Shown here piece after piece: positions 1 through 64,000 of a stretch of DNA of 64,000 nucleotides. Numbering within the stretch: position 1 is the stretch's first letter; the number at the start of each line of letters is the position of its first letter. The position numbers were made by a program, and so were the translations under genes. The DNA lies in NCBI RefSeq assembly GCF_054482525.1, contig NZ_CM137006.1, one strand, 5' to 3'. Under the pieces are notes generated by a model, which saw only the letters and a list, made by a program, of their open reading frames with translations, had not been told where the DNA came from and did no database searches.

Positions 1-96
1 TTTCCCGTTCGTTAACAAACAAGTGCGCCATCTCATATCCGCTCCTTGCGGAGGCTTACGTCTGCATGTCAGTTACTCATTAAAGGAATATCAGAA

Positions 97-630
97 ATGA
101 ACAATTCACCCTTACTCAACCATTACCAGGCCTGGCTGGATGATTTTACCCGCGTCAGTCTGTTCCACGGTTTATGCCAGAAGCACATCTCGCAGTGGCA
201 CAGGCTGGCGATAACCGCCTGCCCGATGCCAGGCAGTAGCGTAACAGAAGTCGTCATTCCACAGTGTCTGCTGCCGGTTACCCGCACCAGTCGACTGGGA
301 TCATGTACTGTCGCCCCCGGTCTGACTAAACACATCGATTATGCCCTTCTGCCCGGTGTGCTGCTCAGCGAATGTTATCGACTGGGGAAAAGTCGGCTGG
401 CAGACCAGTTACAGATGTTATTCCGGCTTAATGTACAGTCCGGTATGCGCCAGGCGCTGATCCTGCTGTGCTGGTGTGAGCTGGCAACAGGTAAGGATAT
501 GGAGGAATGGTATGCGCTGCATCTGCCACTGCCTGACACGCTGACGCAATGGTTGGCAGTAAAACAGCGGGCATACCGGGGACTGAAGACGCTGACTGAC
601 GGTTACATTCGTGCCACCCAGCCGATGTGA
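97..630 (+). CDS. hypothetical protein (island cargo, no domain recognised)
   Basis: Long ORF in six-frame track (46..630); ATG at 97 preceded by aggaa is the likely start. No motif recognised by eye. Confidence 0.35.
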   Translation: MNNSPLLNHYQAWLDDFTRVSLFHGLCQKHISQWHRLAITACPMPGSSVTEVVIPQCLLPVTRTSRLGSCTVAPGLTKHIDYALLPGVLLSECYRLGKSRLADQLQMLFRLNVQSGMRQALILLCWCELATGKDMEEWYALHLPLPDTLTQWLAVKQRAYRGLKTLTDGYIRATQPM

Positions 631-640
631 GGGACGGATA

Positions 641-1024
641 ATGCTGATACCAAAATGCTATATTGCACAGCGTAAAACCGGTGAGATTTTCGCTGTCAGC
701 CAACTGAATTCAGGCGATGAAGAGTGGTTCTGCCATCACTGCCAGTGCCCGTTGATTTTCCATTCCCCCACCATAACGTCACCGCCCTGGTTCGAACACG
801 ACATACTTCAGGGACAACCAGAAGCACTGTTGCAATGCCCCTATCTGGCCCCCGTCAATGCAAAGCCTTCAGCGGTGGCTAAGCTACAGCGCCTTCTGGC
901 ACAACTCCCACCGGTCATCACGACCACACAATGGCAATGTACCATGTGCGGCCTGTCATATTGCGGCGAGAAGTGCTGCCCTCAATGTAGAAAAGGGATA
1001 TATAGTCGGGAGATACGAATTTAG
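641..1024 (+). CDS. hypothetical Cys-rich protein (several CxxC-type pairs, possible zinc-binding)
   Basis: ORF 611..1024; ATG at 641 after gagggacgg. Translation contains CHHCQC, CTMC, CGEKCCPQC clusters. Confidence 0.35.
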   Translation: MLIPKCYIAQRKTGEIFAVSQLNSGDEEWFCHHCQCPLIFHSPTITSPPWFEHDILQGQPEALLQCPYLAPVNAKPSAVAKLQRLLAQLPPVITTTQWQCTMCGLSYCGEKCCPQCRKGIYSREIRI

Positions 1025-1351
1025 TGATACGTACCAGGCAATCATGGGATTGATTGGTACACCAGAAAGTTATTATATGGGGGCATATAACTTCGGAGTA
1101 AAAATCAATCACTTTCTATCATCCGGCCCCTGGTGCTTGTGGATTCGTAATTCATAAACCATGACGGGTTGGTAATATTAATTAACCAACTGATATATAA
1201 ACAATATTATCTCATTGTCACGCTCATATACGGTTACTCATACACGACAGCCTTAATTGCTGGCATCACCCTTTAAATCCTTAATCCCTTTAACAGCCCA
1301 TTGCGGGTAAGGCTTTGCCCTGCCCGTAATTTATTACCCAAGGAAAATTAT

Positions 1352-1963
1352 ATGTTTGACAATATCTGTCTCGATAGACGGCATGCACCATTCAACACCA
1401 CTTACCTACAGCGTATTCTACGCGTTATAGATAACGCGACTGCAGAGCATGCACGGACGATGGCAGTTCGGGTAGACCTGCGTCTTCCTGACAATATGCT
1501 CATTAACCGACAGGGCCTGATATCTCGTTTCATTGAATCCCTTGATGCAAAGATTGCAGCGCGCTACAGAAGTAAGTTGAAGCAGGGTAAACGAACATAT
1601 CCATGCCACCTTCGCGATGCCTGGGTTCGGGAGGTGGGTGAGATTAATCAGAAATCGCATTACCACATGGTGTTGTTCGTGAATAACGATACATTCAATG
1701 GGCTGGGGAGTTACAAAGAAGATGGGACGGGCCTGGCGTCCTTGATACGAGAGGCCTGGCTGAGTGCTTTACAGCTTAGTCACCGCCCAGAGCACTGGAC
1801 GCTAGCCCACTATCCCGATAATCCACTTTATTTTCTGGATATTAATTCCGCTGGCTACAAAGAGTCTTATGACCAACTGACGTTTCGGTTAAGTTATTTT
1901 GCGAAGGAACGCACCAAAGATTACAACAGGGAGGAACGTTCATTCGGATGTAGCCAGGGCTGA
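1352..1963 (+). CDS. YagK/YfjJ-family protein (inovirus Gp2-like domain common in CP4-type islands)
   Basis: ORF 1301..1963; ATG at 1352 after aaggaaaa. Translation (MFDNICLDRRHAPFNTTYLQRIL...) resembles YagK/YfjJ proteins as I recall them. Confidence 0.55.
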   Translation: MFDNICLDRRHAPFNTTYLQRILRVIDNATAEHARTMAVRVDLRLPDNMLINRQGLISRFIESLDAKIAARYRSKLKQGKRTYPCHLRDAWVREVGEINQKSHYHMVLFVNNDTFNGLGSYKEDGTGLASLIREAWLSALQLSHRPEHWTLAHYPDNPLYFLDINSAGYKESYDQLTFRLSYFAKERTKDYNREERSFGCSQG

Positions 1964-2753
1964 ATTCGGTACATCGTTTTGCTGGTGGCACTATATTTGC
2001 GCCACAACGCCATAGTGTGTCAACCACACCGCTATTCCCCTCACAATACCGTTAAACCATTCAACCACATGGCGTCAGTCTGCCCATCAAGGGCGGCTTA
2101 CACCTGCTTGCAGAAGTCGGATTATATTTGACGCCAACGACGGTAATAGTCGTTTGACGAGCGCCAGAACGGTACAGAAAGATATATAGTATCGTAGGCA
2201 GGCTTGATACCCCTGTTATCGTGCAGTCTTGGCACTGCGCTTGGTTCGGATACCATTACTAGGGCAAAAAGCACTGTGTGGTCTGTGGTATCGGGAAATA
2301 TAGCACGGAAGAATCAAACTGGCTGATGAATGACACCAGAGCGCCTGCGTGAGGTCCACCGTATTTCCTCCAACCAACACAGAGAAAAAATCATAATGAG
2401 CTACCACCAGTTAATCATCACAAATACAAAGTCGGCGGACAGTGCACGCATTCACCACGTATTACAGCAACCCGGATGGTTTCGAAATACAATTGGCAGC
2501 GTTGAAAGAGGTTGCATTGCAAATGGTTTTTTCAGTGATGACTGCCTGCAGTGACCTGTTTAAATGATCACTGTCACGTTATCTGGATTGCGCAGTTGCT
2601 TGGGTTGCAGTATGTCTCATCTTAGACTGTGTTGATGTTATTGTTGAGATCAGCACTCCGGCAGATGGCCAAATTCAGTAAACCACTTCAAAAGGCACAT
2701 TTATGCAACCTCATCAGCGGTGACCCGTAAAAATTGCAAATTAAGGAGCAATA

Positions 2754-4853
2754 ATGAACCGAGAGCAAGCCCAACAACTGCTGCAGACTGCTTTGGCTAA
2801 CCCTGCTGCTGAATTTCGTGATGGTCAGTGGGAAGCCATTGATGCATTGGTTAATCGTCGTCAGAAACTACTGGTTGTACAGCGTACCGGCTGGGGTAAG
2901 AGCTCGGTTTATTTTATTAGTACTAAAATCTTCCGTGACCGCGAGATGGGGCCTACGATTATTGTATCGCCACTGCTTGCATTAATGCGTAACCAGATTG
3001 ATTCAGCGCAGCGTTTGGGAATAGTTGCCGAAACAATGAATTCGGCTAATAGGGAGGATTGGCAGGCTGTAACTCAACGAATTCTCAATAACCAAATAGA
3101 CTGTTTGCTCATTTCCCCAGAGCGGCTAGCAAATGATACCTTTATTGAGACGGTCCTTCAGCCCATTGCCGATCGAATCGCCCTAATGGTAATTGACGAA
3201 GCACACTGTATTTCAGATTGGGGTCATGATTTTCGTCCTGATTATCGCCGTATCGTAAATATCCTTCGTCAATTGCCCGCCAACACCCCAGTACTAGGTA
3301 CGACTGCAACTGCCAATAACCGAGTTGTTGACGATATCCAAGCCCAGCTTGGGGATATACAAATCCACCGAGGTCCTCTTACTCGCGAAAGCCTCGCTCT
3401 GCATACAATGTCTTTACCCGATCAGGCATCTCGTTTAGCTTGGCTCGCCCAAGTTATTCCGATGCTACATGGAACAGGCATTATTTACGCATTAACAGTT
3501 CGTGATGCCGAGCAGGTGGCAGAATGGTTGAGCATGCACGGTATAGTTGCCATGGCATACCACGGTAGCATCGAGGCTGAAGGTTTTGAGAACAGCAATG
3601 CTTACCGTCAGTACTTAGAAGAATTGTTACTTAACAACCAGCTTAAGGTTTTAGTAGCAACGACCGCGTTGGGTATGGGTTATGATAAACCTGATTTAAG
3701 TTTTGTAATCCATTACCAAGCTCCGAGTTCAATTGTTGCATACTACCAGCAGGTGGGTCGGGCTGGGCGCGGTATTGCTCATGCAACAGGTGTACTGATG
3801 TCGGGGATAGAAGATAACGACATCCATGATTTTTTCCGTGATTCTGCATTTCCATCGGAGGATCAAGTTAACGATATTCTTCGAGTGTTGGAAAATAATG
3901 ATGGTCTATCACTCCGCAACATCGAGGAAAAAACTAACCTACGCCACGGCCAGATTGAGAAAGTACTTAAGTTACTGAGTGTAGAAAATCCAGCCCCCAT
4001 CATTAAAAATGAAAATCGTTGGGTTAGGACCACAGTTCGCTATCAAATGGATCATGCCCGAATTGCTCATTTGACAGGACAACGTATTCAGGAATGGGAA
4101 GAGGTTCAAGCGTACCTTACCGACACTGGATGCAAAATGGCATTTCTACGTCGTTCTCTGGACGATCTCGACCCAACTCCATGTGGTAAATGCTCGTCCT
4201 GTATTGGTCAACCAATTATAAATCAAATCATTGACCCTGCTTTGGTACATCGTGCAGGGACTTTCCTAAAACATGCAGAAATGCCGATTACTCCAAAAGC
4301 TCAGGTAGCAGCTAATGCTTTTTTGCAATATGGCTTCAGCGGCAATTTGCCACAGCAGATTAGAGCACAAGAAGGTCGAGTGTTGTCTCGCTGGGGAGAT
4401 GCTGGTTGGGGACGGTTAGTAGCCGATAATAAACGTGCAGATCACTTTGATGATGAGCTAGTGGTTGCTATGGCCGAGATGATTCAGCAGCGTTGGCAAC
4501 CGAATCCAGCGCCACAATGGGTATGCTGTGTACCTTCACGCAATCATGTACAATTAGTCCCTGATTTCGCTCGCCGCTTGGCGGCATGTTTGAGGTTGCC
4601 TTTTTTCAATGCCATCAGCAAGGTTAGAGATAACCAACCTCAAAAGGGGCAACAAAACCGTTTCCATCAATGCCGCAATCTGGACGGTGCTTTTGAGATA
4701 AATCAACCTCTACCTAACACACCGGTTCTACTTGTAGATGACATTGTAGATTCAGGCTGGACGTTAACTGTCATCGCAGCACTCCTACAACGCGCAGGTA
4801 GTGGTAAAGTATACCCTGTTGCACTTGCTTCATCTTCGGTAAAAGACTCATGA
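2754..4853 (+). CDS. RecQ-family helicase fused to a C-terminal phosphoribosyltransferase-like (ComF-like) domain; ShosT-like candidate
   Basis: 699 aa ORF. N-terminal RecQ motifs (FRDGQWEAI, TGWGKSSVY Walker A, DEAHCISDWGHDFRPDY); C-terminus has a PRTase-type motif (VLLVDDIVDSGWT). RBS aaggag upstream. Confidence 0.75.
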   Translation: MNREQAQQLLQTALANPAAEFRDGQWEAIDALVNRRQKLLVVQRTGWGKSSVYFISTKIFRDREMGPTIIVSPLLALMRNQIDSAQRLGIVAETMNSANREDWQAVTQRILNNQIDCLLISPERLANDTFIETVLQPIADRIALMVIDEAHCISDWGHDFRPDYRRIVNILRQLPANTPVLGTTATANNRVVDDIQAQLGDIQIHRGPLTRESLALHTMSLPDQASRLAWLAQVIPMLHGTGIIYALTVRDAEQVAEWLSMHGIVAMAYHGSIEAEGFENSNAYRQYLEELLLNNQLKVLVATTALGMGYDKPDLSFVIHYQAPSSIVAYYQQVGRAGRGIAHATGVLMSGIEDNDIHDFFRDSAFPSEDQVNDILRVLENNDGLSLRNIEEKTNLRHGQIEKVLKLLSVENPAPIIKNENRWVRTTVRYQMDHARIAHLTGQRIQEWEEVQAYLTDTGCKMAFLRRSLDDLDPTPCGKCSSCIGQPIINQIIDPALVHRAGTFLKHAEMPITPKAQVAANAFLQYGFSGNLPQQIRAQEGRVLSRWGDAGWGRLVADNKRADHFDDELVVAMAEMIQQRWQPNPAPQWVCCVPSRNHVQLVPDFARRLAACLRLPFFNAISKVRDNQPQKGQQNRFHQCRNLDGAFEINQPLPNTPVLLVDDIVDSGWTLTVIAALLQRAGSGKVYPVALASSSVKDS

Positions 4854-6175
4854 ATGTATCTAACTTATTGTCAAAAACAGCCCAGGCGACCTTACTTCTG
4901 ACTAGTTATTTTTCTAAAGCAACTAGCGAAAACGCCAAACCACTTTCCAACGCCGAATGGGGACGTTTTGCGCTATGGTTGAAAGAAAAAGCAGTTACGC
5001 CAGCTGACTTGTTGGACTCTGATCCTCAAACCTTACTGAATGGCTGGTACGACTCCCGTATCAGTACGGATCGGATCATTGAGTTGATGAATCGAGGACA
5101 TAGCCTCGCTTTGGCTATGGAGAAATGGCAACGGGCAGGCTTGTGGGTAGTGACACGTTCTGATCCAGAATATCCATGGAGATTAAAACATCGGCTTAAA
5201 ACAGACTCTCCCCCTGTTTTATTTGGCTGTGGCAATAAAGCCTTATTAAATAGAGGGGGATTGGCTGTCATTGGTTCTCGAAATGCCAATGCATCAGACC
5301 TTACTTTTACTGATCACATCGGCGTTAAAGCTGCGGACGAAAATATAGCTGTTGTATCTGGTGCTGCACGTGGAGTAGACGAAACAGCCATGTTAGGTGC
5401 AATGAGGCAAGGTGGAGTTGTAATCGGGATTTTGGCAGATAGCCTGTTAAAAGCTGCGACTAGTGCCAAATGGCGCAAGGGGCTTATGAATGACCATGTT
5501 GTGCTAATATCCCCTTTTTACCCTGAGGCTGGTTTCTATGCGGGAAATGCCATGGCTCGCAATAAATATATCTATTGCTTGTCGGATAGTGCATTGGTTA
5601 TTCATTCTGGTCGAAAAGGTGGAACAATTAGTGGGGCAGAGGAAAATCTTAAGAAAGGATGGGTGCCACTATGGGTCAATCCAACAACCGATCTAGATTC
5701 AGCTAATGCTGACTTAGTGAGCAAAGGGGGACATTGGTTGCCAAGTGATAGTAATGGCCTATCCATCGAGAATTTGCTTAAAAATAATGACAGATCAAAA
5801 ATGCAGTTAAAAGCAGAGCCCCAAGATCTTTTTTCAGAATTGTCGCATCCAGAATTAATTATTGGATCTGCAGAGAAATCGTCAACTCAAGCTCTCGAAA
5901 AAGATTGGACTGCTACTATTAATGAAGAAACTCCCAACCTAATAACTACGGAAAAAAAATTAGAGGAAAAAGAGTTAGATGTAAATCCTATAGACTTTTA
6001 TCTGCTATTCAGGACAGAATTACAGCGATTGGCCGAACATCCAATTACAGTAGATAGGTTGACAGAAGTCACTGGGTTGAATAAATCGCAAGTGCTTGAT
6101 TGGTTGAAACGTGCTGAACAAGATGGTTTGGTAAAAAAACTAAACCGTCCTACAAGATATCAATTAAATGAGTAG
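4850..6175 (+). CDS. DprA/Smf-like Rossmann-fold protein; ShosA-like candidate
   Basis: 441 aa ORF whose ATG overlaps the upstream stop (ATGA). DprA-type motifs: LAVIGSRNAN, VVSGAARGVDETAMLGA, ARNKYIYCLSDSALVIHSG. Confidence 0.7.
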   Translation: MNVSNLLSKTAQATLLLTSYFSKATSENAKPLSNAEWGRFALWLKEKAVTPADLLDSDPQTLLNGWYDSRISTDRIIELMNRGHSLALAMEKWQRAGLWVVTRSDPEYPWRLKHRLKTDSPPVLFGCGNKALLNRGGLAVIGSRNANASDLTFTDHIGVKAADENIAVVSGAARGVDETAMLGAMRQGGVVIGILADSLLKAATSAKWRKGLMNDHVVLISPFYPEAGFYAGNAMARNKYIYCLSDSALVIHSGRKGGTISGAEENLKKGWVPLWVNPTTDLDSANADLVSKGGHWLPSDSNGLSIENLLKNNDRSKMQLKAEPQDLFSELSHPELIIGSAEKSSTQALEKDWTATINEETPNLITTEKKLEEKELDVNPIDFYLLFRTELQRLAEHPITVDRLTEVTGLNKSQVLDWLKRAEQDGLVKKLNRPTRYQLNE

Positions 6176-6271
6176 TAACAGGCTTTAATGAAGCAACTAT
6201 AACCGGTTTGGCCTTAATGATTTTTAGTTAAGCTTGGGCATATAAAAGTTTAGAATTGATATAATGGTATT

Positions 6272-6302
6272 CAATTACATTAGTGTTGAGCTAATGTAAT
6301 TG
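6272..6302. terminator. hairpin between convergent genes (12-bp stem caattacattag / ctaatgtaattg, 7-nt loop)
   Basis: Inverted repeat read directly in the gap between the DprA-like gene end (6175) and the RelA/SpoT-like gene end (6357). Confidence 0.45.
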
Positions 6303-6356
6303 ATCCTGATTTAAATATCATCTATCAGAATTGAACAATTTTACATAGTTTATACT

Positions 6357-7346
6357 TTATGTCTTTCTTTCAAGTGCAACTCCTAGATCCGCTGCCATTT
6401 TTTGGATTAGCCTCCAATCTAGCGGCCATTCTTTTTCTAAAGTAGATCTCCGTCTTTTGATTAACCAGTAAACGAAAATAACAACGCTTTGTTCAAAGAA
6501 ACTACTCCCTTCTTTGCCATCCTGAATTAGTAGTTCGAGCTCAGGAGTCTCTTCTATAAATTGATGTAATCTTTCTATCGTATCGGGTTTGATCACTTCT
6601 TTAAATGTATCTAGAATTAATAAAGTCGATTTTTGATTGTTTGGTTTATTCTTTGTTAAAGCTATGTAGATATTATCTAAAGTTCGCTGAATTCCTGCGT
6701 AACCATCAGATGCTGCGTTAATTGCTTTCGATACTGAACAGAAAAAATCATCCGTAGTTTCTATTAACGCCATGCTTTTTGCTACAGTTCTATGTATATC
6801 TGGTTCAACTATAGTTTTTGCTTTATATATGGCATCATGAGTTAACTCGGCATAGGCATGTTGTAATAAAGATCTAACCTGTATCTCACATGGAATGCCT
6901 TGTTCAATGATAACTCCATTATAATCAAAGGATTCTTTTGCAGTTACTATAAAATGTACGGATTGATACGTGAAAATTAATGGTGTATTTAATCTTTCTT
7001 CTTCGTAGTGTCTTGATGTCTTATAATGCCATTTATTACTACTTTTTATTATTTCACATATTTCATCTATATCTGAAGTAAGTAAAACGACAAACCTGAT
7101 GCCAACTTTATCTTCAATCTCTTGGTAGGGGTTTTTGTATGATTTTTCTTTTCGATGAAAAGCTTTATCGATTAGAGATGTCTTTTCTTTTATTCTCGGT
7201 GTCGCAGGTTGCTTGAGAAAGCTATTGAGGTCCCGCTCTTTATTTTCTGAGAGTTCTTTGCAAATATTTGAGACGACAAAATCTCCCCATGCTTTATACA
7301 TGGGTAGTTCTTTTTCCCAAAGTTGCGAAAACTCTAATTCATTCAT
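6357..7346 (-). CDS. RelA/SpoT-domain nucleotidyltransferase (alarmone-synthetase-like, stand-alone)
   Basis: 329 aa ORF. Synthetase-domain motifs GIRFVVLL, YQSVHFIV, EIQVRSLLQHAYAELTHD; no hydrolase or TGS/ACT region seen. Start ATG 8 nt after upstream stop. Confidence 0.65.
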   Translation of the reverse strand: MNELEFSQLWEKELPMYKAWGDFVVSNICKELSENKERDLNSFLKQPATPRIKEKTSLIDKAFHRKEKSYKNPYQEIEDKVGIRFVVLLTSDIDEICEIIKSSNKWHYKTSRHYEEERLNTPLIFTYQSVHFIVTAKESFDYNGVIIEQGIPCEIQVRSLLQHAYAELTHDAIYKAKTIVEPDIHRTVAKSMALIETTDDFFCSVSKAINAASDGYAGIQRTLDNIYIALTKNKPNNQKSTLLILDTFKEVIKPDTIERLHQFIEETPELELLIQDGKEGSSFFEQSVVIFVYWLIKRRRSTLEKEWPLDWRLIQKMAADLGVALERKT

Positions 7347-7354
7347 TAATTAGC

Positions 7355-8446
7355 TCATTCCTGAAGGGTTATCTTGTCCTTGATGAGGATTGTTGTCCAC
7401 TCAGCAGGTTTACCATCTTTATCGAGTTCACCTATAGTAGATTCAATTACAATATGGCTTTTAAAAACTTCCGCAGGGGCTGTGATTTTTATATTTTTAC
7501 TAAAGTTAAGCTTTCTTGTTTTTAATTTGCTTTCAATATGCTCGTTGTCTCTTGTGAAAGAGGTTTGTGGTATACCAGATTCATGAGCATACTCAAGATA
7601 AAGATCCTTAATACTATCATCAAAAAATCTTTCAGCATAATCTTTAGCTGAAATTACATCCGATTTTTCATGTTTAAGATATGTAACTAATGCATTTTTA
7701 AGCACATTTTTCTTTTCCTCGCTGACATCCAATTCATTAAGAAATTCACTCGTTTTTTCATAGAAATTCTTTGTTGTGCGGGCACTTGTTTCTGGGTAAC
7801 CGCAACCTAAAAAATTTTGATAAAAATATTGTGCTGCAGCTTTACCATCCGACTTACTGATTTGATAGTCAGAAATCATCACATCCCAAGATTTATTAAG
7901 ATCAGTATTATCAAGAGAATTGGTTGATTGGAAAAAACCGGCAGTTTTATAAAGTTTTGTGGATGGTGTAAGTAATATTTCTTCAACGAATTTTAATGAT
8001 ATTTGGCCCGTTTTATCGTCGATTACTTTTTCATATGCACTATAAATATCAGCCTTGATAATTCCAATGAATTTTCTTTTATTTACACCATAGTCGCCAG
8101 AAAAGATTACTACAATTCCGCCTGGAATTGCTCGTCTTGTCTGCGCATCTGCCAGTTTATTAGCTATTGTGTAAGTCTCATCAATATAATCCTCTCCCTC
8201 TTTATCAATTAAAGTTGTAGCAATATAAGGAACATAATCTTTTCCATGCTCCTTTATTTGCATTTTTACGGCTTTAGAACCATCACCTAAAGCGTCGATT
8301 ACTCGTGATTTAAAACCTTGCAAGGCATCAGCATCAAATTTTATAAATGAAGAACCTCTTGTTGGTTCTATTTTGTTTCCTTCTTCGTCGCGCTGATGAA
8401 TTTGGTGGATAATTATTTTGTTAATATTCATTTTGCTGATATTCAT
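7355..8446 (-). CDS. NdpA/YejK-like (NA37 family) nucleoid-associated protein homologue
   Basis: 363 aa ORF. N-terminus IIIHQIHQRDEEG resembles the E. coli YejK IALHQLIKRDEQ region as I recall it. AT-rich. 17-nt gap to upstream gene. Confidence 0.55.
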   Translation of the reverse strand: MNISKMNINKIIIHQIHQRDEEGNKIEPTRGSSFIKFDADALQGFKSRVIDALGDGSKAVKMQIKEHGKDYVPYIATTLIDKEGEDYIDETYTIANKLADAQTRRAIPGGIVVIFSGDYGVNKRKFIGIIKADIYSAYEKVIDDKTGQISLKFVEEILLTPSTKLYKTAGFFQSTNSLDNTDLNKSWDVMISDYQISKSDGKAAAQYFYQNFLGCGYPETSARTTKNFYEKTSEFLNELDVSEEKKNVLKNALVTYLKHEKSDVISAKDYAERFFDDSIKDLYLEYAHESGIPQTSFTRDNEHIESKLKTRKLNFSKNIKITAPAEVFKSHIVIESTIGELDKDGKPAEWTTILIKDKITLQE

Positions 8447-8463
8447 TTCTGTGTAGTTCCATC

Positions 8464-8931
8464 TTATTGATTATCTGATTTTATATTTTTGCTTTCAATA
8501 TATTCTTTGTGAATATTATTCCATTCTTGACTGTCTTTTTCCCAAATAGATTTATATTCATCAAAAAGACTATCAATATCTGACTGGGTTACATCTTCTT
8601 TGGATTTTAAGTAATTAACTTTGTTTCTAAGTTGATACATGGCTAGCAAAGTAGCTTTTTGCCTAAACCATAATTTTTGATAATCAAATCTTGCAGTCCA
8701 CCCACTAACTAGAGTAAGACAGGCACTCACAATAAGAGCAGAATTTTTCTGTATTTTTTCATATCCAGATAAATCGAAGGCTAATATCAGTGTAGTAATA
8801 GTGCTCAAAAATATAGTCATGAAAAAAAATATTTTTAATTTTTTTTTATTCCATTTCGCCTTGCACTTTATTATGTTGATACTTTTATGGATTTCATCCA
8901 GTAAAAACTGTTGAGAAGATGTTATAGACAA
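8464..8931 (-). CDS. small membrane protein with two predicted transmembrane helices (SLATT-like topology, unverified)
   Basis: 155 aa ORF; hydrophobic stretches IFFFMTIFLSTITTLILAF and SALIVSACLTLVSGWTA. First codon is TTG; an internal ATG (MTIFL...) is an alternative start. Confidence 0.45.
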   Translation of the reverse strand: MSITSSQQFLLDEIHKSINIIKCKAKWNKKKLKIFFFMTIFLSTITTLILAFDLSGYEKIQKNSALIVSACLTLVSGWTARFDYQKLWFRQKATLLAMYQLRNKVNYLKSKEDVTQSDIDSLFDEYKSIWEKDSQEWNNIHKEYIESKNIKSDNQ

Positions 8932-8971
8932 TTATCTCACCTGAAATATTTTCACATTGGTAATAAAACTA

Positions 8972-9011
8972 CTCGCACTAACTGGTATGAGCTCATACCA
9001 GTTAGTGCGAG
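8972..9011. promoter_or_regulatory. perfect 40-bp palindrome (ctcgcactaactggtatgag / ctcataccagttagtgcgag) between integrase 3' end and the AT-rich operon
   Basis: Read directly; the two 20-nt arms are exact reverse complements centred on gagctc. A U-rich tract follows on the minus strand, so it may terminate the integrase transcript. Confidence 0.5.
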
Positions 9012-9175
9012 CATGGCTACCGCATTTGATGTGCTCAACAGCTTTGTATTGAGATACTTTTAACAATGTTGTATTTAACTAGCTGATACTATTAATTATA
9101 AATGAGAATCAGAGCAAAAACGAGCGGTAGGTAAGATATAGACCGAAAGCATATAAAACCATAAATATCAAATCA

Positions 9176-10378
9176 TTACACTACCGCATGTAAGATTCTA
9201 CGTACAGAGTGTAGATCAATCAAATAGTCTGAATACCACTGCATCATCTCTCTTCGCCCCTCCAGATATTGCGCATGGTTGTACGTCCCACGAATCGCAT
9301 TCTTATCGACATGCGCAAGCTGGGTTTCAATCCATGCCGTGTTGAACCCTTCCTCGTGCAAAATCGTACTCATCGTGTGACGGAAACTATGCCCCGTTAC
9401 CTTCCCCGTATACCCAATCCGTTTGAATACCTGATTAATACTCGCTTCACTCATCGTTTTACGTGGATCATTGCGCCCTGGGAACACCAAAGGATATTGC
9501 CCGGACATTACTTTGAGCTGTTGTACGATTTCTAGCGCTTGGGTAGAGAGGGGTACAAGATGGGGCCGTTTCATCTTCATACGCTCTGCAGGTATTTCCC
9601 ACACCGCTTTCTCAAGATCAAACTCACTCCAGAAAGCACCTCGAAGCTCGCCAGTACGAACTCCCGTAAGGATAAGCAGACGAGCGGCAAGAACAACTAA
9701 CGGGCTTCCTGTATAACCTGCGAGAGCTTTAAAGAAGTCTGGTAACTCCTCTACTGACAGGAAGGGATAATGCTTCGATTCATGCCCTGACATCGCGCTG
9801 GTTAGGTCCGCTGCAGGATTGTATTCCGCGCGACCTGTAACGATGGCATAACGAAAGACTTCGCTGCAGCGCTGGCGAACCTTCTTGGCCTTCTCTGTCG
9901 CGCCACGGCTTTCGATTCGACGCAGCACATTAAGCAGAACCAGCGGTTTGATTTCATTCACTGGCAGTTGGCCGATATAGGGGAAAATATCTTTATTGAA
10001 GGCTTCGATAATATCGGAGGCATAGCCTTCTGACCACCGGCTCACCTTAGTACCGTGCCACTCAAGCGCCACAGACTGGAACGTGTTGTTGAGCTGCACA
10101 TCGCGAACCAGCTTTTCTTCTTTCTTTGCGAAAGACGGGTCGATACCCTCGGCCAGCTTTTTCTTGGCTTCATCACGCAGAGCCCTCGCTTGTGCAAGGG
10201 AAACAGCCGGATAGACCCCAAAAGCCATACGCTTCTCTTTTCCATTGAAGCGATATTTCATTCGCCAGTATCGAGAACCAGAGGGAACGACTTCAAGATA
10301 CAAGCCAGCACCATCTGCCAGCTTATAGGCTTTCTCTTTGGGTTTAGCAGCGTCTACCTGTCGCGCATTAAGCTTCAT
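9176..10378 (-). CDS. int: P4-type tyrosine integrase (site-specific recombinase)
   Basis: ORF 9176..10417; likely start is the ATG at 10378 (MKLNARQVDAAKPKEKAYKLADGAGLYLEV...) with GGAG 9 nt upstream. Sits directly beside the tRNA-Thr 3' end. Confidence 0.85.
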   Translation of the reverse strand: MKLNARQVDAAKPKEKAYKLADGAGLYLEVVPSGSRYWRMKYRFNGKEKRMAFGVYPAVSLAQARALRDEAKKKLAEGIDPSFAKKEEKLVRDVQLNNTFQSVALEWHGTKVSRWSEGYASDIIEAFNKDIFPYIGQLPVNEIKPLVLLNVLRRIESRGATEKAKKVRQRCSEVFRYAIVTGRAEYNPAADLTSAMSGHESKHYPFLSVEELPDFFKALAGYTGSPLVVLAARLLILTGVRTGELRGAFWSEFDLEKAVWEIPAERMKMKRPHLVPLSTQALEIVQQLKVMSGQYPLVFPGRNDPRKTMSEASINQVFKRIGYTGKVTGHSFRHTMSTILHEEGFNTAWIETQLAHVDKNAIRGTYNHAQYLEGRREMMQWYSDYLIDLHSVRRILHAVV

Positions 10379-10541
10379 TGGGGGCATCTCCCTGGACCGA
10401 ACACAGAATGCCCCCACTTATGCCCCCAACTGCGACTTGATTTCGGTTGAGTCCAGTTGATAACAGGAGATAAGATACGGGCCAGAAACCGCAGTATACG
10501 GGCTTTTAGTTGATTTCGGTAGACTTGGGAAGAGTTTGAAA

Positions 10542-10617
10542 TGGTGCCGATAATAGGAGTCGAACCTACGACCTTCGCATTACGAATGCGCTGCTCTACC
10601 AACTGAGCTATATCGGC
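10542..10617 (-). tRNA. thrW: tRNA-Thr (anticodon CGU), thrW-like
   Basis: Reverse complement reads GCCGATATAGCTCAGTTGGTAGAGCAGCGCATTCGTAATGCGAAGGTCGTAGGTTCGACTCCTATTATCGGCACCA, 76 nt with CCA end and anticodon loop TTCGTAA. Confidence 0.9.
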
Positions 10618-10731
10618 CCTGAAAGGACATGTTCACGAACGTGAATCACGGTGGACAAGGTTAAAACTAACCGGGCGATGCGTCAATGGCCTTGTGAATC
10701 AAATGGCTACTTTTGCATCACCCGATTTTAT

Positions 10732-11985
10732 TTACGCACGAATGGTGTAATCACCAATGCCGATCCACTTGTAAGTGGTCAGCGCTTCCAGCCCCATTGG
10801 GCCACGCGCGTGGAGTTTTTGTGTGCTTACCGCCACTTCCGCGCCCAGTCCAAACTGGCCGCCGTCGGTAAAACGCGTAGAGGCGTTAACGTAAACAGCG
10901 GATGAATCTACTTCATTAACAAAACGCTGGGCGTTGCGCATATCGCGGGTCAGGATCGAATCGGAGTGTTGTGTGCCGTGTTCACGAATATGAGCGATGG
11001 CATCGTCAAGATCGCTGACGATTTTGACGTTCAAATCTAATGACAGAAACTCATCGTCATACTCTTCAGCTTTAACAGCAACCACCTTCGCGGGACCTGC
11101 CTGCAATTGCGTCAGTGCGGTAGCATCGGCGTGTAACGTCACACCGCTTTCAGCCATCTGTTTGCTTAACACAGGCAGGAAGCTATCGGCGATGTTTTTA
11201 TTCACCAGCAACGTTTCTACCGTATTACATGTGCTCGGACGCTGAGTTTTCGCGTTGACGATTACTTTCAGGGCTTCAGCGATCTCTGCACTTTCATCAA
11301 CGTAAATATGGCATACGCCTATACCGCCTGTGATCACCGGGATTGTCGACTGTTCGCGGCACAGCTTATGCAGGCCAGCGCCTCCACGCGGGATCAGCAT
11401 GTCGATGTATTTATCCATACGCAGCATTTCACTGACCAGCGCGCGGTCAGGATTATCAATCGCCTGTACTGCACCTGCCGGTAAACCACAAGAGTTCAGG
11501 GCGTCCTGAATCACCGCCACCGTTGCAGCGTTAGTGCGGCAGGTTTCTTTGCCACCACGCAGGATCACCGCGTTACCCGTTTTCAGGCACAGCGAAGCGA
11601 CATCAACCGTCACGTTCGGGCGCGCTTCATAAATCACGCCAATCACCCCCAGCGGTACGCGACGACGCTCCAGACGCAGACCGCTGTCCAGCACACTACC
11701 ATCAATCACCTGCCCCACCGGATCGGCGAGATTACACACCTGGCGCACATCGTCGGCGATGCCTTTCAGCCGTGCGGGCGTCAGTGCCAGACGGTCAAGC
11801 ATCGCTTCGCTAAGGCCATTGGCACGCGCGTCAGCAACATCCTGGGCGTTAGCGTTGAGGATGATTTCGCTTTGAGCTTCCAGTTCATCGGCGATTTTTT
11901 CCAGCACACGATTTTTTTCGCGGCTGGAGAGTTGCGCTAATTTATACGAGGCTTGCTTCGCGGCAATGCCCATTTGTTCCAGCAT
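10732..11985 (-). CDS. proA: gamma-glutamyl phosphate reductase
   Basis: 417 aa translation matches E. coli ProA as recalled ([19 protein letters not shown]...). Confidence 0.95.
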
Positions 11986-11996
11986 CGGCCTGCTCC

Positions 11997-13100
11997 TTAA
12001 CGGGTAATCATGTCATCACGGTGAACGGCAACCGGGCCGTATTCATATCCCAGTATTGCATCAATTTCTTGCGAGTGGTGTCCGGCAATGCGGCGTAATG
12101 CATCGCTGTTGTAACGACTGACGCCGTGGGCGATATCGCGACCTTCGAGGTTGCAAATGCGGATGACTTCACCACGCGAGAAATTGCCAGTCACGCTTTT
12201 AATACCTTTCGGCAACAGGGAGCTGCCGCGTTCAAGAATGGCGGCGGTTGCCCCTTCATCTACCGTGATTTCACCCGCAGGTGGTGCACCGAAAATCCAG
12301 CGTTTACGGTTTTCAAGCGGAGTCGCCTGGGCATGAAACAGCGTACCGACGGAAATGCCTTCCATCACATCACCAATAACGCCCGGCTTGCTGCCCGCGG
12401 CAATAATGGTGTCGATACCCGCACGGCAAGCCACGTCCGCGGCCTGCAATTTGGTACTCATGCCGCCAGTTCCGAGGCCTGAAACGCTGTCACCGGCAAT
12501 CGCGCGCAGTGCGTCATCAATGCCGTAAACATCTTTAATCAGTTCTGCCTGCGGATTGCTGCGCGGGTCAGCGGTATACAAACCTTTTTGATCGGTCAGC
12601 AGCAACAGTTTATCGGCACCCGCCAGAATCGCCGCCAGCGCAGAAAGGTTATCGTTATCGCCGACCTTAATCTCTGCAGTAGCGACAGCATCGTTCTCAT
12701 TGATCACCGGAACGATATTGTTATCGAGCAACGCACGCAGGGTGTCGCGGGCGTTCAGGAAGCGTTCACGGTCTTCCATATCAGCACGGGTCAGCAGCAT
12801 TTGCCCGACGTGAATGCCATAAATAGAAAACAGCTGTTCCCACAGTTGAATCAGTCGACTCTGCCCTACCGCCGCCAGCAGTTGTTTCGAGGCGATAGTC
12901 GCTGGCAGTTCCGGGTAACCCAGGTGCTCACGTCCGGCGGCGATCGCGCCCGACGTCACAATAACAATCCGATGCCCGGCGGCATGTAACTGCGCGCACT
13001 GGCGAACAAGTTCAACGATATGGGCACGGTTCAGACGGCGCGATCCGCCTGTTAGCACACTGGTGCCGAGTTTTACCACCAGCGTCTGGCTGTCACTCAT
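11997..13100 (-). CDS. proB: glutamate 5-kinase
   Basis: 367 aa translation matches E. coli ProB ([19 protein letters not shown]...). Confidence 0.95.
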
Positions 13101-13387
13101 GATTCTCTGCCATTCAATTTTAGGAAAAATGATATCAAACGAACGTTTTAGCAGGACTGTCGTCGGTTGCCAACCATCTGCGAGTAAAGCATGGTGTTTT
13201 GTTGCGCGGGATCAGCAAGCGTAGCGGCAGTTGTTTACGCTTTTATTACAGATTTAATAAATTACCACATTTTAAGAATATTATTAATCTGTAATATATC
13301 TTTAACAATCTCAGGTTAAAAACTTTCCTGTTTTCAACGGGACTCTCCCGCTGAATATTCGCGCGTTAATTAAAATCAGGAATGAAA

Positions 13388-14443
13388 ATGAAAAAGAGCA
13401 CTCTGGCATTAGTGGTGATGGGCATTGTGGCATCTGCATCCGTACAGGCCGCAGAAATATATAACAAAGACGGTAATAAACTGGATGTCTATGGCAAAGT
13501 TAAAGCCATGCATTATATGAGTGATAACGACAGTAAAGATGGCGACCAGAGTTATATCCGTTTTGGTTTTAAAGGCGAAACACAAATTAACGATCAACTG
13601 ACGGGTTATGGTCGTTGGGAAGCGGAGTTTGCCGGTAATAAAGCGGAGAGTGATACTGCACAGCAAAAAACGCGTCTCGCTTTTGCCGGGTTGAAATATA
13701 AAGATTTGGGTTCTTTCGATTATGGTCGTAACCTGGGCGCGCTGTATGACGTGGAAGCCTGGACCGATATGTTCCCGGAATTTGGTGGCGACTCCTCGGC
13801 GCAGACCGACAACTTTATGACCAAACGCGCCAGCGGTCTGGCTACTTACCGTAACACTGACTTTTTCGGCGTTATCGATGGTCTGAACTTAACCCTGCAA
13901 TATCAAGGGAAAAACGAAAACCGCGACGTTAAAAAGCAAAACGGCGATGGCTTCGGCACGTCATTGACATATGACTTCGGCGGCAGCGATTTCGCCATCA
14001 GTGGGGCCTATACCAACTCCGATCGCACCAACGAGCAGAACCTGCAAAGCCGTGGCACAGGCAAGCGTGCAGAAGCATGGGCAACAGGTCTGAAATACGA
14101 TGCCAATAATATTTATCTGGCAACTTTTTATTCTGAAACGCGTAAAATGACGCCAATCTCTGGCGGCTTTGCCAATAAGACACAGAACTTTGAAGCGGTC
14201 GCCCAATACCAGTTTGACTTTGGTCTGCGTCCGTCGCTGGGTTATGTCTTATCGAAAGGGAAAGATATTGAGGGCATCGGTGATGAAGATCTGGTTAATT
14301 ATATCGACGTCGGTGCTACGTATTATTTCAACAAAAATATGTCGGCATTTGTTGATTATAAAATAAACCAACTGGATAGCGATAATAAGCTGAACATCAA
14401 TAATGATGATATTGTCGCGGTTGGCATGACCTATCAGTTTTAA
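13388..14443 (+). CDS. phoE: outer membrane phosphoporin PhoE
   Basis: ORF 13382..14443; second ATG gives [21 protein letters not shown] signal peptide; porin C-terminus ...VGMTYQF. Confidence 0.95.
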
Positions 14444-14451
14444 TGGATATT

Positions 14452-14472
14452 GCCGGATGTGATGCATCCGGC
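14452..14472. terminator. hairpin between convergent phoE and crl (gccggatg / catccggc stem)
   Basis: Inverted repeat read directly in the 38-bp gap between the two convergent genes. Confidence 0.45.
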
Positions 14473-14481
14473 ACATTTCAC

Positions 14482-14940
<459 letters not shown>

Positions 14941-16185
14941 TTAACACAAACGTTTTTCGATCCAGTCTGTGATTTCCTGAAGACCTTTGTCAAAATTCCG
15001 ATACACCGGGTTAAATGGGATCTCTAATAATTTACCGTCAGCAGATGATGAGGTGATTAAGCGTGAGTCCTCTTCCGGGCTGAACGGATCGTTCTTCCAG
15101 TAGCCTGATAACATTGGCGTTGGGCAGCGACGCCCCAGCAATCCTTGCACTTTTAATGAATAACGATTCAGCTCCACGCGTAACGCTTCGTCGGAAGCAT
15201 CATGCATCCCCAAACGACTCGCCAGAACGTCAAGATACATTTCCGGCACCTGTTGCTGGCACTTAAAATCACTCAACAGGGTATGAACTACCGGACCAAG
15301 ACAGGCAACCGCTTTCAGACGCGGCGATTCAAGGTATGCCAGACGCACGGCAACGTTAGCGCCGAAACGGAAACCAAAGGCCGCGACGCGAGTATGATCT
15401 ACCCACGGTACGTTAGGCAGCGCCTTTAAGACGTGCTGATGCAACAGGCTGGAGTCCTGGGTGAGCTTCCATTTTGAAGAAAAGCCCACCGACGGCATAT
15501 CAATAGTCAGCATCGCAATGCCGCGCGGCGCAAAATAACGTTCATACAGGCTGTAATAGTCCGTCTGCATCGCATCCAGACCACCACACATTAATACTGT
15601 CGGGAACGGGCCATCGCCTTTCGGCATATGCAAAAAGCCGGTGATGGGCGCACCGCCGGGTACGGTAAACTCCATCTGCCGCATCGTGCCCGGCAGACGT
15701 TGGGCGGCCTCTTCATAGGCACGGTTTGACAAAGCCTGCGCTTGCTCGGCCAGATCATCTCCTTTCAGATGAGGATAGGCGGCAATGTTGTACAACGTAG
15801 CCGCATGCAACCAGTGACGACCACTGAGTTGCGGATCTTCTTCCGCACAGGCTTTTTGTTGCCACACCATCGCCTGGGTGGCCCACTCATAAATCCAGTT
15901 GCCGCCGCGGTAGCCAATTACCGTATCGTATAAATCATCGTCGGTACGTTCGGCATCGCTCATCACAATACGCGCCTGGACGTCGAGGATTTCACGTGGG
16001 TCAATGCCGCGCCAGATCCACATCAGACGGTTAATCATGCGATACCAGTGAGGGATGGTTTTACCATCAAGGGCCGACTGCACAGGCGGTTGTGCGCCGT
16101 GATTAAAGCGGCGAACTAGCGTCGAGGTTTCAGGATGTTTAAAGCGGGGTTTGAACAGGGTTTCGCTCAGGTTTGCCTGTGTCAT
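14941..16185 (-). CDS. frsA: esterase FrsA (fermentation/respiration switch protein)
   Basis: 414 aa translation matches FrsA; alpha/beta hydrolase region present. Confidence 0.9.
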
Positions 16186-16276
16186 GGATGCAGCCTCCAG
16201 AATACTTACTGGAAACTATTGTAACCTGCCTGAAGTTAAAAAGAACAACGCCCGGCAGTGCCAGGCGTTGAAAAGA

Positions 16277-16735
16277 TTAGCGACCGGAGATTGGCGGGAC
16301 GAATACGACGCCCATATCCCACGGCTGTTCGATCCAGGTATCTTGCGGGATATCAACAACATAATCATCAACCAGCGGGCGACCGGCCGGTTTTGCGAAG
16401 ATGGTGACAAAGTGCGCTTTTGGATACATTTCACGAATCGCAACCGCAGTACCACCGGTATCCACCAGGTCATCAATAACGATGAAGCCTTCGCCATCGC
16501 CTTCTGCACGTTTCAGCACTTTAAGCTCGCGCTGGTTGTCGTGATCGTAGCTGGAAATACAAACGGTATCGACATGACGAATACCCAGTTCACGCGCCAG
16601 TAACGCACCCGGTACCAGACCGCCACGGCTTACGGCAATAATGCCTTTCCATTGTTCAGAAGGCATCAGTCGGCTTGCGAGTTTACGTGCATGGATCTGC
16701 AACATGTCCCAGGTGACGATGTATTTTTCGCTCAT
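16277..16735 (-). CDS. gpt: xanthine-guanine phosphoribosyltransferase
   Basis: 152 aa translation matches Gpt ([51 protein letters not shown]...). Confidence 0.95.
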
Positions 16736-16995
16736 GTGAAGTGTCCCAGCCTGTTTATCTACGGCTTAAAAAGTGTTCGAGGGGAAAATAGGTTGCGCGA
16801 GATTATAGAGATCTGGCGCACTAAAAACCAGTATTTCACATGAGTCCGCGTCTTTTTACGCACTGCCTCTCCCTGACGCGGGATAAAGTGGTATTCTCAA
16901 ACATATCTCGCAAGCCTGTCTTGTGTTGACAACATTTTCTGCTAACCCTGTGACCTGCAATACTGTTTTGCGGGTGATCGACAAGGAGACTTAAC

Positions 16996-18453
16996 GTGTC
17001 TGAACTGTCTCAATTATCTCCACAGCCGCTGTGGGATATTTTTGCCAAAATCTGTTCTATTCCTCACCCGTCCTATCATGAAGAGCAACTCGCTGAATAC
17101 ATTGTTGGTTGGGCAAAAGAGAAAGGTTTCCATGTCGAACGCGATCAGGTAGGTAATATCCTGATTCGTAAACCTGCTACCGCAGGTATGGAAAATCGTA
17201 AACCGGTCGTCTTGCAGGCCCACCTCGATATGGTGCCGCAGAAAAATAACGACACCGTGCATGACTTCACTAAAGATCCTATCCAGCCTTATATTGATGG
17301 TGAATGGGTTAAAGCGCGCGGCACCACGCTGGGTGCGGATAACGGCATTGGTATGGCGTCTGCGCTGGCGGTTCTGGCTGACGAAAACGTGGTTCACGGC
17401 CCGCTGGAAGTGCTGCTGACCATGACCGAAGAAGCCGGTATGGACGGTGCTTTTGGCTTACAGAGCAACTGGTTGCAGGCTGATATTCTGATTAACACCG
17501 ACTCCGAAGAGGAAGGTGAAATCTACATGGGTTGCGCGGGGGGTATCGACTTCACCTCCAACCTGCATTTAGATCGTGAAGCGGTTCCAGCTGGTTTTGA
17601 AACCTTCAAGTTAACCTTAAAAGGTCTAAAAGGCGGTCACTCCGGCGGTGAAATCCACGTTGGCCTGGGTAATGCCAACAAACTGCTGGTGCGCTTCCTG
17701 GCGGGTCATGCGGAAGAGCTGGACCTGCGCCTTATCGATTTCAACGGTGGCACACTGCGTAACGCCATCCCGCGTGAAGCCTTTGCGACGATTGCTGTCG
17801 CAGCTGATAAAGTCGACGCACTGAAATCTCTGGTGAATACCTATCAGGAGATCCTGAAAAACGAGCTGGCAGAGAAAGAGAAAAATCTGGCATTGCTGCT
17901 GGACTCTGTTGCGAACGATAAAGCTGCCCTGATTGCGAAATCTCGCGATACCTTTATTCGTCTGCTGAACGCTACCCCGAACGGTGTGATCCGCAACTCC
18001 GACGTGGCAAAAGGTGTGGTCGAAACCTCCCTGAACGTCGGTGTGGTGACCATGACTGACAATAACGTAGAAATTCACTGCCTGATCCGTTCTCTGATCG
18101 ACAGCGGTAAAGACTACGTGGTGAGCATGCTGGATTCGCTGGGTAAACTGGCTGGCGCGAAAACCGAAGCGAAAGGCGCGTATCCAGGCTGGCAGCCGGA
18201 CGCTAATTCTCCGGTGATGCACCTGGTGCGTGAAACCTATCAGCGTCTGTTCAACAAGACGCCGAACATCCAGATTATCCACGCGGGCCTGGAATGTGGT
18301 CTGTTTAAAAAACCGTATCCGGAAATGGACATGGTTTCTATCGGGCCAACCATCACCGGTCCGCACTCTCCGGATGAGCAGGTTCATATCGAAAGCGTTG
18401 GTCATTACTGGACACTGCTGACTGAACTGCTGAAAGAAATTCCGGCGAAGTAA
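16996..18453 (+). CDS. pepD: cytosol non-specific dipeptidase (aminoacyl-histidine dipeptidase) PepD
   Basis: 485 aa, GTG start; translation matches PepD (MSELSQLSPQPLWDIFAKICSIPHPSYHEEQLAEYIVGW...). Confidence 0.95.
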   Translation: MSELSQLSPQPLWDIFAKICSIPHPSYHEEQLAEYIVGWAKEKGFHVERDQVGNILIRKPATAGMENRKPVVLQAHLDMVPQKNNDTVHDFTKDPIQPYIDGEWVKARGTTLGADNGIGMASALAVLADENVVHGPLEVLLTMTEEAGMDGAFGLQSNWLQADILINTDSEEEGEIYMGCAGGIDFTSNLHLDREAVPAGFETFKLTLKGLKGGHSGGEIHVGLGNANKLLVRFLAGHAEELDLRLIDFNGGTLRNAIPREAFATIAVAADKVDALKSLVNTYQEILKNELAEKEKNLALLLDSVANDKAALIAKSRDTFIRLLNATPNGVIRNSDVAKGVVETSLNVGVVTMTDNNVEIHCLIRSLIDSGKDYVVSMLDSLGKLAGAKTEAKGAYPGWQPDANSPVMHLVRETYQRLFNKTPNIQIIHAGLECGLFKKPYPEMDMVSIGPTITGPHSPDEQVHIESVGHYWTLLTELLKEIPAK

Positions 18454-18465
18454 TTATTTGATTTG

Positions 18466-18500
18466 CTGCCGGATGGCGTTTAATCGCCTTCCGGCAGTTT
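18466..18500 (+). terminator. GC-rich imperfect hairpin followed by TTT downstream of pepD
   Basis: ctgccggatggcg ... cgccttccggcag inverted repeat (one mismatch) then tttcat, read directly. Confidence 0.45.
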
Positions 18501-18509
18501 CATCCTTCA

Positions 18510-18898
18510 TTATCCTTCGATAAAAGCCATCCCTGTAAATGTCCGTCGCGGGTTGCCACGTTCAATTTGATGATGGAACATTCGCCACTGCGATTTCAGC
18601 GCCGCGCTATTTTCCTGTTGCTGTTGTTCCAGCTTCCAGGCAATCAGCAATCGCGCCAGCCGCTTGTTAGCATGCCCAGAAACCAGTTTTTGCGCCCATG
18701 ATGAGGCCGATACGGACTCGGACAAATCCACTGAATAGTGCCGCACCAACTTTCGCTTAATGCCCATGCGTTATCGCCATCCAGAGAAATCAGCGCCGAA
18801 CGCAGCGTGTCAGAGTAGCGGCCCGTTTCTGTTTCCAGCACCGTTACCGCGACGTCTTGCCGGGTAAAAACGGCCTGCGGAGAAGAACGCTGCGCCAA
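18510..18898 (-). pseudogene. prfH: peptide chain release factor H homologue remnant, split across two frames
   Basis: Two overlapping minus-strand ORFs (18510..18767 and 18644..18898) carry release-factor-like segments in different frames. Boundaries approximate. Confidence 0.45.
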
Positions 18899-19076
18899 TC
18901 GGGTAGCCGCGTCCGGGGTGTAAATCTGGCATCCCTACTACGCGCTGCATGTTGGGTAAATTTGCCGTGGTGTGTAATTGTTGGATCGCTAAACTCTCGA
19001 TCCACAGGCCATCAGATGCGATGGTAAATACCGCATCGGATAAGGGACGAATAGATTTGCCCATGTACCATCCCAT
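18810..19076 (-). pseudogene. ykfJ: RtcB-like RNA ligase N-terminal fragment (ykfJ-like remnant)
   Basis: 88 aa ORF containing an RtcB-type [18 protein letters not shown] motif; far too short for a full RtcB. Boundaries approximate. Confidence 0.4.
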
Positions 19077-19308
19077 TTATACTCGTCATACTTCAAGTTG
19101 CATGTACTGCGACTCGAATTATTTAGAGTATATAAATATAAAAATCAGGAAATGGCAGACGAATCCAGGGCAAGAAAAAAGAATTAATCCTGGAAAGGTC
19201 TGCAAAGAGTCATTGATAAAGGATTTGTCATGATTTACCTCCTTGCAGTTTGTGGAATAAGAAAACGCGCACATACCAGGCGGGTGTTATTTTCATTGCA
19301 AGCTGAAT

Positions 19309-19761
19309 TTAATGTTGCGGTTTATATCGCATAGAAAAATTAGTAAACCACGCTCCCCTGCATTCAACGCGCTGCTGCTTAACTGTCTGAAAACCATAAC
19401 GTTCAAAAAAGGGTTTTGCGGTTATGCTTGCGTCCACCGTAAGTTCGGATTCAGACTTAATCAAAGGTTTTAACAAAGCGCTGGCAACCCCACGGCGGGT
19501 GTATTCAGGGTCAACAAATAACATATCGATATAGTGTTCAATGCGGGAAATAAAACCAACCGGTTGTGCATTAATGATCGCAACCCATACTTGTGATTTC
19601 GCGAGTTTCTCCTTCCAGCGAGATTCGTCAATCTGCGCCCAGGCGGCAATTTGTTGTGGTGAATAATGCTGACTGGCGGTCATCGTAACCGCTCTAAGGA
19701 AAATAGCGCATAGTTGCTGAAAATCGCCAGGCTGATAGTTTCTTATTTGTATGTTATTCAT
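19309..19761 (-). CDS. yafP: GNAT-family acetyltransferase YafP
   Basis: 150 aa translation matches YafP; last gene of the dinB-yafNOP operon. Confidence 0.9.
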   Translation of the reverse strand: MNNIQIRNYQPGDFQQLCAIFLRAVTMTASQHYSPQQIAAWAQIDESRWKEKLAKSQVWVAIINAQPVGFISRIEHYIDMLFVDPEYTRRGVASALLKPLIKSESELTVDASITAKPFFERYGFQTVKQQRVECRGAWFTNFSMRYKPQH

Positions 19762-19770
19762 AATATAAAT

Positions 19771-20169
19771 TCAAAAACGCATGCGAAACGCTTCTGCCAT
19801 TTTCCCAATTTTATGCATTTGGTTGTTATCTCGAGCCAGTTTATGAGGTTCAGGTTTCAGAATGGCAATGAGCAACCATGCTTGCTCATCAAACGCACCC
19901 TGACAATATACCAAATGCGCTTCGTCATTCGTTCTGCTGAATTGGCGCAACTGTGGCGGAAATGGATTATTCACATTTGCCAGATGAATATGAGCAACTC
20001 GCTCAAATTTGATTAATGGCCAGGTAAACGAGTCGTCGTAGAGTGCATCGCGACCAAATATATCTGGCAAAACACCGTCACGCTTATAGGAAATAAAATC
20101 CGCCGTTAACGCATCAAGTTCCTCTGCTGTAAGTTGCAGGCAAATAAGTTTTGTTTTGAATACCCGCAT
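19771..20169 (-). CDS. yafO: YafO toxin (ribosome-dependent mRNA interferase)
   Basis: 132 aa translation matches YafO; adjacent to yafN. Confidence 0.9.
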   Translation of the reverse strand: MRVFKTKLICLQLTAEELDALTADFISYKRDGVLPDIFGRDALYDDSFTWPLIKFERVAHIHLANVNNPFPPQLRQFSRTNDEAHLVYCQGAFDEQAWLLIAILKPEPHKLARDNNQMHKIGKMAEAFRMRF

Positions 20170-20171
20170 CC

Positions 20172-20465
20172 TTATTCCTTAAAGTCATTGAAATCATCAT
20201 CCGTCATATCATTAAGATATTGTTCAGCGCGGCGTGTAATTTCCTCTAATCTTGCGGCACTCGGACGGAAGCGCGCCTTAACCAGTTTTTTCTCCTCTTG
20301 TTCAGCAAGCATGTCCATTAACGCTTCGAATGCGCTGGCACTTAAGAGATATCCTGCGGGGCGATTATTAGAAAGAACCGCAACTGGTTGATCAATAAAG
20401 TATTTAGCTGGGTTTTTACGTAACTCAGTGATATTGACCGATTTTTCAGCGAGAATTCGATGCAT
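20172..20465 (-). CDS. yafN: YafN antitoxin
   Basis: 97 aa translation matches YafN (MHRILAEKSVNITELRKNPAKYF...). Confidence 0.9.
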   Translation of the reverse strand: MHRILAEKSVNITELRKNPAKYFIDQPVAVLSNNRPAGYLLSASAFEALMDMLAEQEEKKLVKARFRPSAARLEEITRRAEQYLNDMTDDDFNDFKE

Positions 20466-20516
20466 ACAGTGATCCCCTCATAATAATGCACATCAGAATA
20501 GACATAATAGTATACA

Positions 20517-21572
20517 TCATAATCCCAGCACCAGTTGTCTTTCCATTTGAGGGTCAAGCAACGTCACATGCAGCCCCACCAGTCGCACACCGCGCCCGCC
20601 GCGGCGTTCATCCCAGGTTTTACGCGCGGTGGCGATTAGATCAGCTTTATTCAGCCGCGGCCAGACGTGCTCCTGAGTGGTTTGCTGAAAATCATCAAAC
20701 TTTAATTTCACCCCCTGGCGAGCAATCAGTAAATCAGGTTTCACCTTTGCCAGACGGCGTTCAAGTTCCGGATACAGCCGCTCGATAATCGCTTCACATT
20801 CAGACCAGTGATGAATATCTTCCGCCATCGTGCGTTCCACGCCGACGGATTTTCGCAACCGTTCGCTGTTAACATCGCGTTCGTCAATCCCCTGACTACG
20901 CTCCCACAAAATGCGGCCAAATTTGCCAAAGCGTTTAAGCAGCATCACCAGATCACACTTTTGTACATCACCGCAGGTCCGCAGCCCCATCGCTTCCAGT
21001 TTTGCCGCCGAGACTTTGCCGACGCCGGGGATTTTTGCCAGTGGTAAGGTTTGTAAAAATGCCGGAACTTCTGCCGGCGTAATCACAAACTGGCCGTTGG
21101 GTTTATTCATGTCGGAGGCGATTTTGGCGAGAAACTTTACTGGTGCCACGCCCGCAGACGCCGTCAGTTGCAGCTCGCTGAAAATCGTCTGGCGGATTTC
21201 CTGGGCGATGAGGGTCGCAGAACCGTGGCAATGGACGCTATCAGTGACATCGAGATAGGCTTCATCCAGTGACAACGGTTCAATACGCGAGGTGTAGCGC
21301 GAGAAGATTTCACGGATATGATTTGAGGCTTCTTTGTAGGCGTCAAAGCGCCCCGGAAGCAAGGTGAGATGTGGGCATAATTTGAGCGCCATCCCTGTCG
21401 GCATAGCGCTACGTACGCCAAATTTACGCGCGGGATAATTGGCGGTGCTGATCACCCCCCGACGTTCGCGGCTGCCGCCAATAGCAATAGGGATATCGCG
21501 CAGGGCGGGATTGTCGCGCATCTCCACCGCTGCGAAAAAGCAGTCCATATCCACATGAATGATTTTACGCAT
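20517..21572 (-). CDS. dinB: DNA polymerase IV (translesion polymerase)
   Basis: 351 aa translation matches DinB ([33 protein letters not shown]...). Confidence 0.95.
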
Positions 21573-21588
21573 TGCTCACCTCTCAACA

Positions 21589-21604
21589 CTGGTAAAGTAT
21601 ACAG
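21589..21604 (-). promoter_or_regulatory. LexA (SOS) box upstream of dinB: CTGTATACTTTACCAG
   Basis: Reverse complement of 21589..21604 gives a CTG-N10-CAG motif matching the LexA consensus, about 17 bp upstream of the dinB start. Confidence 0.8.
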
Positions 21605-21642
21605 TGATTTCAGGGTTTGAGAAATGCGTAAAGATTCAGCAT

Positions 21643-22430
21643 CTAGCGCGTTCGCTGCGAATGCACCTGCTGCTTATCCAGCTTTTGCACCAGCGGCTGC
21701 ACCACTTTATCCCCATGCTGACCAAAGTATTGATACAGCGTATCGGACGCACTTTTGGTCAGCACCATAATCTCAATGCGTCGGTTGCCCGCGCTTTGCG
21801 GATTTTTCGCGTCCAGCAGCATCTGGTCCGCCATCGCGCTCACCTGCATCACTTTATCTTCCGGCATTCCGGCCTCTTCCAGCACCCGACGAGCCGAAAG
21901 CGCGCGATCGCCCGAAAGGTTCCAGTTGTTGTAGATATTGTTTTTGTAGGCCATCGCATCGGTATGCCCGGTAATAATAATTTTGTTATCGAGCGAGTCG
22001 AACACTGGCGCGAGCTCCACCAGCAAAGTTTTAAAGAACGGCATAATCTGTGCGCTGCCGCGTTCAAACATATTGCGGTTCTGGTCATCTTTAATCAGCA
22101 CGCGCAGTCCCTGGGGAACAATCTCCATCTCCAGATTCGCTTCCATATGTGCATCACGGGCAATGGTGTTGATACTGGTCGCCAGCTCGCCAAGCTCAGT
22201 GGCTGATTTCTTCTTCAGCAGCGCCGTTTTCTCATTGACGTCACGCGCTTTTTTCTCCGTCTCTTCCGGCACCGCCACGGTGGCAGGTTTTGGCGGATGA
22301 GACGGGCTGATTTTATTTAACGGCGACAACCCGCCGCCATTGAAAATCGACTGCCCGTGCAGCGCGGCGATAATGCTTTCACGCTCGGATTTACTGACGC
22401 TGTTGACAATCAACTTTATCGTCGTCACCA
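21643..22430 (-). pseudogene. lafU: lateral flagellar MotB-like motor protein, 5'-truncated remnant
   Basis: ORF 21643..22533 has an OmpA-like MotB C-terminal domain but no N-terminal TM segment; 5' end overlaps lfhA remnant. Boundary approximate. Confidence 0.6.
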
Positions 22431-24112
22431 AAGGGGCCGAGCGTATTTCCGAGGTTTCTGCCCGCTTTACCTTAGACGCGATGCCCGGTAAACAGATGGC
22501 GATTGACGCCGATCTTAACGCTGGGTTGATCAACCAGGCGCAGGCGCAAACCCGGCGTAAAGATGTTGCCAGCGAGGCCGATTTCTACGGCGCGATGGAC
22601 GGGGCATCGAAGTTTGTGCGCGGGGACGCCATCGCCGGGATGATGATTCTGGCGATCAACCTGATCGGCGGCGTCTGTATCGGCATCTTCAAATACAACC
22701 TGAGCGCCGACGCCGCCTTCCAGCAGTATGTGCTGATGACCATCGGCGACGGGCTGGTGGCGCAGATCCCGTCCCTGCTGCTCTCCACCGCGGCGGCAAT
22801 TATCGTCACCCGCGTCAGCGACAATGGCGATATCGCCCATGACGTGCGCCACCAGCTGCTGGCAAGCCCGTCGGTGCTCTACACCGCCACCGGGATCATG
22901 TTTGTGCTGGCGGTGGTGCCGGGGATGCCGCATCTGCCATTTTTGCTGTTCAGCGCCCTGCTGGGTTTTACCGGCTGGCGGATGAGCAAACGCCCGCAGG
23001 CGGCGGAGGCGGAGGAGAAAAGCCTCGAAACGCTGACCCGCACCATCACCGAAACCAGCGAGCAACAGGTCAGTTGGGAGACTATTCCGCTGATCGAACC
23101 CATCAGTTTAAGCCTCGGTTACAAACTGGTGGCGCTGGTCGATAAAGCGCAGGGTAACCCACTCACCCAGCGTATTCGCGGCGTGCGGCAAGTGATATCC
23201 GACGGCAACGGCGTGCTGCTGCCGGAGATCCGTATTCGGGAAAACTTCCGCCTCAAGCCCAACCAGTACGCCATATTCATCAACGGCATTAAGGCCGATG
23301 AAGCGGATATTCCGGCGGATAAACTGATGGCCCTGCCCTCCAGCGAAACCTACGGCGAGATTGACGGCGTGCTGGGGAACGACCCGGCGTACGGGATGCC
23401 GGTCACCTGGATTCAGCCTGCGCAGAAAGCGAAGGCGCTGAATATGGGGTATCAGGTGATCGACAGCGCCAGCGTGATTGCCACCCATGTGAACAAGATT
23501 GTCCGCAGCTATATTCCTGATTTGTTTAACTATGACGATATTACTCAGCTGCATAACCGTTTGTCGTCGATGGCACCGCGACTGGCGGAAGATTTGAGCG
23601 CGGCGCTCAATTACAGCCAGTTGCTGAAAGTGTACCGCGCGCTGCTGACCGAAGGCGTTTCCCTGCGCGATATCGTCACTATCGCCACCGTGCTGGTCGC
23701 CAGTAGCACAGTGACCAAAGATCATATCCTGCTGGCGGCCGATGTGCGCCTGGCATTGCGGCGCAGCATTACCCATCCGTTCGTTCGCAAGCAGGAGCTG
23801 GCGGTGTATACGCTGAATAATGAACTGGAAAATCTGCTGACCAACGTGGTGAATCAGGCGCAACAGGGCGGGAAAGTGATGCTCGACAGCGTGCCGGTCG
23901 ATCCGAATATGCTCAACCAGTTCCAGAGTACGATGCCGCAGGTAAAAGAGCAGATGAAAGCGGCGGGGAAAGACCCGGTGCTGCTGGTGCCGCCGCAGTT
24001 GCGTCCTTTGCTGGCGCGTTATGCAAGGTTGTTTGCGCCGGGGTTGCATGTGCTGTCGTATAACGAAGTGCCGGACGAGCTGGAGTTGAAGATTATGGGG
24101 GCGTTGAGTTGA
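22400..24112 (+). pseudogene. lfhA: lateral flagellar export protein FlhA homologue, 5'-truncated remnant
   Basis: ORF 22340..24112; FlhA-like sequence begins around INFIVVTKGAERISEVSARFTLDAMPGKQMAIDADLNAG, so roughly the first 130 aa are missing. Boundary approximate. Confidence 0.6.
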
Positions 24113-24142
24113 TGGGGGAGACTATATAAGGTCTCGGACTGT

Positions 24143-24230
24143 CCCCTCGCCCCTTTGGGGAGAGGGTTAGGGTGAGGGGAAAGTGCGCGCTGAGTCCCTC
24201 ACCCCGGCCCTCTCCCCAAAGGGGCGAGGG
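24143..24230. repeat. inverted pair of a ~35-bp GC-rich palindromic unit (REP/BoxC-like intergenic repeat)
   Basis: 24143..24178 is the reverse complement of 24196..24230 apart from 2-3 nt; a related unit recurs at 26879..26916. Confidence 0.6.
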
Positions 24231-24273
24231 AGAAAAACGTGTACGACTTTAACTTTTTCGCAGTATTGCCGTC

Positions 24274-25032
24274 CTACAAAATCGTCTCTTCCGTCAAAAT
24301 CCTGCGCGCGCCTAAAAAATGATCCTGCCAGAAAGGTTCAGCTAACCGACTTACCCGAATGGTTTCCCCCGTGCGCGGCGACTCGATAAACTGACCGTCT
24401 CCCAGATACACGCCCATATGATCGGCAATCTCGCGGCTGTGGATATGGAAAAACAGCAAATCTCCCCGGCGCAGGTCGTTGTTCGCCACAATCGTTGCCC
24501 GATGGTAGTGATACATCTCATTGGCCGTGCGCGGGAGCTTCGCCTCGAGGATCTTGTTGTAGGCATAAAAAACCAACCCGCTACAGTCGAAGCCTTGATC
24601 GGGCCGCGTGCCGCCCCAGACGTAAGGCTTGCCAAGCTGCTGCTCCAGGCGGTAAATCGCCACTTCGGTGATGTTGTGTAGATGGTCGCTGCTTAAGAAA
24701 TGGTTGTTCTCCGCCAGCGCCTGCCAGCGTCTGTCACTTGCCTTGAGCGGCGCAGGAAACCATTCTGGATGCTGTTTTATCTGTTCGCGGTTGTGCTGGC
24801 GCAGCGCCTTTCTGCTTTCGGCATTGCCTTCCACAATATAGCTGGCCTGTTTTTTCAGATGGGTTTGGTACTGTTTTAATAAACGCGCACGGTTTTGCAT
24901 CCGCTGGCGGGCGGCGTAGCTGAAAGAGATATGTGATGTGGTGGCGCTGGCGAGTAAAGGGAGCAAAACGCATAACGAAAACACGCCTGGATGCAGAAAT
25001 CTGCCGAGCAAGAACGAAGACATGAAGGACAT
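24274..25032 (-). CDS. yafL: NlpC/P60-family peptidase YafL
   Basis: 252 aa with signal peptide and NlpC/P60 motifs (KPYVWGGTRPDQGFDCSGLVFYAY ... ADHMGVYLGDGQFIES). Confidence 0.85.
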   Translation of the reverse strand: MSFMSSFLLGRFLHPGVFSLCVLLPLLASATTSHISFSYAARQRMQNRARLLKQYQTHLKKQASYIVEGNAESRKALRQHNREQIKQHPEWFPAPLKASDRRWQALAENNHFLSSDHLHNITEVAIYRLEQQLGKPYVWGGTRPDQGFDCSGLVFYAYNKILEAKLPRTANEMYHYHRATIVANNDLRRGDLLFFHIHSREIADHMGVYLGDGQFIESPRTGETIRVSRLAEPFWQDHFLGARRILTEETIL

Positions 25033-25323
25033 AAACCGGCTGAATGAAGGTGAGAATTTTAAAAGACCAGAGGAGTAAACGGGATTATTAATTGCTTATT
25101 TGCATATTACTATTGAGGTTTCATAATCTTAGGAAATAAATGATACATGCGCTTTTCGGACTATTGAAAACTGCCCCTGTGCTAAATTTGTAAACCCTGC
25201 GCCGACAGGCTTGCGTAAAACTCTTTTGGTGATAATGTGAGCCTTCCCAATCCAGACTATTCCGATTTGGGATCCATTTTGCCGTCCTGGCGTGTGTAAC
25301 CGTTTTATCAAGGAATAAGCAGT

Positions 25324-26064
25324 ATGCGTAAAATCGCATTAATTCTTGCGATGTTGTTGATCCCGTGCGTTTCGTTTGCCGGTTTGCTGGGCAGCAGTAG
25401 CTCAACCACGCCAGTGAGCAAAGAGTATAAGCAGCAGTTGATGGGATCCCCTGTCTACATCCAGATCTTCAAGGAAGAACGTACGCTCGATCTCTACGTC
25501 AAAATGGGCGAGCAATATCAACTGCTCGACAGCTATAAAATCTGTAAATATTCCGGCGGCTTAGGGCCAAAACAGCGTCAGGGCGATTTCAAAAGCCCGG
25601 AAGGGTTTTATAGCGTCCAGCGTAATCAGTTAAAACCAGACAGCCGTTACTACAAAGCAATTAATATTGGATTCCCCAATGCCTATGACCGTGCGCATGG
25701 TTATGAAGGGAAATACCTGATGATCCACGGCGATTGTGTTTCCATCGGCTGCTACGCGATGACCAATCAGGGTATTGATGAGATCTTCCAGTTCGTTACT
25801 GGTGCGCTGGTGTTTGGTCAGCCGAGCGTGCAAGTGAGTATTTACCCGTTCCGCATGACCGACGCCAATATGAAGCGCCATAAGTATTCCAACTTTAAGG
25901 ACTTCTGGGAGCAACTGAAACCGGGCTACGACTACTTTGAGCAAACCCGTAAGCCACCGACCGTTTCTGTGGTCAATGGCCGTTACGTGGTCAGCAAGCC
26001 GTTAAGCCACGAAGTTGTGCAACCACAGCTGGCATCAAACTACACGCTCCCCGAGGCAAAATAA
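25324..26064 (+). CDS. yafK: L,D-transpeptidase-family periplasmic protein YafK
   Basis: 246 aa, signal peptide [19 protein letters not shown]; YkuD-type active-site region [14 protein letters not shown]. Confidence 0.9.
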
Positions 26065-26802
26065 GCGCCATTCGCCTGGCATAATCTTTTGCCAGGTTTC
26101 ATTGCCCGTCAGCGGCTGTGTCGCAATCACCGTGACCACATCATTCGGTGTGGTCTGCGAGCTGAAGTCGATTTCCACATCCTGATCCAGCAACGTTGCC
26201 ACGCCAAACGGCGCGCGGCGGGTGATCCAGTGTAAATTAGTCGAGCAATACGCCATTACATAGCGCCCGTCCGAAAGCAGCATGTTGAAAACGCCCTTCT
26301 GCCGCAGTTCATCCGCCAGTGAGGCGATATATTTAAACACTGCCGCCATGTTGCCCGGTGTGCGCGGGTAACGCTGCGTTAATTTATGCAGGAGCCAGCA
26401 GAAGGCTTTTTCGCTGTCGGTTTCACCGACCGGGCGGAAGTTGCCGGTTTCCAGTGATTTATAGCCCGTCAGTTGTCCGTTATGGGCATAAGTCCAGTTA
26501 CGCCCCCATAACTCGCGGGTAAACGGGTGAGTATTTTCCAGCGCCACCTCGCCCCGATTCGCCTGGCGAATATGAGCCACCACCGAACAGGATTTTATCG
26601 GGTAGTCCTGGACAAGTTTGGCGATGGGGGAATTAAAGCTGGGTTGTGGATCTTTAAATGTGCGACAGCCTTTACCTTCGTAAAAGGTGATGCCCCAGCC
26701 ATCTTTATGTGGCCCGGTTCCACCACCACGCTGTACAAGCCCGGTGAAACTAAAGCAGATATCGGTAGGGACGTTGGCGCTCATCCCGAGCAATTCGCAC
26801 AT
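26035..26802 (-). CDS. yafJ: class II glutamine amidotransferase YafJ
   Basis: ORF 26035..26817; likely start MCELLGMS at 26802 (N-terminal Cys nucleophile after Met). Confidence 0.9.
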
Positions 26803-26878
26803 GGGTAACCTCCACAACAGCGGGAGCGCATGGCCCCCGGCGAAGATTGATTAAAAAGTAAAAAGGTGCAGGCTGTTA

Positions 26879-26916
26879 CCCTCACCCCGGCCCTCTCCCT
26901 GAAAGAGAGAGGGAGA
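26879..26916. repeat. third copy of the GC-rich palindromic unit (ccctcaccccggccctctccc...)
   Basis: Shares the ccctcaccccggccctctccc core with the units at 24143-24230. Confidence 0.5.
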
Positions 26917-26923
26917 AAAGACC

Positions 26924-27502
26924 TTACTTAACCATCTCTTTTTCAATTAACTGGATCAGGATATGGATAACTTTAATGTGGATCTCCTGAATGCGGTCGG
27001 CATAACCAAAGTGCGGTACGCGAATTTCGATATCCGCTGTGCCAGCCATTTTACCGCCGTCTTTACCGGTCAGGGTGATCACTTTCATCCCCTTCTCACG
27101 CGCCGCCGCGATCGCTTTGATCACGTTTGCAGAGTTACCGGAGGTGGAGATCCCCAGCAGTACATCGCCTTCGCGACCTACCGCTTCAACGTAACGGGAG
27201 AAAATATCATTGAAACCAAAATCGTTACCGACGCAGGAAATATGACTAACGTCAGAAATGGCAATCGCCGGGTAGCCCGGACGGTTTTCACGGTAGCGAC
27301 CGGTCAACTCTTCAGCAAAGTGCATAGCGTCGCAATGGGAGCCGCCGTTGCCGCAGGAAAGCACTTTGCCACCGGCTTTAAAGCTGTCTGCTAACAGGAC
27401 CGCCGCGCGCTGAATGGCGTGAATATTGGCGTCATCTTTTAAAAAGTTAGCCAGCGTTTCCGCCGCTTCGTTCAGTTCGTTACGAATAAGATCCTGGTAC
27501 AT
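26924..27502 (-). CDS. gmhA: phosphoheptose isomerase GmhA
   Basis: ORF 26924..27664; GmhA-like sequence starts at [21 protein letters not shown] (192 aa), SIS domain. Confidence 0.95.
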
Positions 27503-27741
27503 GAGGATATCCTTCAGCATAAATGTAATAGACAAAATGCAGTGTACCGGATACCGCCAAAAGCGAGAAGTACGGGCAGGTGCTATGACCAGGACTTTTT
27601 GACCTGAAGTGCGGATAAAAACAGCAACAATGTGAGCTTTGTTGTAATTATATTGTAAACACATTGCTAAATGTTTTTACATCCACTACAACCATATCAT
27701 CACAAGTGGTCAGACCTCCTACAAGTAAGGGGCTTTTCGTT

Positions 27742-30186
27742 ATGATGATTTTGAGTATTCTCGCTACGGTTGTCCTGCTCGGCGCGTTGTTCTATCACCG
27801 CGTGAGCTTATTTATCAGCAGTCTGATTTTGCTCGCCTGGACAGCCGCCCTCGGCGTTGCTGGTCTGTGGTCGGCGTGGGTACTGGTGCCTCTGGCCATT
27901 ATCCTCGTGCCATTTAACTTTGCGCCTATGCGTAAGTCGATGATTTCCGCGCCGGTATTTCGCGGTTTCCGTAAGGTAATGCCGCCGATGTCGCGCACTG
28001 AGAAAGAAGCAATCGACGCAGGCACCACATGGTGGGAAGGCGATTTGTTCCAGGGCAAGCCGGACTGGAAAAAGCTGCATAACTATCCGCAGCCGCGCCT
28101 GACCGCAGAAGAGCAAGCGTTTCTCGACGGCCCGGTAGAAGAAGCCTGCCGGATGGCGAATGATTTCCAGATTACTCATGAGCTGGCTGATTTGCCGCCG
28201 GAGTTGTGGGCGTACCTTAAAGAGCATCGTTTCTTCGCGATGATCATCAAAAAAGAGTACGGCGGGCTGGAGTTCTCGGCTTATGCCCAGTCTCGCGTGC
28301 TGCAAAAACTCTCCGGCGTGAGCGGGATCCTGGCGATTACCGTCGGCGTGCCAAACTCATTAGGCCCGGGTGAGCTACTGCAACATTACGGCACTGACGA
28401 GCAGAAAGATCACTATCTGCCGCGTCTGGCGCGTGGTCAGGAAATCCCTTGCTTTGCACTGACCAGCCCGGAAGCGGGTTCCGATGCGGGCGCGATTCCG
28501 GATACCGGGATTGTCTGCATGGGTGAATGGCAGGGCCAGCAGGTGCTGGGAATGCGTCTGACCTGGAACAAACGCTACATTACGCTGGCACCGATTGCGA
28601 CTGTGCTTGGCCTGGCATTTAAACTCTCCGACCCGGAAAAACTGCTGGGTGGCGCAGAAGATTTAGGTATTACCTGTGCGCTGATCCCGACTACCACGCC
28701 GGGCGTGGAAATTGGTCGTCGCCACTTCCCGCTGAACGTACCGTTCCAGAACGGACCGACGCGAGGTAAAGATGTGTTCGTGCCGATCGATTACATCATC
28801 GGCGGGCCGAAAATGGCCGGGCAAGGCTGGCGGATGCTGGTGGAGTGCCTCTCGGTAGGCCGCGGCATCACCCTGCCTTCCAACTCAACCGGCGGCGTGA
28901 AATCGGTAGCGCTGGCAACGGGTGCGTATGCGCACATTCGCCGTCAGTTCAAAATTTCTATTGGTAAGATGGAAGGGATTGAAGAGCCGCTGGCGCGTAT
29001 TGCCGGTAATGCCTATGTGATGGATGCTGCGGCCTCGCTGATTACCTACGGCATTATGCTCGGTGAAAAACCTGCCGTGCTGTCGGCTATCGTTAAGTAT
29101 CACTGTACCCACCGCGGGCAGCAGTCGATTATTGATGCGATGGATATCACTGGTGGCAAAGGCATTATGCTCGGGCAGAGCAACTTCCTGGCGCGTGCTT
29201 ATCAGGGCGCGCCGATTGCCATCACCGTTGAAGGGGCTAACATTCTGACCCGCAGCATGATGATCTTCGGACAAGGAGCGATTCGTTGCCATCCGTACGT
29301 GCTGGAAGAGATGGAAGCGGCGAAGAACAATGACGTCAACGCGTTCGATAAACTGCTGTTCAAACATATCGGTCACGTCGGTAGCAACAAAGTTCGCAGC
29401 TTCTGGCTGGGCCTGACGCGCGGTTTAACCAGCAGCACGCCAACCGGTGATGCCACTAAACGCTACTATCAACACCTGAACCGCCTGAGCGCCAACCTCG
29501 CCCTGCTTTCTGATGTCTCGATGGCTGTGCTGGGCGGCAGCCTGAAACGTCGCGAGCGTATCTCGGCACGTCTGGGGGATATTTTAAGCCAGCTTTACCT
29601 CGCCTCTGCCGTTCTGAAGCGTTATGACGACGAAGGCCGTAATGAAGCCGATCTGCCGCTGGTGCACTGGGGCGTACAGGATGCGCTGTATCAGGCAGAA
29701 CAGGCGATGGACGATTTACTGCAAAACTTCCCGAACCGCGTGGTTGCCGGGCTGCTGAATGTGGTGATCTTCCCGACCGGACGTCATTATCTGGCACCTT
29801 CTGACAAGCTGGATCATAAGGTGGCGAAGATTTTACAAGTGCCGAACGCCACCCGTTCACGTATTGGTCGCGGTCAGTACCTGACGCCGAGCGAGCATAA
29901 CCCGGTTGGTTTACTGGAAGAGGCGCTGGTGGATGTGATTGCCGCCGACCCAATTCATCAGCGGATCTGTAAAGAGCTGGGTAAAAACCTGCCGTTTACC
30001 CGTCTGGATGAACTGGCGCATAACGCGCTGGCGAAGGGGCTGATTGATAAAGATGAAGCCGCTATTCTTGTGAAAGCTGAAGAAAGCCGTCTGCGCAGTA
30101 TTAATGTTGATGACTTTGATCCGGAAGAGCTTGCGACGAAGCCGGTAAAGTTGCCGGAGAAAGTGCGAAAAGTTGAAGCCGCGTAA
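27742..30186 (+). CDS. fadE: acyl-CoA dehydrogenase FadE
   Basis: ORF 27664..30186; FadE-like sequence starts at [24 protein letters not shown] (814 aa). Confidence 0.95.
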
Positions 30187-30195
30187 TTGAATAAC

Positions 30196-30219
30196 GGAGC
30201 CGAAAGGCTCCGTTTCTTT
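30196..30219. terminator. rho-independent terminator after fadE (ggagccgaaaggctcc hairpin + gtttcttt)
   Basis: Hairpin and T-run read directly; lies between convergent fadE and ivy. Confidence 0.65.
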
Positions 30220-30228
30220 ATCCGCTAA

Positions 30229-30702
30229 TTATTTAAAATTAAAGCCATCCGGATGGTTTTCCAGGCTGCCGGTCAACGCCGCGAACAGCACCGTTTTACG
30301 ATCAATCGAAAGCGCATCGTTCACATTCAACCAGGTGAGTTTCTCTTGCGATGTTTTCTCATCAATGGTCGAGAACAGCCCCGTCATCTGATTAGATTTC
30401 TCGGACCACATCACAGCGATACGTTGCGAGCCACAGTCATGCGGTTTGCACGCGCTCATAACCTGATACGTCTCATCTCCCAACGTTACGGTTTGTGCGG
30501 GAGTATAAGTACCGCCTTTCATCACCCATGCAGGTAGCTTATGCCCTTGCACCATCTGATTAAACGCAGCTTTGGTGGTTTCGCCCTTTGCAAGGCTGCT
30601 AATGGTTAAATCATCCTGCGCCATTGCACTGGTGGCGATGACCAGTGCGGCGACTGTCGTTATTGCCTTAAACATCATTCCTCCCGAGCTTATCCTGCCC
30701 AT
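30229..30702 (-). CDS. ivy: inhibitor of vertebrate lysozyme Ivy
   Basis: 157 aa translation matches Ivy (…MMFKAITTVAALVIATSAMAQDDLT…CKPHDCG…). Confidence 0.9.
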   Translation of the reverse strand: MGRISSGGMMFKAITTVAALVIATSAMAQDDLTISSLAKGETTKAAFNQMVQGHKLPAWVMKGGTYTPAQTVTLGDETYQVMSACKPHDCGSQRIAVMWSEKSNQMTGLFSTIDEKTSQEKLTWLNVNDALSIDRKTVLFAALTGSLENHPDGFNFK

Positions 30703-30855
30703 GTTATTAACCTCCTAAAGCCTGGCGATAACACGATAATTTGCAAATCAGATATTTCCAATATCAGCATTTGTTATCAATTTATTCTGCGCTAAGGCAA
30801 CTGCCTGATAAGGTGTTAAAGTTATAAAACCCTTCGCATAAAGGAGTTGTACACC

Positions 30856-31626
30856 GTGCCTGGTTTGAAGATTACGCTTTTGCAGCAACCACTGGTGTGG
30901 ATGGATGGTCCTGCCAACCTGCGCCATTTTGATCGTCAACTGGAAGGTATTACCGGACGCGATGTGATCGTTCTACCGGAGATGTTTACCAGCGGCTTTG
31001 CCATGGAAGCGGCAGCTTCGTCGCTAGCACAAGATGACGTAGTGAACTGGATGACAGCCAAAGCGCAGCAGTGCAATGCGCTGATTGCAGGCAGTGTTGC
31101 ATTACAAACGGAGTCTGGTTCGGTTAACCGCTTTTTGCTGGTTGAGCCGGGCGGCACGGTACATTTTTATGATAAGCGTCATCTGTTCCGCATGGCAGAT
31201 GAGCATCTGCATTATAAAGCGGGCAATGAGCGAGTGATTGTGGAATGGCGCGGCTGGCGTATTTTACCGCTGGTGTGCTACGACTTACGTTTTCCGGTGT
31301 GGTCGCGCAATCTCAACGATTATGACCTCGCCATCTACGTTGCCAACTGGCCTGCCCCGCGCTCTCTGCACTGGCAGGCATTGCTGACGGCCCGTGCGAT
31401 TGAGAATCAGGCGTATGTGGCGGGATGTAATCGCGTCGGCAGCGATGGCAACGGCTGCCATTATCGCGGTGACAGCCGGGTGATTAATCCACAAGGTGAG
31501 ATTATCGCTACTGCCGACGCTCATCAGGCAACGCGCATTGATGCGGAACTGTCGATGATGGCGTTGCGGGAGTATAGAGAAAAGTTTCCGGCATGGCGGG
31601 ATGCGGATGAGTTTAGGTTGTGGTGA
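30856..31626 (+). CDS. yafV: C-N hydrolase (omega-amidase) YafV
   Basis: ORF 30847..31626; YafV-like sequence begins at the GTG at 30856 (PGLKITLLQQPLVWMDGPANL...). Confidence 0.9.
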   Translation: MPGLKITLLQQPLVWMDGPANLRHFDRQLEGITGRDVIVLPEMFTSGFAMEAAASSLAQDDVVNWMTAKAQQCNALIAGSVALQTESGSVNRFLLVEPGGTVHFYDKRHLFRMADEHLHYKAGNERVIVEWRGWRILPLVCYDLRFPVWSRNLNDYDLAIYVANWPAPRSLHWQALLTARAIENQAYVAGCNRVGSDGNGCHYRGDSRVINPQGEIIATADAHQATRIDAELSMMALREYREKFPAWRDADEFRLW

Positions 31627-31664
31627 GTGGGTGTTGTGTTTAGGGGCGGGGTAAGACTACGGGT

Positions 31665-31721
31665 CAGGGCAAGATTACGAAAGCCCGCTCCCCGCAAGGA
31701 CTGATGCCAGGTAGTTTCTGT
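31665..31721. repeat. ~57-bp direct repeat copy 1 (duplicate of the H-repeat element 3' end)
   Basis: cagggcaagattacgaaagcccgctccccgcaaggactgatgccaggtagtttctgt recurs with 2 mismatches at 31798..31855. Confidence 0.7.
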
Positions 31722-31797
31722 GAGTCTGTTTACCATTCTGTGTAAATGCCTTTCTCAGAAGTGACCGTCAAGGCGGTCACCGAATTCGATAATAAAG

Positions 31798-31855
31798 CCA
31801 GGGCAAGATTACGAAAGCCCGCTCCCTGCAAGGACTGACGCCAGGTAGTTTCTGT
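31798..31855. repeat. ~57-bp direct repeat copy 2, overlapping the 3' end of the H-repeat transposase gene
   Basis: Near-identical to 31665..31721; overlaps the stop codon region of the ORF at 31809..32945. Confidence 0.7.
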
Positions 31856-32945
31856 CCATGGCTGCTTTTCGCATCTTACGTCTTAACCCTGCCTTGAATA
31901 CATTATCATTCGTTAAAATATTAATAGCGATGTGCCGTATCCCTGAAAATAATTCTGCGGCGTTTCCTCTTCTTATTTTGCAGTCGTCTTCATTCATTAC
32001 CACGTCCAGACGCCAGTGCAGCTTATTCTCCACGTGCCAGTGATTTCGGATCGCTGTGGCGAACTTTTCTGCGGTTAAATCAGCAGAACTGATATAATAT
32101 CTGACCGTCATTTCTGGCTCTTTCTTTTGTTCTGCTATTATTGACCGAAAGGAGACTGCCACGCATAATTTCTTCAGTCCTTTCCATTCAAACGTGAAAT
32201 CAATAAGTTCATCAGGGACATCGCAAACAATATGAAGACGGATTTCTTCTCTGCCGTGACTCTTTTCACTTATTTCGTAACTGTCATGCTCTGGATTATT
32301 TAATTCTTTCAGCGGAAATTTTCCATCAAAGGCTTTATTTAGTCGTCCCTGATTTCCTTTTACAGCGAATAAATAATCACCGCCCTGTTTTTGCATCTTC
32401 TCTGCAATATCTTTCTGGCAACCCATCGCATCAGTTGTGATGATTTTTCCTTTAATATCCAGCATCTTAAGAAGTTCAGGGATAGCTGTGATCTCATTGG
32501 ATTTCTCATCCGTCCTGATCTGTCCGATAACCAGACTGTGCATTGTTGAGAACGCACTAATGACATGAATCGCTCCCTTGCGGCGACTCTTGTCATAAGA
32601 ATGCCGGAGTGTTTTTCCATCAATTGCGATGACGTCTTTATCATCTGAAGTATGGCAATCTCGCATCCAGTTAATAAAGCACTCGTGAAATTTTGCAGGA
32701 CTGATACAGGATACAACTCTGGCGATGGTATCGTGAACAGGAATACCATTTTCAAAATCACCGTATTGTTTTAAAAAATCGAGATGTGTTTCCCCAAAAT
32801 CCTCTATATCTTCCCAACCTTCCGCACCCGAAATAACGGCACAAATAGTCAACAGTAGAATATCCGATAATTTATTTTCCACTTTCCAGCCTTGTCTGTA
32901 ATCGGGGATAATAGAAATATGTTCCATCAATTTTTTAAGCTCCAT
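31809..32945 (-). CDS. H-repeat-associated protein (ISAs1-family transposase, YhhI/YdcC-like)
   Basis: 378 aa translation resembles E. coli H-repeat proteins that accompany Rhs elements ([32 protein letters not shown]...). Confidence 0.8.
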
Positions 32946-33225
32946 TTTGTTCTCCTTAATTATGTAAGGAGTATTTGATCATGTATAAGCAATAAAAAAC
33001 AGCTTTAGGTAATGAGGAATATCTCAATTTTTAAACATAAAATGCGAATTACTTAGTACAAAAAAGCAGCGTTACGTGATCTTTCCCTGGTCCCTGTCCC
33101 GGATTGTAGTACCGGTGCCAGTTGTAGTGCAGTTCGGATTCGTCGTCATACTGCTAGCCCGGATGGCGGAGCAGTTGCTCTAGTCACTCAGAATATTGTA
33201 ATAGTGATAGAGTGCAGTGCCGGTT

Positions 33226-33624
33226 TCAATATCCTAACGCTGGTCTTTTGCCTGTATTAACTGATTTAGCTGGTTTGCTACATATTAATGCCTTCAGATT
33301 TTCCCTTTCCTTGTCTGTGATACTGTCGCAAACCCTACTAGCCCATTCTACTTCACTCTTCTCCAGGCATTCTATTTTCTTATTGCTCATTGTTCTAATG
33401 TTTGGTGTTGCATCTCCATTTAATAACATCCATGTTTCATTTTTCTTCATAAAACATCTTCCATTATGTTCAAAGATATTAGGTGTGAATATATTATCAG
33501 AATCCCATGTTACGACTTGCTCGAGGGCTATATTATCTTGATAGTCCATGCCAGCATTATAATAATCACAAGATATAATTATCATGGAAATAATTATCAC
33601 TAATATATTCCCAAGCATTTCCAT
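33226..33624 (-). CDS. hypothetical small protein with N-terminal hydrophobic signal/lipobox-like segment; candidate Rhs immunity protein
   Basis: 132 aa AT-rich ORF immediately downstream of the Rhs gene; N-terminus ILVIIISMIIISC. Confidence 0.35.
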   Translation of the reverse strand: MEMLGNILVIIISMIIISCDYYNAGMDYQDNIALEQVVTWDSDNIFTPNIFEHNGRCFMKKNETWMLLNGDATPNIRTMSNKKIECLEKSEVEWASRVCDSITDKERENLKALICSKPAKSVNTGKRPALGY

Positions 33625-33873
33625 TTACTTTACCTCTTGAAATTCAAATGGGAATCCAGTGAAAGGACCTTTAGGCATAATATATCTTTGATATCCATAA
33701 AGCTCACCGAGCACTTGTAGGCTTATAGGCGCATTTGTATTCATAGAGGGGTTGTTAAACCCGCACGCCTCAAAAATCATGTTCGTTCGGCTAAAACAAT
33801 TATTTAAAACAGGAAGAGGCCCGAGGTTAATAGTTTTTAGTTTTTTATTAAGGTCTATTGCCTTATTCATCAT
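33625..33873 (-). CDS. hypothetical small protein downstream of Rhs (candidate immunity or orphan toxin-tip fragment)
   Basis: 82 aa AT-rich ORF in the same frame as the Rhs gene, beginning 11 codons after its stop. Confidence 0.3.
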   Translation of the reverse strand: MMNKAIDLNKKLKTINLGPLPVLNNCFSRTNMIFEACGFNNPSMNTNAPISLQVLGELYGYQRYIMPKGPFTGFPFEFQEVK

Positions 33874-33906
33874 ACATTGTTCTTCTTCATCTGTTGTATC
33901 TATTAT

Positions 33907-36900
33907 TCAAATCCAGGTATCTCTGCGGGGTTGCATCTTTTTAAAATAATCAGAGACAGAGGCTCCCATCTCATCCCCAGTTCCCGAACTCATTAATCCA
34001 TATCGATTTGCCGCCGCAGCATGCCCAAAAGGATTATCAGGAACGGGGCCGTTACCTATTATCATAGTACTAAGCCCTAATGGATCAACGTGTTGCACTG
34101 GATTCAGCGGATATTGGTACAGATTCCATCCCCCCTTCAGCCCAATCGGGTCCTGGATGATATACCGCCCCTGCAACGGATCGTAGTACCGGTGACGGTT
34201 ATAATACAGCCCCGACTCCTCATCGTGTTGCTGCCCTGGCAGACGGTACGGCTGGTGCAGGTGATGCGGGTTTTCCTCATTCAGCAGGTTGCCCCATTCA
34301 TCATACTCCCCGCTCCACGCCGTATTTCCGTCTTCGCTGATGAGCGCCAGCGGCAGGCCCCGGTGGTCGCAGTGGTAAAGATGAACTTTTCGCGCCGGTG
34401 TGTATTCCGGCTCCACCTGTTTTTCCAGTTGCTCCACCGTCAGCCCGCACTGCGCAAGCCACGCCCGGCTTTCACTGCTCACGCGGTCTGCCCGGATTTC
34501 CCCCTCCAGCCTGTCCAGCAGCCGCACCAGTTCAGCCGGGAACACCACGCCGTGTCCGTCCTCGCTCCCTTCCTGCTGGAGCTTCTCCGCCAGGCTCCGC
34601 CGCTGCGTTTTCTCCCGCTCGCCGTTGTCTGTTTCGATGCGGATGAGCGGTGTGAAGCTTCCCGGCTCGTATACCGTCTGGATACGTGTGCTGTCGGTCT
34701 GCACCGTCGTCAGGTGGTCGCCGTCCCAGCCGTACCACGTCACCTCCGGTTTACGCGACAGCGACATCCACCCCGTCAGGTCACGCTCCCGCCGCCATAC
34801 CCGTTTCGCCATTCGCCGTCCCAGCGGGTCGTAGAGGTAGCGGCTCTCGACCAGTGGCTCTCCATGCTGTATCCGCGTGTAGAACACCAGGCGGTGCTGG
34901 CTGTCGTAGTGGTGGGTCCGCTCGTCGTCCGTCCGTATCACACCCGCCGGGATGCGGTCCGTCTTCTCCGTCAGCCTGCCGTATTCATCGTGGCGGTAGA
35001 CATAGTGCGCATCCTCCGCGATGCGGTTATCCGGCCACACTGTGAGTGTACTGTCCGGGTGCAGCTCCGGGTCCGGCAGCCGGTTGCCCGCCGGGTCCGT
35101 GGCATACGGGATGCGGATGTCCAGGTCCGGTGCGAGGGTGCGCACGCTCTCCAGCCTGCCCGTGGCGCTGTAGCCGTATTCCCGCGTCTGTCGCGGGCCG
35201 CTGATGCGCACCAGGTCGCCGTTGTCATTCCACCCGTAGTCACGGTCATACACCAGGCTGTTCAGGTGCTGACTCTGTAACTGACCTGCGGGGGTGTATG
35301 TGCTGGTCAGTTCATATGCGGAATTACTGCCTGCCATGCTGCCGAAGCTGCGCACCGTCTCACGGTGCAGCCTGTCCCGCGTATACTCGACCAGCGGCGT
35401 CCCGCCCAGCTTCATTCCCGCCAGGTAACCGCTGCCATACGTCAGCCACTCCACCGGCGGCAGGCTGTCCGGCGTGACGCGGTTTGCCAGCCCCTGTTCG
35501 TTGTATGCCTGTTTCGTCTCATGCTGCCACAGCAGTTCCCCCGTCTCCGGGTTCTTCACCGTCTGGCGCTCACTGGTCAGACGGCCTTTATCGTCATAGC
35601 CGTAGTGGACCGCCACACGGTGGCCTTCACTGGTATGGCTGAGGGTGGTTAACCACCCGTGCTCATCCTACTGCCACTGCTCTGCCGGGTCGCCGTTCAC
35701 CGTCCGGTGCGTGATGCGGTCTGCTTCATCGTAGTACCACTGCGTGACCTGCCCCTCATCCTCGCTGCGGATGAGCTGCCCTGTGGCGCTGTACCGGTAA
35801 CGCTGTGTCCTGCCATCAAAGCCGCGCTGCTCCGTCAGGCGGTCCAGCACATCGTAGGTAAATTCACTCCGGCTGCCGTTCTCGTTGGTCAGCACGGTGA
35901 TGCGCCCGGCAGCGTCATACCCCATGCTGCGCGTCAGCCCGCCTTCCGTCACACTCACCGGACGCCCGCGTTTATCATATGCGATGGTGCTGCGTTTACC
36001 GTCCGGTGATATCGTTGCTGTCAGGTCGCCTGCGGCACTGTACTCATAACGGGTTTCACGCCCCTGCGCATCCTTCTGCCCTGTCAGCCTGCCGCGGCTG
36101 TCATAGAGACTATAAATACTGAGACCTTCCTCCCGGTGAACGGCGATTTGTTGACCGTACCGGTCATACTCATACCGCGTCATGTACCCCGAGCAGTCCG
36201 TGAAGGTCCGAAGCTGACCGTACCGGTTTCGCGTTATTCTCCGCGTTACCCCGATTCCGTCTTCCACCGCGCCGGGCAGGCTACTGCGGGGGGGAGTCAT
36301 AAAACCAGCGCGTAATGTTACCGTTGCGCGAGGTCTCTTCTGCCAGTCGGCCCTGACGGTCATATTTCCGGCTGCTGCGTAAACCATCCGGATATGTCAC
36401 TGAAGTCAGTTGCAACTGGCTGTTATAGCCATACCGCACCGTCCTGCCGTCCGGCAGTATCACTGAAGTCAGCTTTCCAGACGCCATATGCAGCCGGTAC
36501 ACCGTCCGCCGCCCCGCCGCATCCGTCTGCGCCTTCAGCCTCCCCGCCTCATCATACTCGCTGCGGGTGATGCTCCCGTCCGCATGCTCCTTCTTCACCA
36601 CCCGCTTCAGGCCACCTTCGCCTTCCGTGTACAGCACCTCCCGCCGGTTCAGGCTGTCCGTGATGGTCACACGGTCCTGCCCGTACTCAAAGCGGTAGTC
36701 AAGTCCCTCCGGGTTGACCTGCTCCGTCACCCGACCGGTATCATCATACCGGTAGCGGCTCTCCGGCCTCCCTGCATAATGGTGCGCCACCATCCGCCCG
36801 GCGTGCTCCGCATCATAAGTAAACCCGCGCACCTGCGTCCCGCTGCGGTCATACACCGCCCGCAGTTCTCCGCTGGCCGTGTACGTGTAGCGCGCCAGCG

Positions 36901-37855
36901 GCGCAGTCGGCTGTTCATCCGGGTATGCCGGGTCGTGTGTCAGCCACACCGCCTCCAGCCGGATACCGTTATCGGCACCGTATTCTGTACCGGCGGGCAG
37001 CGTGTCGGGGAAAGCTGAAGAAGAGGAAGCAGAACGGGGACCTGCAGGGGAAGATAAAGACGTGGCGCGCTGTTTACGGAAGGCTTCCGCCCGCTGCGCC
37101 TGCGTGGTCAGCGCCAGGTGAAAACGACGGCCCGCGCCGTCCGTCACCCTGGTGATTTCGCCAGCCAGTTCGCCTGCGGCCTCGCGGTGGAAAGCCAGTG
37201 AAAGCCCGAAACCGTCCACCACGCCCGTCAGCACCCGGTATGCAGGCGGCTCCGGCGGCAGCACTTCGTCCGCCTCCGGCACCCGCTCCGGCCAGCCGAG
37301 TATCCACCACGGCCCCTGAAGGCTGTTTGCCGCCAGGTACACATGCGGACTCAGGCGAACATCTTCCGGCAGCACCTGCCAGAGCGCGCTTAGCGGCTGC
37401 GAACTGTGCTGCTCCGCCACCCCGCCCCGCGCCAGCCAGAACGACTCACTGCGGCTGTAACTTATCTCGCCGGGAAACAGGGGTTCAAAGTGAATACTCC
37501 TGCCGCCACTGTCGTTGAGTATCAGGCCTTCATCGCGTATCTGTAAGCGGATATCGAAGGGGGCTTTCCAGCCGGGACCAAACACCCCCACCGGCGCGGG
37601 TGTCCTGGTTCGGTAGCTGCTGTAAGCGCGAGAAAGAATAAACGGCAGCGGGCCGGGCAGCGCAAGGTCCGTCTCGCCCGGCAGCACCTTCGCACCCAGT
37701 AGCGGGTTCACCGGGTTAGCATAGGTAATCCCTCCCGGACACACCGAGCAGGCCACTCCTGTCGGCGCACCTATCAGCCCCCCTGCTGAACCCTGCACAA
37801 TATCCAGTCCCTTGCGGGTCATGTCACCCTGCCGCGCCGCCGGTTTTCCGCTCAT
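33907..37855 (-). pseudogene. rhs: PAAR-Rhs family protein (T6SS effector type), disrupted by a +1 frameshift and an in-frame TAG
   Basis: Three consecutive ORFs (36281..37855, 35668..36387, 33907..35616) tile one Rhs protein: PAAR-like N-terminus, YD repeats, DPIGL core end. Frameshift at the G7 run 36288..36294; in-frame TAG at 35665..35667. Confidence 0.8.
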
Positions 37856-37931
37856 GGTTTATTCCTTTTCTTTTACCTTACATGTCCATACAAATAGTTA
37901 CCTATACTGTCTTTGAATATTGCCCTACCAT

Positions 37932-38381
37932 TTAAAGCCCACCTATTTCTTGCGACAGAAAAGGGATTTCTTTTTTAATCCAATCTATCATTTCATTTTT
38001 TTCAAAACATACGTTAATGCCATTCACACTTCCACATTCACCAAAACCATCAAAATAAATTTCACATTTATTATTTTTATTCGAAACAATGTCAACCCCC
38101 CATCTTATATCGTTATTCCCCTCCTTCCTGAAATACTTCATTTGCAATAAATCAATTATCTCACCAGCATAAAAATCGCTAACCCCATTCACCACCACTT
38201 TATGTTTGTATATTCTCTTGAGACCTTCCTTGCTAAGCGGGGTTAAGGTGGTAACATATGCTGGAAGATTAATTATTTCTATCGTTTTCACACTATCTAT
38301 TCCACACAATTCATTCACTCGCCCCATCCCCAATACCGAAGCAGAAAATAGAGACAATAAAACCATCAAATATTTCATCAT
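37932..38381 (-). CDS. putative secreted immunity protein for the upstream Rhs toxin
   Basis: 149 aa ORF 12 bp downstream of the Rhs C-terminal domain; signal peptide MMKYLMVLLSLFSASVLG; AT-rich. Confidence 0.45.
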   Translation of the reverse strand: MMKYLMVLLSLFSASVLGMGRVNELCGIDSVKTIEIINLPAYVTTLTPLSKEGLKRIYKHKVVVNGVSDFYAGEIIDLLQMKYFRKEGNNDIRWGVDIVSNKNNKCEIYFDGFGECGSVNGINVCFEKNEMIDWIKKEIPFLSQEIGGL

Positions 38382-38393
38382 AAAAAAATATCA

Positions 38394-41300
38394 CTATTCT
38401 GGCGTGCCATTTATTGTTGCCGTCTGCGTTGGTGTATTCACACGATAATACACTCCATTATATGCTGTTCTGGTACACTCACCTAAAGTTTTCGCCGCAT
38501 GCTGTTCAATTAAAGTGATAACTCTCGCCTCTTCTTTATTTTTATATTGTTCATCCGCACGTCTCACAAGCCCCATATAACCATCCTTATCAATAAGATA
38601 TAAGTGCGCATGAGCAAACTCATGCCCCAAACCTAATGCAGGTGATTGTGATTTCGATTTTAAATCAGTTGAACAAAATAAAGCCGCCTTACCATTCCAA
38701 TATATAGTCATTTTATCCGGGTCAAATCTAACGTCGGTTTCATCAATATACTCTATCTTTATGGTTTCTTCAGAGCTTGATAAAAAATCTATAGCTTCTT
38801 TCATTCGTGAATCTTGTTTTAAATACTCAACAGCCTGATTAAAATCACTTGGATCACCGTTAACATGGAATTTTAAACCCAAAGAATCTATAAACCGAAC
38901 AGGGTTTAATGGATATTTATACAGATTCCATTCACCTCTTAGCCCGATTGGATCCTGGGTGATATACCTTCCCTGTAGCGGGTCATAGTACCGGTTCCGG
39001 TTATAGTACAGTCCTGATTCCTCATCATGCTGCTGCCCCGGCAGACGGTATGGCTGGTGCAGGTGATGCGGGTTCTCCTCATTCAGCAGGTTGCCTCATT
39101 CATCATATTCCCCACGCCATTCCGTTGCTCCTTCGGTACTGATGAGCGCCAGCGGCAGCCCCCGGTGGTCACAGTGATAAAGATGAATTTTTCGCTCAGG
39201 TAAATAAACCGGCTCTATCTGTGCCGCCAGCCGCTCCACCGTCAGCCCGCACTGTGCCAGCCACTGGCGGCTTTCACTGCTCACGCGGTCTGCCCGGATT
39301 TCCCCCTCCAGCCTGTCCAGCATCCTCACAAGTTCTGCCGGGAACACCACACCGTGGCCGTCCTCGCTTCCTTCCTGCTGCAACTTCTCCGCCAGGCTCC
39401 GCCGCTGCGTTTTCTCCCGCTCGCCGTTGTCTGTTTCGATGCGGATGAGTGGTGTGAAGCTTCCCGGCTCGTATACCGTCTGGATCCGGCTCTGTTGTGT
39501 CTGTATCGTCGTCAGCCTGTCACCGTCCCAGCCGTACCACGTTACCTCCGGTTTACGCGACAGCGACATCCACCCCGTCAGGTCACGTACCCGCCGCCAC
39601 ACCCGTTTACCCGTCCGGCGGCCCAGCGGGTCGTAGAGGTAGCGGCTCTCCACCTGCGGCTCGCCATGCTGTATCCGCGTGTAGAACACCAGGCGGTGCT
39701 GGCTGTCGTAGTGGTGGGTCCGCTCGTCGTCCGTCCGTATCACACCCGCCGGGATGCGGTCCGTCTTCTCCGTCAGCCTGCCGTATTCATCGTGGCGGTA
39801 GACATAGTGCGCATCCTCCGCGATGCGGTTATCCGGCCACACTGTGAGTGTACTGTCCGGGTGCAGCTCCGGGTCCGGCAGCCGGTTGCCCGCCGGGTCC
39901 GTGGCATACGGGATGCGGATGTCCAGGTCCGGTGCGAGGGTGCGCACGCTCTCCAGCCTGCCCGTGGCGCTGTAGCCGTATTCCCGCGTCTGTCGCGGGC
40001 CGCTGATGCGCACCAGGTCGCCGTTGTCATTCCACCCGTAGTCACGGTCATACACCAGGCTGTTCAGGTGCTGACTCTGTAACTGACCTGCGGGGGTGTA
40101 TGTGCTGGTCAGTTCATATGCGGAATTACTGCCTGCCATGCTGCCGAAGCTGCGCACCGTCTCACGGTGCAGCCTGTCCCGCGTATACTCGACCAGCGGC
40201 GTCCCGCCCAGCTTCATTCCCGCCAGGTAACCGCTGCCATACGTCAGCCACTCCACCGGCGGCAGGCTGTCCGGCGTGACGCGGTTTGCCAGCCCCTGCT
40301 CGTTGTATGCGTGTTTCGTCTCATGCTGCCACAGCAGTTCCCCCGTCTCCGGGTTCTCCACCGTCTGGCGTTCGCCGGTCAGGCGGCCTTTATCGTCATA
40401 GCCATAGTGGACGGCAACACGGTGGCCTTCGCTCAGGTGGCTGATTTCTCTCAGCCAGCCGTGGCCATCATACTGCCACTGCTCTGCCGGTTCGCCGTTC
40501 ACCGTGCGGTGAGTGATACGGTCCGATTCATCGTAGTACCAGAGGATGACAAGCCCCTCATCTTCACTCTGCGTGAGTTTTCCGGTCAGGTCATAATGAT
40601 AACGTTGCGTCCGCCCGTCAAAGCCGCCCTGCTGTACCAGGCGGTCCAGCGCATCGTAGCTGAAGTCGCTGTGACTGCCGTTCTCGTTGGTCAGGCTGAT
40701 GACACGTCCTGCCGCGTCATACTCCATACTGCGCGTCAGCCCGCCCTGCGTGGTGCTGACCGCCTTTCCCCACGCATCGTACTGTGTCTCGCTCCGGTTG
40801 CCGTCCGGGGTGATAACGGCAGTCAGGTCGCCTGCGGCGTTGTATTCATACCGCGTTTCACGGCCCTGTGCGTCTTTCACCGAGGTTAACCGGCCACGGT
40901 TGTCATAGCGGCGGTAAAGGCTGATGCCTTCCTCGCGGTGGACCGCCGTCATCTGGCCGAAGCGGTCATACTCATAGCGGGTCTGGTAGCCCGAGCAGTC
41001 GGTGAACGCCAGCAACTGACCGTAGCGGCTCCAGGTCATCTGCCGGGTGCTGCCCGTCGCATCTGTTGTCGTGGCCGGTAATTCACTGTGCGGATTATCA
41101 TAAGCATACCGGATGACGTCCCCACTGCGCGATGTCTCCGATACCAGCCTGTCCCGCTCATCATACGCCCGGCGGCTCTCCAGCCCGTCCGGGTACACCA
41201 CCGCCGTCACCAGGTTCCCGTCGTTATAGTAAAATTTCGTCTCCCGCCCGTCCGGCGTGGTGATGTCCGTGATGTCGCCTGACACCACATTCAGACCGTA

Positions 41301-42641
41301 CTCTGTCCGCCGTCCCGCCGCGTCCGTCTGCGCCGTAAGCCGCCCCACCGGGTCATACCCGCTGCGCGTGACGCTGCCGTCCGCCAGTTCTTTTTTCACC
41401 ACCCGCTTCAGCCCGGCCCCGCCTTCTGTATGCAGCACCTCACGCCGGTTCAGGCTGTCCGTGACGGTGATGCGGTCCTGCTCATACTGGTAGCGGTAAC
41501 TCAGGCCTGCCGGGTTCAGCTGCTCCACCACCCGCCCCGCATCGTCGTAGCGGTAGCGCATCTCCGGCCTTCCCGCGTAACGGTGCGCCACCATCCGGCC
41601 CGGGTGCTGCGCGTCATACGTGAAAGCGCGCACCTGCGTATTGCTGCGGTCATATACCGCCAGCAGTTCACCGGCTTCCGTATACGTGTACCGCACCAGT
41701 GGCGCACCGGGCAGGCTCTCCGGGTATGCCGGGTCGTGCATCAGCCACACCGCCGAAAGACGGATGCCCCTGTCGGGGCCGTATTCGGTACCGGGCAGTG
41801 TGTCGGGGAACGCTGAGGCTGAGAGAGGGCGGGAACGGTCAGAAGAAGATAGCGAAGAGGTGCGGGCCTCTTCCGCACGCTGCGCCTGCGTGGTCAGCAC
41901 CAGACGGAACTCCCGCCCGGCACCGTCCGTCACGCCGGTGATTTCCCCGGCCAGGTCACCGGCGGCCTCACGCCGGTACGTCAGCGTCCGCCCGAAGCGG
42001 TCCGCCAGCCCGGTAAGCACCCGGTACGGCGGCAGCGGCGCTGGCAGTACGTCCTCAGCACCCGGCACCCGCTCTGACCACCCCAGTATCCACCACGGTC
42101 CCTGTGCGCTGTTGGTCGCCAGGTAAAGATGCGGGCTTAACCGGATATCCGGCGGCAGCGACGCCCACAGCCGTGCCAGCGTGTGGCCGTCCGGCTGCGC
42201 TGCCTTACCACCGCGAACCAGCCACATTGACTCGCTGCGGCTGTACACCGCCTCCCCCGGCAGCAGCGGCTCAAGGTGAATGCTCCGCCCGCCGTTGTCG
42301 TTGAGTATCAGTCCGTCATCACGTAGCTGTAAGCGGATATCAGAAGGCGCTTTCCAGCCGGGGCCAAAAATCCCCACCGGCGCAGGCGTCTTCGTCCGGT
42401 AGCTGCTGTAGGTGCGGGAGAGAATGAACGGCAGCGGGCCGGGCAGCGCAAGGTCCGTCTCGCCGGGCAGCACCTTCGCCCCCAGCAGCGGATTTACCGG
42501 GTTGCCCGAAGTCATCCCGCCCGGACACACCGAGCACGCCACGCCGGTGGGCGCGCCAATTCTTACACCTGCCGAACCCTGGACAATGGGACCGCCATAC
42601 TGAGTCATATCTCCCTGACGCGCCGCTGGTTTTCCGCTCAT
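38394..42641 (-). pseudogene. rhs: PAAR-Rhs family T6SS effector with HExxH (zinc-metallopeptidase-like) C-terminal domain; frame interrupted by in-frame TGA
   Basis: Main ORF 39096..42641 (1181 aa) ends at a TGA where the paralogue has TGG (Trp); the same frame continues through the DPIGL core end into a C-terminal domain containing [10 protein letters not shown]. Confidence 0.75.
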
Positions 42642-42707
42642 GATTCAATTCCTTCTTCTGTTTATTTTTAATGCTTGTTTGTTACTGAATACCGAACAGG
42701 TACGGGA

Positions 42708-44816
42708 TCAGTACTCTCTCATATCCGGCGTATCCTGCTTTTCATCAGGGGTCTTCGGTGGGGATTTCGAGGCTGCACAGTTCCAGTTAATCAACAGTGA
42801 GTCACCATTAACCTGCTCCTTACCCTGCAAATGAATTTTTGTGCCGTTGAGAAAAATTTGTCCGTCCTTAGTCAGCACCAGCCTTGCCTTACCACAGCAG
42901 AGTTCCAGATGCTCACCGCCGGAGTAAATCGCGGTCTGCCCGGTATCATCCTTTTTCGTTTTACCAACGGTGAAGGTAACGTTATTTCCGACTTTGACGT
43001 CATAACCCAGCCCGACCATCAACGATTTATGCAAACCGATCTGCGAGGACTGCATCAGGGCCACCGAGGTGTTCATAATGCCACCTACCGTCGTCTGATA
43101 CGCCACGCCCACAGTCAGCGCACGAACAAGTCCAATCGTTTCCACCTGAACAGAGCCCACTTTAATGATCTGGTTACTGCCCACCGTCTCTATCTGGTTA
43201 ACACCCACCGTCTGTATCTGATTGTTGGTAACCGCAATCATCTGATTGTTGCCAATGGTCTCAGCATGGTTGTTTATCACATCCGTGGTGCGGTTATTCA
43301 GCACCTCGGTGTTCATGTTCTTCTGCGCGTGGATGTAGACCTGTTCTTTCCCTGTCGCATCGTCAAACTTCAGTTCATTAAACCCGCTGCCCTTATAGGT
43401 TTTCGAACGAATGGTCATCTGCGTCTTTGTTCCCGGCAGGCTGCCGGGGGTGCGGTTTTCCTGGTGGTAGGTACGCCCCATAATAATCGGCTGGTCCGGA
43501 TCGCCGTTGAGGAAGTCCACAATGACTTCCTGACCCACACGCGGTATCGCCAGGTTGCCAAAGCCGGTGCCTGCCCACGCCTGTGCCACACGGATCCAGC
43601 ATGAACTGTCCTGGTTTGACGGGTTATAGCGGTCCCAGTTAAATTTCACCCGCACGCGGCCATGTTCATCACAGAAGATTTCTTCTCCTGCCGGTCCCGT
43701 CACGACGGCGCTCTGCGGGCCGTCCACCAGCGGTTTCAGCAACGGCTGTGGCCGCCATGTTCTGTCTGCCGGTATTACCGCAAAGTGGTTATTCAGCGTG
43801 GTACCTGAACCCCTGCGTCCCGGCACCGCCTGCGGCTGCTCGCCGTGCAGTTCACTTGCCACCACCTGCCATTCCCGGTTCAGGTTCGCCTGCGGATGCC
43901 CCGTCAGCGCAATTCGCCGTCCCGGCCATATCTCCGGCGAACGGCTTGTTCCGCGCGCCACTTCTGCGTTGTTTCGCCAGCCATCCATCTGCCAGCAGGC
44001 AAAGTTCTGCCCGTGGGCACCCTTGAAACGTCCGGGGTAGTCATACACTTCATACTGTGTGCGCTGGTAATCCTGGTGCTGGCCTTCCTGATCAAAACGC
44101 CCTGCCCAGCCGGGTCGTTTAAAGGTGTAGTCTTTGGTCACCACGGAAGATGGGCGGATTTGTGCGCTGTAGAGGAACTGGCTGATGCATAGGGTGCTCA
44201 CCTCGGTACGGGTGTTCGGATTCCAGGGGATCTCAAAGGACTCCGGCAGATAACGCACGGTGTCGCACAGGACCAGGCTCTGGTCGGTACTTTTTTGCGC
44301 GTGCTCCTCATAAAAGAAGATGCCTTCCTCCGCCGCCATCCGGCACAGGAAATCGTAATCGGTTTCGCCGTACTGGACACAAAACTCACGGGAAGGATGC
44401 GGCTCGCTGAACAGCGGACTCCACTCGGTCACCCCGTTTTCTTTCAGGATCGTCGCGAGTATGCTTTCGATGTCCTCATTCTGGAAGATACGGAAGTTCT
44501 GGCGCAGCCCTGTGCGCCACAGCGGTGGGCACACCTTCATGCTGTACAGCATCTGGTTTTTGTCGTTCTCCCCCAGTTCAAACCAGGTCACCACACCTTT
44601 CACCCGGCGCTGTACGTCATCGCCCTGCCATACCGTCAGGTAGGCCATTTTGTCCAGCACCTGCGCAAATTCAAGGGAGAGAAACTGCTGGCTGACCAGA
44701 GAGAGATCGAGGGAAAAGAGCGAAGAGAGTGACTGGTTCAGATGAAAGGAGACCACCGCAAACGCGTCCGGTGGCAGGCCGTCCACTTCCAGCGTGAAAC
44801 GTAATCCGGTTGACAT
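42708..44816 (-). CDS. vgrG: type VI secretion spike protein VgrG (TssI)
   Basis: 702 aa with VgrG-type gp27/gp5-like layout; immediately upstream of the Rhs gene. Confidence 0.9.
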   Translation of the reverse strand: MSTGLRFTLEVDGLPPDAFAVVSFHLNQSLSSLFSLDLSLVSQQFLSLEFAQVLDKMAYLTVWQGDDVQRRVKGVVTWFELGENDKNQMLYSMKVCPPLWRTGLRQNFRIFQNEDIESILATILKENGVTEWSPLFSEPHPSREFCVQYGETDYDFLCRMAAEEGIFFYEEHAQKSTDQSLVLCDTVRYLPESFEIPWNPNTRTEVSTLCISQFLYSAQIRPSSVVTKDYTFKRPGWAGRFDQEGQHQDYQRTQYEVYDYPGRFKGAHGQNFACWQMDGWRNNAEVARGTSRSPEIWPGRRIALTGHPQANLNREWQVVASELHGEQPQAVPGRRGSGTTLNNHFAVIPADRTWRPQPLLKPLVDGPQSAVVTGPAGEEIFCDEHGRVRVKFNWDRYNPSNQDSSCWIRVAQAWAGTGFGNLAIPRVGQEVIVDFLNGDPDQPIIMGRTYHQENRTPGSLPGTKTQMTIRSKTYKGSGFNELKFDDATGKEQVYIHAQKNMNTEVLNNRTTDVINNHAETIGNNQMIAVTNNQIQTVGVNQIETVGSNQIIKVGSVQVETIGLVRALTVGVAYQTTVGGIMNTSVALMQSSQIGLHKSLMVGLGYDVKVGNNVTFTVGKTKKDDTGQTAIYSGGEHLELCCGKARLVLTKDGQIFLNGTKIHLQGKEQVNGDSLLINWNCAASKSPPKTPDEKQDTPDMREY

Positions 44817-45025
44817 AGCAACCTCCGGGTTTAAGGAAAAACAGACAGTTCGCTGTTAAAGCGGCTGTAACAGTACAGTGTTACGCTTGCGTTCAGGCAC
44901 GCTACCGCCGAAGTTTCCGGCATCCGCCATCTCCCGTGAACGTAACCCCTTACTGACAACCTTTCTTTTTACGGCGTAATACAAAAACAGCATCCGGCCT
45001 AATAGCCGGATGCTGTTGGCTTAAC

Positions 45026-45544
45026 TTATGCTTCCAGCGGTGCGCGCCAGTCGTCGGCACCGGAGGTGCCAGACTTGACGTGTTCCCACTCTATTTTGCG
45101 GTAGGCCAGTGAAACTTCGAGCAACTGGGTGAACTCGCGTTTCGCCGGATCCTGGCAATGCGGCATATGCAGTTTCATATCGACAATCGTCGAATCGGTC
45201 AGGCGGGTGGTGAAATAATGCTCCTGTTTGCCTTCCACAGAGGTACGCCACCAGTGAAGTTCAGTGGTTGGCAGCATTTCGCCGGAGGCCAGTGCGTTGT
45301 ACATCAGCGGAACAGCTTTGTTCAGCGCCACGGTAAAAATGAACGGCTTGTGAGCACGCTGACCCGCAGGCTGGCCGGACTGAGGATCGGTCGGGACAGT
45401 AACGTTATGCAGGAATTCCTGCACCAGCATCTCGTCTTCGTGCCCCTGCACATAGATGTTGCCGACAGAATCAGCGGTAAATGCACCTGCAGTAATATTT
45501 CCCTGGGTCTGACCTGTGATGGAGATATAACACGGTGTTGGCAT
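45026..45544 (-). CDS. hcp: type VI secretion tube protein Hcp (TssD)
   Basis: 172 aa translation with typical Hcp sequence (MPTPCYISITGQTQGNITAGAFTADSVGNIYVQGHEDEMLVQEF...). Confidence 0.9.
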   Translation of the reverse strand: MPTPCYISITGQTQGNITAGAFTADSVGNIYVQGHEDEMLVQEFLHNVTVPTDPQSGQPAGQRAHKPFIFTVALNKAVPLMYNALASGEMLPTTELHWWRTSVEGKQEHYFTTRLTDSTIVDMKLHMPHCQDPAKREFTQLLEVSLAYRKIEWEHVKSGTSGADDWRAPLEA

Positions 45545-46240
45545 TTGTAAACTCCTTGTTAACGTGGTTAATTACTACTTACAATGACCTGCCGTTAATC
45601 CCAGACAGGCAGATGCAGCTCACTTCACGGAACCGCATCATTTTTCAGTATTTTTTACATACAAACCGAGCTAGAATTTACGGTTGTCGTAAAAACTATT
45701 TTTAAAATCATTAAATCTCTTATTCAGCAATAAGTTAATAATATATATCTGGATAACCATACCCAACTATTCAAAGTCCGTATTGCCTCCATAAAATGGC
45801 CAAAGCTGAATCATGAATAAATATTGTATTTATCCTTTCTGAATTATCATTTTGATAATTTTTGAGATATTCCTTAAAAATACCCACTTAATCAATCACA
45901 AAACAAATATATAAACAAGCAATCATCAGATTAGCTTATGTTTAATGAAATTATTGTATAATTCAATAAGTTACATAAAAGCTCTATATTTAAATTATTG
46001 CCATAATACACCTGACGCGAATTGCACAGGTTCACACAATCTATTTAACGCTTGCAGAATACCCCTCTTTACGATCGATAAAAAGTCCTTTTCTTATTTA
46101 TTTTGAAGCGTAGAATGCGGGGTGATGAAGGAGTGGTGATTTTATTTTCACCGCCATTATGGCGGCATTGCCGATATTTTTTTGCGGTACAAATATGCCG
46201 TGTTCATGGCCTGTACGAGATAACATGACGGATCACTTTT
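45545..46240. promoter_or_regulatory. AT-rich divergent hcp / tssB control region with a Fur-box-like motif near 45841-45860
   Basis: About 700 bp without convincing ORFs between divergent hcp and tssB; gaattatcattttgataatt resembles the Fur consensus. Confidence 0.35.
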
Positions 46241-46741
46241 ATGAGCAAAAAATTTGAAGGCAGCGTCGCGCCTCGCGAGCGTATAAATATATCCTATGTC
46301 CCGAAGACGGACGGCCAGACGGCTGAAGTAGAGCTTCCGCTTAACATGCTCGTTGTCGGCGATACCGGAAATACGCAGGAGACATCCCCACTGGATGAAC
46401 GTCAGGCAGTTTCCGTTAACAAGCACAATTTCGGTGCAGTAATGGCTGAAGCAGCCATTGGCCTCAATTTTACCGTCCCCGCCACGCTGAAGGGAAGCAC
46501 AACGGACGATGAACTGAATGTGGCGCTGAATATCAAGTCACTGGATGATTTTTCACCGGACAGCGTGGCCCGGCAGGTTCCGGAAGTGAATAAATTGCTG
46601 GAACTGCGTGAAGCACTGACTGCGCTGAAGGGGCCGATGGGCAACCTTCCGGCATTCCGTACCCAGCTCCAGGCATTGCTGGAAAATGAGGAGTCCCGCG
46701 AGCAGTTGCTTAAAGAAATCGGCCAGGTGAGTGGGAAATAA
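46241..46741 (+). CDS. tssB: T6SS contractile sheath small subunit TssB (VipA)
   Basis: 166 aa translation typical of TssB (MSKKFEGSVAPRERINISYVPKTDGQTAEVELPLNMLVVGD...). Confidence 0.9.
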   Translation: MSKKFEGSVAPRERINISYVPKTDGQTAEVELPLNMLVVGDTGNTQETSPLDERQAVSVNKHNFGAVMAEAAIGLNFTVPATLKGSTTDDELNVALNIKSLDDFSPDSVARQVPEVNKLLELREALTALKGPMGNLPAFRTQLQALLENEESREQLLKEIGQVSGK

Positions 46742-46775
46742 CCACCACTATTTCATTAAACAGGGTTATCCAGAC

Positions 46776-46982
46776 ATGGCGGCACACAAAAATATCTCCG
46801 GGAAACACCCCCTCTCTGACGAAGACATTTTGCAGGCGGTTTACCGGGTATGTTTCAGCCCGTCCGGTGAAATCAACCGGGATGGCGTGGATGCGCTGAT
46901 TACAACACTGGATCGCCGTATCAGTGATCTATTGGATGAGATTATCCATCTTTGTGAGTTTCAGCAGAGCGCGCCGTACTGA
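46776..46982 (+). CDS. hypothetical small protein between tssB and tssC (coding status uncertain)
   Basis: ORF 46731..46982 with an internal ATG at 46776; occupies an unusually long tssB-tssC spacer. No domain recognised. Confidence 0.25.
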   Translation: MAAHKNISGKHPLSDEDILQAVYRVCFSPSGEINRDGVDALITTLDRRISDLLDEIIHLCEFQQSAPY

Positions 46983-47050
46983 CGGCGCGTACTTCACTGA
47001 CGGCGAAAACCCGGTTTCAGAAACACAGCTAAAACAGAAGGATTTTCAGT

Positions 47051-48526
47051 ATGTCTTTACAGGAAGAGGAACTCGTTTCCAGTCATGCCGGGCAGACTGA
47101 TCAGGCGTCGTCGCTGCTTGATCAAATCATGGCACAGACCCGTATTCAGCCCGGTTCGGAAGGTTATGACGTTGCCCGCCAGGGTGTGACAGCCTTTATT
47201 GCCAGCATCCTGCAATCCACTGCATCTGCCGAACCGGTCAATAAACTGGCCGTGGACAGCATGATTGCAGATATAGATGAACGCATCAGCCGCCAGATGG
47301 ATGTCATCATCCATGCGCCTGCCTTTCAGCAGGTCGAGTCGTTCTGGCGCTCACTGAAAACCATGGTGGATCGCGTTGATTTCCGTGAAAACATCAAGGT
47401 CAACGTGCTTCATGTCACGAAGCAGGAACTTCTGGAAGACTTTGAATTTGCCCCAGAAATTATTCAGTCCGGATTTTATAAACACGTTTATTCGTCCGGA
47501 TTCGGACAGTTTGGTGGTGAACCCATCGCTGCCGTGCTGGGCGCTTATGAGTTCAAAAATACCGCTCCTGACATGAAACTGCTGCAATACGTCAGTGCCG
47601 TGGGCGCAATGGCGCACGCACCGTTCCTCTCCTCCGTTTCCCCGGAGTTTATGGGGCTGAACTCGTGGACCGAACTGCCTAATATCAAAGATCTTTATGC
47701 CATCTTTGAAGGTCCGGCCTACACCAAATGGCGCGCCCTGCGTGACTCGGAAGATTCGCGCTATTTAGGGCTTACGGCACCCCGCTTCCTGCTTCGCCAG
47801 CCTTATTCACCAACAGATAACCCTGTTAAGAACTTTAACTATCACGAAGATGTCAGCCGGAACCACGAAGATTATCTGTGGGGTAATACGGCCTGGATGC
47901 TGGCGTGCAATGTCGCAGACAGTTTTGCCAAATACCGCTGGTGTCCAAATATCATCGGTCCGCAAAGCGGCGGCGCAGTGAAAGATCTGCCGGTGCATCT
48001 GTTCGAAACGATGGGTCAGATTCAGGCCAAAATCCCAACCGAGGTGCTGGTCACCGATCGCCGCGAATTTGAACTGGCTGAAGAGGGTTTTATCACCCTT
48101 ACCATGCGTAAAGACTCTGATAATGCAGCCTTTTTCTCTGCAAACTCGGTACAAAAACCGAAGCACTTTCCGGGCAAAGACGCAGAAACCAACTATAAGT
48201 TGGGTACGCAGCTTCCTTATCTCTTCATCATCAATCGGTTAGCGCACTACATCAAGGTGTTGCAGCGTGAACAACTGGGGTCATGGAAAGAAAGGAGCGA
48301 CTTAGAGAGGGAGCTTAATACCTGGATCCGTCAGTATGTTGCCGACCAGGAAAACCCGCCTGCGGACGTGCGCAGCCGCAAGCCTCTGCGTGCTGCCAGA
48401 GTTGAGGTTATGGATGTGGAAGGCGAACCCGGCTGGTACCAGGTCGCGCTGAGCGTGCGGCCCCATTTTAAATTTATGGGGGCAAACTTTGAGCTATCCC
48501 TGGTTGGCCGGTTAGACAGGGAGTAA
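47051..48526 (+). CDS. tssC: T6SS contractile sheath large subunit TssC (VipB)
   Basis: 491 aa translation typical of TssC. Confidence 0.9.
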   Translation: MSLQEEELVSSHAGQTDQASSLLDQIMAQTRIQPGSEGYDVARQGVTAFIASILQSTASAEPVNKLAVDSMIADIDERISRQMDVIIHAPAFQQVESFWRSLKTMVDRVDFRENIKVNVLHVTKQELLEDFEFAPEIIQSGFYKHVYSSGFGQFGGEPIAAVLGAYEFKNTAPDMKLLQYVSAVGAMAHAPFLSSVSPEFMGLNSWTELPNIKDLYAIFEGPAYTKWRALRDSEDSRYLGLTAPRFLLRQPYSPTDNPVKNFNYHEDVSRNHEDYLWGNTAWMLACNVADSFAKYRWCPNIIGPQSGGAVKDLPVHLFETMGQIQAKIPTEVLVTDRREFELAEEGFITLTMRKDSDNAAFFSANSVQKPKHFPGKDAETNYKLGTQLPYLFIINRLAHYIKVLQREQLGSWKERSDLERELNTWIRQYVADQENPPADVRSRKPLRAARVEVMDVEGEPGWYQVALSVRPHFKFMGANFELSLVGRLDRE

Positions 48527-48532
48527 CACGCC

Positions 48533-48946
48533 ATGATACCGGATCGGGAAAGAACCACAGGTTCTCTTTTTGAGCGTATGGAAGCCTCACCGGCCAGAAA
48601 CTGGCAAGGAAGCAGTATTCATGCGCTCAGGCAGTCCATTCGCCAGAACCTGCGAAACATTCTTAATACCCGGTCCGGTAGTTGCCGGGGTGCGCCTGAA
48701 CTGGGCATTGATGAACCTGCAGGGGCTGAAAACTTCCGCGAATCAATGAGTCTGGCCATCGCGCAATGTATAGAACGCTATGAACCCCGGATCTCACACG
48801 CTGAAGTGCAGGCTGTGGTTTCATCCGCCGCCAGCCCGCTGGATATGACGTTTCATATTACAGCCAGGGTGACATTTAACGAAACGCATGAAGTGCTTGA
48901 ATTTGATATGGCACCGAATGGCAGCCAGCATTATCGGGTGGACTGA
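48533..48946 (+). CDS. tssE: T6SS baseplate protein TssE (gp25-like)
   Basis: 137 aa with gp25-like motif region (LRQSIRQNLRNILNTRSGSC). Confidence 0.85.
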   Translation: MIPDRERTTGSLFERMEASPARNWQGSSIHALRQSIRQNLRNILNTRSGSCRGAPELGIDEPAGAENFRESMSLAIAQCIERYEPRISHAEVQAVVSSAASPLDMTFHITARVTFNETHEVLEFDMAPNGSQHYRVD

Positions 48947-48949
48947 CAG

Positions 48950-50800
48950 ATGGAATTTGAAGAACGCTATTTCCGGGAAGAACTCGATTACCTGCGCCAG
49001 CTCAGCAAGCTGCTGGCAACGGAAAAACCCCATCTTGCCCGCTTCCTGGCCGAAAAAGATGCGGATCCGGATATTGAACGCCTGCTGGAAGGCGTGGCTT
49101 TTCTTACCGGCAATCTCCGCCAGAAAATTGAGGATGAATTCCCAGAACTGACGCACGGGCTTATTAAGATGCTCTGGCCTAATTACCTGCGTCCGGTTCC
49201 GGCAATGACCCTTATTGAATATACGCCGGATATGGATAAGTCTTCTGTGCCGGTGTTAATCCCCCGTAATGAGCAGTTTACAACCAAAGCCGGGGAAATC
49301 AGAGTCGATGAAGTGCTGCCCTCCGATGCTAAAAAGGAGGAGCCGCCTCCCTGTACCTTCACCCTCTGCCGGGATATCTGGCTGCTGCCCGTTCGCCTGG
49401 AGCAGATTGAAAACCGCAGTACGACCCGTAATGGTGTTATCAACATCACCTTTTCGGTCGCACCGGGAACGGACTTCCGCACGCTGGATCTGAACAAACT
49501 TCGCTTCTGGCTCGGCAATGACGACAACTATACCCGTGACCAGCTTTATTTATGGTTCTGTGAATACTTGCAGGGTGCCGACCTGACTGTGGGTGAACAG
49601 CATATTCGCCTGCCTGAGTTTATGCTGAAAGCTGTCGGTTTTGAGCCGCAGGATGCCATGCTGCCCTGGCCGAAAAACCTCCACAGCGGCTACCGGATCC
49701 TTCAGGAGTATTTCTGTTACCCGGATGCGTTTCTCTTTTTTGATCTTTGTGGTTGCCCGGCGTTGCCTGACGGATTGCAGGCTGAATCCTTTACCCTGCA
49801 ACTGCGTTTTTCGCGCCCATTGCCCGTGGACATCCGGCTGCGCCGCGATTCTCTGCGCCTGTATTGCGCACCTGCCATTAATTTATTTATCCACCATGCA
49901 GAAGCCATCACGCTGGACAACCGGCGGGCAGACTATCCGCTGGTTCCCAGCCGCCACTATCCGGAACATTACGATGTCTTTTCCGTTAACGGCGTGGTGA
50001 GCCAGGTGCAGGATATGTTCAGGAAAAAAGATCTGGGGCGTCCTGTTTCGACGCAGGCCGCGCGCCAGTGGCCTGCCTTTGAAAGTTTCAGCCATCAGAT
50101 GGAATACAGCCGGAAGCGGGAAGTGGTGTACTGGCATCACCGGACCAAAACATCCCTGTTCCATCGCGGCTTTGATCATACCCTTGCTTTTATACATGCT
50201 GATGGCAGTTATCCGTCAGACGAATCGCTGCTCAGTAATGAAGTGGTTTCGGTATCGCTGACCTGTACCAACCGTGAGCTTCCGTCACAAATTCGTTCCG
50301 GCGATATCACCGGCACAACCGGTAAAAATGCGGCTGTTGCTTCATTTCGCAACATTACCCGCCCGACGCAACCGCTCTGGCCGGTCATTGATGGCAGCCT
50401 GCACTGGTCCCTGCTCTCCGCCATGAACCTGAATTATCTGTCATTACTGGATACGGACGCGCTGAAGCAGGTCATCGCCAACTTTGATCGCCACGCAATC
50501 CATCATCCGCAGACGGCGCGGCTGTCACAACAAAAGCTGGATGCCATTGAGCGTCTGGAGACCCGCCCTGTCGATCGCCTGTTTACGGGCATTCCCGTCC
50601 GGGGGCTGGCCTCCACGCTGTATCTGCACCCGGAGCCGTTTGTCTGTGAAGGGGAAATGTATCTGCTTGGTACGGTGCTTTCGCATTTTCTGTCGCTGTA
50701 CGCCAGCGTTAACTCATTCCACATGCTGACCGTTGTGAACACAGAAAGCCAGGAGACATGGAAATGGACGGAAAGAACCGGGCAGCATCCTCTTATCTGA
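48950..50800 (+). CDS. tssF: T6SS baseplate protein TssF
   Basis: 616 aa translation typical of TssF. Confidence 0.85.
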   Translation: MEFEERYFREELDYLRQLSKLLATEKPHLARFLAEKDADPDIERLLEGVAFLTGNLRQKIEDEFPELTHGLIKMLWPNYLRPVPAMTLIEYTPDMDKSSVPVLIPRNEQFTTKAGEIRVDEVLPSDAKKEEPPPCTFTLCRDIWLLPVRLEQIENRSTTRNGVINITFSVAPGTDFRTLDLNKLRFWLGNDDNYTRDQLYLWFCEYLQGADLTVGEQHIRLPEFMLKAVGFEPQDAMLPWPKNLHSGYRILQEYFCYPDAFLFFDLCGCPALPDGLQAESFTLQLRFSRPLPVDIRLRRDSLRLYCAPAINLFIHHAEAITLDNRRADYPLVPSRHYPEHYDVFSVNGVVSQVQDMFRKKDLGRPVSTQAARQWPAFESFSHQMEYSRKREVVYWHHRTKTSLFHRGFDHTLAFIHADGSYPSDESLLSNEVVSVSLTCTNRELPSQIRSGDITGTTGKNAAVASFRNITRPTQPLWPVIDGSLHWSLLSAMNLNYLSLLDTDALKQVIANFDRHAIHHPQTARLSQQKLDAIERLETRPVDRLFTGIPVRGLASTLYLHPEPFVCEGEMYLLGTVLSHFLSLYASVNSFHMLTVVNTESQETWKWTERTGQHPLI

Positions 50801-51846
50801 GTCCGGGAAATCCCCCGGCAGATAAAGAGCAGAATGATCCGCTGGCACAGGTTTTTCATAACGCCTGCTCTTACAATTTTTTTGCCATGGCGGAGCTGTT
50901 GCACCGCCTGGCACAGGGTGAAAAGGGGACGCTGGAATTATCCCTGCGCGACGATCCGGCACAGGAAACCCTGCGTTTCAGCGCCGATGCCAGCCTTGCG
51001 TTTCCCCTGAGTGATATCAGTGCGCTGAAACGGGATACGTCAGGGTCATTCAGGATGACCACCACCTTTATGGGGTTACAGGGGAGCCAGTCGCCTCTCC
51101 CCGGTTATTACCTCGATCACCTGGCCTGGAAAGCGGTACATGAACAAAGTCCGGTAGGTGATTTTCTGGATATGTTCAGCCACCGCCTGACCCAGTTTGT
51201 CTGGCATATCTGGCGTAAGTACCGCTATCACATCAGTTTTCGTAACGGCGGTGTGGATGCGTTCTCGCAGCGCATGTACTCCCTTGTCGGGCTGGGCCAC
51301 CGCCACCTTCGCGATAAGCTGGCGATTAATCACAGCAAAATGCTGGCGTATTCCGGGATCCTGGCAAATCCGGGACGATCCCCGGAAATCATCTGCGGTC
51401 TGGTGTCCCACTGCTTTGATTTGTCAGACGTGATGCTGCAAAACTGGCAACGTCGCAAGGTGGATATTGAACCGGATCAGCAAAATAGCCTGGGGAGCTA
51501 TTCACTTAAAAATGGCGAAAAACTGGCAGGAAGATCGGTACTGGGCAACTTTGTTCTGGGTACACGGGTGCCCGATCTCAGCGGAAAATTCCAGCTCAGT
51601 ATTACCAGCCTGACCCGAAAACAGTTCCTCTCTTTTCTGCCGTCCGGCGAAAACTTCCTGCCACTGACGATGTTTGTGTCCTTCATCCTGCGCGATCAGC
51701 TTGCCTGGGACTTACATCTGGGGCTGGCGCCGGAGCAGGTGGGCGCAATGCGCCTGGGCGATAACAAAAGTGCGCTGCTGGGCTGGACCAGCTTCCTCGG
51801 CACACCGGAAGAACGACCCTCAGTCACCATCAGGGTACGGTCGTAA
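50764..51846 (+). CDS. tssG: T6SS baseplate protein TssG
   Basis: ORF 50758..51846 overlapping the tssF end; second ATG at 50764 has better RBS spacing. Contains YNFFAMAELLHRL. Confidence 0.8.
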   Translation: MDGKNRAASSYLSPGNPPADKEQNDPLAQVFHNACSYNFFAMAELLHRLAQGEKGTLELSLRDDPAQETLRFSADASLAFPLSDISALKRDTSGSFRMTTTFMGLQGSQSPLPGYYLDHLAWKAVHEQSPVGDFLDMFSHRLTQFVWHIWRKYRYHISFRNGGVDAFSQRMYSLVGLGHRHLRDKLAINHSKMLAYSGILANPGRSPEIICGLVSHCFDLSDVMLQNWQRRKVDIEPDQQNSLGSYSLKNGEKLAGRSVLGNFVLGTRVPDLSGKFQLSITSLTRKQFLSFLPSGENFLPLTMFVSFILRDQLAWDLHLGLAPEQVGAMRLGDNKSALLGWTSFLGTPEERPSVTIRVRS

Positions 51847-52210
51847 ATTATGATAATCACGGAGCAGAATATGCCGGAAGAGAAACTACAGACGCTTTCA
51901 TTGCAGGTCATTAACGGCAGTGAGCTGGAAAGCGGGCGGGCGGCGCGCTGTCTGTTCACACAGCAGGGAAATGTCGGCCATGGCCCCGAATGCCACTGGT
52001 CGGTACAGGATCGTCAGCAGAGCATTCCGGCTCAGGCTTTTACCGTTATCCTGCACGATGGCACATTTTGTCTGCGCCCGCAGACGGCACAACTGTGGCT
52101 GAACCAGGCAAAAGTCACAGCAACATCAGACCTGATACAGCTGCGCCAGGGCGATGAGATCCAGATAGGGCGTCTGATGGTGAGGGTTCATCTGAACCGG
52201 GGAGATATCC

Positions 52211-53549
52211 CATAAGCGCTAACTTAAGGGTTGAACCATCTGAAGAATGCGACGCCTCGGTGCCTCGTTAAGACGATGCCTCGCGTTCTTCAATTGCGTT
52301 TTGTAGGCTGTCAGGGATACTGTCCCACGAATGGCCACCTGTAAGCTCCAGATGACCATTTTTGTTATTCTCCACAACGAGTTAGTTCTTCTTTTCGGAT
52401 CCGGCACTTCTGGGGGGGAAATCCAGCGATGGCTGGATTATGTCGTCAATTAAAAATGCGGCGAGTAGATTAGCAAATATCCACGCTTTCGCGAGTTCAG
52501 GTTCCTTTGCACGCAAAGCATCCAGGTGCAGCAAACTTTTGAGCCGCTTAAAAGCCAGTTCAATTTGCCATCGCAGACGGTAACAATCAGCCACTTGCTC
52601 TGCTGAATATTCATCTTCCGGTAATGATGTTAGCAATAGCACATGGCCCGCTGCTTCCAGCGTTTCCGCCTGAACTACTCGTCCTTTTCGACGATTCTCG
52701 CTGAGCAGTCGGGTTTTACTGATTAATGCTTTTTCGGGAGGAAGTGATACGGCAATGAGACGTGCCGGAAAGGGAGCTCCGGCTTTTTTATTACCTGAAT
52801 TGCCTATCATTACAGTGGTTTCACCGTTCTTACCGCAATCCAGCCCGCGCAGAAAACCCATCATGTCAAAGCGCATTCCTTCTGCAGTTAACCAGCGCAA
52901 TCCTCGCCAGTGAACCCGGACGATATAATCAGCTTCTCCAAAAGCAAGTGAGCGGATACATTCGGGACGCGAACCGAATCCCCGGTCAGCAATGCGTATC
53001 TCGTCTGCCGTTTGCGCAAATCGGTCCAGCCGTTCAGCGTCTCTGCTGTCGGTTAGCTCAAAATCAGTGAACTGACAGGTATGAGGATCATATCCCATAT
53101 GTAGTCGCCATTCAGCGCTGCCGCCCCCGGGCGCACTGATTGCTGTTCCATCGACAAGACGCAATCTCTTTCCGCTTGTACAACCCGTAACTGCGGCGCG
53201 TACAGCAAGTGTTTGTGCGGCAAGTATGCCAAACCAGTCGGCGGCATTCCGCAGCCGCTTCAGGAGAGCCACGTCAGATAATGTTGCAACGTCATGGAGC
53301 TGAGCCCATGCAGTGACTTCACGTAATGACATCCCCCCGGGGCCGTAAGCCAGCCCCAGACGTAGCAGAGTTGCAGCATCACGAATTTCGCGGCGGCGGG
53401 TTAGAGCCCCGGCATTACGTGCCGAAGTATCCAGTTCTTCGGGCTTACCAATATGGGCCAGAATTGCTGACCAGTTATCGTGAGAGTAATTCATCGGCAC
53501 GTTAAATCATATCAGGCGTAATACCACAACCCTTAAGTTAGCGCTTATG
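52211..53549 (-). mobile_element. IS186 (IS4 family) insertion sequence
   Basis: ~23-bp terminal inverted repeats (cataagcgctaacttaagggttg at 52211-52233, exact reverse complement at 53527-53549), flanking 11-12 bp duplication ggagatatccc, target of form GGGG-N6-CCCC. Confidence 0.85.
52382..53494 (-). CDS. IS186 transposase (DDE, IS4 family)
   Basis: ORF 52382..53500; translation from the ATG at 53494 (MNYSHDNWSAILAHIGKPEELDTSARNAGALTRRRE...) matches IS186 transposase as recalled. Confidence 0.85.
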   Translation of the reverse strand: MNYSHDNWSAILAHIGKPEELDTSARNAGALTRRREIRDAATLLRLGLAYGPGGMSLREVTAWAQLHDVATLSDVALLKRLRNAADWFGILAAQTLAVRAAVTGCTSGKRLRLVDGTAISAPGGGSAEWRLHMGYDPHTCQFTDFELTDSRDAERLDRFAQTADEIRIADRGFGSRPECIRSLAFGEADYIVRVHWRGLRWLTAEGMRFDMMGFLRGLDCGKNGETTVMIGNSGNKKAGAPFPARLIAVSLPPEKALISKTRLLSENRRKGRVVQAETLEAAGHVLLLTSLPEDEYSAEQVADCYRLRWQIELAFKRLKSLLHLDALRAKEPELAKAWIFANLLAAFLIDDIIQPSLDFPPRSAGSEKKN

Positions 53550-54496
53550 GGAGATATCCCCCATTACGATGAGGAAATGGCCACTCCCGAAACCATCGTC
53601 ACCAATCGCGATATGCTCACGGATACCCTGCTGTCAACGGAGGGTGCGCCACACTATCCGGGAATGACTCACCGGCATCAGCTTGCAGACACCGTGGTAA
53701 ACGGTTTTTCTGCCGATCCACTCCAGGCACTTCAGTCCGAAAGCCTGATTACCACGGGCGATCCGCTTTCAGGCATTGCGGCTGTCCGGCCATCGGCACC
53801 GCTGTCCGATCCGGCAAGTAATGGGGGGATCAATACGCCGTTTATGAATCTGCCGCCCATTTATGCCAGCCCCGGCGATCGTAATGATGACGTCTCTGTG
53901 GCAGAAATGGCGCAACGCCACCTTGCGGTCACCCCCTTACTGCGCGGTCTCGGCGGTTCGCTTACCGTGAGCAATTCCGACGATGCGGATGATTTTCTGG
54001 AAGAGGCCGGACGCACGTTACAGGCCGCAATAAAAGGTCTGCTCGATTTGCAGCAACAGCGTAACAGCCTCTCAGACAAACATTTGCGCCCGCTGGAAGA
54101 TAACCCGCTGCGCCTGAACATGGATTACGCCACCGCGCTCGACGTGATGTTTGCCGAAGGTAAAAGTCCGGTACATCTGGCGGCTCCCGCCGCTGTCAGT
54201 GAAAGCCTGCGCAATGTCCGCCACCACGAAGAAGCTAACCGGGCAGCGATTGTGGAGTCGCTTCGTGTCCTGCTGGATGCTTTCTCACCACAAAATCTGC
54301 TGCGCCGCTTTGTGCAGTACCGCCGCAGCCATGAACTGCGCCAGCCGCTGGATGATGCCGGAGCATGGCAAATGTACAGCCATTATTACGAAGAACTGGC
54401 CTCCGATCGCCAGCAGGGGTTTGAGATGCTGTTTAACGAGGTCTACGCCCAGGTCTATGACCGGGTGCTTCGTGAAAAACAGCGGGAGCCGGAAGC

Positions 54497-55021
54497 ATGA
54501 ACAGGAAGGCGTTTCTGGCCTGCGTGCTGATGTGCGTCATATTAACCGGCTGCGAAACGGCGAAAAAAATCAGCGAGGTGATCAAAAACCCGGATATCCA
54601 GGTCGGGAGCCTGAAGGAGCAACCTTCGGAAATAACCGTCACCCTGCTGACCGAACCGGACACCAATACCAATGCGGAGGGTGAATCAGCCGCCGTGGAT
54701 GTGCAACTGGTGTACCTGACTGACGACTCAAAATTGCTGGCAGCCGACTATGACCAGATAGCCAGTACGCCGCTACCGGATGTGCTGGGTAAAAACTATA
54801 TCGACCACCAGGATTTCAACCTGTTGCCGGACACCATCAAAACCCTGCCGCCGGTAAAGCTGGATGAGAAAACGCAGTTTATTGGTGTCGTGGCCTATTT
54901 CTCCGATGACCAGGCCACTGAATGGAAACAAATCGAGACGGTGGAAGGAACCGGCCACCATTACCGCCTGCTGGTGCATGTACGTCAAAGCAGCATCGAA
55001 ATGAAAAAAGAGGATGAATAA
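54497..55021 (+). CDS. tssJ: T6SS outer-membrane lipoprotein TssJ
   Basis: 174 aa with lipoprotein signal (ILTGC lipobox). Confidence 0.8.
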   Translation: MNRKAFLACVLMCVILTGCETAKKISEVIKNPDIQVGSLKEQPSEITVTLLTEPDTNTNAEGESAAVDVQLVYLTDDSKLLAADYDQIASTPLPDVLGKNYIDHQDFNLLPDTIKTLPPVKLDEKTQFIGVVAYFSDDQATEWKQIETVEGTGHHYRLLVHVRQSSIEMKKEDE

Positions 55022-55023
55022 TT

Positions 55024-56355
55024 ATGGCAACCACCCGCAACAAGGTGATGTGGCAGGAAGGGATGCTGATGCGCCCACACCACTTCCAGCAACAGCAGCG
55101 TTACAACGACTACCTGGATAACCAGCGTTTCCGGGCCATGAATGATTTATCCTGGGGATTTACCGAACTCACCCTCAACAATGAACTGCTGGCGCAGGGT
55201 AAGATCATGATTGACAGCGCGTCAGGCACACTGCCCGACGGCACCGTCTTTTCTATCCCCGACCAGGACGCACTGCCCGATCCGCTGCACCCGCAACATT
55301 TTCCGGACGAAAGAAGCCGCAATATTTACCTCGCTCTGCCGGTCGCCAGTGATGTGAGAAATGAAATCAGCGACGGGCGGCGAATCGGGCGTTACCGGCT
55401 GAATTATGCCGATGTCCGGGATCTGCATTCAGAAGAAGGTGACGCGCGAACACTGACGCTGGGTCAACTGACGCCGCGCATTATGAGCGGTGCAGAAGAT
55501 ATGAGCGCCTATATTACGCTCCCGCTTTGCCGTATCAGCGATCGCCATGCCGACGGCTCCCTGACGCTGGATGACGATTTTATCCCCTCCTGCCAGAATA
55601 TTCAGGTCAGTAAGAAACTGCGTGTTTATCTCAAAGAGGTACAGGGGGCCATTGGCGGACGGGCAAGCGATCTGGCAAACCGCATTGGCTCTCCGGCGCA
55701 GAGCGGCATCGCGGATGTGGCGGAATTTATGATGTTGCAGTTACTTAACCGTAACCAGACCCGGTTTACCCATCGCGCTCGTCGATCCCAGCTCCACCCG
55801 GAAGATTTCTACCTTGATCTTGCCGGGTTGCTGGGTGAACTGATGACCTTTACCGAGCCGTCGCGCCTGCCCTGCCCGCTTGATGTGTATGATCATCATG
55901 ACCTGACCAAAACATTTAAAACGCTGTTACCGGAAGTCAAACGGGCGCTGCATACCGTACTGTCGCCAAGAGCCGTTAATCTGCCGCTGCATCTGCGTGA
56001 CGGTATCAGGCAGGCCGATATTCATGACACAGAACTGCTGCAATCTGCCACCTTTGTGCTGGCCGTGGCGGCAAACATGCCGGTCGATCAGATCCAGCGC
56101 CAGTTTATCCAGCAGTCGAAAATTTCCTCGCCGGAAAAAATCCGCAATATGGTCAGTGTGCAGATACCCGGCATTCCATTGCGTGCCCTGATGGTGGCTC
56201 CCCGCCAGCTTCCTTACCATTCCGGGTTCAGCTATTTCGAACTCGACAAAAGCGGCCAGGCCTGGGCTGAAATAGCTGCCGCCGGGGCCGTTGCACTGCA
56301 TGTCTCCGGCAGTTTTCCGGACCTGAATATGCAACTGTGGGCGATAAGAGGGTAA
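55024..56355 (+). CDS. tssK: T6SS baseplate protein TssK
   Basis: 443 aa; N-terminus VMWQEGMLMRPHHFQQQ typical of TssK. Confidence 0.85.
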   Translation: MATTRNKVMWQEGMLMRPHHFQQQQRYNDYLDNQRFRAMNDLSWGFTELTLNNELLAQGKIMIDSASGTLPDGTVFSIPDQDALPDPLHPQHFPDERSRNIYLALPVASDVRNEISDGRRIGRYRLNYADVRDLHSEEGDARTLTLGQLTPRIMSGAEDMSAYITLPLCRISDRHADGSLTLDDDFIPSCQNIQVSKKLRVYLKEVQGAIGGRASDLANRIGSPAQSGIADVAEFMMLQLLNRNQTRFTHRARRSQLHPEDFYLDLAGLLGELMTFTEPSRLPCPLDVYDHHDLTKTFKTLLPEVKRALHTVLSPRAVNLPLHLRDGIRQADIHDTELLQSATFVLAVAANMPVDQIQRQFIQQSKISSPEKIRNMVSVQIPGIPLRALMVAPRQLPYHSGFSYFELDKSGQAWAEIAAAGAVALHVSGSFPDLNMQLWAIRG

Positions 56356-56359
56356 GACG

Positions 56360-57121
56360 ATGGATGAGGAGTCACTGTCTCTGCCACCATTTATCGGACA
56401 CGACGAAAAAGGCCAGCGCGACTACCATCTCGCGCTTCGTGGCAACAGCCTGAATCCGATGATCGACGCAGCCACGCCGCTCCTCGGTATGGTGATGCGC
56501 CTTTCAACCATGAACAGCCAGACGATGCCGGAGCATCTTTTTGCTCAGGTGGTGACGGATGTTCAGGCCGTGGAGCAACTGCTTCAGGAGCAGGGCTACG
56601 AACCGGGCGTGATTATCTCGTTTCGCTACATCCTCTGCACGTTTATTGATGAAGCGGCGCTCGGTAACGGCTGGTCGAACAAGAACGAGTGGATCAAGCA
56701 GTCATTGCTGGTCCATTTCCACAACGAAGCCTGGGGTGGAGAGAAAGTTTTCATCCTGCTGGAGCGCCTGATCCGTGAACCCAAACGTTACCAGGATCTG
56801 CTGGAATTTCTCTGGCTCTGTTTTTCTCTGGGATTTCGCGGGCGCTACAAAGTGGCAGCACAGGATCAGGGGGAATTTGAGCAGATCTACCGCCGCCTGT
56901 ACCACGTCCTGCATAAACTACGCGGCGATGCCCCTTTCCCGCTGTTACACAAGGACAAAAAAACCCAGGGCGGGCGTTATCAGCTCATCAGTCGCCTGAC
57001 CATTAAACATATTTTTTGTGGTGGCGTTGTCGTGCTGGCGTTGTTTTACCTGTTCTATCTGTTGCGGCTGGACAGCCAGACGCAGGACATCCTGCACCAG
57101 CTAAACAAATTACTTCGATAA
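56360..57121 (+). CDS. tssL: T6SS membrane complex protein TssL (DotU/IcmH-like)
   Basis: 253 aa with C-terminal TM segment (VVVLALFYLFYLL). Confidence 0.8.
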   Translation: MDEESLSLPPFIGHDEKGQRDYHLALRGNSLNPMIDAATPLLGMVMRLSTMNSQTMPEHLFAQVVTDVQAVEQLLQEQGYEPGVIISFRYILCTFIDEAALGNGWSNKNEWIKQSLLVHFHNEAWGGEKVFILLERLIREPKRYQDLLEFLWLCFSLGFRGRYKVAAQDQGEFEQIYRRLYHVLHKLRGDAPFPLLHKDKKTQGGRYQLISRLTIKHIFCGGVVVLALFYLFYLLRLDSQTQDILHQLNKLLR

Positions 57122-57129
57122 GGACGTTT

Positions 57130-59913
57130 ATGATCCAGATTGATCTTCCCACGCTGGTAAAACGGCTTAACCTGTTCTCCCGCCAGGCGCTGGAGATGGC
57201 CGCCTCTGAATGTATGAGCCAGCAGGCAGCGGAAATTACCGTCAGCCATGTGCTTATTCAGATGCTCGCCATGCCACGCAGCGACCTGCGGGTTATTACC
57301 CGCCAGGGCGATATTGGCATGGAAGAGTTGCGCCAGGCGCTGACGGTGGAGAACTACACAACTGCCCGTTCTGCGGACAGCTACCCGGCATTTTCCCCGA
57401 TGCTGGTTGAGTGGCTGAAAGAGGGCTGGCTGCTGGCGTCGGCTGAGATGCAGCACAGCGAATTGCGTGGCGGCGTGTTGCTGCTGGCCCTGCTGCATTC
57501 GCCGCTGCGTTATATACCGCCTGCTGCCGCCCGGTTGTTGACCGGCATTAACCGTGACCGTCTGCAACAGGACTTTGTACAGTGGACACAGGAGTCGGCG
57601 GAATCAGTCGTGCCGGATGCAGACGGTAAAGTCGCAGGCACACTGACGGACGCTGCTGACACCCTGCTTGCCCGCTACGCCAAAAACATGACCGCAGACG
57701 CCCGTAACGGCAGGCTTGACCCGGTACTGTGCCGCGACCACGAAATCGACCTGATGATCGACATTCTCTGCCGCCGCCGCAAGAACAACCCGGTGGTGGT
57801 GGGCGAAGCAGGCGTGGGTAAAAGTGCCTTAATCGAAGGGCTGGCGCTGCGCATCGTGGCAGGCCAGGTGCCGGACAAACTGAAAAACACCGATATCATG
57901 ACCCTTGACCTGGGCGCATTGCAGGCCGGGGCGTCGGTGAAGGGCGAATTCGAAAAACGCTTCAAGGGGCTGATGGCGGAGGTCATTTCCTCTCCGGTGC
58001 CGGTCATTCTGTTTATTGACGAAGCACATACCCTGATTGGCGCGGGCAACCAGCAGGGCGGGCTGGATATCTCCAACCTGCTCAAACCGGCGCTGGCGCG
58101 CGGCGAACTGAAAACCATCGCCGCCACCACCTGGAGCGAATACAAAAAATACTTCGAGAAAGATGCCGCCCTGTCGCGCCGCTTCCAGCTGGTGAAGGTC
58201 AGCGAACCCAACGCCGCCGAAGCCACCATTATTCTGCGTGGTCTGTCGGCGGTCTATGAACAGTCTCACGGCGTGCTGATTGATGATGACGCCTTGCAGG
58301 CCGCAGCAACGCTGAGCGAACGTTATCTCTCCGGGCGTCAGTTGCCGGACAAAGCCATTGATGTGCTGGATACCGCCTGCGCCCGCGTCGCCATTAACCT
58401 TTCCTCGCCGCCGAAGCAAATCTCGGCGCTGACCACTCTGAGCCACCAGCAGGAGGCGGAAATTCGCCAGCTTGAGCGCGAGCTTCGCATCGGGCTGCGT
58501 ACCAACACCTCACGGATGACCGAGGTGCTGGTGCAGTACGATGAAACGCTGACGGCGCTGGATGAACTGGAAGCGGCCTGGCATCAGCAGCAGGCGCTGG
58601 TCCGGGAGATTATCGCGCTGCGCCAGCAGTTGCTGGGCGTGGCAGAAGACGATGCGGCGTCGTTGCCGGACGCAGATGCCGCGGAGGATACGCCGCCAGA
58701 GTCAGAGTCAGAGTCAGAGTCAGAGTCAGAACAGGATAATACCGGTGCCGTACCGGCTGATGAGGCCGACAGAGAACAGCCGGAAGAGACCGCTGAAACA
58801 GTTTCCCCGGTACAGCGGCTGGCCCAGCTCACTGCCGAACTGGACGCCCTGCATAACGACCGGTTGCTGGTCTCCCCGCACGTCGATAAAAAACAGATTG
58901 CGGCGGTGATTGCCGAATGGACCGGCGTGCCGCTCAACCGCCTGTCGCAGAATGAAATGTCGGTCATCACCGACCTGCCGAAATGGCTGGGCGACACCAT
59001 CAAAGGCCAAGACCTGGCGATTGCCAGCCTGCATAAGCATCTACTGACCGCACGCGCCGACCTGCGTCGTCCGGGACGCCCGCTCGGTGCGTTCCTGCTG
59101 GCTGGCCCCAGCGGTGTGGGTAAAACCGAAACCGTCCTGCAACTGGCAGAGCTGCTCTACGGCGGTCGCCAGTACCTGACCACCATCAATATGTCCGAGT
59201 TCCAGGAGAAACACACCGTCTCGCGGCTGATTGGCTCCCCTCCGGGCTATGTCGGCTATGGCGAAGGCGGCGTACTGACCGAAGCGATCCGCCAGAAACC
59301 CTACTCGGTGGTGCTGCTCGATGAAGTGGAAAAAGCGCACCCGGATGTCCTCAACCTGTTCTACCAGGCGTTCGACAAGGGCGAGATGGCAGACGGCGAA
59401 GGCCGCCTGATTGACTGTAAAAACATCGTTTTCTTCCTCACCTCCAACCTTGGTTATCAGGTGATTGTCGAACACGCCGATGACCCGGAAACCATGCAGG
59501 AAGCCCTCTATCCGGTGCTGGCGGACTTCTTTAAACCTGCCTTGCTGGCGCGCATGGAAGTGGTGCCTTACATGCCGCTGTCGAAAGAGACGCTCGCTAC
59601 CATTATTGCCGGGAAACTGGCCCGCCTGGATAACGTGCTGCGCAGCCGCTTTGGCGCGGACGTGATTATTGAGCCGGAAGTGACGGACGAAATCATGAGC
59701 CGTGTCACCCGCGCTGAAAACGGCGCAAGGATGCTCGAATCGGTCATCGATGGCGACATGCTACCGCCGCTCTCGCTGCTGCTGTTGCAGAAAATGGCGG
59801 CTAACACGGCGATTGCCCGGATTCGGTTGTCGGCGGTGGACGACGCATTTACGGCAGACGTGGAAGATGCTCAGAACGACGAGTCCGTCACAAAGGATGA
59901 AACGGTTTTATGA
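57130..59913 (+). CDS. clpV: T6SS AAA+ ATPase ClpV (TssH)
   Basis: ORF 57016..59913; ATG at 57130 gives a Clp/Hsp100-type protein with two Walker A motifs (GEAGVGKSAL, GPSGVGKTET). Confidence 0.9.
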   Translation: MIQIDLPTLVKRLNLFSRQALEMAASECMSQQAAEITVSHVLIQMLAMPRSDLRVITRQGDIGMEELRQALTVENYTTARSADSYPAFSPMLVEWLKEGWLLASAEMQHSELRGGVLLLALLHSPLRYIPPAAARLLTGINRDRLQQDFVQWTQESAESVVPDADGKVAGTLTDAADTLLARYAKNMTADARNGRLDPVLCRDHEIDLMIDILCRRRKNNPVVVGEAGVGKSALIEGLALRIVAGQVPDKLKNTDIMTLDLGALQAGASVKGEFEKRFKGLMAEVISSPVPVILFIDEAHTLIGAGNQQGGLDISNLLKPALARGELKTIAATTWSEYKKYFEKDAALSRRFQLVKVSEPNAAEATIILRGLSAVYEQSHGVLIDDDALQAAATLSERYLSGRQLPDKAIDVLDTACARVAINLSSPPKQISALTTLSHQQEAEIRQLERELRIGLRTNTSRMTEVLVQYDETLTALDELEAAWHQQQALVREIIALRQQLLGVAEDDAASLPDADAAEDTPPESESESESESEQDNTGAVPADEADREQPEETAETVSPVQRLAQLTAELDALHNDRLLVSPHVDKKQIAAVIAEWTGVPLNRLSQNEMSVITDLPKWLGDTIKGQDLAIASLHKHLLTARADLRRPGRPLGAFLLAGPSGVGKTETVLQLAELLYGGRQYLTTINMSEFQEKHTVSRLIGSPPGYVGYGEGGVLTEAIRQKPYSVVLLDEVEKAHPDVLNLFYQAFDKGEMADGEGRLIDCKNIVFFLTSNLGYQVIVEHADDPETMQEALYPVLADFFKPALLARMEVVPYMPLSKETLATIIAGKLARLDNVLRSRFGADVIIEPEVTDEIMSRVTRAENGARMLESVIDGDMLPPLSLLLLQKMAANTAIARIRLSAVDDAFTADVEDAQNDESVTKDETVL
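58699..58728 (+). repeat. in-frame hexanucleotide tandem repeat (gagtca)x5 encoding (Glu-Ser)5 inside clpV
   Basis: Five exact gagtca units read directly; translated as ESESESESES in the ClpV inter-domain region. Confidence 0.8.
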
Positions 59914-60653
59914 GCAGGTTGCGCGTTTTCCGGCAGACAGGATGGTTTATCGCGGGCCTGATGACGGGCTTACCCGCCACTGCCGCGCCCGCAGAAACAT
60001 CGTCAATGGCCGGTGTGGCGGTCGCCGTCGCCACCACGACCCCGCCGGATGCGACAGCCACGTTACAGGCCATGCAGTCCTGTCGGCGGGAGTCCGCGGC
60101 GCTGGAGCGGCTTGACTGCTATGACCGCCTGCTGGCACCGCTGTCCCCGTCAGGGTTTGACGGGGCGCTGGTCAAAGCCGGTTTTGTGGGCGAGGCCTGG
60201 ACCCGCGCCACAGAGCAGGAAAAACGCCGCGAGGGCAACACCACAGAACTGCTGGTGACGCAGGTGCCGGGGGAGCGCCCGACGGTGGTGATAACCACCC
60301 CGGCTATCGGCCATGTTCCGCCGCGCCCGGTGCTGATGTTCAGTTGCGTGGACAATATCACCCGGATGCAGGTGGCGCTGATGCCCCCTCTGGATGTCCA
60401 TGATATCGCCGTCACTCTGAATGCCGACAGCCGGGCATTGCGTAGCCACTGGTTTGTGCGCGAGAACGGCACCCTGCTGGAGTCCAGCCGGGGGCTGTCC
60501 GGGATTGATGAAATTAAGCAACTGTTCGGCGCAAAAACGCTGACAGTGGATACCGGCGCAGATAACGCCGCAGGAAAGCTGACCTTTAACATTGACGGGC
60601 TGGCAAGGGCGATTGCCCCCCTGCGCGATGCCTGCCACTGGGCGGGAGAATAA
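59910..60653 (+). CDS. T6SS-associated secreted protein (VasI-like by position; family unverified)
   Basis: 247 aa with N-terminal signal-like segment; start overlaps clpV stop; sits between clpV and tssA as VasI does in Vibrio-type clusters. Confidence 0.45.
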   Translation: MSRLRVFRQTGWFIAGLMTGLPATAAPAETSSMAGVAVAVATTTPPDATATLQAMQSCRRESAALERLDCYDRLLAPLSPSGFDGALVKAGFVGEAWTRATEQEKRREGNTTELLVTQVPGERPTVVITTPAIGHVPPRPVLMFSCVDNITRMQVALMPPLDVHDIAVTLNADSRALRSHWFVRENGTLLESSRGLSGIDEIKQLFGAKTLTVDTGADNAAGKLTFNIDGLARAIAPLRDACHWAGE

Positions 60654-60657
60654 AAAT

Positions 60658-62073
60658 ATGGCAATGGACTTACGCGATCCGAATGTCTGGATGTCGCACC
60701 TGATGGAAAATCTGCAGGAAGAGAAACTGGCATCGGCGCTGAAAGATGACACCCCGGACTGGGAATATATCGACGGCGAAATCGTCAAGCTGGGGTCACT
60801 GGCCCACAGCCAACTGGATATCCCGGAACTCCAGCGCCGGGGGCTGGTCCTTCTGGCTTCGGAGAGTAAGGATTTTCGTCTGCTGGCGCATCTGCTGAGA
60901 ACCCTGCAACACGCCGGTGATCCTCATCTCGCATTGCGCCTGCTGGCGCTGTATGTGGAGCATTACTGGGTGGTGGCCGCGCCGCAGAATATGGCGCATA
61001 AAAAACGCTTTGCCAGCCAGGTCATTAAACGCTTTGCAACAGGTATTGAAGGCTTTTCACAGAACGCAGCCACAGCGCAGCGCGATGCGCTATTAGGTGA
61101 ACTGGCGAAACTGGCGCAGTGCTGGCAGTCACATAACGCCCCGGAACTGGCACAGGCTACTGATGATCTTTTTGCCCTGTACCAGCGTGCGTTTAACCGT
61201 GCGGTACCGGCTCCTGTCCCCACTCTGGCGGCCTCCGGTAGTTCACCACAGACCACCACCACGTCTGAAAGCGGCGTGACGCAAACCAGTACTCCGGCTC
61301 CACAGATCGCCATCGACAGTCACGACGACAAAGCCTGGCGCGACACGCTGTTAAAAGTGGCGGCCATTTTATGTGAACGCCAACCGGACTCGCCGCAGGG
61401 CTATCGCCTGCGCCGCTATGCCCTGTGGCAATCCATCACCAGTACGCCCCAGGCAGAAAGCGATGGACGAACCCCACTGGCCGCGGTCTCCGCCGATATG
61501 GTTGCAGATTACCATGCTCAGCTCGGTAGTGCCGATATGGCGCTGTGGCAGCAGGTGGAAAAAAGCGTATTGCTGGCACCCTACTGGCTGGACGGTCACT
61601 GCATTTCTGCACAGACGGCGCACCGTCTTGGCTATACCGCCGCGGCCGATGCCATCCGCGATGAAGTCGTTTCCTTTCTTGGCCGTCTGCCCGCTCTTGC
61701 CGATCTTCTCTTTAACGACCGCACACCGTTTGTTTCAGAAAAAACTAAGCAGTGGCTTGCGTCTCAGGCTGGCAACCCGGCAGCTCCGGTCATACAGGCG
61801 AGTAATGAAGATATTCAAGCTGCGCGAGCGTGTTTTGATGAACATGGGCTGGAGGCCGCCTTACGGTATCTAAACACTTTGCCCGATGGTGACCCTCGCA
61901 ACCAGTTTCATCGCCAGTATTTTAGTGCGCAGCTTATGGAAGAGGCGGGACTGATACAGCTTGCACAGCAGCAGTACCGAATGCTGTTCAGGTTGGCTGG
62001 AGAAATGATGGTTATTGACTGGGAGCCGTCTTTACTTACGCAGCTCGAACAAAAATTCACGGCAGAATACTAA
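60658..62073 (+). CDS. tssA: T6SS protein TssA (ImpA-family, VasJ-like)
   Basis: ORF 60592..62073; ATG at 60658 (MAMDLRDPNVWMSHL...); position directly upstream of tssM. Confidence 0.65.
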   Translation: MAMDLRDPNVWMSHLMENLQEEKLASALKDDTPDWEYIDGEIVKLGSLAHSQLDIPELQRRGLVLLASESKDFRLLAHLLRTLQHAGDPHLALRLLALYVEHYWVVAAPQNMAHKKRFASQVIKRFATGIEGFSQNAATAQRDALLGELAKLAQCWQSHNAPELAQATDDLFALYQRAFNRAVPAPVPTLAASGSSPQTTTTSESGVTQTSTPAPQIAIDSHDDKAWRDTLLKVAAILCERQPDSPQGYRLRRYALWQSITSTPQAESDGRTPLAAVSADMVADYHAQLGSADMALWQQVEKSVLLAPYWLDGHCISAQTAHRLGYTAAADAIRDEVVSFLGRLPALADLLFNDRTPFVSEKTKQWLASQAGNPAAPVIQASNEDIQAARACFDEHGLEAALRYLNTLPDGDPRNQFHRQYFSAQLMEEAGLIQLAQQQYRMLFRLAGEMMVIDWEPSLLTQLEQKFTAEY

Positions 62074-62091
62074 GCGATAACAGGAGTTTGT

Positions 62092-64000
62092 GTGTTCAAA
62101 TTACCAACCCCGCAACTCTTCAGCGGACTCAAATCAGCCCTTCGGCCAGCCATGCCCAGGTTTAAAGTCTCCGCGTTCTGGCTGCTGATTCTGGCGTGGA
62201 TTTTTCTGCTGGTATGGATCTGGTGGAAAGGCCCGGCCTGGACACTGCATGAAGAGCAGTGGCTCAAGCCACTGGCGAACCGCTGGCTGGCCACGGCAGC
62301 GTGGGGTATTGTTGCCCTGATATGGCTTATTGTCAGGGTGATGAAGCGCCTGCAACAGCTTGAAAAACAGCAAAAACAACAGCGCGAGGAAGCCATTGAT
62401 CCGCTCAGTGTGGAACTGAACGCCCAGCAGCGTTACCTCGACCGCTGGCTGCTGCGCCTGCAACGCCATCTCGACAACCGCCGTTTCCTGTGGCAATTGC
62501 CGTGGTATATGGTCATCGGTCCGGCGGGCAGTGGCAAAACGACACTGCTGCGTGAGGGTTTTCCGTCAGACATTATTTATGCCCCGGAGGGCGCGCGCGG
62601 CGCAGAACAACGCCTGTACCTCACGCCCCATGTCGGTAAACAGGCTGTGATCTTTGATATCGATGGCACACTCTGTGCCCCCGCTGATGCGGATATCCTG
62701 CATCGCCGTCTGTGGGAACATGCCCTCGGCTGGCTGAAGGAAAAGCGCGCGCGCCAGCCGCTGAATGGGATTATTCTGACACTCGATTTACCCGATCTGC
62801 TGACCGCAGACAAACGCCGCCACGAGCATCTGTTACAGACGCTACGCAGCCGCTTGCAGGATATACGCCAGCATCTTCACTGCCAGTTACCGGTTTACGT
62901 GGTACTGACCCGGCTTGATTTATTGCAGGGTTTTGCCGCCCTGTTTCAGTCACTGAACAGACAGGATCGCGATGCGATTCTGGGCGTCACGTTCACCCGC
63001 CGTGCCCATGAAAATGATGACTGGCGAACAGAGTTGAATGCTTTCTGGCAGACATGGGTGGATCGAATGAATCTGGCGTTGCCGGATCTGATGGTCGGAC
63101 AGAGCCACGCCCGTGCGTCTTTATTTAGTTTTTCCCGCCAGATGCAGGGAAGCCGTGAACCGCTGGTATCACTGCTTGAGGGTCTGCTTGACGGCGAAAA
63201 TATGAACGTGATGCTGCGTGGCGTCTATCTCACCTCTTCGCTTCAGCGCGGACAGATGGATGATATTTTCACCCAGTCTGCCGCCCGCCAGTACCGGCTG
63301 GGCAATAACCCACTGGCGTCCTGGCCCCTGGTGGACACCGCGCCCTATTTCACCCGCAGCCTGTTCCCGCAGGCATTACTCGCAGAGCCTAATCTGGCAA
63401 CAGAGAGCCGCGCCTGGCTGATGCGTTCCCGTCGCCGCCTGACGGTTTTCTCTGCCACAGGCGGCGTGGCGGCACTGCTGCTCATTGCCGGCTGGCATCA
63501 CTATTACAACGGTAACTATCAGTCCGGCATCACCGTGCTTAAGCAGGCAAAAGCCTTTATGGATGTACCGCCTCCGCAGGGGGAAGATGACTATGGCAAC
63601 CTGCAACTGCCGCTGCTGAACCCGGTACGCGATGCCACTCTGGCCTACGGTGACTGGGGCGACCGCAGCCGCCTTGCGGAGATGGGATTATATCAGGGGC
63701 GACGCATCGGGCCTTATGTGGAACGGACCTACATGCAACTGCTGGAGCAACGCTATCTTCCGTCGCTGTTTAACGGGCTGGTCAAAGAGATGAACGCCGC
63801 GCCACCGGAGAGTGAGGAAAAACTCGCCGTGCTGCGCGTGATGCGAATGCTGGAGGATAAGAGCGGACGTAACAATGAGGTGGTGAAGCAGTATATGGCA
63901 AAACGCTGGAGCGAAAAGTTCCACGGCCAGCGCGATATCCAGGCGCAACTGATGTCCCATCTTGACTACGCGCTGGCTCACACAGACTGGCATGCAGAGC
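62092..64000 (+). CDS. tssM: T6SS membrane complex protein TssM (IcmF-like), 3'-partial at window end
   Basis: Not in the ORF track (no stop in window). GTG at 62092 after caggag; my translation gives N-terminal TM helices and Walker A VIGPAGSGKTTLL. Confidence 0.8.
   Translation, partial: MFKLPTPQLFSGLKSALRPAMPRFKVSAFWLLILAWIFLLVWIWWKGPAWTLHEEQWLKPLANRWLATAAWGIVALIWLIVRVMKRLQQLEKQQKQQREEAIDPLSVELNAQQRYLDRWLLRLQRHLDNRRFLWQLPWYMVIGPAGSGKTTLLREGFPSDIIYAPEGARGAEQRLYLTPHVGKQAVIFDIDGTLCAPADADILHRRLWEHALGWLKEKRARQPLNGIILTLDLPDLLTADKRRHEHLLQTLRSRLQDIRQHLHCQLPVYVVLTRLDLLQGFAALFQSLNRQDRDAILGVTFTRRAHENDDWRTELNAFWQTWVDRMNLALPDLMVGQSHARASLFSFSRQMQGSREPLVSLLEGLLDGENMNVMLRGVYLTSSLQRGQMDDIFTQSAARQYRLGNNPLASWPLVDTAPYFTRSLFPQALLAEPNLATESRAWLMRSRRRLTVFSATGGVAALLLIAGWHHYYNGNYQSGITVLKQAKAFMDVPPPQGEDDYGNLQLPLLNPVRDATLAYGDWGDRSRLAEMGLYQGRRIGPYVERTYMQLLEQRYLPSLFNGLVKEMNAAPPESEEKLAVLRVMRMLEDKSGRNNEVVKQYMAKRWSEKFHGQRDIQAQLMSHLDYALAHTDWHAE

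Follow-up and report, generated by a model that had tools for sequence, protein, structure and literature searches.

Positions 1–10617 of the analysed window, a 64,000-nt stretch of DNA from E. coli SCU-102, are very probably the tRNA-proximal, integrase-bearing part (10.6 kb) of a non-autonomous integrative island of 23.6 kb, which entered the chromosome at thrW and carries two defence modules in a variable cargo bay. The island is located at about 869,734–893,319 of NZ_CP051753.1. Position 1 is the edge of the window only and there is no biological boundary there. Coordinates of the features are given in Table 1.

The geometry of the insertion is evidenced from the att repeats. ARAGORN and Rfam find one single tRNA-Thr(CGU) at this place, which is the integration target and has its 3′ end restored by the inserted DNA. 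The final 17 nt of the tRNA, together with 3 nt more, form the exact 20-nt core AAATGGTGCCGATAATAGGA. The first-pass annotation had put the far boundary outside the window and proposed a search for a repeat of the tRNA 3′ end; a second exact copy of the core was indeed found 23,566 bp leftward (L001 5973–5992), about 13.0 kb beyond the window edge. The scan with the 17-mer, allowing up to 3 mismatches, gave 2 sites only, where 0.11 would be expected by chance. In K-12 this 17-mer marks the limits of CP4-6, and in other genomes it lies beside displaced copies of the SCU-102-type integrase.

The reconstructed empty junction (734 nt, running from SDR′ through an integrase scar, the core and the tRNA to proA) stands in one uninterrupted piece in 15 complete E. 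coli genomes at 98% identity or more, with 7 of the 15 at 100%. Hence, the insertion was precise and site-specific. The GC content of the cargo is 32–46%, versus 51–57% in the proBA flank. Just beyond the distal repeat there is a 159-nt integrase fragment, which matches the 3′ ends of int in SfI, SfII, SfIV and SfV at 95–96% identity; these phages integrate at thrW (PMC3636060). The island very probably inserted beside the scar that a lambdoid prophage of the SfV/SfI type, an earlier user of the same tRNA, had left.

Table 1. Features of the tRNA-proximal part of the island, in window coordinates
Feature	Position	Strand	Evidence
Hypothetical backbone protein, 177 aa	97..630	+	RefSeq CDS
Zinc-ribbon protein (DUF7828 / Zn_ribbon_11), backbone	641..1024	+	RefSeq; precomputed Pfam on identical copies
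YagK/YfjJ (inovirus Gp2-like) backbone gene	1352..1963	+	RefSeq product name; PHROG 25019
PsyrT/RqlH, RecQ-like helicase with C-terminal PRTase domain, 699 aa	2754..4853	+	PADLOC PsyrT, 1045 bits, full length
PsyrA/RqlI, DprA-like antitoxin or partner protein, 441 aa	4850..6175	+	PADLOC PsyrA, 563 bits, full length
GRel-type small alarmone synthetase, 329 aa	6357..7346	-	Pfam RelA_SpoT, 1.3e-15
YejK-like nucleoid-associated protein, NA37 family, 363 aa	7355..8446	-	Pfam NA37, E = 2.4e-17
SLATT_1-domain membrane protein, 155 aa, TTG start, operon gene 1	8464..8931	-	NCBIfam SLATT_1, 86.9 bits (cut-off 41)
Perfect 20-bp hairpin, then T-rich tail	8970..9013	-	Terminator scan
Tyrosine integrase, intact, 400 aa, P4/CP4-57 type	9176..10378 (RefSeq start 10378, stop 9176)	-	Pfam, NCBIfam
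tRNA-proximal att core (+ strand letters)	10539..10558		Direct repeat and pattern searches
tRNA-Thr(CGU), thrW	10542..10617	-	ARAGORN; Rfam tRNA, 71.8 bits; RefSeq annotation

A P4-type integrase had been placed directly beside the 3′ end of the tRNA by the first-pass annotation, and this arrangement holds: the gene is on the same strand, 163 bp past the tRNA 3′ end. Its product contains Arm-DNA-bind_3 (6e-29), Phage_int_M (1e-33) and the catalytic Phage_integrase (8e-23) domains of Pfam, and its best NCBIfam match is PRK09692 with 300 bits, under the curated cut-off of 434. Relatives at 91–96% nucleotide identity are present in 212–214 of the 5,426 complete E. coli genomes, always in the chromosome, and the same integrase family occurs at thrW in about 214 genomes. 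A candidate AlpA-type excisionase, an intact homologue in the PHROG scan, is located immediately left of the window. Of the backbone genes inside the window, the YagK/YfjJ one has the YagK_YfjJ_C domain of Pfam (on identical copies) and the 177-aa protein gives no PADLOC, NCBIfam or PHROG match, its gene being conserved in position in other island copies. The hairpin, which lies past the stop codon of the integrase gene and ahead of the SLATT gene, may be a terminator-like insulator, which would separate the backbone from the cargo operon; the promoter-like scan showed no enrichment.

CP4-6, named in the same annotation as the thrW element of K-12, is present there and shares with the island the tRNA, the 17-nt att core and a backbone of CbtA/YeeU, DUF987, RadC, DUF932 and a YkfA-type GTPase at 77–96% amino-acid identity, with YagK at 39%. 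However, the integrase is different (intF has no tblastn match at 1e-5) and the two elements are laid out in opposite ways: next to thrW stands the cbtA end in K-12, with intF at the distal side, but the integrase in SCU-102. The cargo also differs, as does the size, 23.6 kb versus 34 kb in CP4-6.

Could the island be a fixed, immobile remnant like the K-12 cryptic prophages, with the integrase as a relic and its spread among lineages due to vertical descent or to homologous recombination of the flanks? We consider this unlikely, although it is the strongest of the alternatives. It is favoured by the island annotation and PHROG scans, where no replication, conjugation or capsid/packaging genes were found, by the frameshifted IS3 and transposase fragments annotated in the distal half, and by an IS inserted beside the integrase in one island copy elsewhere (L014). 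The IS-decayed distal half fits an element heading for fixation. Against it stand the full-length integrase and the wide conservation of its family, the intact excisionase homologue, the perfect repeats with the exact empty site, and the occurrence of the same module in two positions. In several assemblies the int-to-GTPase module adjoins thrW/proA, and in two others it is pushed off the tRNA by an element with an EcoRII restriction-modification system, so that only the 17-nt core is left by the integrase. We prefer the integrative island, whose present-day mobility we infer; any transfer would need a helper, because replication, conjugation and capsid genes are absent.

The cargo beside the integrase is variable. 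In five islands of other strains, with integrases 78–96% identical, it is different each time and contains defence genes in at least three: an ABC-three-component system in SE11, an HsdM-family methyltransferase with BREX in HS, HEPN and NACHT proteins in GF31, and unannotated large proteins with a radical SAM enzyme in XH992 and MLI107. In the survey by Hochhauser et al. 2023 (PMC10121019), thrW (yagP-proA, tRNA-Thr CGT) is listed as hotspot #33 of E. coli defence islands; the site was detected in 555 genomes, of which 275 have it occupied. The SCU-102 island is at this same chromosomal site and, as described there, integrase-bearing mobile elements bring variable defence cargo to it. PsyrTA is among the systems catalogued in the survey, and in the text consulted we found no mention of the SCU-102 island or of the pairing of PANGU with PsyrTA; PANGU was still undescribed as a system at that time. 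The cargo listed in the first-pass annotation (the YagK-family gene, the helicase-PRTase/DprA pair and the RelA/SpoT operon) is all in place, and its view of a defence hotspot is upheld by the two modules described below and by the related integrases with other cargo at the same position.

The RelA/SpoT operon (6357–8931, minus strand) is low in GC and consists of three genes. The SLATT protein has a hydrophobic segment at residues 32–56 and an acidic C-terminal tail, as judged from hydropathy and charge, and its N-terminus is conserved with Pectobacterium and Yersinia orthologues. Its domain and a weak match to the CBASS 2TM effector models of PADLOC make it similar to CBASS-type 2TM/SLATT membrane effectors. 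However, unlike in CBASS, the operon has no gene for a cyclase (CD-NTase/SMODS), and the sole nucleotide-producing enzyme is the RelA/SpoT-type pyrophosphokinase. The NA37 gene follows the SLATT gene by 17 bp and precedes the GRel gene by 8 bp; its product covers positions 1–298 of the 325 of the Pfam model, matches PHROG 1974 and PHROG 3767 (‘nucleoid associated protein’), and is a candidate Pag1A-type sensor.

GRel is a candidate Pag1B-type effector. The motifs R51/K53/S57/K61, D79/R84, Y127-Q-S-x-H131 and E154/Q156/R158 are invariant in 60 homologues, and G82 is nearly so. In the AF2 model a SYNTH domain is followed by a long helix and by a C-terminal domain that is all-alpha, in agreement with the published description of Pag1B, and the best structural matches are RelQ/RelP. 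The published acidic ‘DNA-mimic’ feature was not confirmed in the C-terminal domain by the charge computed from sequence: the domain is not net-acidic (pI 6.8), with a local acidic patch only, at residues 241–285. The NA37-GRel pair is kept in all 8 sampled loci at 47–78% identity, with the SLATT gene upstream in 6 of them. The DNA of the operon is found in SCU-102 alone among the 5,426 complete genomes; in the index of a large assembly collection, the identical GRel protein occurs in 631 blocks.

Type I PANGU (the NAP Pag1A with Pag1B/GRel) and a subset of operons with an extra SLATT gene were described in an April 2026 preprint (bioRxiv 10.64898/2026.04.06.716658). Compared with the tested systems via family, domain, architecture and a Ferrimonas sp. 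homologue (51% identity), the SCU-102 operon appears to match this SLATT-bearing variant. In both, a YejK-like NA37 gene is followed directly by a GRel-family SAS (SYNTH, helical linker, C-terminal domain), and each has a link to defence islands. The difference is that type I is defined as bicistronic and the SCU-102 operon has three genes.

Toxin-antitoxin modules of the toxSAS class are frequent on mobile elements, and PADLOC gives no more than a weak match, to PDC-S33. Yet it is improbable that the operon is a classical toxSAS pair of the FaRel/CapRel-like kind, with a toxin neutralised by its neighbour gene instead of a synthetase activated by the NAP. The partner is a full-length NA37 protein, kept in every sampled locus, and the GRel fold is nearer to the alarmone synthetases (TMt 0.72–0.80) than to CapRel/FaRel2 (TMt 0.32–0.39, rmsd >10 Å). 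In the preprint neither PANGU gene is toxic alone, and the NAP activates GRel and does not neutralise it (10.64898/2026.04.06.716658).

The second module, PsyrTA/RqlHI, spans 2754–6175 and at the DNA level is likewise present in 1 of the 5,426 complete genomes, SCU-102 itself. PsyrT scores above the cut-off of a RecQ-family subfamily model and has a ComF-type PRTase tail (NCBIfam). PsyrA has the NCBIfam dprA domain, and its gene overlaps psyrT by 4 nt. K49, D148 and DIVD663 of PsyrT coincide with the positions at which RqlH mutants were made in strain F11 (PMC4670107). With both partners full-length matches, the genes overlapping and K49/D148/D663 kept, no difference from the described PsyrTA/RqlHI systems (Sberro 2013; Russell & Mulvey 2015, PMC4670107; Millman 2022) was detected at the level tested.

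Two further readings of the whole element survive poorly. P4-like satellites have integrases of the SCU-102 island type and are known carriers of defence hotspots. In K. aerogenes a homologous PANGU operon lies in a tmRNA-integrated element with a DUF927 protein, which we take to be primase-like, and the hotspot survey reports hotspot #33 as a host of P4-like satellites (PMC10121019). Nevertheless, that the island is itself such a satellite, as its P4-family integrase might suggest, is very improbable: no homologues of the alpha primase/helicase, sid, psu or delta were found in the annotation or in the scans of backbone proteins, and the backbone is of the CP4 type. The first-pass picture is refined on two points: the island is very probably no P4-like satellite, and its integrase and orientation to the tRNA are not those of K-12 CP4-6. 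The conserved-core reading, with a coincidental proximity to the tRNA, has nothing besides the ubiquity of thrW-proA for it and is refuted by the comparison of thrW across E. coli, which gives cargo in 1 of 5,426 genomes and the precise empty site, and by the att repeats and the atypical GC.

For the integrative island we propose the following. The P4/CP4-57-type integrase recombined the att site of the island with the final 17 nt of thrW and 3 nt more, which regenerated the tRNA and left a direct repeat of 20 nt at the distal boundary. The slot just behind the integrase would serve as the cargo bay, filled here with two abortive-infection-type modules, and we infer their defence activity in SCU-102. 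In PsyrTA the genotoxic C-terminal PRTase domain of the RecQ-like helicase would be restrained by the DprA-like partner. In the PANGU-type operon, if its homology to the characterised system is a guide, the YejK-like protein would coat the chromosome and be released when a phage nuclease degrades the host DNA. The released protein would then bind the GRel synthetase and turn on pppGpp synthesis from ATP and GTP, and transcription and translation would be shut down. For the membrane protein with the SLATT domain, the most likely role is that of a second, accessory effector.

Both anti-phage systems of the island have been described before and its hotspot has been catalogued, so the finding is largely an ordinary one.

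The island segment is 100% identical to the reverse strand of the chromosome of E. coli SCU-102 (NZ_CP051753.1), a strain from a rectal swab of a healthy student. Positions in L001, the stretch of that chromosome which covers the whole island, are converted to window positions by subtraction of 19,000. A direct-repeat search identifies a 20-nt att core, AAATGGTGCCGATAATAGGA, which comprises the final 17 nt of tRNA-Thr(CGU) (thrW) and 3 further nt, and an exact copy of it lies 23,566 bp away from start to start. Hence, the far boundary of the island is about 13.0 kb beyond the window edge. The first-pass annotation had placed this boundary outside the window and had named a repeat of the tRNA 3' end as its expected mark; both expectations are borne out. 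The features of the island are collected in the table.

Features of the thrW island and its borders in E. coli SCU-102, from right to left (window positions unless L001 is named; genes left of the window as annotated by RefSeq)
Feature	Position	Strand	Remarks
tRNA-Thr(CGU)	10542-10617	-	sole tRNA in the island part of the window; Rfam 71.8 bits
Proximal att core	L001 29539-29558 (window 10539-10558)		
Tyrosine integrase, 400 aa	9176-10378 (RefSeq start)	-	163 bp beyond the tRNA 3' end
Three-gene operon	8931-6357	-	left of the integrase
Overlapping gene pair	2754-6175	+	left of the three-gene operon
YagK/YfjJ gene	1352-1963		left of the gene pair
Zinc-ribbon gene	641-1024		
Hypothetical gene	97-630		
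AlpA-type HTH gene, hypothetical gene, YkfA-type GTPase, DUF932 gene	left of the window, first		
WYL/DeoR regulator, DUF4339 gene, two hypothetical genes	left of the window, next		
Transposase fragments, OLD-family ATP-dependent nuclease, frameshifted IS3	left of the window, then		
RadC, DUF987, YeeU/CbtA	left of the window, leftmost		
Distal att core	L001 5973-5992		exact copy of the proximal core
Integrase C-terminal fragment, 159 nt, abutting a truncated SDR oxidoreductase gene	L001 5239-5992, 13.0-13.8 kb left of the window start		just outside the distal core

The 17-mer, with up to 3 mismatches allowed, occurs at two sites only in 48.7 kb, and 0.11 sites are expected from shuffled sequence. 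The empty site was searched in complete E. coli genomes with a 734-nt query made of L001 5601-5992 joined to 29559-29900. The junction is uninterrupted at 100% identity in 7 genomes, PCN033 and an ST70 O7:H15 strain among them, and at at least 98% identity in 15. The 23.6-kb segment was thus inserted as a discrete unit, precisely at the core. The readings of the region as core genome or of the core as a chance repeat are dropped in view of the rarity of the cargo, the 17-mer scan and the empty site. The base composition of the cargo also stands apart, with 32-34% GC in the three-gene operon and about 46% in the gene pair, versus 51-57% on the thrW-proBA side.

The integrase has the three-domain layout of the P4/CP4-57-type enzymes (Arm-DNA-bind_3, Phage_int_M, Phage_integrase). 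Its best NCBIfam match is PRK09692, with 300 bits, under the curated cut-off of 434, and a longer GTG-initiated ORF extends to position 10417. The island interpretation of the first-pass annotation is thus supported as a whole: the integrase is next to the 3' end of the tRNA gene and on the same strand, the cargo genes are all found where they had been placed, the att repeat is present, and a precise empty site exists in 15 complete genomes. The intact integrase, the AlpA homologue and the occurrence of the same module in differing tandem contexts are indirect signs that the SCU-102 island may still be mobile.

The core flank varies as well. In SCU-102, prfH (window 18510-19064) has decayed to a pseudogene, and so has the rtcB-family ligase gene beside it, by frameshift or truncation. 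Both genes are intact in E. coli SE11; in MLI107 prfH is complete and rtcB extends past the stretch examined. The toxin-antitoxin content of the flank differs by strain too (window 19309-20465 versus 31273-37606 of L002, the SE11 stretch): SCU-102 has yafNOP upstream of dinB, whereas SE11 lacks yafN/yafO and has hicAB and dinJ-yafQ nearby.

The thrW site has been used more than once. The 159-nt integrase fragment shares 95-96% identity with the int 3' ends of four serotype-converting Shigella phages, SfI, SfII, SfIV and SfV, and these phages use thrW, beside proA, as integration site (PMC3636060). Together with the truncated SDR gene, the fragment is what remains of an older prophage at thrW, lost via a deletion into the flanking gene. 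The order of phage int end, core and island DNA indicates that the island was inserted between thrW and this earlier lambdoid prophage scar. The opposite order is seen in E. coli HS and XH992, where a related integrase is followed by the 17-nt core without the tRNA and then by phage genes (tailspike or head-binding, Arc-repressor). In GF31 the core, again without the tRNA, precedes an autotransporter gene, beyond which are phage genes for tail and terminase. In two assemblies with the same island (L017 and L018), the neighbour of the integrase is an element with an EcoRII restriction-modification system instead of thrW and proA. The island is a fully delimited natural case of tRNA targeting: its att sites and its empty site are exact, and there is evidence that integrations were stacked.

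As the first-pass annotation stated, K-12 carries CP4-6 at thrW, and this element is bounded by the same 17-mer. A tblastn comparison with K-12 260-300 kb shows that CbtA, YeeU, DUF987, RadC, DUF932 and the YkfA-type GTPase are common to the two elements at 77-96% amino-acid identity; the YagK proteins are 39% identical. However, the island integrase has no match in this K-12 interval at 1e-5 and, by this comparison, is not of the IntF type. The layouts are also reversed: thrW is adjoined by the CbtA/YeeU end in CP4-6, with intF at the distal att. CP4-6 may itself be a composite or inverted element.

A P4-like satellite would be another way to read an element with such an integrase. Across the 23.6 kb none of alpha primase-helicase, sid, psu and delta is annotated, and a PHROG scan of the backbone proteins returns an excisionase-family match for the AlpA homologue and families of unknown function, nothing else. 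With these hallmark genes absent from the annotation and from the PHROG scan, the satellite reading is rejected, and a non-autonomous integrative island of the CP4 type is the best description.

The cargo beside the integrase is rare, and it varies between strains. By megablast, the three-gene operon and the gene pair are each present in 1 of 5,426 complete E. coli genomes; the exact synthetase protein of the operon is indexed in 631 blocks of a much larger assembly collection, and the same integrase-to-GTPase module recurs in several assemblies. The integrase family is found in 214 complete genomes, nearly all at 91-96% nucleotide identity and always on the chromosome. In five sampled genomes the homology stops short of the integrase 3' end by about 44-60 nt, and the cargo beyond differs in each: an ABC-three-component system in SE11, an HsdM-family methylase and BREX in HS, HEPN and NACHT proteins in GF31, and uncharacterised large proteins and a radical SAM enzyme in XH992 and MLI107. 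In Hochhauser et al. 2023, yagP-proA/tRNA-Thr(CGT) is already listed as hotspot #33, detected in 555 genomes and occupied in 275. Hence, the cargo of SCU-102, the varied cargo of the five genomes and the published hotspot all agree with the defence hotspot proposed in the first-pass annotation.

Two further observations concern the cargo of SE11 and the distal half of the SCU-102 island. The ABC-three-component system in the SE11 slot (L002 15809-19475) includes a DUF3732 protein, and DUF3732 is the partner of the nucleoid-associated protein (NAP) 'Cluster 7' (10.64898/2026.04.06.716658); this may be a coincidence or a shared effector family. The OLD-family nuclease of the SCU-102 island (577 aa, within L001 8063-11776) has weak matches to NsnB, GajA and AriA and stands alone between the frameshifted IS3 and the transposase fragments. 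As a third defence gene, it may have been orphaned or brought in by an IS.

The gene pair encodes PsyrTA, also known as RqlHI. The 699-aa protein (2754-4853) matches PADLOC PsyrT with 1045 bits over residues 2-698, and the 441-aa protein, whose gene overlaps by 4 nt, matches PsyrA with 563 bits. The helicase core of PsyrT scores 245.7 bits with the NCBIfam recQ_fam subfamily model (cut-off 219.8), ComF/GntX matches in NCBIfam mark the C-terminal PRTase at residues 606-692, and the PsyrA partner has a DprA domain by NCBIfam. A script check shows K49, D148 and DIVD663 of PsyrT intact, at the exact positions mutated in RqlH of the ExPEC strain F11. RqlH has a PRTase domain that is genotoxic unless held by RqlI and the helicase domain (PMC4670107), and PsyrTA is among the toxin-antitoxin systems that protect against phage (Millman et al., 10.1101/2022.05.11.491447). 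Judged by sequence, the module is a straightforward member of this known family. An Rfam scan of window 1-11000 at E <= 0.1 returns only the tRNA and its antisense artefact, and the 790-bp stretch upstream of psyrT has no ncRNA match.

The three-gene operon encodes a SLATT_1 protein of 155 aa (NCBIfam 86.9 bits versus a cut-off of 41) which is hydrophobic over residues 32-56 and has an acidic tail, an NA37/YejK-like NAP of 363 aa (Pfam E = 2.4e-17, nearly the full model covered), and a 329-aa protein with the Pfam RelA_SpoT domain, here called GRel, a subfamily label which rests on taxonomic and architectural fit rather than on a GRel-specific model. The gaps between the genes are 17 bp and 8 bp, respectively. 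PADLOC-DB v2.0.0 (2023) does not call the operon as a system and gives weak PDC-S33 and '2TM effector' matches. PANGU was defined in a bioRxiv preprint of April 2026 (10.64898/2026.04.06.716658). There, the NAP senses genome degradation and turns on the alarmone synthetase: an inactive tetramer of the GRel toxSAS (Pag1B) is converted to an active heterotrimer, which makes pppGpp from ATP and GTP, and the infection is aborted. The preprint describes NAP-dependent pppGpp synthesis and abortive defence for systems from Ferrimonas, P. aeruginosa and E. coli, and its authors acknowledge a subset of PANGU operons with a SLATT gene.

Type I PANGU requires a GRel toxSAS within 40 bp of the NAP gene, and the gap here is 8 bp. 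It is bicistronic by definition, however, whereas the SCU-102 operon has three genes, with SLATT placed before the NAP gene. The GRel protein has more than 1,300 homologues; the 120 listed match over nearly their full length, and where a source is named it is almost always a gammaproteobacterium. R51/K53/S57/K61, D79/R84, Y127-Q-S-x-H131 and E154/Q156/R158 are invariant in 60 homologues and G82 is nearly so; the catalytic Tyr of the Ferrimonas protein Pag1B-Ff is Y129 (10.64898/2026.04.06.716658). The AlphaFold2 model (mean pLDDT 82) predicts a SYNTH domain at 1-175, followed by a long helix (183-231) and, at 239-320, a domain that is all-alpha. Pag1B is described with this architecture, in which an alpha-helical linker joins the SYNTH domain, with its catalytic Tyr, to the C-terminal domain. 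The C-terminal domain of Pag1B is described with an acidic DNA-mimicking (DMK) surface (10.64898/2026.04.06.716658). In the SCU-102 protein residues 216-329 have zero net charge and a pI of 6.8, with a local patch of net -4 to -6 at 241-285.

The operon does not fit a classical toxSAS toxin-antitoxin pair of the FaRel/CapRel kind, which would combine a toxin of tRNA-pyrophosphokinase-like fold with a neutralising antitoxin, either next to it or fused. The partner in SCU-102 is the 363-aa NA37 protein. With the GRel model as Foldseek query, RelQ/RelP are at the top (TMt 0.72-0.80) and CapRel and FaRel2 are far below. This order, with alarmone-making enzymes above tRNA-modifying ones, agrees with the reported PANGU chemistry. 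The SCU-102 operon fits the SLATT-bearing variant of type I PANGU. A sequence search of the PDB returns generic SAS enzymes only for GRel, no match for the NA37 protein and no PANGU chain, so that homology to experimentally tested PANGU proteins is indirect; the SCU-102 copy is presumably active in defence.

Several details of the operon and its surroundings were also noted. Between the stop of the integrase gene and the start of SLATT there is an inverted repeat (8970-9013, minus strand) of 20 bp, perfect in both arms, with a loop of 4 nt and a tail rich in T; it resembles a strong terminator or insulator placed where backbone and cargo meet. In L014, an island copy otherwise identical, an IS (DDE_Tnp_1) is inserted between the integrase and SLATT genes (6820-8028). 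Gene callers differ as to where SLATT starts, with products of 118 or 155 aa (about 8416-8883 in the copies L013-L018); the 155-aa form with a TTG start is favoured by the conservation of its N-terminus with the Pectobacterium and Yersinia orthologues. A scan for promoter-like sites gives 18, versus 23 in shuffled controls, and promoters are therefore left unassigned. The PANGU-operon query has a second match elsewhere in the SCU-102 chromosome (NZ_CP051753.1), probably a short low-GC repeat.

The operon was compared at eight loci, including that of the window; the GRel proteins of the other seven are 47-78% identical to the one in SCU-102. The NA37 gene is directly upstream of GRel in all eight. 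SLATT precedes NA37 in six (E. coli, Pectobacterium, Yersinia, Klebsiella aerogenes, Ferrimonas and a Methylococcaceae genome, the last with a different subfamily, SLATT_4), every assignment exceeding the NCBIfam cut-off, and is absent from the other two sampled loci, those of Vibrio harveyi and an Acinetobacter prophage. Most of the loci are in or beside mobile-element genes, such as integrases at tRNA-Ser or tmRNA, AlpA, ArdC, CbtA and prophage regulators. In K. aerogenes (L019 3401-11779) a 78%-identical SLATT-NA37-GRel operon belongs to an element in the tmRNA gene, with AlpA and a DUF927 protein which we take to be primase-like. Thus, the same defence operon is also carried by elements resembling P4-type satellites.

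SLATT hence looks like a frequent, conserved accessory, not an occasional passenger. A further step, which we consider rather unlikely, would make it an integral third component of this PANGU lineage: a membrane-perforating effector, gated either by the released NAP binding to its acidic C-terminal tail or by (pp)pGpp made by GRel. If the (pp)pGpp route were true, the alarmone would be an immune second messenger for a pore, as cyclic nucleotides are in CBASS.

Taken together, the object is a delimited 23.6-kb thrW island with an integrase-proximal cargo bay occupied by PsyrTA and by a type I PANGU operon of the SLATT-bearing form. The family of every component is already described, and thrW has been published as a hotspot. 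Defence systems are exchanged between strains in the slot behind the integrase, and the island places the recently described PANGU mechanism in a native E. coli context, next to PsyrTA. For surveillance and phage therapy, strains of the SCU-102 type would be flagged as carrying two predicted abortive-infection systems, of which PADLOC-DB v2.0.0 recognises one, PsyrTA. The frequent, conserved SLATT partner is the one point that goes beyond the literature consulted, and it suggests a possible second, membrane-directed effector arm.

Follow-up and report, generated by a model that had tools for sequence, protein, structure and literature searches.

A predicted HUH endonuclease of the YagK family and a conserved upstream box in the backbone of a tRNA-integrated defence island

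Relatives of YagK and YfjJ, two long-standing 'y-genes' of Escherichia coli K-12 with no known phenotype, are core genes of defence-carrying islands in Enterobacterales, Vibrio and Pseudomonas, and these islands carry much of the anti-phage repertoire between the three groups. Gp2-like proteins have been listed among the core genes of defence islands (PMC12595487), and a preprint on tRNA-integrated defence-island MGEs of E. coli describes genes of the 'HUH family ... rolling circle replication initiation' kind, or 'HUH Rep-like initiator' (bioRxiv 2025.09.15.676423; PMC12458937). The island analysed here shares with the elements of that preprint, and with CP4-57 and CP4-6 of K-12, a P4-type integrase at a tRNA gene, direct repeats of 16–20 nt, an AlpA-like excisionase, a YagK/YfjJ 'HUH Rep-like' gene, a defence payload, and a RadC/antirestriction/CbtA-CbeA module at the end opposite the integrase. 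It differs from all of them in its cargo, which is PsyrTA plus RSH/NA37/SLATT, and from CP4-57 in having a 177-aa orphan gene and a zinc-protein gene where CP4-57 has yfjI (DUF3987). The genes themselves are thus of a known kind, and the HUH assignment is already found in annotation resources and in one preprint. What we add to these ordinary gene identities is a short conserved box upstream of yagK, of which the texts on these islands that we read make no mention, and the position of the module at the edge of a cargo hotspot. We also found no functional study in the literature of YagK/YfjJ, 'inovirus Gp2', PF11726 or the Psychrobacter plasmids discussed below.

Island borders and the place of the gene pair

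The window, that is, the whole stretch of 64,000 nt that was analysed, contains the two open reading frames reported in the initial annotation, at 641–1024 (plus strand, 127 aa) and 1352–1963 (plus strand, 203 aa), and both are annotated in RefSeq. The element that carries them sits at thrW. On the minus strand, a tRNA-Thr(CGT) gene (10542–10617) bears at its 3' end a 20-nt repeat, AAATGGTGCCGATAATAGGA (10539–10558; combined feature 10539–10617), and a second copy, matching at 20/20 positions, lies 23,566 bp away and outside the window (L001 6973–6992). These direct repeats flank an island of 23,566 bp, about 13 kb of which precedes the window, with a P4-type tyrosine integrase (9176–10378, minus strand; Pfam domains Arm-DNA-bind_3, Phage_int_M and Phage_integrase) at one end and a RadC/YeeU/CbtA 'moron' at the other. 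The pair had initially been placed at the distal end of the island. The repeats put it instead mid-island, at the junction of conserved backbone and variable cargo, and it looks terminal because the window edge cuts the island. The island is scarce in E. coli, being found at ≥99% identity in one of 5,426 complete genomes, and it recurs, cargo included, in metagenomes (L043 and L052).

The conserved backbone module has the order alpA – orphan gene – zinc-protein gene – box – yagK. Its AlpA-like gene (L001 19784–19996, just outside the window) precedes the orphan gene. The module is kept in over 25 loci, which represent 12 genera. The two genes of the pair do not adjoin the integrase: 7.2 kb of cargo separates the yagK stop codon (1963) from the integrase gene. 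Both genes belong to the conserved module, but the tighter pair is formed by the orphan gene and the zinc-protein gene (10-nt gap); yagK is linked less closely, and other genera have the genes in a permuted order. No second copy or remnant of the zinc-protein gene or of yagK was seen in the window or in the 20 kb upstream. A scan of positions 1–3000 against Rfam gave no RNA family, and a repeat search of 1–2800 gave no iterons or strong inverted repeats.

Homology between islands usually ends at the yagK stop codon, and variable defence cargo lies beyond. Here, yagK is directly followed by a PsyrTA defence/toxin-antitoxin pair (2754–6175, plus strand; PADLOC, Pfam, NCBIfam) made up of a RecQ-like helicase-PRTase (2754–4853) and a DprA-like protein (4850–6175), both on the plus strand and both recognised by PADLOC (PsyrT E=0, PsyrA 7e-170). 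A second block on the minus strand (6357–8931) encodes a RelA/SpoT-like protein (6357–7346), an NA37 nucleoid-associated-like protein (7355–8446) and a SLATT 2TM protein (8464–8931); it is a candidate defence system. Across islands, PsyrTA, Dpd, BREX, Gabija, type I/II R-M and AbpAB/RnlAB are found past yagK. The cargo between yagK and the integrase is a set of exchangeable anti-phage genes. The zinc protein, YagK and the orphan protein gave no defence-system match in PADLOC, and we count them as backbone rather than cargo.

The zinc protein and its orphan neighbour

The first gene of the pair (641–1024, plus strand, ATG start) encodes a protein of 127 aa with 11 cysteines, named 'putative zinc ribbon protein' in E. 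coli SCU-102 (RefSeq WP_071526519.1). Pfam recognises an N-terminal DUF7828 (2.8e-18, 65.8 bits against a gathering threshold of 25.7) and a C-terminal Zn_ribbon_11 (7e-11, 42 bits against 24). The suggestion that this protein binds zinc is borne out as very likely by two ligand sets conserved across 43 diverse members, a CCHC finger resembling CoiA_N (C31/C34/H53/C66) and a ribbon (C100-x2-C103-x9-C113-x2-C116). The motifs on which that suggestion was based (CHHCQC, CTMC and CGEKCCPQC) are all present in the translation but only partly conserved: H32, C108 and C112 are lineage-specific, and the extra cysteines of 'CGEKCC' are not kept. The likeness to CoiA_N lies in a C-x2-C ... (F/Y)-x-H ... 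C pattern, and 13 of the 43 family members match that domain (best E 2.4e-7), while the window's own protein has no CoiA_N match at E≤1. In contrast to CoiA, the protein has no CoiA nuclease domain, carries an additional C-terminal zinc ribbon and belongs to a family confined to such islands. Only 114 representatives of this narrow family were found in 1.84 billion proteins, and many relatives lack the gene or have it with a frameshift.

Further searches were less informative. Sequence and profile searches of PDB sequences yielded only weak zinc-ribbon matches (RPB9, E 7e-4, driven by cysteine spacing), the AF2 model is poor (pLDDT 64), and no functional name came from NCBIfam, PHROGs or PADLOC. 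We rejected identity with the Ogr/Delta activators of P2/P4: Ogr_Delta is absent among the 25 Pfam families most matched by the 43 members (E≤1), and its C-x2-C-x22-C-x4-C spacing differs from that of the zinc protein. Most probably, this protein with its CoiA_N-like finger and zinc ribbon serves the module as a DNA-binding accessory or regulator that is not essential to it.

The orphan gene (97–630, plus strand; RefSeq WP_001065873.1, 'hypothetical') ends 10 nt before the zinc-protein gene. Its family is small and found only in Enterobacterales; at most loci AlpA, the zinc protein and YagK accompany it, and orthologues carry the PGAP name 'secretoglobin family protein'. The protein has no match in Pfam, NCBIfam, PHROGs or PADLOC. 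That it might be a degenerate YagK paralogue was rejected (hhalign probability 0.1%, no PDB match).

YagK and the box upstream of its gene

The second gene, yagK (1352–1963, plus strand, ATG start, 203 aa), corresponds to WP_000460022.1 of SCU-102, an 'inovirus Gp2 family protein'. A match to YagK_YfjJ_C (PF11726; 9.3e-48, 162.8 bits where the gathering threshold is 25.8) and the domains of the accompanying integrase confirm the initial assignment to the YagK/YfjJ family typical of CP4-type islands with P4-type integrases. Since both genes of the pair are annotated, match Pfam families and have low dN/dS values against orthologues (0.07–0.18 for the zinc protein and 0.09–0.17 for yagK), we conclude that both are real and under purifying selection, conserved as they are across Enterobacterales. 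The name 'inovirus Gp2' is misleading because the family is nearly absent from sequenced phages (one of 50,697 phage records and one locus in 2.9 million viral contigs). True inovirus gpII identity was rejected: the match to REP_ORF2-G2P scores 19.5 bits and so misses the threshold of 27.8, and tblastn against the 50,697 phage records returned a single match, to a 4.5-kb unannotated fragment. Searches of PDB with sequence and profile gave no match for YagK, NCBIfam and PADLOC gave it no functional name, and its match in PHROGs, the sole one for the three backbone proteins, is to PHROG 25019 of 'unknown function'.

The view that the function of YagK could not be inferred from its sequence proved too pessimistic. 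Across 40 homologues, E94, H103-x-H105 and Y182-x-x-K185 are invariant. On the confident predicted model, which has the HUH fold of a central antiparallel sheet with flanking helices, the motif H103-Y-H105-MVLF lies in strand 102–111, Y182-F-A-K185 in helix 169–184 and E94 in strand 88–95; in hhalign, E94 aligns with the glutamates of P2 gpA (VVEP) and phiX174 gpA (VPEY). The best structural matches of the model are SIRV Rep, parvovirus NS1, Helitron, RepB and microvirus replication initiators. Because it combines conserved HUH and YxxK motifs with this predicted fold and these family links, we place YagK among the Rep-class HUH nickases, as a predicted single-tyrosine HUH endonuclease and putative ssDNA nickase.

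Upstream of yagK, a non-coding box (1088–1105, plus strand; TAACTTCGGAGTAAAAAT) contains the core AACTTCGGAGT at 1089–1099, 263 nt before the ATG. The 11-nt consensus is AAYTYCRGAGT; AATTTAAGAGTAA and AATTGCAGAGTAA are the K-12 variants of the box. In 23 of 30 loci that were retrieved independently, the box stands on the coding strand no more than 750 nt ahead of yagK (spacing 190–650 nt), and it never occurs on the opposite strand. Positive loci reach Vibrio, Oceanisphaera and Budvicia besides Escherichia, and the box is kept at about 40–50% YagK identity with no other DNA homology and with gene order permuted. Exact matches to the 18-mer in metagenomes (n=32) fall into 14 linked to an island and 18 unlinked, the latter roughly a chance number; among the 14, 11 have yagK about 250–300 nt downstream, two run to the end of their sequence with alpA alongside, and one is a rearranged locus. 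The heptamer TCGGAGT is common to the box and the annotated nick site of the P2 ori; with the phiX174 ori the box has AACTT and an A/T-rich tail in common. It is a single asymmetric 11–13-mer with no dyad or repeat symmetry, and its flanks diverge freely. Three other identities were rejected: a small conserved ORF, since a 1-nt indel between close relatives breaks the frame; a UUCG tetraloop hairpin, as the flanking stem is not conserved; and a sigma-70 or sigma-54 promoter, as no -35/-24 element is conserved. By its linkage and its likeness to known origins, the box is a candidate recognition or nick site of the putative YagK nickase.

Altogether, we see about an even chance that YagK and its box serve rolling-circle replication of the excised island, with YagK as a relative of the gpA/G2P initiators known from phiX174-like and P2-like phages. 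AlpA/Int-mediated excision would free the island as a circle, whereupon YagK would bind the box, some 260 nt ahead of its own gene, and nick the box strand, with E94, H103 and H105 holding the metal and Y182 forming a 5'-phosphotyrosine link. The free 3'-OH would then prime rolling-circle replication by host polymerase and helicase. Such replication might prevent loss of the element or amplify the island for helper-mediated transfer. The complete Psychrobacter plasmid pA46P2 (4,061 bp), in which a YagK-family protein is the only replication-type protein, hints by analogy at autonomous replication by members of this family.

Rival readings and known initiators

The same HUH chemistry would also suit a Rep-like relaxase, with the box as transfer origin and the island mobilised as ssDNA by the T4SS of a co-resident plasmid, as an integrative mobilisable element. 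YagK is small, has one tyrosine and lacks a helicase, as do IME Rep-related relaxases; 69 plasmid records contain homologues, and 41 of these plasmids are conjugative; and in Psychrobacter pA22P3 a YagK-like gene stands beside a separate RepM initiator, so that on this plasmid it need not be the replicase. However, the nearest structural and sequence kin of YagK are viral and plasmid replication initiators rather than MOB relaxases, and no coupling protein or accessory mob gene was seen in the island. The plasmid matches, moreover, are mostly in large plasmids, and the smallest example examined (CP101363.1, 11.8 kb, linear) has an integrase, AlpA and two Gp2 genes side by side, which suggests a piece of chromosome wrongly assigned as a plasmid. 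We regard this reading as unlikely.

The constant position of the box, always 190–650 nt upstream of yagK, is what would be expected of a regulatory site, and many Rep proteins autoregulate. The box could accordingly be a cis-regulatory element of yagK, either a promoter element or an operator for AlpA or another backbone regulator, with YagK acting elsewhere or mainly as a DNA-binding regulator. A promoter-like site (1182–1210) and a conserved hairpin (1300–1330, plus strand) do lie between the box and yagK. The hairpin, located before the yagK Shine-Dalgarno sequence, has 10+3 bp including G-T/G-U pairs; three of these 13 pairs show compensatory changes. It is a possible 5'-UTR or regulatory element of yagK. 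The folding of the whole spacer (1025–1351) as DNA is not significant overall (z -1.4). Against a regulatory box stand its single, asymmetric form and freely diverging flanks, unlike typical operators, the lack of conserved -35/-10 geometry around it and its resemblance to known gpA nick sites, and the invariant catalytic residues of YagK argue for an active enzyme. On balance we find a purely regulatory box improbable.

Could the genes be decaying leftovers of a cryptic prophage with no present function? The silence of the K-12 homologues in terms of phenotype would fit, as would a yagK pseudogene in E. coli T43, a yagK product of only 139 aa in Kosakonia and the frequent frameshifts in the zinc-protein gene. 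Decay is nevertheless very unlikely given the purifying selection on both genes, catalytic residues invariant across genera, conservation of a non-coding box, the recurrence of island and cargo in metagenomes, and an integrase, AlpA and 20/20 repeats that are all intact in this island. Finally, a rolling-circle transposase of the IS91/ISCR/Helitron type that captures or exchanges adjacent cargo would account for the exact end of homology at the yagK stop codon, but it is extremely unlikely, as each island has one box with no second (ter-like) copy, YagK has one tyrosine and neither helicase nor zinc domain, and homologous recombination at hotspot flanks would just as well leave a sharp break beside a conserved flank gene, as at other defence hotspots.

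If YagK is an active nickase that acts on the box, such islands own an origin of replication or mobilisation, and models of their maintenance after excision and of their horizontal spread would change. One protein and one 11-nt site would then offer a simple handle for experiments and for annotating backbones and hotspot borders. A wider proposal, that yagK and its box form a minimal gpA-like origin module of Rep and nick site common to a large family of tRNA-integrated defence islands of Gammaproteobacteria, including CP4-57 and CP4-6, is more tentative, and we hold it to be possible but rather doubtful. On this proposal, islands regarded as 'cryptic, non-replicating' would gain a step of autonomous replication or ssDNA mobilisation after excision and, as the module directly borders the cargo hotspot, replication or transfer started there might also drive cargo exchange.

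For rolling-circle replication from the box, the closest models are the gpA/G2P initiators (phiX174 gpA, P2 gpA and Microviridae VP4; Phage_GPA and REP_ORF2-G2P). They share with YagK the succession of E...pH(Y/F/W)H-hydrophobic and a tyrosine motif, and the likeness extends to the weak REP_ORF2-G2P match, to structural neighbours in BFVD, and to a box that resembles their ori nick sites and, like these, is oriented with the rep gene. Yet YagK has 203 aa against 513–761 aa in gpA/G2P and one catalytic tyrosine (YxxK) in place of a Y-x3-Y pair, and its candidate origin precedes the gene instead of lying within it. The single-tyrosine HUH Reps (SIRV1 ORF119, pMV158 RepB and the Rep nuclease domains of CRESS-DNA viruses and parvoviruses) have no detectable sequence similarity to YagK. 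Unlike them, YagK carries no oligomerisation or helicase domain and resides in a chromosomal island rather than in a virus or plasmid, the exception being pA46P2, whose sole Rep candidate belongs to the family.

The zinc protein and YagK

The window matches the E. coli SCU-102 chromosome (NZ_CP051753.1) in reverse orientation, at 100% identity over the 2,750 bases compared. Both ORFs noticed in the initial annotation lie where it placed them, on the plus strand, and RefSeq agrees: 641–1024 encodes a 127-aa 'putative zinc ribbon protein' (the zinc protein) and 1352–1963 a 203-aa 'inovirus Gp2 family protein' of the YagK/YfjJ family (YagK). Homologues exist for both. In Pfam the zinc protein matches DUF7828 (2.8e-18) and Zn_ribbon_11 (7e-11), and YagK matches YagK_YfjJ_C (9.3e-48) and, below threshold, REP_ORF2-G2P. 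Compared with orthologues from Yersinia, Hafnia, Buttiauxella and others, each gene gives a dN/dS of 0.07–0.18; these are real genes under purifying selection.

In its sequence, YagK shows the residue pattern of Rep-class HUH nucleases with a single tyrosine: E94, H103, H105, Y182 and K185 are invariant among 40 homologues (identity down to 39%), with the glutamate on one strand, H-u-H and its hydrophobics on the next, and YxxK on a C-terminal helix. A confident AlphaFold model (pLDDT 91.8) has these motifs on strands 88–95 and 102–111 and helix 169–184. In profile comparisons the motif region aligns with the HUH motifs of P2 gpA (22%) and phiX174 gpA (10%), at low probabilities and with coverage limited to the HUH motif; REP_ORF2-G2P is matched by P2 gpA and by many YagK relatives, and no match to solved structures was found at the sequence level. 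Taken together, the invariant motifs, predicted fold and profile links make YagK very probably an HUH nuclease, a prediction that the initial annotation had thought beyond the reach of sequence. Its closest relatives are gpA/G2P-type initiators. The name 'inovirus' is misleading, since relatives are encoded in 1 of 50,697 phage records and 1 of 2.9 million viral contigs.

Eight potential ligands of the zinc protein (C31, C34, H53, C66 and C100, C103, C113, C116) are conserved among 43 diverse members, whereas H32 ('CHHC') and C108 and C112 ('CGEKCC'), also within the Cys motifs quoted initially, are lineage-specific. CoiA_N is matched by 13 of the 43 (best 2.4e-7) and double-zinc-ribbon families by most, which, with the conserved ligand sets, points to an N-terminal CoiA_N-like CCHC finger and a C-terminal C4 zinc ribbon. 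Structure prediction was poor, and a likeness to RPB9 (E 7e-4) is probably an effect of Cys spacing. The family is tiny, with 114 representatives at 50% identity among 1.84 billion proteins, and beside its gene all diverse loci with sufficient flank carry AlpA and an HUH gene of the YagK type; some islands have two paralogues. Because the gene is frameshifted in five loci (L002, L010, L014, L016, L065) and missing from several yagK-bearing islands, the zinc protein is an accessory, not an obligatory, partner. Its constant neighbour, tightly coupled 10 nt upstream, is the plus-strand gene at 97–630 for a 177-aa protein (orphan177) with conserved Cys/Trp/His positions, present in Enterobacterales only and showing no relationship to any protein family or structure searched. 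PGAP calls its orthologues 'secretoglobin family protein', a name that looks spurious.

The box upstream of yagK and its candidate role

The 327-nt spacer between the two genes contains a plus-strand 18-mer, TAACTTCGGAGTAAAAAT (the box; 1088–1105), that is invariant even where its flanks have diverged beyond alignment. Among 30 loci retrieved without reference to the box, 23 have the core AAYTYCRGAGT on the coding strand no further than 750 nt upstream of yagK, and none has it on the opposite strand. Box-bearing loci include islands with ~50% YagK identity and otherwise no DNA similarity, as well as Kosakonia, whose module begins with yagK, and they reach Vibrio, Oceanisphaera and Budvicia; the association of the core with yagK genes spans Gammaproteobacteria. 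Variants such as AATTTAAGAGTAA and AATTGCAGAGTAA accompany more distant genes, K-12 yfjJ and yagK among them. A reverse search of a metagenome collection returned 32 exact matches. Fourteen are island-linked (11 with yagK ~250–300 nt downstream, 2 reaching the sequence end with alpA alongside and 1 in a rearranged locus), and the 18 unlinked matches are roughly the number expected by chance. A frame-shifting indel between close relatives rules out a coding sequence, so the box is non-coding. It has no dyad symmetry and is followed by an A/T-rich run.

The P2 origin's annotated nick site (GCGCCTCGGAGTCC) has TCGGAGT in common with the box, and the phiX174 origin (CAACTTG|ATATTAATAAC) has AACTT and an A/T-rich tail in common with it; these likenesses are short, were spotted post hoc and are treated here as a lead. 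Both phage sites have the same orientation as the initiator gene, as does the box relative to yagK. We tentatively put the box forward as a candidate nick site of YagK; a nick site or origin is its most economical reading because the phage-site resemblances combine with the protein family relationship. The complete Psychrobacter plasmid pA46P2, a small circle of 4,061 bp, encodes a YagK-family protein (PF11726, 5.7e-15; REP_ORF2-G2P above threshold) and no other replication-type gene; beside it lie a resolvase and three small ORFs. Such a gene content suggests that the family is able to serve as a plasmid initiator. For YagK itself we hold the predicted role of replication initiator with even confidence. 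Our preferred reading is a thrW defence-island backbone that comprises an HUH Rep-type nickase, a linked candidate origin and an accessory zinc-finger protein.

This reading has four main rivals. YagK could be a mobilisation relaxase and the box its oriT: a second small circular plasmid, pA22P3, encodes a YagK-family protein that passes the REP_ORF2-G2P threshold alongside a RepM initiator, an arrangement compatible with a relaxase-like role. The box could instead be a purely regulatory site. Rolling-circle capture of cargo by YagK is the third, but the box lacks the second copy that would speak for it. The fourth, functionless decay of the two genes, is contradicted by purifying selection and by the invariant catalytic residues.

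Closer to yagK, a conserved plus-strand hairpin (1300–1330) lies just upstream of the Shine-Dalgarno sequence and has, across 11 loci, G-U-compatible and a few compensatory changes. A minus-strand promoter-like site at 1374–1347 (10 of 12 matches) might drive antisense transcription through the hairpin, reminiscent of copy control in rolling-circle plasmids; its -10 is not retained in divergent loci.

Island borders and the defence-cargo hotspot

The island occupies 23,566 bp at thrW, the site where K-12 carries CP4-6, and is bounded by exact 20-nt direct repeats. The 20 nt ending the region of tRNA-Thr(CGT) (10542–10617), AAATGGTGCCGATAATAGGA (10539–10558), have a single exact second copy 23,566 bp away, at 6973–6992 of L001, the SCU-102 locus including sequence upstream of the window. 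This far repeat lies ~13 kb beyond the window start, and the pair seemed to sit at the island's distal end, as initially described, because the window edge cuts the island; the earlier observations otherwise stand, and their interpretation in part. From the far repeat the genes run CbtA, YeeU, DUF987 and RadC, then IS remnants and an OLD/GajA-like nuclease, then, each on the minus strand, DUF4339, DeoR/WYL, DUF932, a GTPase and a 352-aa protein; the strand switches to plus for AlpA, orphan177, the zinc protein and YagK, followed by cargo, the P4-type integrase (9176–10378) and the tRNA. The pair sits where backbone meets cargo.

Part of a second integrase gene lies immediately beyond the far repeat, which suggests successive insertions. 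An IS3 pseudogene on one side and a transposase fragment on the other enclose the OLD/GajA/AriA-like ATP-dependent nuclease gene (L001 10580–12313) within the backbone; possibly it was brought in by an IS as a second defence gene. The 352-aa protein (L001 17432–18490) has no Pfam match; its counterpart in a divergent island (L034 2719–3714, minus strand), encoded divergently from the alpA module, matches RHH_1 (faintly) and RepB-RCR_reg, a family of rolling-circle plasmid replication regulators. Beyond the island, 10700–64000 is, as far as L001 covers it, ordinary E. coli core chromosome (proA, proB, phoE, crl, frsA, gpt, pepD, yafNOP, dinB, lateral-flagella remnants).

Species-representative genomes contribute 22 loci with the same backbone, and further examples come from E. 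coli, metagenomes and K-12. Gene order is permuted in some; the genera are Escherichia, Yersinia, Hafnia, Photorhabdus, Serratia, Buttiauxella, Rahnella, Enterobacter, Pectobacterium, Citrobacter, Ewingella and Kosakonia. Most loci lose DNA homology to the window no more than a few bases from the yagK stop codon, and two keep it for a further 150–200 nt; the genes 3' of yagK vary by locus: PsyrTA in the window (2754–6175, plus strand; PADLOC E=0 and 7e-170), Dpd in E. coli 2273-PO3, a helicase-related/DUF1156 cluster (BREX-like) in E. coli T43, AbpAB and RnlAB after yfjJ in K-12 CP4-57, and type I R-M, a type II methyltransferase, Gabija and BREX in other genera. Given this constant edge and locus-specific cargo, yagK is one conserved flank of a defence-cargo hotspot, and the integrase is the other.

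The window's PsyrTA pair is of the RqlHI type: one protein joins a RecQ-like helicase to a ComF-like PRTase, and the other is DprA/SLOG-like with a C-terminal wHTH. Metagenome loci L043 and L052 also have this cargo on the same backbone. Between yagK and psyrT, 790 bp (1964–2753) hold no annotated gene; the first ~150–200 nt are homologous to the spacer before a second zinc-ribbon paralogue in Serratia (L022/L023), and the remainder is part of the PsyrTA cargo. Three minus-strand genes at 6357–8931 (RelA/SpoT-like nucleotide pyrophosphokinase, NA37 nucleoid-associated-like, SLATT 2TM protein), with weak PADLOC matches only (PDC-S33, 2TM effector), look like an uncharacterised defence system.

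Relation to known islands

No functional study of YagK/YfjJ was found in the literature; 'inovirus Gp2-like' proteins are listed among the likely core functions of defence-carrying islands of Pseudomonas (PNAS 2025, PMC12595487). The present analysis adds an explicit test of YagK's motifs and fold, a breakdown of the zinc protein into domains, the borders of the island, the placing of the hotspot edge at the stop codon of yagK, and the conserved box, through which the nickase hypothesis can be tested directly, K-12 included. In a 2025 preprint (PMC12458937), defence islands located at tRNA genes of E. coli are treated as uncharacterised MGEs; 16–20-nt direct repeats and far-end RadC/ArdB/CbtA-CbeA modules are listed among their features. 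The SCU-102 thrW island has exactly this architecture and therefore belongs to a known island type.

Follow-up and report, generated by a model that had tools for sequence, protein, structure and literature searches.

Two overlapping genes near the start of a 64,000-nucleotide window (the whole stretch of DNA analysed here) raise the question of which system they belong to. A sequence-only reading had proposed ShosTA itself or a helicase-fused variant of it. Both genes lie on the + strand:

2743-2748, + strand: Shine-Dalgarno-like AAGGAG, 5 nt 5' of the psyrT ATG, read from sequence
2754-4853, + strand: psyrT/rqlH (ORF1), 699 aa; predicted toxin with RecQ-like helicase, Zn-binding module and ComF-like PRTase
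4850-4853, + strand: ATGA overlap of psyrT stop and psyrA start, read from sequence
4850-6175, + strand: psyrA/rqlI (ORF2), 441 aa; predicted DprA/SLOG-like antitoxin

At the junction (GACTCATGAATG), the ATG of ORF2 (4850-4852) shares bases with the TGA of ORF1 (4851-4853), confirming the ATGA overlap that had been claimed for the DprA-like gene, and the same 4-nt overlap recurs in the homologous loci L004-L024. The exact ORF1 and ORF2 proteins (RefSeq WP_001078521.1 and WP_001103161.1, labelled merely 'RecQ family helicase' and 'DprA') were found on 310 and 436 public contigs, respectively, and are therefore not chance reading frames. A scan of positions 1900-6500 revealed no convincing promoter, promoter-like sites being rarer than after shuffling of the sequence, and no terminator-like site on the + strand 3' of psyrA. 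Rfam matched only a tRNA within positions 1-11000.

The description of ORF1 as a RecQ-type helicase core joined to a C-terminal PRTase was borne out by Pfam and by motifs, and three parts can be delimited:

2808-3815, + strand: RecQ-family SF2 helicase core (aa 19-354), from NCBIfam, Pfam, motifs and a PDB match
4131-4202, + strand: putative zinc-binding cluster of four cysteines (C460, C477, C480, C483), with a weak RecQ_Zn_bind match
4548-4829, + strand: ComF-like PRTase domain (aa 599-692), from Pfam, NCBIfam and PADLOC

Pfam placed DEAD at residues 23-194 (4e-23), Helicase_C at 239-339 (4e-13) and a weak RecQ_Zn_bind at 442-483, and the profile search for a C-terminal PRTase returned Pribosyltran at 599-686 (2e-5); no HRDC domain was among the Pfam matches. 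The NCBIfam family recQ_fam (TIGR00614) passed its cutoff (245.7 versus 219.8 bits), and solved RecQ structures matched the helicase at 6e-52 in a sequence search of the PDB. The helicase motifs comprise GWGKS (46-50, Walker A K49), DEAH (148-151, D148) and motif VI QQVGRAGR (332-339), while the PRPP-binding motif VLLVDDIVDSGWT spans residues 658-670 (nt 4725-4763) and includes D662 and D663. Residues 606-692 were matched by the NCBIfam models GntX (1.2e-6) and comF (5.4e-6). ORF1 thus has the RqlH-clade layout of a RecQ-like ATPase core, a tetracysteine module and a ComF/PRTase-like C-domain without HRDC. K49, D148, D663 and the four cysteines are invariant across six homologues, and the first three occupy the positions of residues mutated in RqlH of E. 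coli F11 (PMC4670107). Assignment as housekeeping RecQ was rejected (TIGR01389, 274 versus 640 bits; PRK11057, 215 versus 1015; no HRDC match), as was assignment as ComF/GntX, for which the PRTase core alone matches (TIGR00201, 26.5 versus 233.6; PRK11595, 28.1 versus 304). The PDB sequence search gave RecQ cores, DprA/ShosA and marginal PRTase matches but no full-length relative, and a search by sequence with the ORF1 PRTase domain did not pick up the ShosT structure.

In ORF2, two regions were recognised:

5126-5728, + strand: DprA-type Rossmann/SLOG domain (aa 93-293), from Pfam
6020-6163, + strand: putative C-terminal winged-helix/HTH (aa ~391-438), from weak Pfam matches

The first of these was matched by DNA_processg_A (93-293, 1.2e-39) and SLOG cluster4/LDcluster4 (139-261, 1e-8), and solved DprA and ShosA structures matched ORF2 at 1e-11 to 3e-10. 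The putative winged helix (HTH_29, 0.011; MarR_2, 0.05; DprA_WH, 0.54) can be aligned to the end of the DprA-annotated protein in an RqlH/RqlI-type gene pair of E. coli SK1144, located between gntU and yhgN; an HTH predicted at the C-terminal end of RqlI proved dispensable. A genuine DprA/Smf was rejected (TIGR00732, 87.2 versus 191 bits; PRK10736, 65.7 versus 495).

Comparing both proteins with defence-system profiles showed that the pair most closely matches PsyrTA, also described as RqlHI. The PADLOC PsyrT profile (PDLC03928) matched ORF1 with E=0 and 1045 bits (residues 2-698 to profile 2-688/689), and the PsyrA profile (PDLC03927) matched ORF2 at 7.3e-170 (residues 2-440 to profile 2-397/398). 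ORF1 is 64% identical, gap-free and colinear, to the 698-aa RefSeq 'RecQ family' protein of the SK1144 gntU-yhgN pair, and ORF2 is 48% identical to its partner. The toxin gene lies directly 5' of its partner, on the same strand and overlapping it, which is the gene order of PsyrTA/RqlHI (PMC4670107). The gntU-yhgN pair is present in 1677 of 5426 complete E. coli genomes and the allele studied here in one. As candidates in their own right, the ShosT architecture and ShosA membership were both rejected: ORF1 begins with a RecQ helicase and the ShosT profile covers just residues ~590-695 (3.4e-6), while ShosA profiles cover the DprA core of ORF2 alone (88-270; 3.6e-25 and 5.3e-11, versus 7e-170 for PsyrA). 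As judged from sequence comparison, the two genes very probably form a toxin-antitoxin and anti-phage module of the PsyrTA (RqlHI) type and belong to the cargo of a thrW integrase island.

The island context is given by the genes that follow the pair:

6357-7346, - strand: RelA_SpoT toxSAS-like gene, neighbouring separate system
7355-8446, - strand: NA37/YejK-like nucleoid-associated protein gene, neighbouring separate system
8464-8931, - strand: SLATT gene, neighbouring separate system
9176-10417, - strand: tyrosine integrase of the island (NCBIfam PRK09692, 1.7e-89; RefSeq version 400 aa)
10542-10617, - strand: tRNA-Thr (CGU), thrW, the integration site, from ARAGORN, Rfam and RefSeq

Beyond the tRNA lie proA and proB. 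A search of 22.5 kb of the E. coli SCU-102 record, which the window matches, for direct repeats marking attL and attR gave short chance repeats alone, so the left end of the island lies further out. Megablast-level searches of plasmid and phage collections returned no match, and there is thus no sign of the allele on either. The RelA_SpoT/NA37/SLATT cluster (6357-8931, - strand) resembles the recently described type I PANGU (10.64898/2026.04.06.716658). All five genes occur together beside an integrase in E. coli, Hafnia, Klebsiella, Citrobacter, Enterobacter and Yersinia, in copies that are all at least 90% identical and therefore may stem from a single, recently spread island. An obligate linkage of PsyrTA and the PANGU-like cluster was rejected: below about 90% identity it is lost, and the more distant PsyrTA relatives examined are without the cluster and accompanied by type I R-M instead. 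In relatives whose PsyrT is 85-87% identical, the pair is embedded in or adjoins a type I R-M operon, in the order hsdM-hsdS-psyrT-psyrA-hsdR in Aeromonas and similarly arranged in Yersinia and Spongiibacter.

The biology of the family has been described in P. syringae PsyrTA (Sberro 2013), in E. coli F11 RqlH-RqlI (Russell & Mulvey 2015) and with regard to phage defence (Millman 2022). In F11, RqlH causes PRTase-dependent SOS induction and filamentation that are rescued by RqlI, mutation of D663 abolished toxicity, the two proteins co-immunoprecipitate, and an operon is common to both genes (PMC4670107). PsyrTA/RqlHI is counted among phage-defence systems, and a psyrA deletion was not transformable (Millman et al. 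preprint). For the PsyrTA system of E. coli NILS69, no protection from the tested phages could be detected, whether in K-12 or in the strain it comes from, and the system impaired growth (bioRxiv 10.1101/2024.12.20.629700). Toxicity, neutralisation and partner binding are known for F11 RqlHI and P. syringae PsyrTA; for the locus here, the sequence establishes that it belongs to the family, has the identical architecture and conserves the mutated residues.

By analogy to these members, PsyrT would be an RqlH-clade RecQ-like helicase, by homology a 3'-to-5' ssDNA translocase, whose toxic part is the C-terminal ComF-like PRTase domain. PsyrA would be made from the psyrT transcript via the ATGA overlap and is expected to bind PsyrT directly, restraining the PRTase. 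Phage infection may upset this complex, possibly because PsyrA is lost or titrated or because the helicase encounters phage DNA intermediates. The PRTase could then act on PRPP and some nucleotide or DNA substrate, and the resulting DNA stress, SOS induction, filamentation and growth arrest would abort the infection.

Alternatively, the pair might mainly be an addiction or stabilisation module of the integrative island, with island loss followed by poisoning through a longer-lived PsyrT. The toxin-antitoxin behaviour of the family (PMC4670107; Millman et al. preprint), the position of the pair on a mobile island that carries an integrase, the retention of the five-gene block in K. quasipneumoniae with most of the island gone and the lack of defence by the NILS69 system are all in line with such a role. 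However, the other E. coli pair occupies the non-mobile chromosomal site gntU-yhgN, close relatives reside within type I R-M operons as is typical for defence genes, and phage defence has been reported for one family member (Millman et al. preprint). We consider a mainly stabilising role unlikely; it would be compatible with defence.

Less probable still, and in our view improbable, is a DNA repair or genome-maintenance helicase acting cooperatively with a regulatory partner on host DNA, or substituting for RecQ as suggested for mycobacteria. Russell and Mulvey laid out such a cooperative DNA-maintenance role rather than defence (PMC4670107), and ORF1 does belong to the RecQ-family helicases. 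Yet deletion of rqlHI had no fitness or repair phenotype in the same study, ORF1 fails the cutoff for a genuine RecQ equivalog, and the allele was horizontally acquired (GC 46%/42% versus about 51% in flanking core genes), is present in just the one complete E. coli genome and is found in defence contexts.

PsyrTA and the adjacent PANGU-like cluster might also act as a coupled pair instead of independent cargo, for which we see only a slim chance. The joint occurrence of the five genes next to an integrase in several genera, kept in K. quasipneumoniae despite loss of most of the remaining island, would fit such coupling, while the high identity of these copies and the type I R-M setting of more distant relatives speak against it. 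In such a scheme, DNA damage caused by released PsyrT could free the nucleoid-associated sensor, upon which the alarmone-synthetase effector fires, or signalling could run in the reverse direction; PsyrTA and PANGU types are each reported to function alone.

It is very improbable that the genes form a natural-competence or DNA-uptake module analogous to ComFA/ComFC/DprA. The likeness to these proteins, pointed out in the sequence-only reading, held at the domain level, with a ComF/GntX-type PRTase (1e-6 to 5e-6) and a DprA domain (8.5e-25); the analogy had already been published in 2012 and 2015 (PMC3378886; PMC4670107). Against a role in uptake, the scores fall far short of every competence equivalog cutoff, ExPEC showed no detectable transformation (PMC4670107) and there are no further com genes in the neighbourhood.

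ShosTA itself, or a ShosTA variant whose toxin gained a full helicase, is scarcely credible. The logic of a PRTase partner plus a DprA-like partner, invoked in the sequence-only reading, agrees with the description of ShosTA (Millman et al. preprint) and is common to both systems, partial ShosA (3.6e-25) and PRTase-restricted ShosT (3.4e-6) profile matches exist, and ORF2 hits the solved structure of ShosA at 2.8e-10. In contrast, the profiles for PsyrT and PsyrA cover the proteins over their whole length and score far better, ShosT (424 aa) is a pyrophosphatase-like hydrolase fused to a PRTase without helicase, and purification of His-tagged ShosT did not bring down ShosA (PMC11961720), whereas RqlH and RqlI bind each other. 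Moreover, the helicase-PRTase fusion has been in the literature since 2012 (PMC3378886). Because both genes clearly copy PsyrTA (RqlHI), a described system, the locus is not a ShosTA variant; on sequence grounds, the profile comparison already refutes that reading. The sequence-only reading would have given way to a known system if canonical ShosT had exactly this architecture; in spirit that is the outcome, although the known system is PsyrT/RqlH and not ShosT.

The reading of ORF1 as DpdF of the Dpd (7-deazaguanine DNA modification) system, prompted by matches to numerous PADLOC DpdF profiles (best 1.5e-89), has a negligible probability and is already excluded by cutoff and gene context, with NCBIfam DpdF (NF041063) at 137.7 versus 550 bits, no dpd neighbour genes, a far higher PsyrT profile, and short 'DpdF' profiles on the PRTase end that resemble fragments of RqlH-like proteins.

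The locus is an already described system and no new ShosTA variant. It can be filed as a standard PsyrTA/RqlHI, which PADLOC-type annotation would name directly, and it raises no new question about PsyrTA. The allele belongs to the widespread gammaproteobacterial form of PsyrT (85-87% identical across Yersinia, Aeromonas and Spongiibacter) and would be a reasonable representative for family studies.

Compared with known PsyrTA/RqlHI, the pair shares the toxin-first order with start/stop overlap, a toxin whose helicase, linker, Cys4 cluster and ComF-like PRTase are colinear with the E. coli gntU-yhgN protein, a partner in which an N-terminal region precedes the DprA/SLOG domain and an HTH closes the chain, the residues K49, D148 and D663, and full-length matches to the PADLOC profiles. 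It differs from the gntU-yhgN pair in sequence (64%/48% amino acid and 63-66% nucleotide identity), in its site, a thrW integrase island, and in a longer DprA-HTH linker of PsyrA (about 40-60 extra residues), and its PsyrT is nearer to the Yersinia, Aeromonas and Spongiibacter homologues than to the E. coli gntU-yhgN protein. RqlH of M. smegmatis (Ordonez, Unciuleac & Shuman 2012), a 3'-5' helicase, has the same RecQ-like ATPase, specific linker, zinc-binding tetracysteine module and ComF/PRTase-like C-domain without HRDC (PMC3378886), but is without an RqlI/PsyrA partner, and the work on it concerned helicase function rather than toxicity.

PsyrTA/RqlHI is a known sister system of ShosTA (Kimelman 2012; Rousset 2022; Millman 2022; Pu et al. 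2025). In both, the toxin is a PRTase that needs its PRPP-loop aspartates to be toxic and the antitoxin resembles DprA; both also cause DNA stress with filamentation and act against phages. They differ in that the PRTase is fused to a pyrophosphatase-like hydrolase in ShosT and to a helicase in PsyrT, and in that ShosTA is a type IV TA without co-purification of its two proteins, whereas RqlI binds RqlH. The competence proteins ComFA, ComFC (GntX) and DprA likewise comprise an SF2 helicase, a ComF-type PRTase and a DprA Rossmann fold, but the helicase here is RecQ-type rather than of the ComFA DEAD-box type and is fused to the PRTase. Finally, a 2025 preprint reports that retron PRTases share one clade of the PRTase family with those of ShosTA and PsyrTA. 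Among other defence-associated PRTases, type III retron effectors and Ophion OpnC differ in their partners, reverse transcriptase with ncRNA or rSAM with PHP, and have no helicase fusion.

The gene pair lies on the plus strand, preceded by the sequence AAGGAG 5 nt 5' of the ORF1 start codon, and its two reading frames and their domains are as follows.

2754-4853, + strand: ORF1 (psyrT), 699 aa
ORF1 aa 23-194: DEAD domain (Pfam, 4e-23)
ORF1 aa 239-339: Helicase_C domain (Pfam, 4e-13)
ORF1 aa 442-483: RecQ zinc-binding domain (Pfam, weak match)
ORF1 aa 599-686: Pribosyltran domain (Pfam, 2e-5)
ORF1 aa 658-670, nt 4725-4763: PRTase-type motif VLLVDDIVDSGWT, read from the sequence
4850-6175, + strand: ORF2 (psyrA), 441 aa
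ORF2 aa 93-293: DNA_processg_A domain (Pfam, 1e-39)
ORF2, overlapping DNA_processg_A: SLOG domain (Pfam)
ORF2 C-terminus: winged-helix domain (Pfam, weak matches)

Because the junction reads GACTCATGAATG, the start of ORF2 overlaps the stop of ORF1 as ATGA. This overlap, the RecQ helicase with a C-terminal PRTase motif in gene 1 and the DprA/Smf-like nature of gene 2 had all been described in the sequence-only reading, and were confirmed by the junction and the Pfam matches. Judged by profile and residue comparisons, the locus is PsyrTA/RqlHI, a system already known and named. The PADLOC PsyrT profile matched ORF1 over its full length (E=0, 1045 bits; aa 2-698 on profile positions 2-688 of 689), as did the PsyrA profile with ORF2 (7e-170; aa 2-440 on profile positions 2-397 of 398), and PsyrTA and RqlHI are one system (Millman et al. 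preprint). In F11 RqlH, the residues chosen for mutation by Russell & Mulvey were K49, D148 and D663, the last within DIVD (PMC4670107); all three residues occupy identical positions in ORF1 and, together with cysteines 460, 477, 480 and 483, are invariant among six aligned homologues. In line with the RqlH clade as defined on the M. smegmatis enzyme, ORF1 comprises a RecQ-like ATPase, a clade-specific linker, a tetracysteine module and a ComF/PRTase-like C-terminal domain, and lacks HRDC (PMC3378886).

The previously suggested analogy to ComFA/ComFC/DprA held at the domain level, with matches of ORF1 aa 606-692 to GntX (1.2e-6) and comF (5.4e-6) and of ORF2 to the DprA family model (8.5e-25; all NCBIfam), a likeness that is already published (PMC3378886, PMC4670107); it did not extend to family membership, as every competence equivalog cutoff in NCBIfam was missed by a wide margin. 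The same reading had proposed ShosTA itself or a helicase-fused ShosTA variant. In PADLOC, ShosA profiles covered only the DprA core of ORF2 (3.6e-25), and the ShosT profile covered only the PRTase end of ORF1 (3.4e-6), a match seen only when this end was searched alone. ShosT (424 aa) joins an N-terminal pyrophosphatase-like hydrolase to a C-terminal PRTase and has no helicase, whereas ORF1 carries a RecQ-type helicase; canonical ShosT thus does not have the same architecture, and ShosA was absent from the ShosT co-purification (PMC11961720). Given these partial matches and the end-to-end PsyrTA profiles, ShosTA and a new variant of it were both rejected. A genuine RecQ and DpdF were excluded by curated cutoffs and gene context.

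The psyrTA pair is carried on a horizontally acquired island, in which the following features lie beyond psyrA, followed by proA and proB.

6357-7346, - strand: RelA_SpoT toxSAS-like protein, 329 aa
7355-8446, - strand: NA37/YejK-like nucleoid-associated protein, 363 aa
8464-8931, - strand: SLATT_1 protein, 155 aa
9176-10417, - strand: tyrosine integrase
10542-10617, - strand: tRNA-Thr CGU

GC content is 46% in psyrT and 42% in psyrA versus about 51% in the flanking core genes, and 33% in the three-gene cluster (6357-8931) that lies on the opposite strand between psyrA and the integrase. Type I PANGU combines the NAP sensor Pag1A with the toxSAS (alarmone-synthetase) effector Pag1B, and a subset of its operons also includes a SLATT gene (April 2026 preprint, bioRxiv 10.64898/2026.04.06.716658); judged against this description, the cluster fits type I PANGU. 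With PADLOC 2.0, the RelA_SpoT protein gave only a PDC-S33 candidate match, the SLATT protein weak 2TM 'Effector' matches, and the NA37 protein none. The five-gene block of psyrTA and this cluster was intact beside a P4-type integrase in every examined copy of at least 90% identity (compared loci L004-L019 and L021), which came from six species: E. coli, Hafnia alvei, K. quasipneumoniae, C. koseri, E. hormaechei and Y. enterocolitica. The copies from K. quasipneumoniae retain the block next to proA without the other island genes present elsewhere, and the integrase there is either disrupted or gone.

Upstream, RefSeq annotates a gene for a small AlpA-like HTH regulator, of which only the tail end falls inside the window start, together with a hypothetical protein and a zinc-ribbon protein (all within 1-2750); a gene of the YagK/YfjJ type ('inovirus Gp2 family' protein) follows at about 1352-1963. 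The roughly 790 nt directly 5' of psyrT (1964-2753) hold no annotated gene and a single weak promoter-like site (2229-2256). From about 19000 to 64000 (compared locus L010) the window is E. coli backbone. This part carries the yafNOP-dinB region, fadE, the truncated remains of a lateral-flagellar locus (lafU and an flhA pseudogene) and an ISAs1 element; at the window end it runs into an incomplete type VI secretion cluster that encodes Hcp and two Rhs core proteins (one of them disrupted) and includes a VgrG pseudogene.

E. coli SCU-102 (NZ_CP051753.1) matches the window with 100% identity, and RefSeq names its pair 'RecQ family ATP-dependent DNA helicase' and 'DNA-processing protein DprA'. 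SCU-102 was the only complete E. coli genome with psyrTA or the PANGU-like cluster at high identity, yet the exact proteins recur across several Enterobacterales, on hundreds of contigs. Of 5426 complete E. coli genomes, 1677 carry a more divergent pair (63-66% nucleotide identity) under the same RefSeq names; in the two inspected it sits between gntU and yhgN, and it is presumed to be the rqlHI locus common in E. coli. ORF1 and the gntU-yhgN helicase align without gaps (64% identity over 698 residues), and the partners share 48% identity, the linker that precedes the C-terminal helix-turn-helix being longer in ORF2. In the cystitis isolate E. coli CLSC36 (L003, 7935-10031), the gntU-yhgN helicase gene has an internal stop and carries a pseudogene annotation, next to an intact DprA-like partner; this isolate seems to have lost the toxin but retained the antitoxin.

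More distant relatives in Yersinia, Aeromonas and Spongiibacter likewise encode a 699-aa PsyrT and show the 4-nt overlap, and in these the toxin is far more conserved than the antitoxin (PsyrT 85-87% versus cognate PsyrA 67-73% identity to the window genes). Their PsyrT proteins show no indels over 699 alignment columns, the E. coli gntU-yhgN protein (64%) being the outlier among the aligned PsyrT sequences. These relatives lie inside or adjoining type I R-M operons (L020 and L022, 4905-8335; L023 and L024, 4905-8371), in two cases between hsdS and hsdR:

Aeromonas veronii: hsdM-hsdS-psyrT-psyrA-hsdR
Spongiibacter: hsdS-SMC-like-SLFN/AlbA-psyrT-psyrA-hsdR, the extra genes encoding an SMC-like ATPase and an SLFN/AlbA_2 ATPase
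Yersinia: helicase-psyrTA-hsdMSR

Since the PANGU-like cluster is absent from the Yersinia, Aeromonas and Spongiibacter loci and their settings are type I R-M, psyrTA is a two-gene unit complete in itself that turns up repeatedly in defence neighbourhoods.

M. smegmatis RqlH is a 3'-5' helicase whose PRTase-like C-terminal domain is dispensable for that activity (PMC3378886). Without its partner, RqlH induces SOS, makes cells filament and lose growth, and raises mutation rates; this toxicity requires the PRPP-binding aspartate, and the PRTase domain by itself is insufficient (PMC4670107). RqlI rescues RqlH-expressing cells and co-immunoprecipitates with RqlH, the rescue requiring its N-terminus and DprA-like region but not the HTH (PMC4670107). 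PsyrTA was reported as phage-defensive, with a psyrA deletion unobtainable (Millman et al. preprint); the E. coli NILS69 PsyrTA gave no protection against the phages tested (bioRxiv 10.1101/2024.12.20.629700). Based on this homologue biology, PsyrA would keep PsyrT in an inactive complex, infection would release or activate the PRTase, and its activity would cause DNA or nucleotide stress and in turn cell arrest. The pair may also stabilise the island, which is compatible with defence.

The architecture of PsyrTA/RqlHI is that of a helicase-PRTase fusion paired with a DprA-like protein; it was described in 2012-2015 (PMC3378886, PMC4670107) and joined the list of anti-phage systems in 2022 (Millman et al. 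preprint). The novelty remaining lies in the five-gene co-carriage with the PANGU-like cluster, the type I R-M embedding of relatives and the stronger conservation of toxin than antitoxin, none of which affects the classification: the locus is a somewhat divergent, horizontally spread PsyrTA/RqlHI allele in an ordinary defence-island setting.

Follow-up and report, generated by a model that had tools for sequence, protein, structure and literature searches.

A probable type I PANGU-like operon with an upstream SLATT gene on a thrW island

Three co-oriented genes on the minus strand of the window, that is, of the whole analysed stretch of 64,000 nucleotides from contig NZ_CM137006.1, encode a small membrane protein, a nucleoid-associated protein and an enzyme of the RelA/SpoT type. 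The locus raises the question of whether the three genes constitute an anti-phage system and whether such a system would be a new one, as a preliminary description had suggested by regarding the combination as undescribed. This last point could not be maintained. The pair of an NA37 protein and a GRel synthetase is already named type I PANGU, which comprises the YejK-like nucleoid protein Pag1A and the GRel small alarmone synthetase Pag1B (bioRxiv 10.64898/2026.04.06.716658, April 2026), and the same preprint notes SLATT genes in 'several Cluster 1 operons', Cluster 1 being type I, the SLATT itself remaining unstudied there. The trio looked unnamed because the PADLOC v2 (2023) used for the check is without a type I PANGU model. 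The more general proposal, of an anti-phage operon centred on a RelA/SpoT-type enzyme, is supported, as is the location in a defence island. From sequence homology and by analogy with the characterised loci, the window locus is very probably a type I PANGU-like system acting through NA37-activated alarmone synthesis.

Operon layout and the NA37–synthetase pair

The operon begins with gene 1 (8464..8931, minus strand), which has a TTG start preceded by AGGTGA and codes for a SLATT-domain 2-TM protein of 155 aa. It is followed by gene 2 (7355..8446, minus strand), encoding an NA37/YejK-like nucleoid-associated protein of 363 aa homologous to Pag1A, and by gene 3 (6357..7346, minus strand), encoding a putative GRel-type small alarmone synthetase of 329 aa homologous to Pag1B. 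The gap between the SLATT and NA37 genes is 17 nt and that between the NA37 and Rel genes 8 nt, both below the intergenic distance of 40 bp that served as the upper limit for operons in the preprint. The coordinates and gaps of the preliminary description proved exact when compared with the list of open reading frames and with the RefSeq annotation of Escherichia coli SCU-102, in which the identical three CDS match the window locus at 100%; its SLATT, NA37/YejK-like and RelA_SpoT domain calls were confirmed by Pfam and NCBIfam profiles. In E. coli the locus is rare, occurring in 3 of 5,426 complete genomes.

The RelA_SpoT profile of Pfam matches residues 51–177 of the gene 3 product (i-E 1.3e-15), and the motifs GIRFVVLL, YQSVHFIV and EIQVRSLLQHAYAELTHD, quoted in the preliminary description, are all present in its translation. 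Over residues 1–324 the protein shows 39% identity to that of locus L038, which belongs to Ferrimonas futtsuensis DSM 18154, the same species as the characterised PANGU-Ff. The catalytic tyrosine of the G-loop, Y127, aligns with Y129 of Ff Pag1B, and R51, K53, D79, Y127, E154, Q156 and R158 are invariant among 64 homologues. The AF2 model (pLDDT 92.5) consists of an alpha/beta N-terminal domain (residues 1–175), a long helix (182–231) and a helical C-terminal domain (239–320), a predicted layout which matches the described Pag1B architecture. The full-length homology together with this predicted architecture points to a GRel-type synthetase homologous to Pag1B. The best structural match to the N-terminal domain was found with RelQ/RelP (SAS1/SAS2; TM 0.76–0.85), on which it superposes with an E value of 6.5e-10 and a TM of 0.85. 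However, RelQ and RelP are housekeeping homotetrameric (p)ppGpp synthetases that lack the linker helix, the C-terminal domain and an NA37 partner, and they lie outside defence islands.

The earlier view of gene 3 as a stand-alone synthetase with no regulatory domains has to be revised, since the enzyme carries, attached through the long helix, a further helical domain of some 125 aa at its C-terminus. This domain is conserved, predicted to be well folded and homologous to the 'DMK' domain of Pag1B, which is acidic, mimics DNA and binds the partner protein (bioRxiv 10.64898/2026.04.06.716658). The net charge of the domain is 0 in the window protein and -9 in Ff Pag1B (family mean -3.4, range -23 to +3), and a DNA-mimic property is not evident from its sequence. 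The idea that the domain is less acidic in SLATT-bearing loci was discarded, the means of -2.7 and -3.4 representing no real difference.

In gene 2 the NA37 profile of Pfam covers residues 12–326 (i-E 2.4e-17), and the protein is 33% identical to F. futtsuensis Pag1A from end to end. With 363 aa it passes the filter applied in the preprint to nucleoid-associated proteins (NdpA/NA37 E < 1e-10, at least 300 aa). The NA37 gene stands directly upstream of the synthetase gene in 77 of 79 homologous loci, the remaining two being interrupted by a contig end. Co-occurrence, which the preliminary description had proposed as a check, is thus borne out for the NA37–synthetase pair, and the linkage between NA37 and GRel is strict across phyla.

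The details of the Ff interface are less well preserved. [quoted passage not shown] None of the six salt-bridge pairs of the Ff interface (0/6) retains opposite charges in the window proteins, and no charge covariation was found at the interface columns across the family alignment. Pair-specific co-evolution of Pag1A and Pag1B has been reported (bioRxiv 10.64898/2026.04.06.716658). Two Ff salt bridges appeared in reversed polarity in a pairwise alignment; this was rejected, as the family alignment places other residues at these positions and shows no covariation. A sequence search of the PDB returned no solved structure of Pag1A/Pag1B or of an NA37 relative.

The likeness to type I PANGU includes the gene pair and its order, the tight spacing, the catalytic tyrosine, the two-domain synthetase and the defence-island location. 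The window locus differs in the additional SLATT gene upstream, which gives three co-oriented genes in place of the two of the bicistronic type I criterion, in a charge-neutral C-terminal domain where that of Ff is acidic, and in the interface and DNA-contact residues of Ff, which are mostly not kept.

Proposed mechanism and the SLATT protein

Type I PANGU has been characterised in F. futtsuensis and P. aeruginosa and with an E. coli construct, and its two-gene constructs give protection against phage (bioRxiv 10.64898/2026.04.06.716658). According to the same preprint, the Pag1B-type synthetase by itself shows neither toxicity nor activity, the NA37 protein being its activator, the product in the homologues is (pp)pGpp and not pyrophosphorylated tRNA, and alarmone synthesis with depletion of NTPs is inhibitory in vitro. 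Relocation on T4 infection and escape through mutations in T4 EndoII have also been described for the homologues (bioRxiv 10.64898/2026.04.06.716658).

By analogy we infer that the window locus works like these homologues. Before infection the NA37 protein would be bound as a dimer to chromosomal DNA, as in Ferrimonas and Pseudomonas, and the synthetase would be present in the cytoplasm as an inactive homotetramer. Degradation of the host chromosome by the phage would free the NA37 protein, which may then bind to the helical domain at the C-terminus of the synthetase, so that the tetramer gives way to an A2B heterotrimer with activity. This complex would convert ATP and GTP, GDP or GMP into AMP and (pp)pGpp, and the nucleotide drain combined with the alarmone surge would halt transcription and translation, so that the infected cell would yield no phage (abortive infection). 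The core pair embodies a newly described sensing principle, in which a nucleoid protein reports the destruction of the host chromosome, and the window locus adds a natural enterobacterial example.

The SLATT protein was recognised by the NCBIfam profile SLATT_1 (86.9 bits, cutoff 41), with weaker Pfam matches to SLATT_4, DUF4231 and SLATT_1. Its AF2 model (pLDDT 79.6) has four helices (residues 3–51, 58–81, 84–110 and 116–153), the first two of which contain the two hydrophobic spans of a 2-TM hairpin; a Foldseek search of the PDB with this model returned generic helical hairpins only (E > 0.1). The charge is +6 at the N-terminus and -1 over the C-terminal 68 aa, and neither a nucleotide-binding domain nor an acidic domain for partner binding could be recognised from profiles, charge and fold search. 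With a dN/dS of 0.12–0.24 the gene evolves under purifying selection. Of the 79 homologous loci, 67 have no SLATT gene. In the tree of the NA37 and Rel proteins, ten SLATT-bearing loci and the window form one clade, outside of which SLATT_1 was independently acquired downstream of the pair at L067 and SLATT_4 upstream at L053. The recruitment of SLATT to this system took place on at least three occasions, and its co-inheritance is stable. In the SLATT-bearing operons of relatives the stop and start codons of adjacent genes overlap, and the SLATT identity co-varies with that of the partners (Mantel r 0.91–0.93, p = 2e-4).

Everything said here about the function of the SLATT protein we infer. 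It may be a co-inherited accessory that serves as a second, membrane-perturbing effector triggered by the same activation event as the synthetase. As to the trigger, the nucleotide product of the synthetase is tentatively favoured; a direct interaction with the released NA37 protein or with the complex is a second, more doubtful option, and a regulatory or anchoring role would be quite unlikely. Since the two-gene constructs of the preprint protect, the core mechanism does not require SLATT, which may play a minor part. The nearest SLATT relatives outside PANGU have heterogeneous neighbours (unrelated enzymes such as SIR2, unknown proteins), mostly on short contigs, and neither NA37 nor Rel was seen beside them in these mostly short contigs; such neighbours do not discriminate between the trigger models. 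SLATT activation is a central open question even in DRT10 (DRT10 preprint), and the present operon, in which the partners of SLATT are amenable to biochemistry and have a defined trigger, offers a good setting in which to study it.

An alternative reading resembles CBASS: in the SLATT clade the synthetase would be mainly a signal generator, and the cell would be killed by a SLATT pore whose gating depends on (pp)pGpp or on a nucleotide related to it. The SLATT effectors of CBASS, DRT10/UG17 and DRT3 are likewise small 2-TM proteins beside an enzyme producing nucleotides or nucleic acids and are presumed to act at the membrane. The gene 1 product matches the CBASS-type '2TM effector' profiles of PADLOC (E 4e-6), and both the repeated capture of SLATT beside GRel and the invariance of the synthetase catalytic residues in SLATT-bearing loci agree with this reading. 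It is nevertheless unlikely: two-gene PANGU protects without SLATT, alarmone synthesis with NTP depletion is by itself inhibitory in vitro, no ligand-binding domain is detectable in the 155 aa of SLATT, and SIR2, with which related SLATTs are paired, acts as an effector and generates no signal. The partner enzyme differs, being a RelA/SpoT synthetase here and a CD-NTase or reverse transcriptase in those systems; neither the operon nor its flanking regions contain a CD-NTase/SMODS cyclase, the criterion for CBASS. It is tempting to speculate that the SLATT clade represents a functionally distinct PANGU subtype, with the alarmone as an immune second messenger gating a SLATT membrane pore. This is rather improbable; if true, (pp)pGpp would be a defence signalling nucleotide in the sense of CBASS and Thoeris, and the first activating ligand of a SLATT would be defined.

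The SLATT protein could also be an effector acting in parallel with the synthetase. A precedent exists in type II PANGU, in which the nucleoid-associated protein Pag2A is coupled to the transmembrane effector Pag2B, binding through an acidic domain, and in which the gene of a nucleoid-associated protein likewise stands beside that of a small membrane protein. The co-variation of SLATT with NA37 (r 0.91), as strong as that with Rel, is in line with such a coupling. However, Pag2B has an N-terminal acidic domain binding the nucleoid-associated protein and a C-terminal TM region, whereas the window SLATT is a central 2-TM hairpin that has no acidic, DNA-mimic-like domain, as its terminal charges indicate, and that coexists with a synthetase. 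Moreover, no operon of NA37 and SLATT without a synthetase was found among the loci examined, and parallel action is not a likely explanation.

Comparison with toxSAS and CapRel

The preliminary description had placed the operon within the logic of toxSAS and CapRel. In a classical toxin–antitoxin module of this kind a constitutively toxic synthetase would be restrained by NA37 or SLATT as the antitoxin. CapRel and toxSAS (FaRel, PhRel) likewise reside on mobile elements and employ the RelA/SpoT synthetase fold as the effector of abortive infection, and tight gene packing in a mobile island would suit a module of this type. This logic is probably wrong for the present operon, in view of the properties of the homologues, in which the synthetase, inactive and non-toxic on its own, has NA37 as its activator and yields (pp)pGpp. 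In CapRel a fused antitoxin domain imposes auto-inhibition, the signal sensed is a phage capsid protein, and tRNA is pyrophosphorylated; in the family of gene 3, by analogy, a nucleoid protein would switch the synthetase on in trans, and the alarmone (pp)pGpp would be formed. The structural match of gene 3 to the tRNA pyrophosphokinase CapRel (E 1e-5, TM 0.38–0.42) is weak beside that to RelQ/RelP, and in the operon PADLOC gave no match to CapRel, to another named system or to a known toxSAS antitoxin, only weak PDC-S33/S01 matches. Apart from the PANGU preprint, no literature linking SLATT or NA37 with toxSAS was found. A module of the toxin–antitoxin kind is very improbable here, and NA37-activated alarmone synthesis remains the preferred reading.

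Island context

The GC content is 0.30–0.35 across positions 6001–9000, compared with 0.50–0.58 in proBA and the integrase, and the AT-richness and horizontal acquisition claimed for the operon are upheld (30–35% against about 50% in the flanks). The setting, too, was described correctly. Upstream lies a P4-type tyrosine integrase (9176..10417, minus strand; NCBIfam PRK09692, 300 bits), followed by the integration site, the tRNA-Thr(CGT) gene thrW (10542..10617, minus strand; ARAGORN), which with 71.8 bits is the sole Rfam match in the window. On the opposite side a separate defence pair (2754..6175, plus strand) was identified by PADLOC as PsyrT, a RecQ-like helicase with a PRTase (1045 bits), and the DprA-like PsyrA (563 bits). 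Both are full-length and their genes overlap by 4 nt; the pair is convergent with the operon and 180 bp away from it, inside the 10 kb taken for neighbouring defence genes. Neither the window nor the adjoining 5.8 kb contains a repeat of the tRNA 3'-end, which would mark the far end of the island. The order integrase–SLATT–NA37–Rel is repeated in relatives from the Enterobacteriaceae, and Klebsiella has a near-unchanged cassette (dS 0.03–0.07) on a small thrW island, with PsyrTA alongside the trio.

A function outside defence, in which the island's own nucleoid protein silences or regulates island genes next to a stress-response alarmone synthetase, has some precedent in NdpA-type proteins regulating mobile elements, such as NdpA2 on PAPI-1 (PMC8565334), but can hardly be reconciled with the strict NA37–GRel linkage across phyla, the flanking PsyrTA and the phage protection demonstrated experimentally for homologues.

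In the stretch that separates the integrase gene from the start of SLATT, the terminator scan indicated a hairpin with a 20-bp stem (8970..9013, minus strand), the RNA fold of which has an energy of -52.6 kcal/mol (z = -8.0). It is tentatively regarded as part of the system. Klebsiella and a diverged cassette both have the hairpin ahead of SLATT, and its two arms show compensatory changes.

The operon and its assignment to type I PANGU

The operon consists of three minus-strand genes, gene 1 (SLATT, 8464-8931, 155 aa), gene 2 (NA37, 7355-8446, 363 aa) and gene 3 (synthetase, 6357-7346, 329 aa), with spacings of 17 nt between genes 1 and 2 and 8 nt between genes 2 and 3. The trio has a GC content of 0.30-0.35 versus 0.50-0.58 in the core genes, and the coordinates and AT-richness reported in the preliminary description were exact. 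Its placement of the operon between a P4-type integrase at tRNA-Thr and a defence-like pair also held: the integrase (9176-10417; NCBIfam PRK09692, 300 bits) lies left of tRNA-Thr(CGT) (10542-10617), and the pair is PsyrT/PsyrA (2754-4853 and 4850-6175, plus strand; PADLOC 1045 and 563 bits), a RecQ-PRTase and a DprA-like protein, which together (2754-6175) are convergent with the operon. The window, which also contains proBA and phoE, is Escherichia coli chromosome with a 100% match in strain SCU-102.

The proposed RelA/SpoT, NdpA/YejK-like and small 2-TM identities were confirmed by profile searches. Gene 3 matched Pfam RelA_SpoT (i-E 1.3e-15, residues 51-177), gene 2 matched Pfam NA37 across nearly its full length (i-E 2.4e-17), and gene 1, for which a SLATT model had been suggested as a check, matched NCBIfam SLATT_1 with 86.9 bits (curated cutoff 41) and has TM1 and TM2 in its model. 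PADLOC v2 (2023) gave no named system for the trio, with weak matches to the PDC-S33 and CBASS '2TM effector' profiles, and the combination therefore appeared unnamed. The claim that it was undescribed has since been overtaken by a preprint dated 6 April 2026, in which PANGU is defined (bioRxiv 10.64898/2026.04.06.716658).

According to this preprint, type I PANGU is composed of a YejK-like nucleoid-associated protein, Pag1A, and a GRel small alarmone synthetase, Pag1B. In Pag1B the synthetase domain is N-terminal and is joined by a helical linker to a C-terminal 'DMK' domain that binds the partner. Pag1A is located on the nucleoid and has a non-specific affinity for long DNA, and Pag1B by itself is an inactive tetramer. 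[quoted passage not shown] Protection is given by two-gene constructs without SLATT; Pag1A-Pag1B pairs are reported to co-evolve, and a SLATT gene is mentioned in some type I operons and not characterised (bioRxiv 10.64898/2026.04.06.716658).

A scan with aligned gene 3 homologues, covering a single genome of each species, yielded 79 loci. Among them is L038 from Ferrimonas futtsuensis DSM 18154; PANGU-Ff was characterised in this species. Identity to L038 is 39% for the window synthetase (residues 1-324) and 33% over the full length of the NA37 protein, and the essential G-loop tyrosine Y129 of the Ff enzyme corresponds to Y127; the active-site residues were invariant in the 64 homologues compared. 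The AlphaFold2 model of gene 3 (pLDDT 92.5) comprises an alpha/beta domain (1-175), a long helix (182-231) and a helical bundle (239-320), a predicted layout equal to that described for Pag1B. For the N-terminal domain the best superposition was with RelQ/RelP, which are tetrameric alarmone synthetases (E 6.5e-10, TM 0.85), and that with the tRNA pyrophosphokinase CapRel was poorer (E 1e-5); no counterpart of the C-terminal domain was found in the PDB.

An NA37 gene lies immediately upstream of the synthetase, mostly overlapping it, in 77 of the 79 loci, the contig ending at the synthetase in the other two; in Gammaproteobacteria and several further phyla the two genes thus form an obligate pair. 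Compared with Ff, the window copy differs in the net charge of the C-terminal domain (0 versus -9; family mean -3.4), in the interface salt-bridge residues, which are not conserved, and in having a basic residue at only one of the three Pag1A DNA-contact positions. Since the pairs are reported to co-evolve, these departures were counted neither for nor against the assignment. Reversed-charge salt bridges, apparent in the pairwise alignment with Ff, disappeared in the family alignment.

The window operon is a predicted type I PANGU-like system, in a SLATT-bearing sub-lineage mentioned but not characterised in the preprint. The earlier inference of a defence system is upheld. The toxin-antitoxin/CapRel framing probably does not hold, since the homologous synthetases are switched on by their NA37 partner and make (pp)pGpp.

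The synthetase of Bradyrhizobium barranii (L050, 5959-7332) is encoded by an ORF of 457 aa to which the query aligns only at 1-249, so its lineage may carry a C-terminal domain of another kind. In some SLATT-less type I loci (L068, 2128-2589; L035, 7115-7510) an unclassified predicted 2-TM ORF lies right behind the synthetase, overlapping its stop codon in L068; these ORFs had no NCBIfam match and may be further membrane partners.

The SLATT component

In ten of the 79 loci (Vibrio, Photobacterium, Enterovibrio, Pseudoalteromonas, Oceanobacter, Oceanospirillum and an enterobacterium) NA37 is preceded by a SLATT_1 gene, and these form a single clade with the window when NA37 and Rel are concatenated for a neighbour-joining tree. 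Independent associations occur in Methylomonas (L067; SLATT_1 downstream of Rel) and Pseudomonas caspiana (L053; the different family SLATT_4, upstream). [quoted passage not shown] Pairwise identities of SLATT are correlated with the NA37 and Rel identities (Mantel r 0.91 and 0.93, p = 2e-4), and dN/dS (0.12-0.24) is comparable to theirs. Taken together, the fixed order, codon overlap, correlation and dN/dS point to SLATT as a maintained, co-inherited operon component rather than a chance neighbour. The core mechanism can do without it, since SLATT is absent from 67 of the 79 loci and the published two-gene constructs protect.

The SLATT model (pLDDT 79.6) has four helices: a basic helix at the N-terminus that continues into TM1, then TM2 and a cytoplasmic helical hairpin bearing the conserved motifs FDYxKLWxRQK and IWExxxxEW, and matched no solved structure. 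The next-nearest SLATT relatives have neither NA37 nor Rel as neighbours and occur with other partners, e.g. SIR2; the nearest non-PANGU relatives include SIR2-SLATT pairs with overlapping coding regions (L094, 586-1861; L095, 247-1522), so that the same subfamily partners quite different enzymes. SLATT is treated here as a putative accessory membrane effector, for which we infer the nucleotide product as the first candidate trigger, direct contact with the nucleoid-associated protein as the second and a regulatory role as the third.

The 5' part of the gene contains an A9 and a T8 run (8839-8847 and 8822-8829; codons 29-31 and 35-37). In Enterobacteriaceae bacterium B14 (L001, 4527-4883) a 97%-identical SLATT has A8, and the frameshift leaves an ORF of 118 aa. 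The difference reflects either an error in sequencing or a slippage-prone on/off switch of SLATT.

A perfect hairpin with a 20-bp stem (8970-9013, minus strand) is located in the intergenic region 8932-9175, 39 nt upstream of the SLATT start, with an RNA folding energy of -52.6 kcal/mol (z = -8.0). It is kept upstream of SLATT in Klebsiella (L089), B14 and a diverged cassette (L083), with compensatory changes in both arms (ACTAAC/GTTAGT, GCCGAC/GTCGGC, ACCAAC/GTTGGT) around the invariant core CTGGTATGAGCTCATACCAG. The hairpin may serve as a terminator for the integrase, regulate the operon from its 5' side or act as an operator.

Distribution and mobility

Of 5,426 complete E. coli genomes, only 3 have such a pair. 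Besides SCU-102, these are two strains in which a second, diverged trio is integrated at thrW, beside relaxase/mobilisation genes. This trio of DUF4231/SLATT, nucleoid-associated protein and synthetase (about 69.5% nucleotide and about 35-50% amino acid identity) lies at 7622-10172 of L081 in E. coli BEC1-S17-ESBL-07, and a further trio is carried by a conjugative IncFIB plasmid of K. pneumoniae (L082, 4430-6993). In Klebsiella (L088-L091) the integrase-SLATT-NA37-Rel-PsyrA-PsyrT block occupies the same proA/tRNA-Thr site nearly unchanged, where protein identity of 97-99% and dS of 0.03-0.07 indicate recent horizontal exchange. Signs of decay were seen there: L088 and L090 (6562-7688 in both) and L091 each have the integrase as two separate ORFs, and NA37 is likewise split in L091 (8486-9576).

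To the left the island extends through inovirus Gp2-family, zinc-ribbon, HTH, DUF932 and GTPase-family genes (window 1-2700; L080, the sequence upstream of the window, 1-5800). A search of the window and L080 for a repeat of the tRNA 3' end found none, which places the far boundary of the island outside the window.

Elsewhere in the window, a minus-strand T6SS/Rhs cluster (31809-45544) has an unusual composition, with a GC content of 0.60-0.66 and AT-rich interruptions. Besides Hcp (45026-45544), VgrG (42708-44816) and an ISAs1 transposase (31809-32945), the cluster encodes one full RHS core (39096-42641) and two more fragments of RHS cores (36281-37855 and 33907-35616).

Follow-up and report, generated by a model that had tools for sequence, protein, structure and literature searches.

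Type I PANGU systems, known so far from a single 2026 preprint, consist of an NA37 protein paired with a GRel toxSAS (Pag1A, a nucleoid-associated protein (NAP), and Pag1B); they act in abortive infection by sensing phage-induced genome degradation, and some cluster-1 operons carry an extra SLATT gene (bioRxiv 10.64898/2026.04.06.716658). The systems tested in that work were expressed from foreign promoters, and the preprint makes no mention of a palindrome, a hairpin or a terminator (10.64898/2026.04.06.716658). Here we describe a perfect palindrome that is located just upstream of such an operon. As heterologous PANGU constructs defend without their native leader, this element would be regulatory rather than mechanistic. 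Its core sequence was not found in the literature searched, and the palindrome is a previously undescribed cis-element of the SLATT-containing PANGU cassette.

Several known elements have a related architecture. Like intrinsic terminators and attenuators, the palindrome forms a stand-alone hairpin, oriented in the same direction as the upstream gene, in which a GC-rich stem with a 4-nt loop is followed by a U-rich tail; and like the terminator before colicin lysis genes, which limits the expression of a lethal product, it is set directly before the gene for a toxic membrane protein. It differs from typical intrinsic terminators in its much longer stem of 18–20 bp, in a symmetry that is perfect through the loop, in the invariance of its inner 22 bp across genera and in the absence of the U-tract from four variants, and from leader attenuators in that neither an alternative pairing nor a leader peptide was found. 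Hairpins processed by RNase III in 5' UTRs (the rnc, pnp and lambda N leaders, T7 early transcripts) similarly place a duplex of about two turns upstream of a ribosome binding site, but the known sites usually contain internal loops and are not zero-spacer, and some stems of the present family reach only 15–16 bp. Operators of the BrxR/CapW and CapH types (BREX/CBASS) are, as here, conserved two-fold-symmetric sequences just upstream of a defence operon; unlike them, the palindrome has no linked regulator gene, lies downstream of the putative promoter and extends its arms by variable complementary sequence that an operator does not need. Finally, the ColE1 inverted repeat and pT181 IR-II are also perfect palindromes of 30–50 bp with a zero or short spacer, AT-rich flanks and a conserved apex adjoined by a conserved block. 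In contrast to pT181 IR-II, no Rep or nicking protein accompanies our element, and a pT181-type origin function is excluded by the context.

The palindrome was found in a window of 64,000 nucleotides (the whole stretch of DNA analysed), between a P4-like integrase gene and a three-gene operon (Table 1). As in type I PANGU, NA37 and RelA/SpoT genes follow downstream of it, and the optional SLATT gene is included. Pfam searches assigned the operon proteins to SLATT_4, NA37 (1.9e-17) and RelA_SpoT (7.2e-16); judged from these domains, the operon is a SLATT-containing type I PANGU defence operon, with defence predicted for this copy. Its AT-richness, already pointed out in the original prediction, was borne out by a GC content of 29–35%, against about 50% for int. 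Over 23,200 bp the window is 99.996% identical, with one mismatch, to E. coli SCU-102, where the counterpart is an island at tRNA-Thr(CGT), and the cassette with the palindrome was present in one of 5426 complete E. coli genomes. Beyond the operon, a RecQ-family helicase gene (~2754-4853, plus strand) overlaps a DprA-like gene (4850-6175, plus strand) whose product matches the PADLOC PsyrA model (E=7e-170). This match points to a PsyrTA-type pair arranged tail-to-tail with the PANGU operon, and hence to an island with two adjoining defence modules.

Table 1. Coordinates of the features in the window, with the outer arms of related palindromes.
Feature	Coordinates	Strand	Remarks
RelA/SpoT-domain small alarmone synthetase, Pag1B/GRel-like	6357..7346	-	
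NA37 nucleoid-associated protein, Pag1A-like	7355..8446	-	
SLATT 2TM effector gene	8464..8931	-	TTG start, same in all lineages
Small hairpin UAUUUC-AGGU-GAGAUA	8933..8948	-	sequesters Shine-Dalgarno AGGUGA 8942..8937
U-rich tail TAGTTTTATTACC	8959..8971	-	directly 3' of stem; window's clade only
Zero-spacer perfect palindrome	8972..9011	-	18–20 bp stem, 4-nt loop AGCU
Palindrome arm CTCGCACTAACTGGTATGAG	8972-8991		exact reverse complement of CTCATACCAGTTAGTGCGAG 8992-9011
3' arm outer part, operon sense TAGTGCGAG	8972..8980	-	covarying partner of 9003-9011
Invariant 22-bp core ACTGGTATGAGCTCATACCAGT	8981..9002	.	mean pairwise identity 0.95
5' arm outer part, operon sense CTCGCACTA	9003..9011	-	lineage-variable, complementary to 8972-8980
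One-sided conserved block TGCGGTAGCC	9015..9024	-	3 nt 5' of palindrome
Promoter-like TCGTTT-N17-TATAAT	9095..9123	-	-35 9123..9118, -10 9100..9095
P4-like tyrosine integrase	9176..10417	-	co-directional with operon; last ~45–60 nt belong to cassette
tRNA-Thr(CGT), island integration site	10542..10617	-	
L004 outer arms			5' GCGCCG, 3' CGGCGC
L008 outer arms			5' TTGCTTGCAGTA, 3' TACTGCAAGCAA
L009 outer arms			5' TTGCTTACAGTA, 3' TACTGTAAGCAA
L010 outer arms			5' CCTCCCCCATGCAA, 3' TTGCATGGGGGAGG
L012 outer arms			5' ATGG, 3' CCAT
L026 outer arms			5' CATGT, 3' ACATG
L014 outer arms			5' ACACACCA, 3' TGGTGTGT

The geometry given in the original prediction (position, stem length and a U-rich tract on the minus strand) was correct throughout: the two arms are exact reverse complements without a mismatch, and the spacer between them is zero. 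Measured from the integrase stop (9176), the palindrome starts 164 bp downstream, and it ends 40 bp upstream of the SLATT TTG start (8931), in agreement with the distance of about 40 bp to the operon first estimated. An arm match of this kind was obtained in none of 100 dinucleotide-preserving shuffles of the window, and among the inverted repeats of 16 nt or more in the 64 kb, the palindrome is the only fully complementary one. The surrounding DNA has about 30% GC, whereas the stem itself is GC-rich, with 9 G-C among the 20 pairs counted by a consensus scan. Folding as RNA on both strands, one of the checks proposed at the outset, yielded the stem of 18–20 bp with its 4-nt loop on either strand, at z = -7.4 (minus) and -6.5 (plus) in a 141-nt context. 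The isolated 40-mer folds with -31.2 kcal/mol as RNA and with -20.8 and -20.9 kcal/mol for the two strands as single-stranded DNA. The palindrome is not an assembly artefact, as it recurs in the complete genome of E. coli SCU-102 and in an independent metagenome contig.

The window contains no second copy, and the element is single-copy per genome. A repeated palindrome of the REP/BIME type was rejected on the basis of this single copy in the window and of its presence in only one of the 5426 E. coli genomes. A different GC-rich inverted repeat, with 35-nt arms that are 91% complementary and lie 17 nt apart (CCCTCGCCCCTTTGGGGAGAGGGTTAGGGTGAGGG ...), is located at 24144-24230 and resembles an enterobacterial intergenic repeat element. 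A coding role was likewise discarded, because the open reading frames across the region (8911-9063, plus; 8932-9066, minus) are not conserved, with stops in all frames elsewhere. Palindrome lengths moreover differ between lineages by non-multiples of three.

Relatives were retrieved through SLATT homologues of 72–97% identity, on contigs from Klebsiella, Yersinia, Enterobacter, Citrobacter, Pectobacterium and other Enterobacteriaceae. Absence of the palindrome from otherwise identical islands had been named as the finding that would speak against a role, and the opposite was seen: of 11 distinct homologous cassettes, 10 kept a zero-spacer palindrome centred on GAGCTC at the same place, -80..-40 relative to the SLATT start. 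The palindrome was identical on one metagenome contig, and a second such contig, 98.7% identical overall, carried two uncompensated changes in one arm. A 77%-identical relative with an intact-looking operon (L031) retained only a 16-bp remnant at the palindrome position, and in L024 the palindrome is degenerate although the operon looks intact. No palindrome was present in the distant NA37-RelA/SpoT pairs L020-L023 (30–52% identical) or in L030, a 50.1%-identical plasmid pair with a SLATT-like gene, and no plasmid copies of the element were found. One further Logan contig (L025, positions 1-20) begins inside the palindrome (GGTATGAGCTCATACCAGT...), probably at an assembly break caused by the inverted repeat.

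Conservation is unevenly distributed along the element. Within the inner 22 bp, ACTGGTAnGAGCTCnTACCAGT, conservation is about 95%; among deep lineages the mean pairwise identity is 0.95 for this core against 0.41 for the outer arms, and the block TGCGGTAGCC reaches 0.96–0.98, compared to 0.46 for the rest of the leader (46–55% for the leader adjoining core and block) and 0.49–0.56 for third-codon positions of NA37 between the same lineages. The spacing between block and core is fixed at 22 nt, or 23 in L014. A 20-nt arm was absent from 100,044 species-representative genomes, and the invariant core makes a better search pattern than the arm; the core was not found elsewhere in the 5426 E. coli genomes, a scan that degenerate copies would escape. 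In IMG/VR one arm had no match, and the core matched only the cassette itself. A phage-derived site was rejected, given the lack of an arm match in IMG/VR and of an NA37 relative in phage records.

The outer 4–14 bp of each arm behave in another way, as their sequence and length vary across lineages with complementarity retained (Table 1), giving stems of 15–25 bp in the family. On a centre-anchored alignment, changes on both sides affected 12 of 23 pairs, compared to 6.3±1.6 in shuffles, of which none of 500 reached 12; paired cells amounted to 80%, against 29–38% when the partners were slid by 1–3 columns. Even close relatives show this behaviour: a single, exactly compensated pair separates L008 from L009, and three pairs are changed on both sides between the window and L004 (Klebsiella), whose genes are 99% identical. 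All six of these window/L004 stem changes are AT->GC transitions. The palindrome of L003 (9936-9975) has two of the three left-arm changes of L004 (3921-3960) without their right-arm partners, and is, on this comparison, a natural intermediate of compensatory evolution. As to which strand is transcribed, a sense-strand G.U is accepted at pair 4 in the diverged lineages L012 and L026, whose stems measure 15–16 bp; in a test of wobbles versus mismatches, L003 gave one wobble and one mismatch whichever strand was read, and L019 favoured the antisense strand. Thus, the core and block conserved in sequence and the outer stem conserved in pairing constitute two separate signals: as read from these alignments, purifying selection acts on apex and one-sided flank at the sequence level, and pairing is maintained in the stem base.

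In the leader, a strict consensus scan found no sigma-70 promoter shared across loci, but a regular-expression search recovered TCG(A/T)TT-N17-TATA(A/G)T in 12 of 12 loci with an exact spacing of 17 nt and a variable spacer sequence, and this motif is likely the leader promoter that the strict scan missed. If so, transcription is predicted to start near 9088, and the hairpin would occupy positions +78..+117 of a leader of about 157 nt, beginning 70–80 nt into it in every lineage. With a promoter-like motif upstream, the hairpin is probably transcribed. RNAalifold recovered this long hairpin together with a small conserved one that sequesters the Shine-Dalgarno sequence, and the one-sided A-U<->G.U changes of the latter across lineages support its pairing in the sense RNA. 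Two copies of the 9-mer ATGCGGTAG (operon sense) are present, at 9181-9189 in the int end and at 9017-9025 abutting the palindrome, and an inverted CTACCGC is found at 9124-9130, just 5' of the putative -35; of these sites, only the palindrome-adjacent copy is kept in all lineages.

With this arrangement, the reading that we tentatively prefer, at somewhat below an even chance, is that of a transcribed stem-loop, shared by the int 3' UTR and the operon leader, which terminates or attenuates transcription into the toxic operon. The stem-loop would be transcribed in the operon and int sense, and stem plus U-rich tract would make an intrinsic terminator or attenuator in the window. It would halt int read-through and most transcripts from the leader promoter before the SLATT gene, so that the defence operon would be expressed at a low basal level only. 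The weak -35, the sequestered Shine-Dalgarno and the TTG start all fit a low-expression reading. Terminator-like anatomy is plain in the window's clade: the consensus scan called the minus-strand hairpin terminator-like, with the tail GTTTTATTAC; the same anatomy recurs in a Yersinia relative; and by eye no other hairpin was seen between the int stop and the operon. Termination itself, like the promoter assignment and the transcription of the hairpin, is what we infer from this anatomy.

The U-tract is present in the window and in L004, L008, L009, L019 and L024. These six also form the clade with a cognate-type int directly upstream; four of the six int genes are intact, and the other two are frameshifted or truncated. 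The five relatives with such an int (64–100% identical to that of the window) all keep the U-tract, and four of the five keep perfect arms of 17–23 bp. The tract is absent from L010, L012, L014 and L026 although the hairpin is kept; yet the longest perfect arms of all, 25 bp, are those of L010. The suggestion that the palindrome may terminate the int transcript is plausible for the window, with its GC-rich stem, 4-nt loop and U-rich tail; the four hairpin-bearing variants without the U-tract imply that termination is not the whole conserved function. Similarly, a terminator needs no fixed stem sequence, and the 95% identity of the core therefore indicates that termination is not the sole conserved role. 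A strong terminator between the sole conserved promoter-like motif and the operon would also be awkward unless read-through is regulated. As to such regulation, pairing of the arms with the leader or with downstream sequence, as an antiterminator or other alternative, gave energies within the range of shuffles and was inconsistent between lineages, no conserved leader peptide was found (an upstream open reading frame through the hairpin is not conserved), and a search of Rfam by E-value returned only spurious microRNA-hairpin matches far below threshold. A riboswitch or a switching, regulated attenuator was rejected on these three grounds, that is, the lack of a significant alternative pairing, of a leader peptide and of an Rfam family. 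In any case, the invariant apical 22 bp and the block TGCGGTAGCC suggest a specific recognising factor, and some factor probably reads both.

One class of such factors would act on the RNA. An uninterrupted duplex of about 20 bp is a classical RNase III substrate, and the 18–20 bp of the window come close to this length; the stem may serve as a site of RNase III cleavage, as a 5'-protective stem or as a site for an RNA-binding protein; in the last version the single-stranded UGCGGUAGCC and the conserved apical stem-loop would be bound together, setting mRNA half-life or translation. The persistence of the hairpin without a U-tract in four distinct variants favours an element of this kind, as do the covariation, which proves pairing, the predicted location inside the leader and the one-sided block, which provides a polarity like that of motifs composed of a single-stranded box and a hairpin. 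On the other hand, it would be unusual for a fully paired 9-bp RNA stem to be read by its sequence, no Rfam family matches, and at 15–16 bp, including a G.U, the stems of L012 and L026 are short as RNase III substrates. Taken together, we regard a role in RNA processing, stability or protein binding as unlikely, though deserving of attention.

The same conserved core might instead be read in DNA, either as the operator of a dimeric protein encoded outside the cassette or as a cruciform, extruded in negatively supercoiled AT-rich DNA, that blocks or modulates transcription, as the inner 22 bp are conserved in sequence and palindromic through the centre GAGCTC. For the operator version, the GGTAG-containing block TGCGGTAGCC would lie two helical turns from the core; read directly, its CGGTAG resembles the half-site TGGTA(T/G) at a fixed distance of 22–23 bp. 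However, Pfam assigns a sequence-specific DNA-binding domain to none of the three operon proteins; NA37 is an unlikely reader, given that the studied homologue binds DNA without sequence preference; and the adjoining integrases are too different to be a common one. The site lies at about +78..+117 of the sole conserved promoter-like motif rather than over it, and no consistent promoter over or after the palindrome was found in the scanned loci. Furthermore, the absence of the core elsewhere in the 5426 E. coli genomes and in IMG/VR argues against a common regulon motif, and a double-stranded operator leaves the complementary outer arms of variable length unexplained. A LexA box was rejected because CTG-N14-CAG is wrongly spaced for one, and the similar-looking sites of GntR/FadR-type and LacI-type regulators and of SlmA do not fit in spacing. 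For the cruciform version, the zero spacer, arms of 15–25 bp and AT-rich flanks are features that Lilley and colleagues reportedly associated with cruciform extrusion; with about -21 kcal/mol per strand, the hairpins formed by the DNA are stable, and the symmetry is perfect even beside a decaying operon (L009). All in all, a DNA-level element appears to us an improbable explanation, on a par with the RNA one.

More doubtful than either is a combination of these ideas with the presumed biology of the system, in which the palindrome would be a sensor-type site of a genome-integrity defence. In its cruciform form, the palindrome would be extruded under normal negative supercoiling and block expression, and would be reabsorbed once the chromosome is nicked or fragmented by phage nucleases, which is the signal that PANGU answers. 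Alternatively, the apex and TGCGGTAGCC would dock a protein that couples the operon to infection.

A further question was what the palindrome travels with. The integrases next to it are only 33–64% identical across cassettes, int and leader are separated by an extra open reading frame in one variant, and no int is annotated in another; on these comparisons, the palindrome belongs to the downstream operon cassette and not to a particular integrase. Homology spans the whole int gene in the five variants with a cognate-type int, and none to the window-type int was detected in L010. In L012 (3440-3760), L014 (3589-3701) and L031 (6-170), the window-type int is reduced to a remnant of its 3' end, and other E. 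coli thrW integrases are about 90% identical to the window int only down to ~9219-9234. The unit thus consists of the int 3' end, leader, hairpin and operon, and has apparently spread by recombination within int genes.

This organisation bears on the proposal, also part of the original prediction, that the palindrome is a recombination site. A DNA transaction site of some kind (a secondary integrase site of 8-6-8 core type, an oriT- or rolling-circle-like hairpin, or a boundary for swapping cargo) could be imagined, as ACTGGTAT-GAGCTC-ATACCAGT formally has the arms and 6-bp spacer of a tyrosine-recombinase core, on the plus strand a conserved block lies 3 nt beyond the hairpin, an arrangement shared with some origins, and L003 has a left arm resembling that of L004 and a right arm matching the window. 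Nevertheless, homology between cassettes continues through the palindrome on both sides, with breakpoints inside the int 3' end. In addition, the integrases are no more than 33–64% identical and reduced to a 3' remnant in L012 and L031, no relaxase or Rep/HUH gene accompanies the element, its conserved part is the apex and not the stem base near the flank, and there is a single copy per genome. The proposal was thus not supported: a tyrosine-recombinase core or att site, or a module boundary, was rejected because the integrases have diverged and homology crosses the site, and we consider a transaction site of any kind extremely unlikely.

It is also conceivable that the palindrome has no current function, being an old int terminator or a chance palindrome that is symmetrised by template switching from arm to arm and hitch-hikes with the cassette. 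Compensated turnover is indeed fast, as between the window and L004 with L003 as an uncompensated intermediate; despite intact-looking operons, L031 keeps no more than 16 bp of the palindrome and L024 a degenerate version; and the palindrome is perfect beside the decayed operon of L009. This operon (Enterobacter, 4485-6300) has 26 indels relative to L008 and fragmented reading frames, and next to it the int gene, perfect arms of 23 bp and the U-tract are intact. But symmetrising does not stop a core from drifting, and the core and TGCGGTAGCC are 95–98% identical where the adjoining leader is at 46–55%. The outer arms are, moreover, enriched in GC although the DNA around them is AT-rich, and the element keeps a fixed position with respect to both the start codon and the promoter-like motif. 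We thus judge a functionless relic to be very unlikely.

Among the non-coding features of the SLATT-containing enterobacterial version of PANGU, the palindrome is the most conserved, and within its single stem, sequence conservation and pairing covariation can be separated. It offers a first handle on the native control of PANGU operons, and it sits where a membrane-damaging effector and an alarmone-synthesising toxin would need to be held down. If the terminator or attenuator reading is true, it would explain why the operon lies directly downstream of int and co-directional with it; and if a protein reads the invariant core, the element would provide a handle on a new regulator of this defence system.
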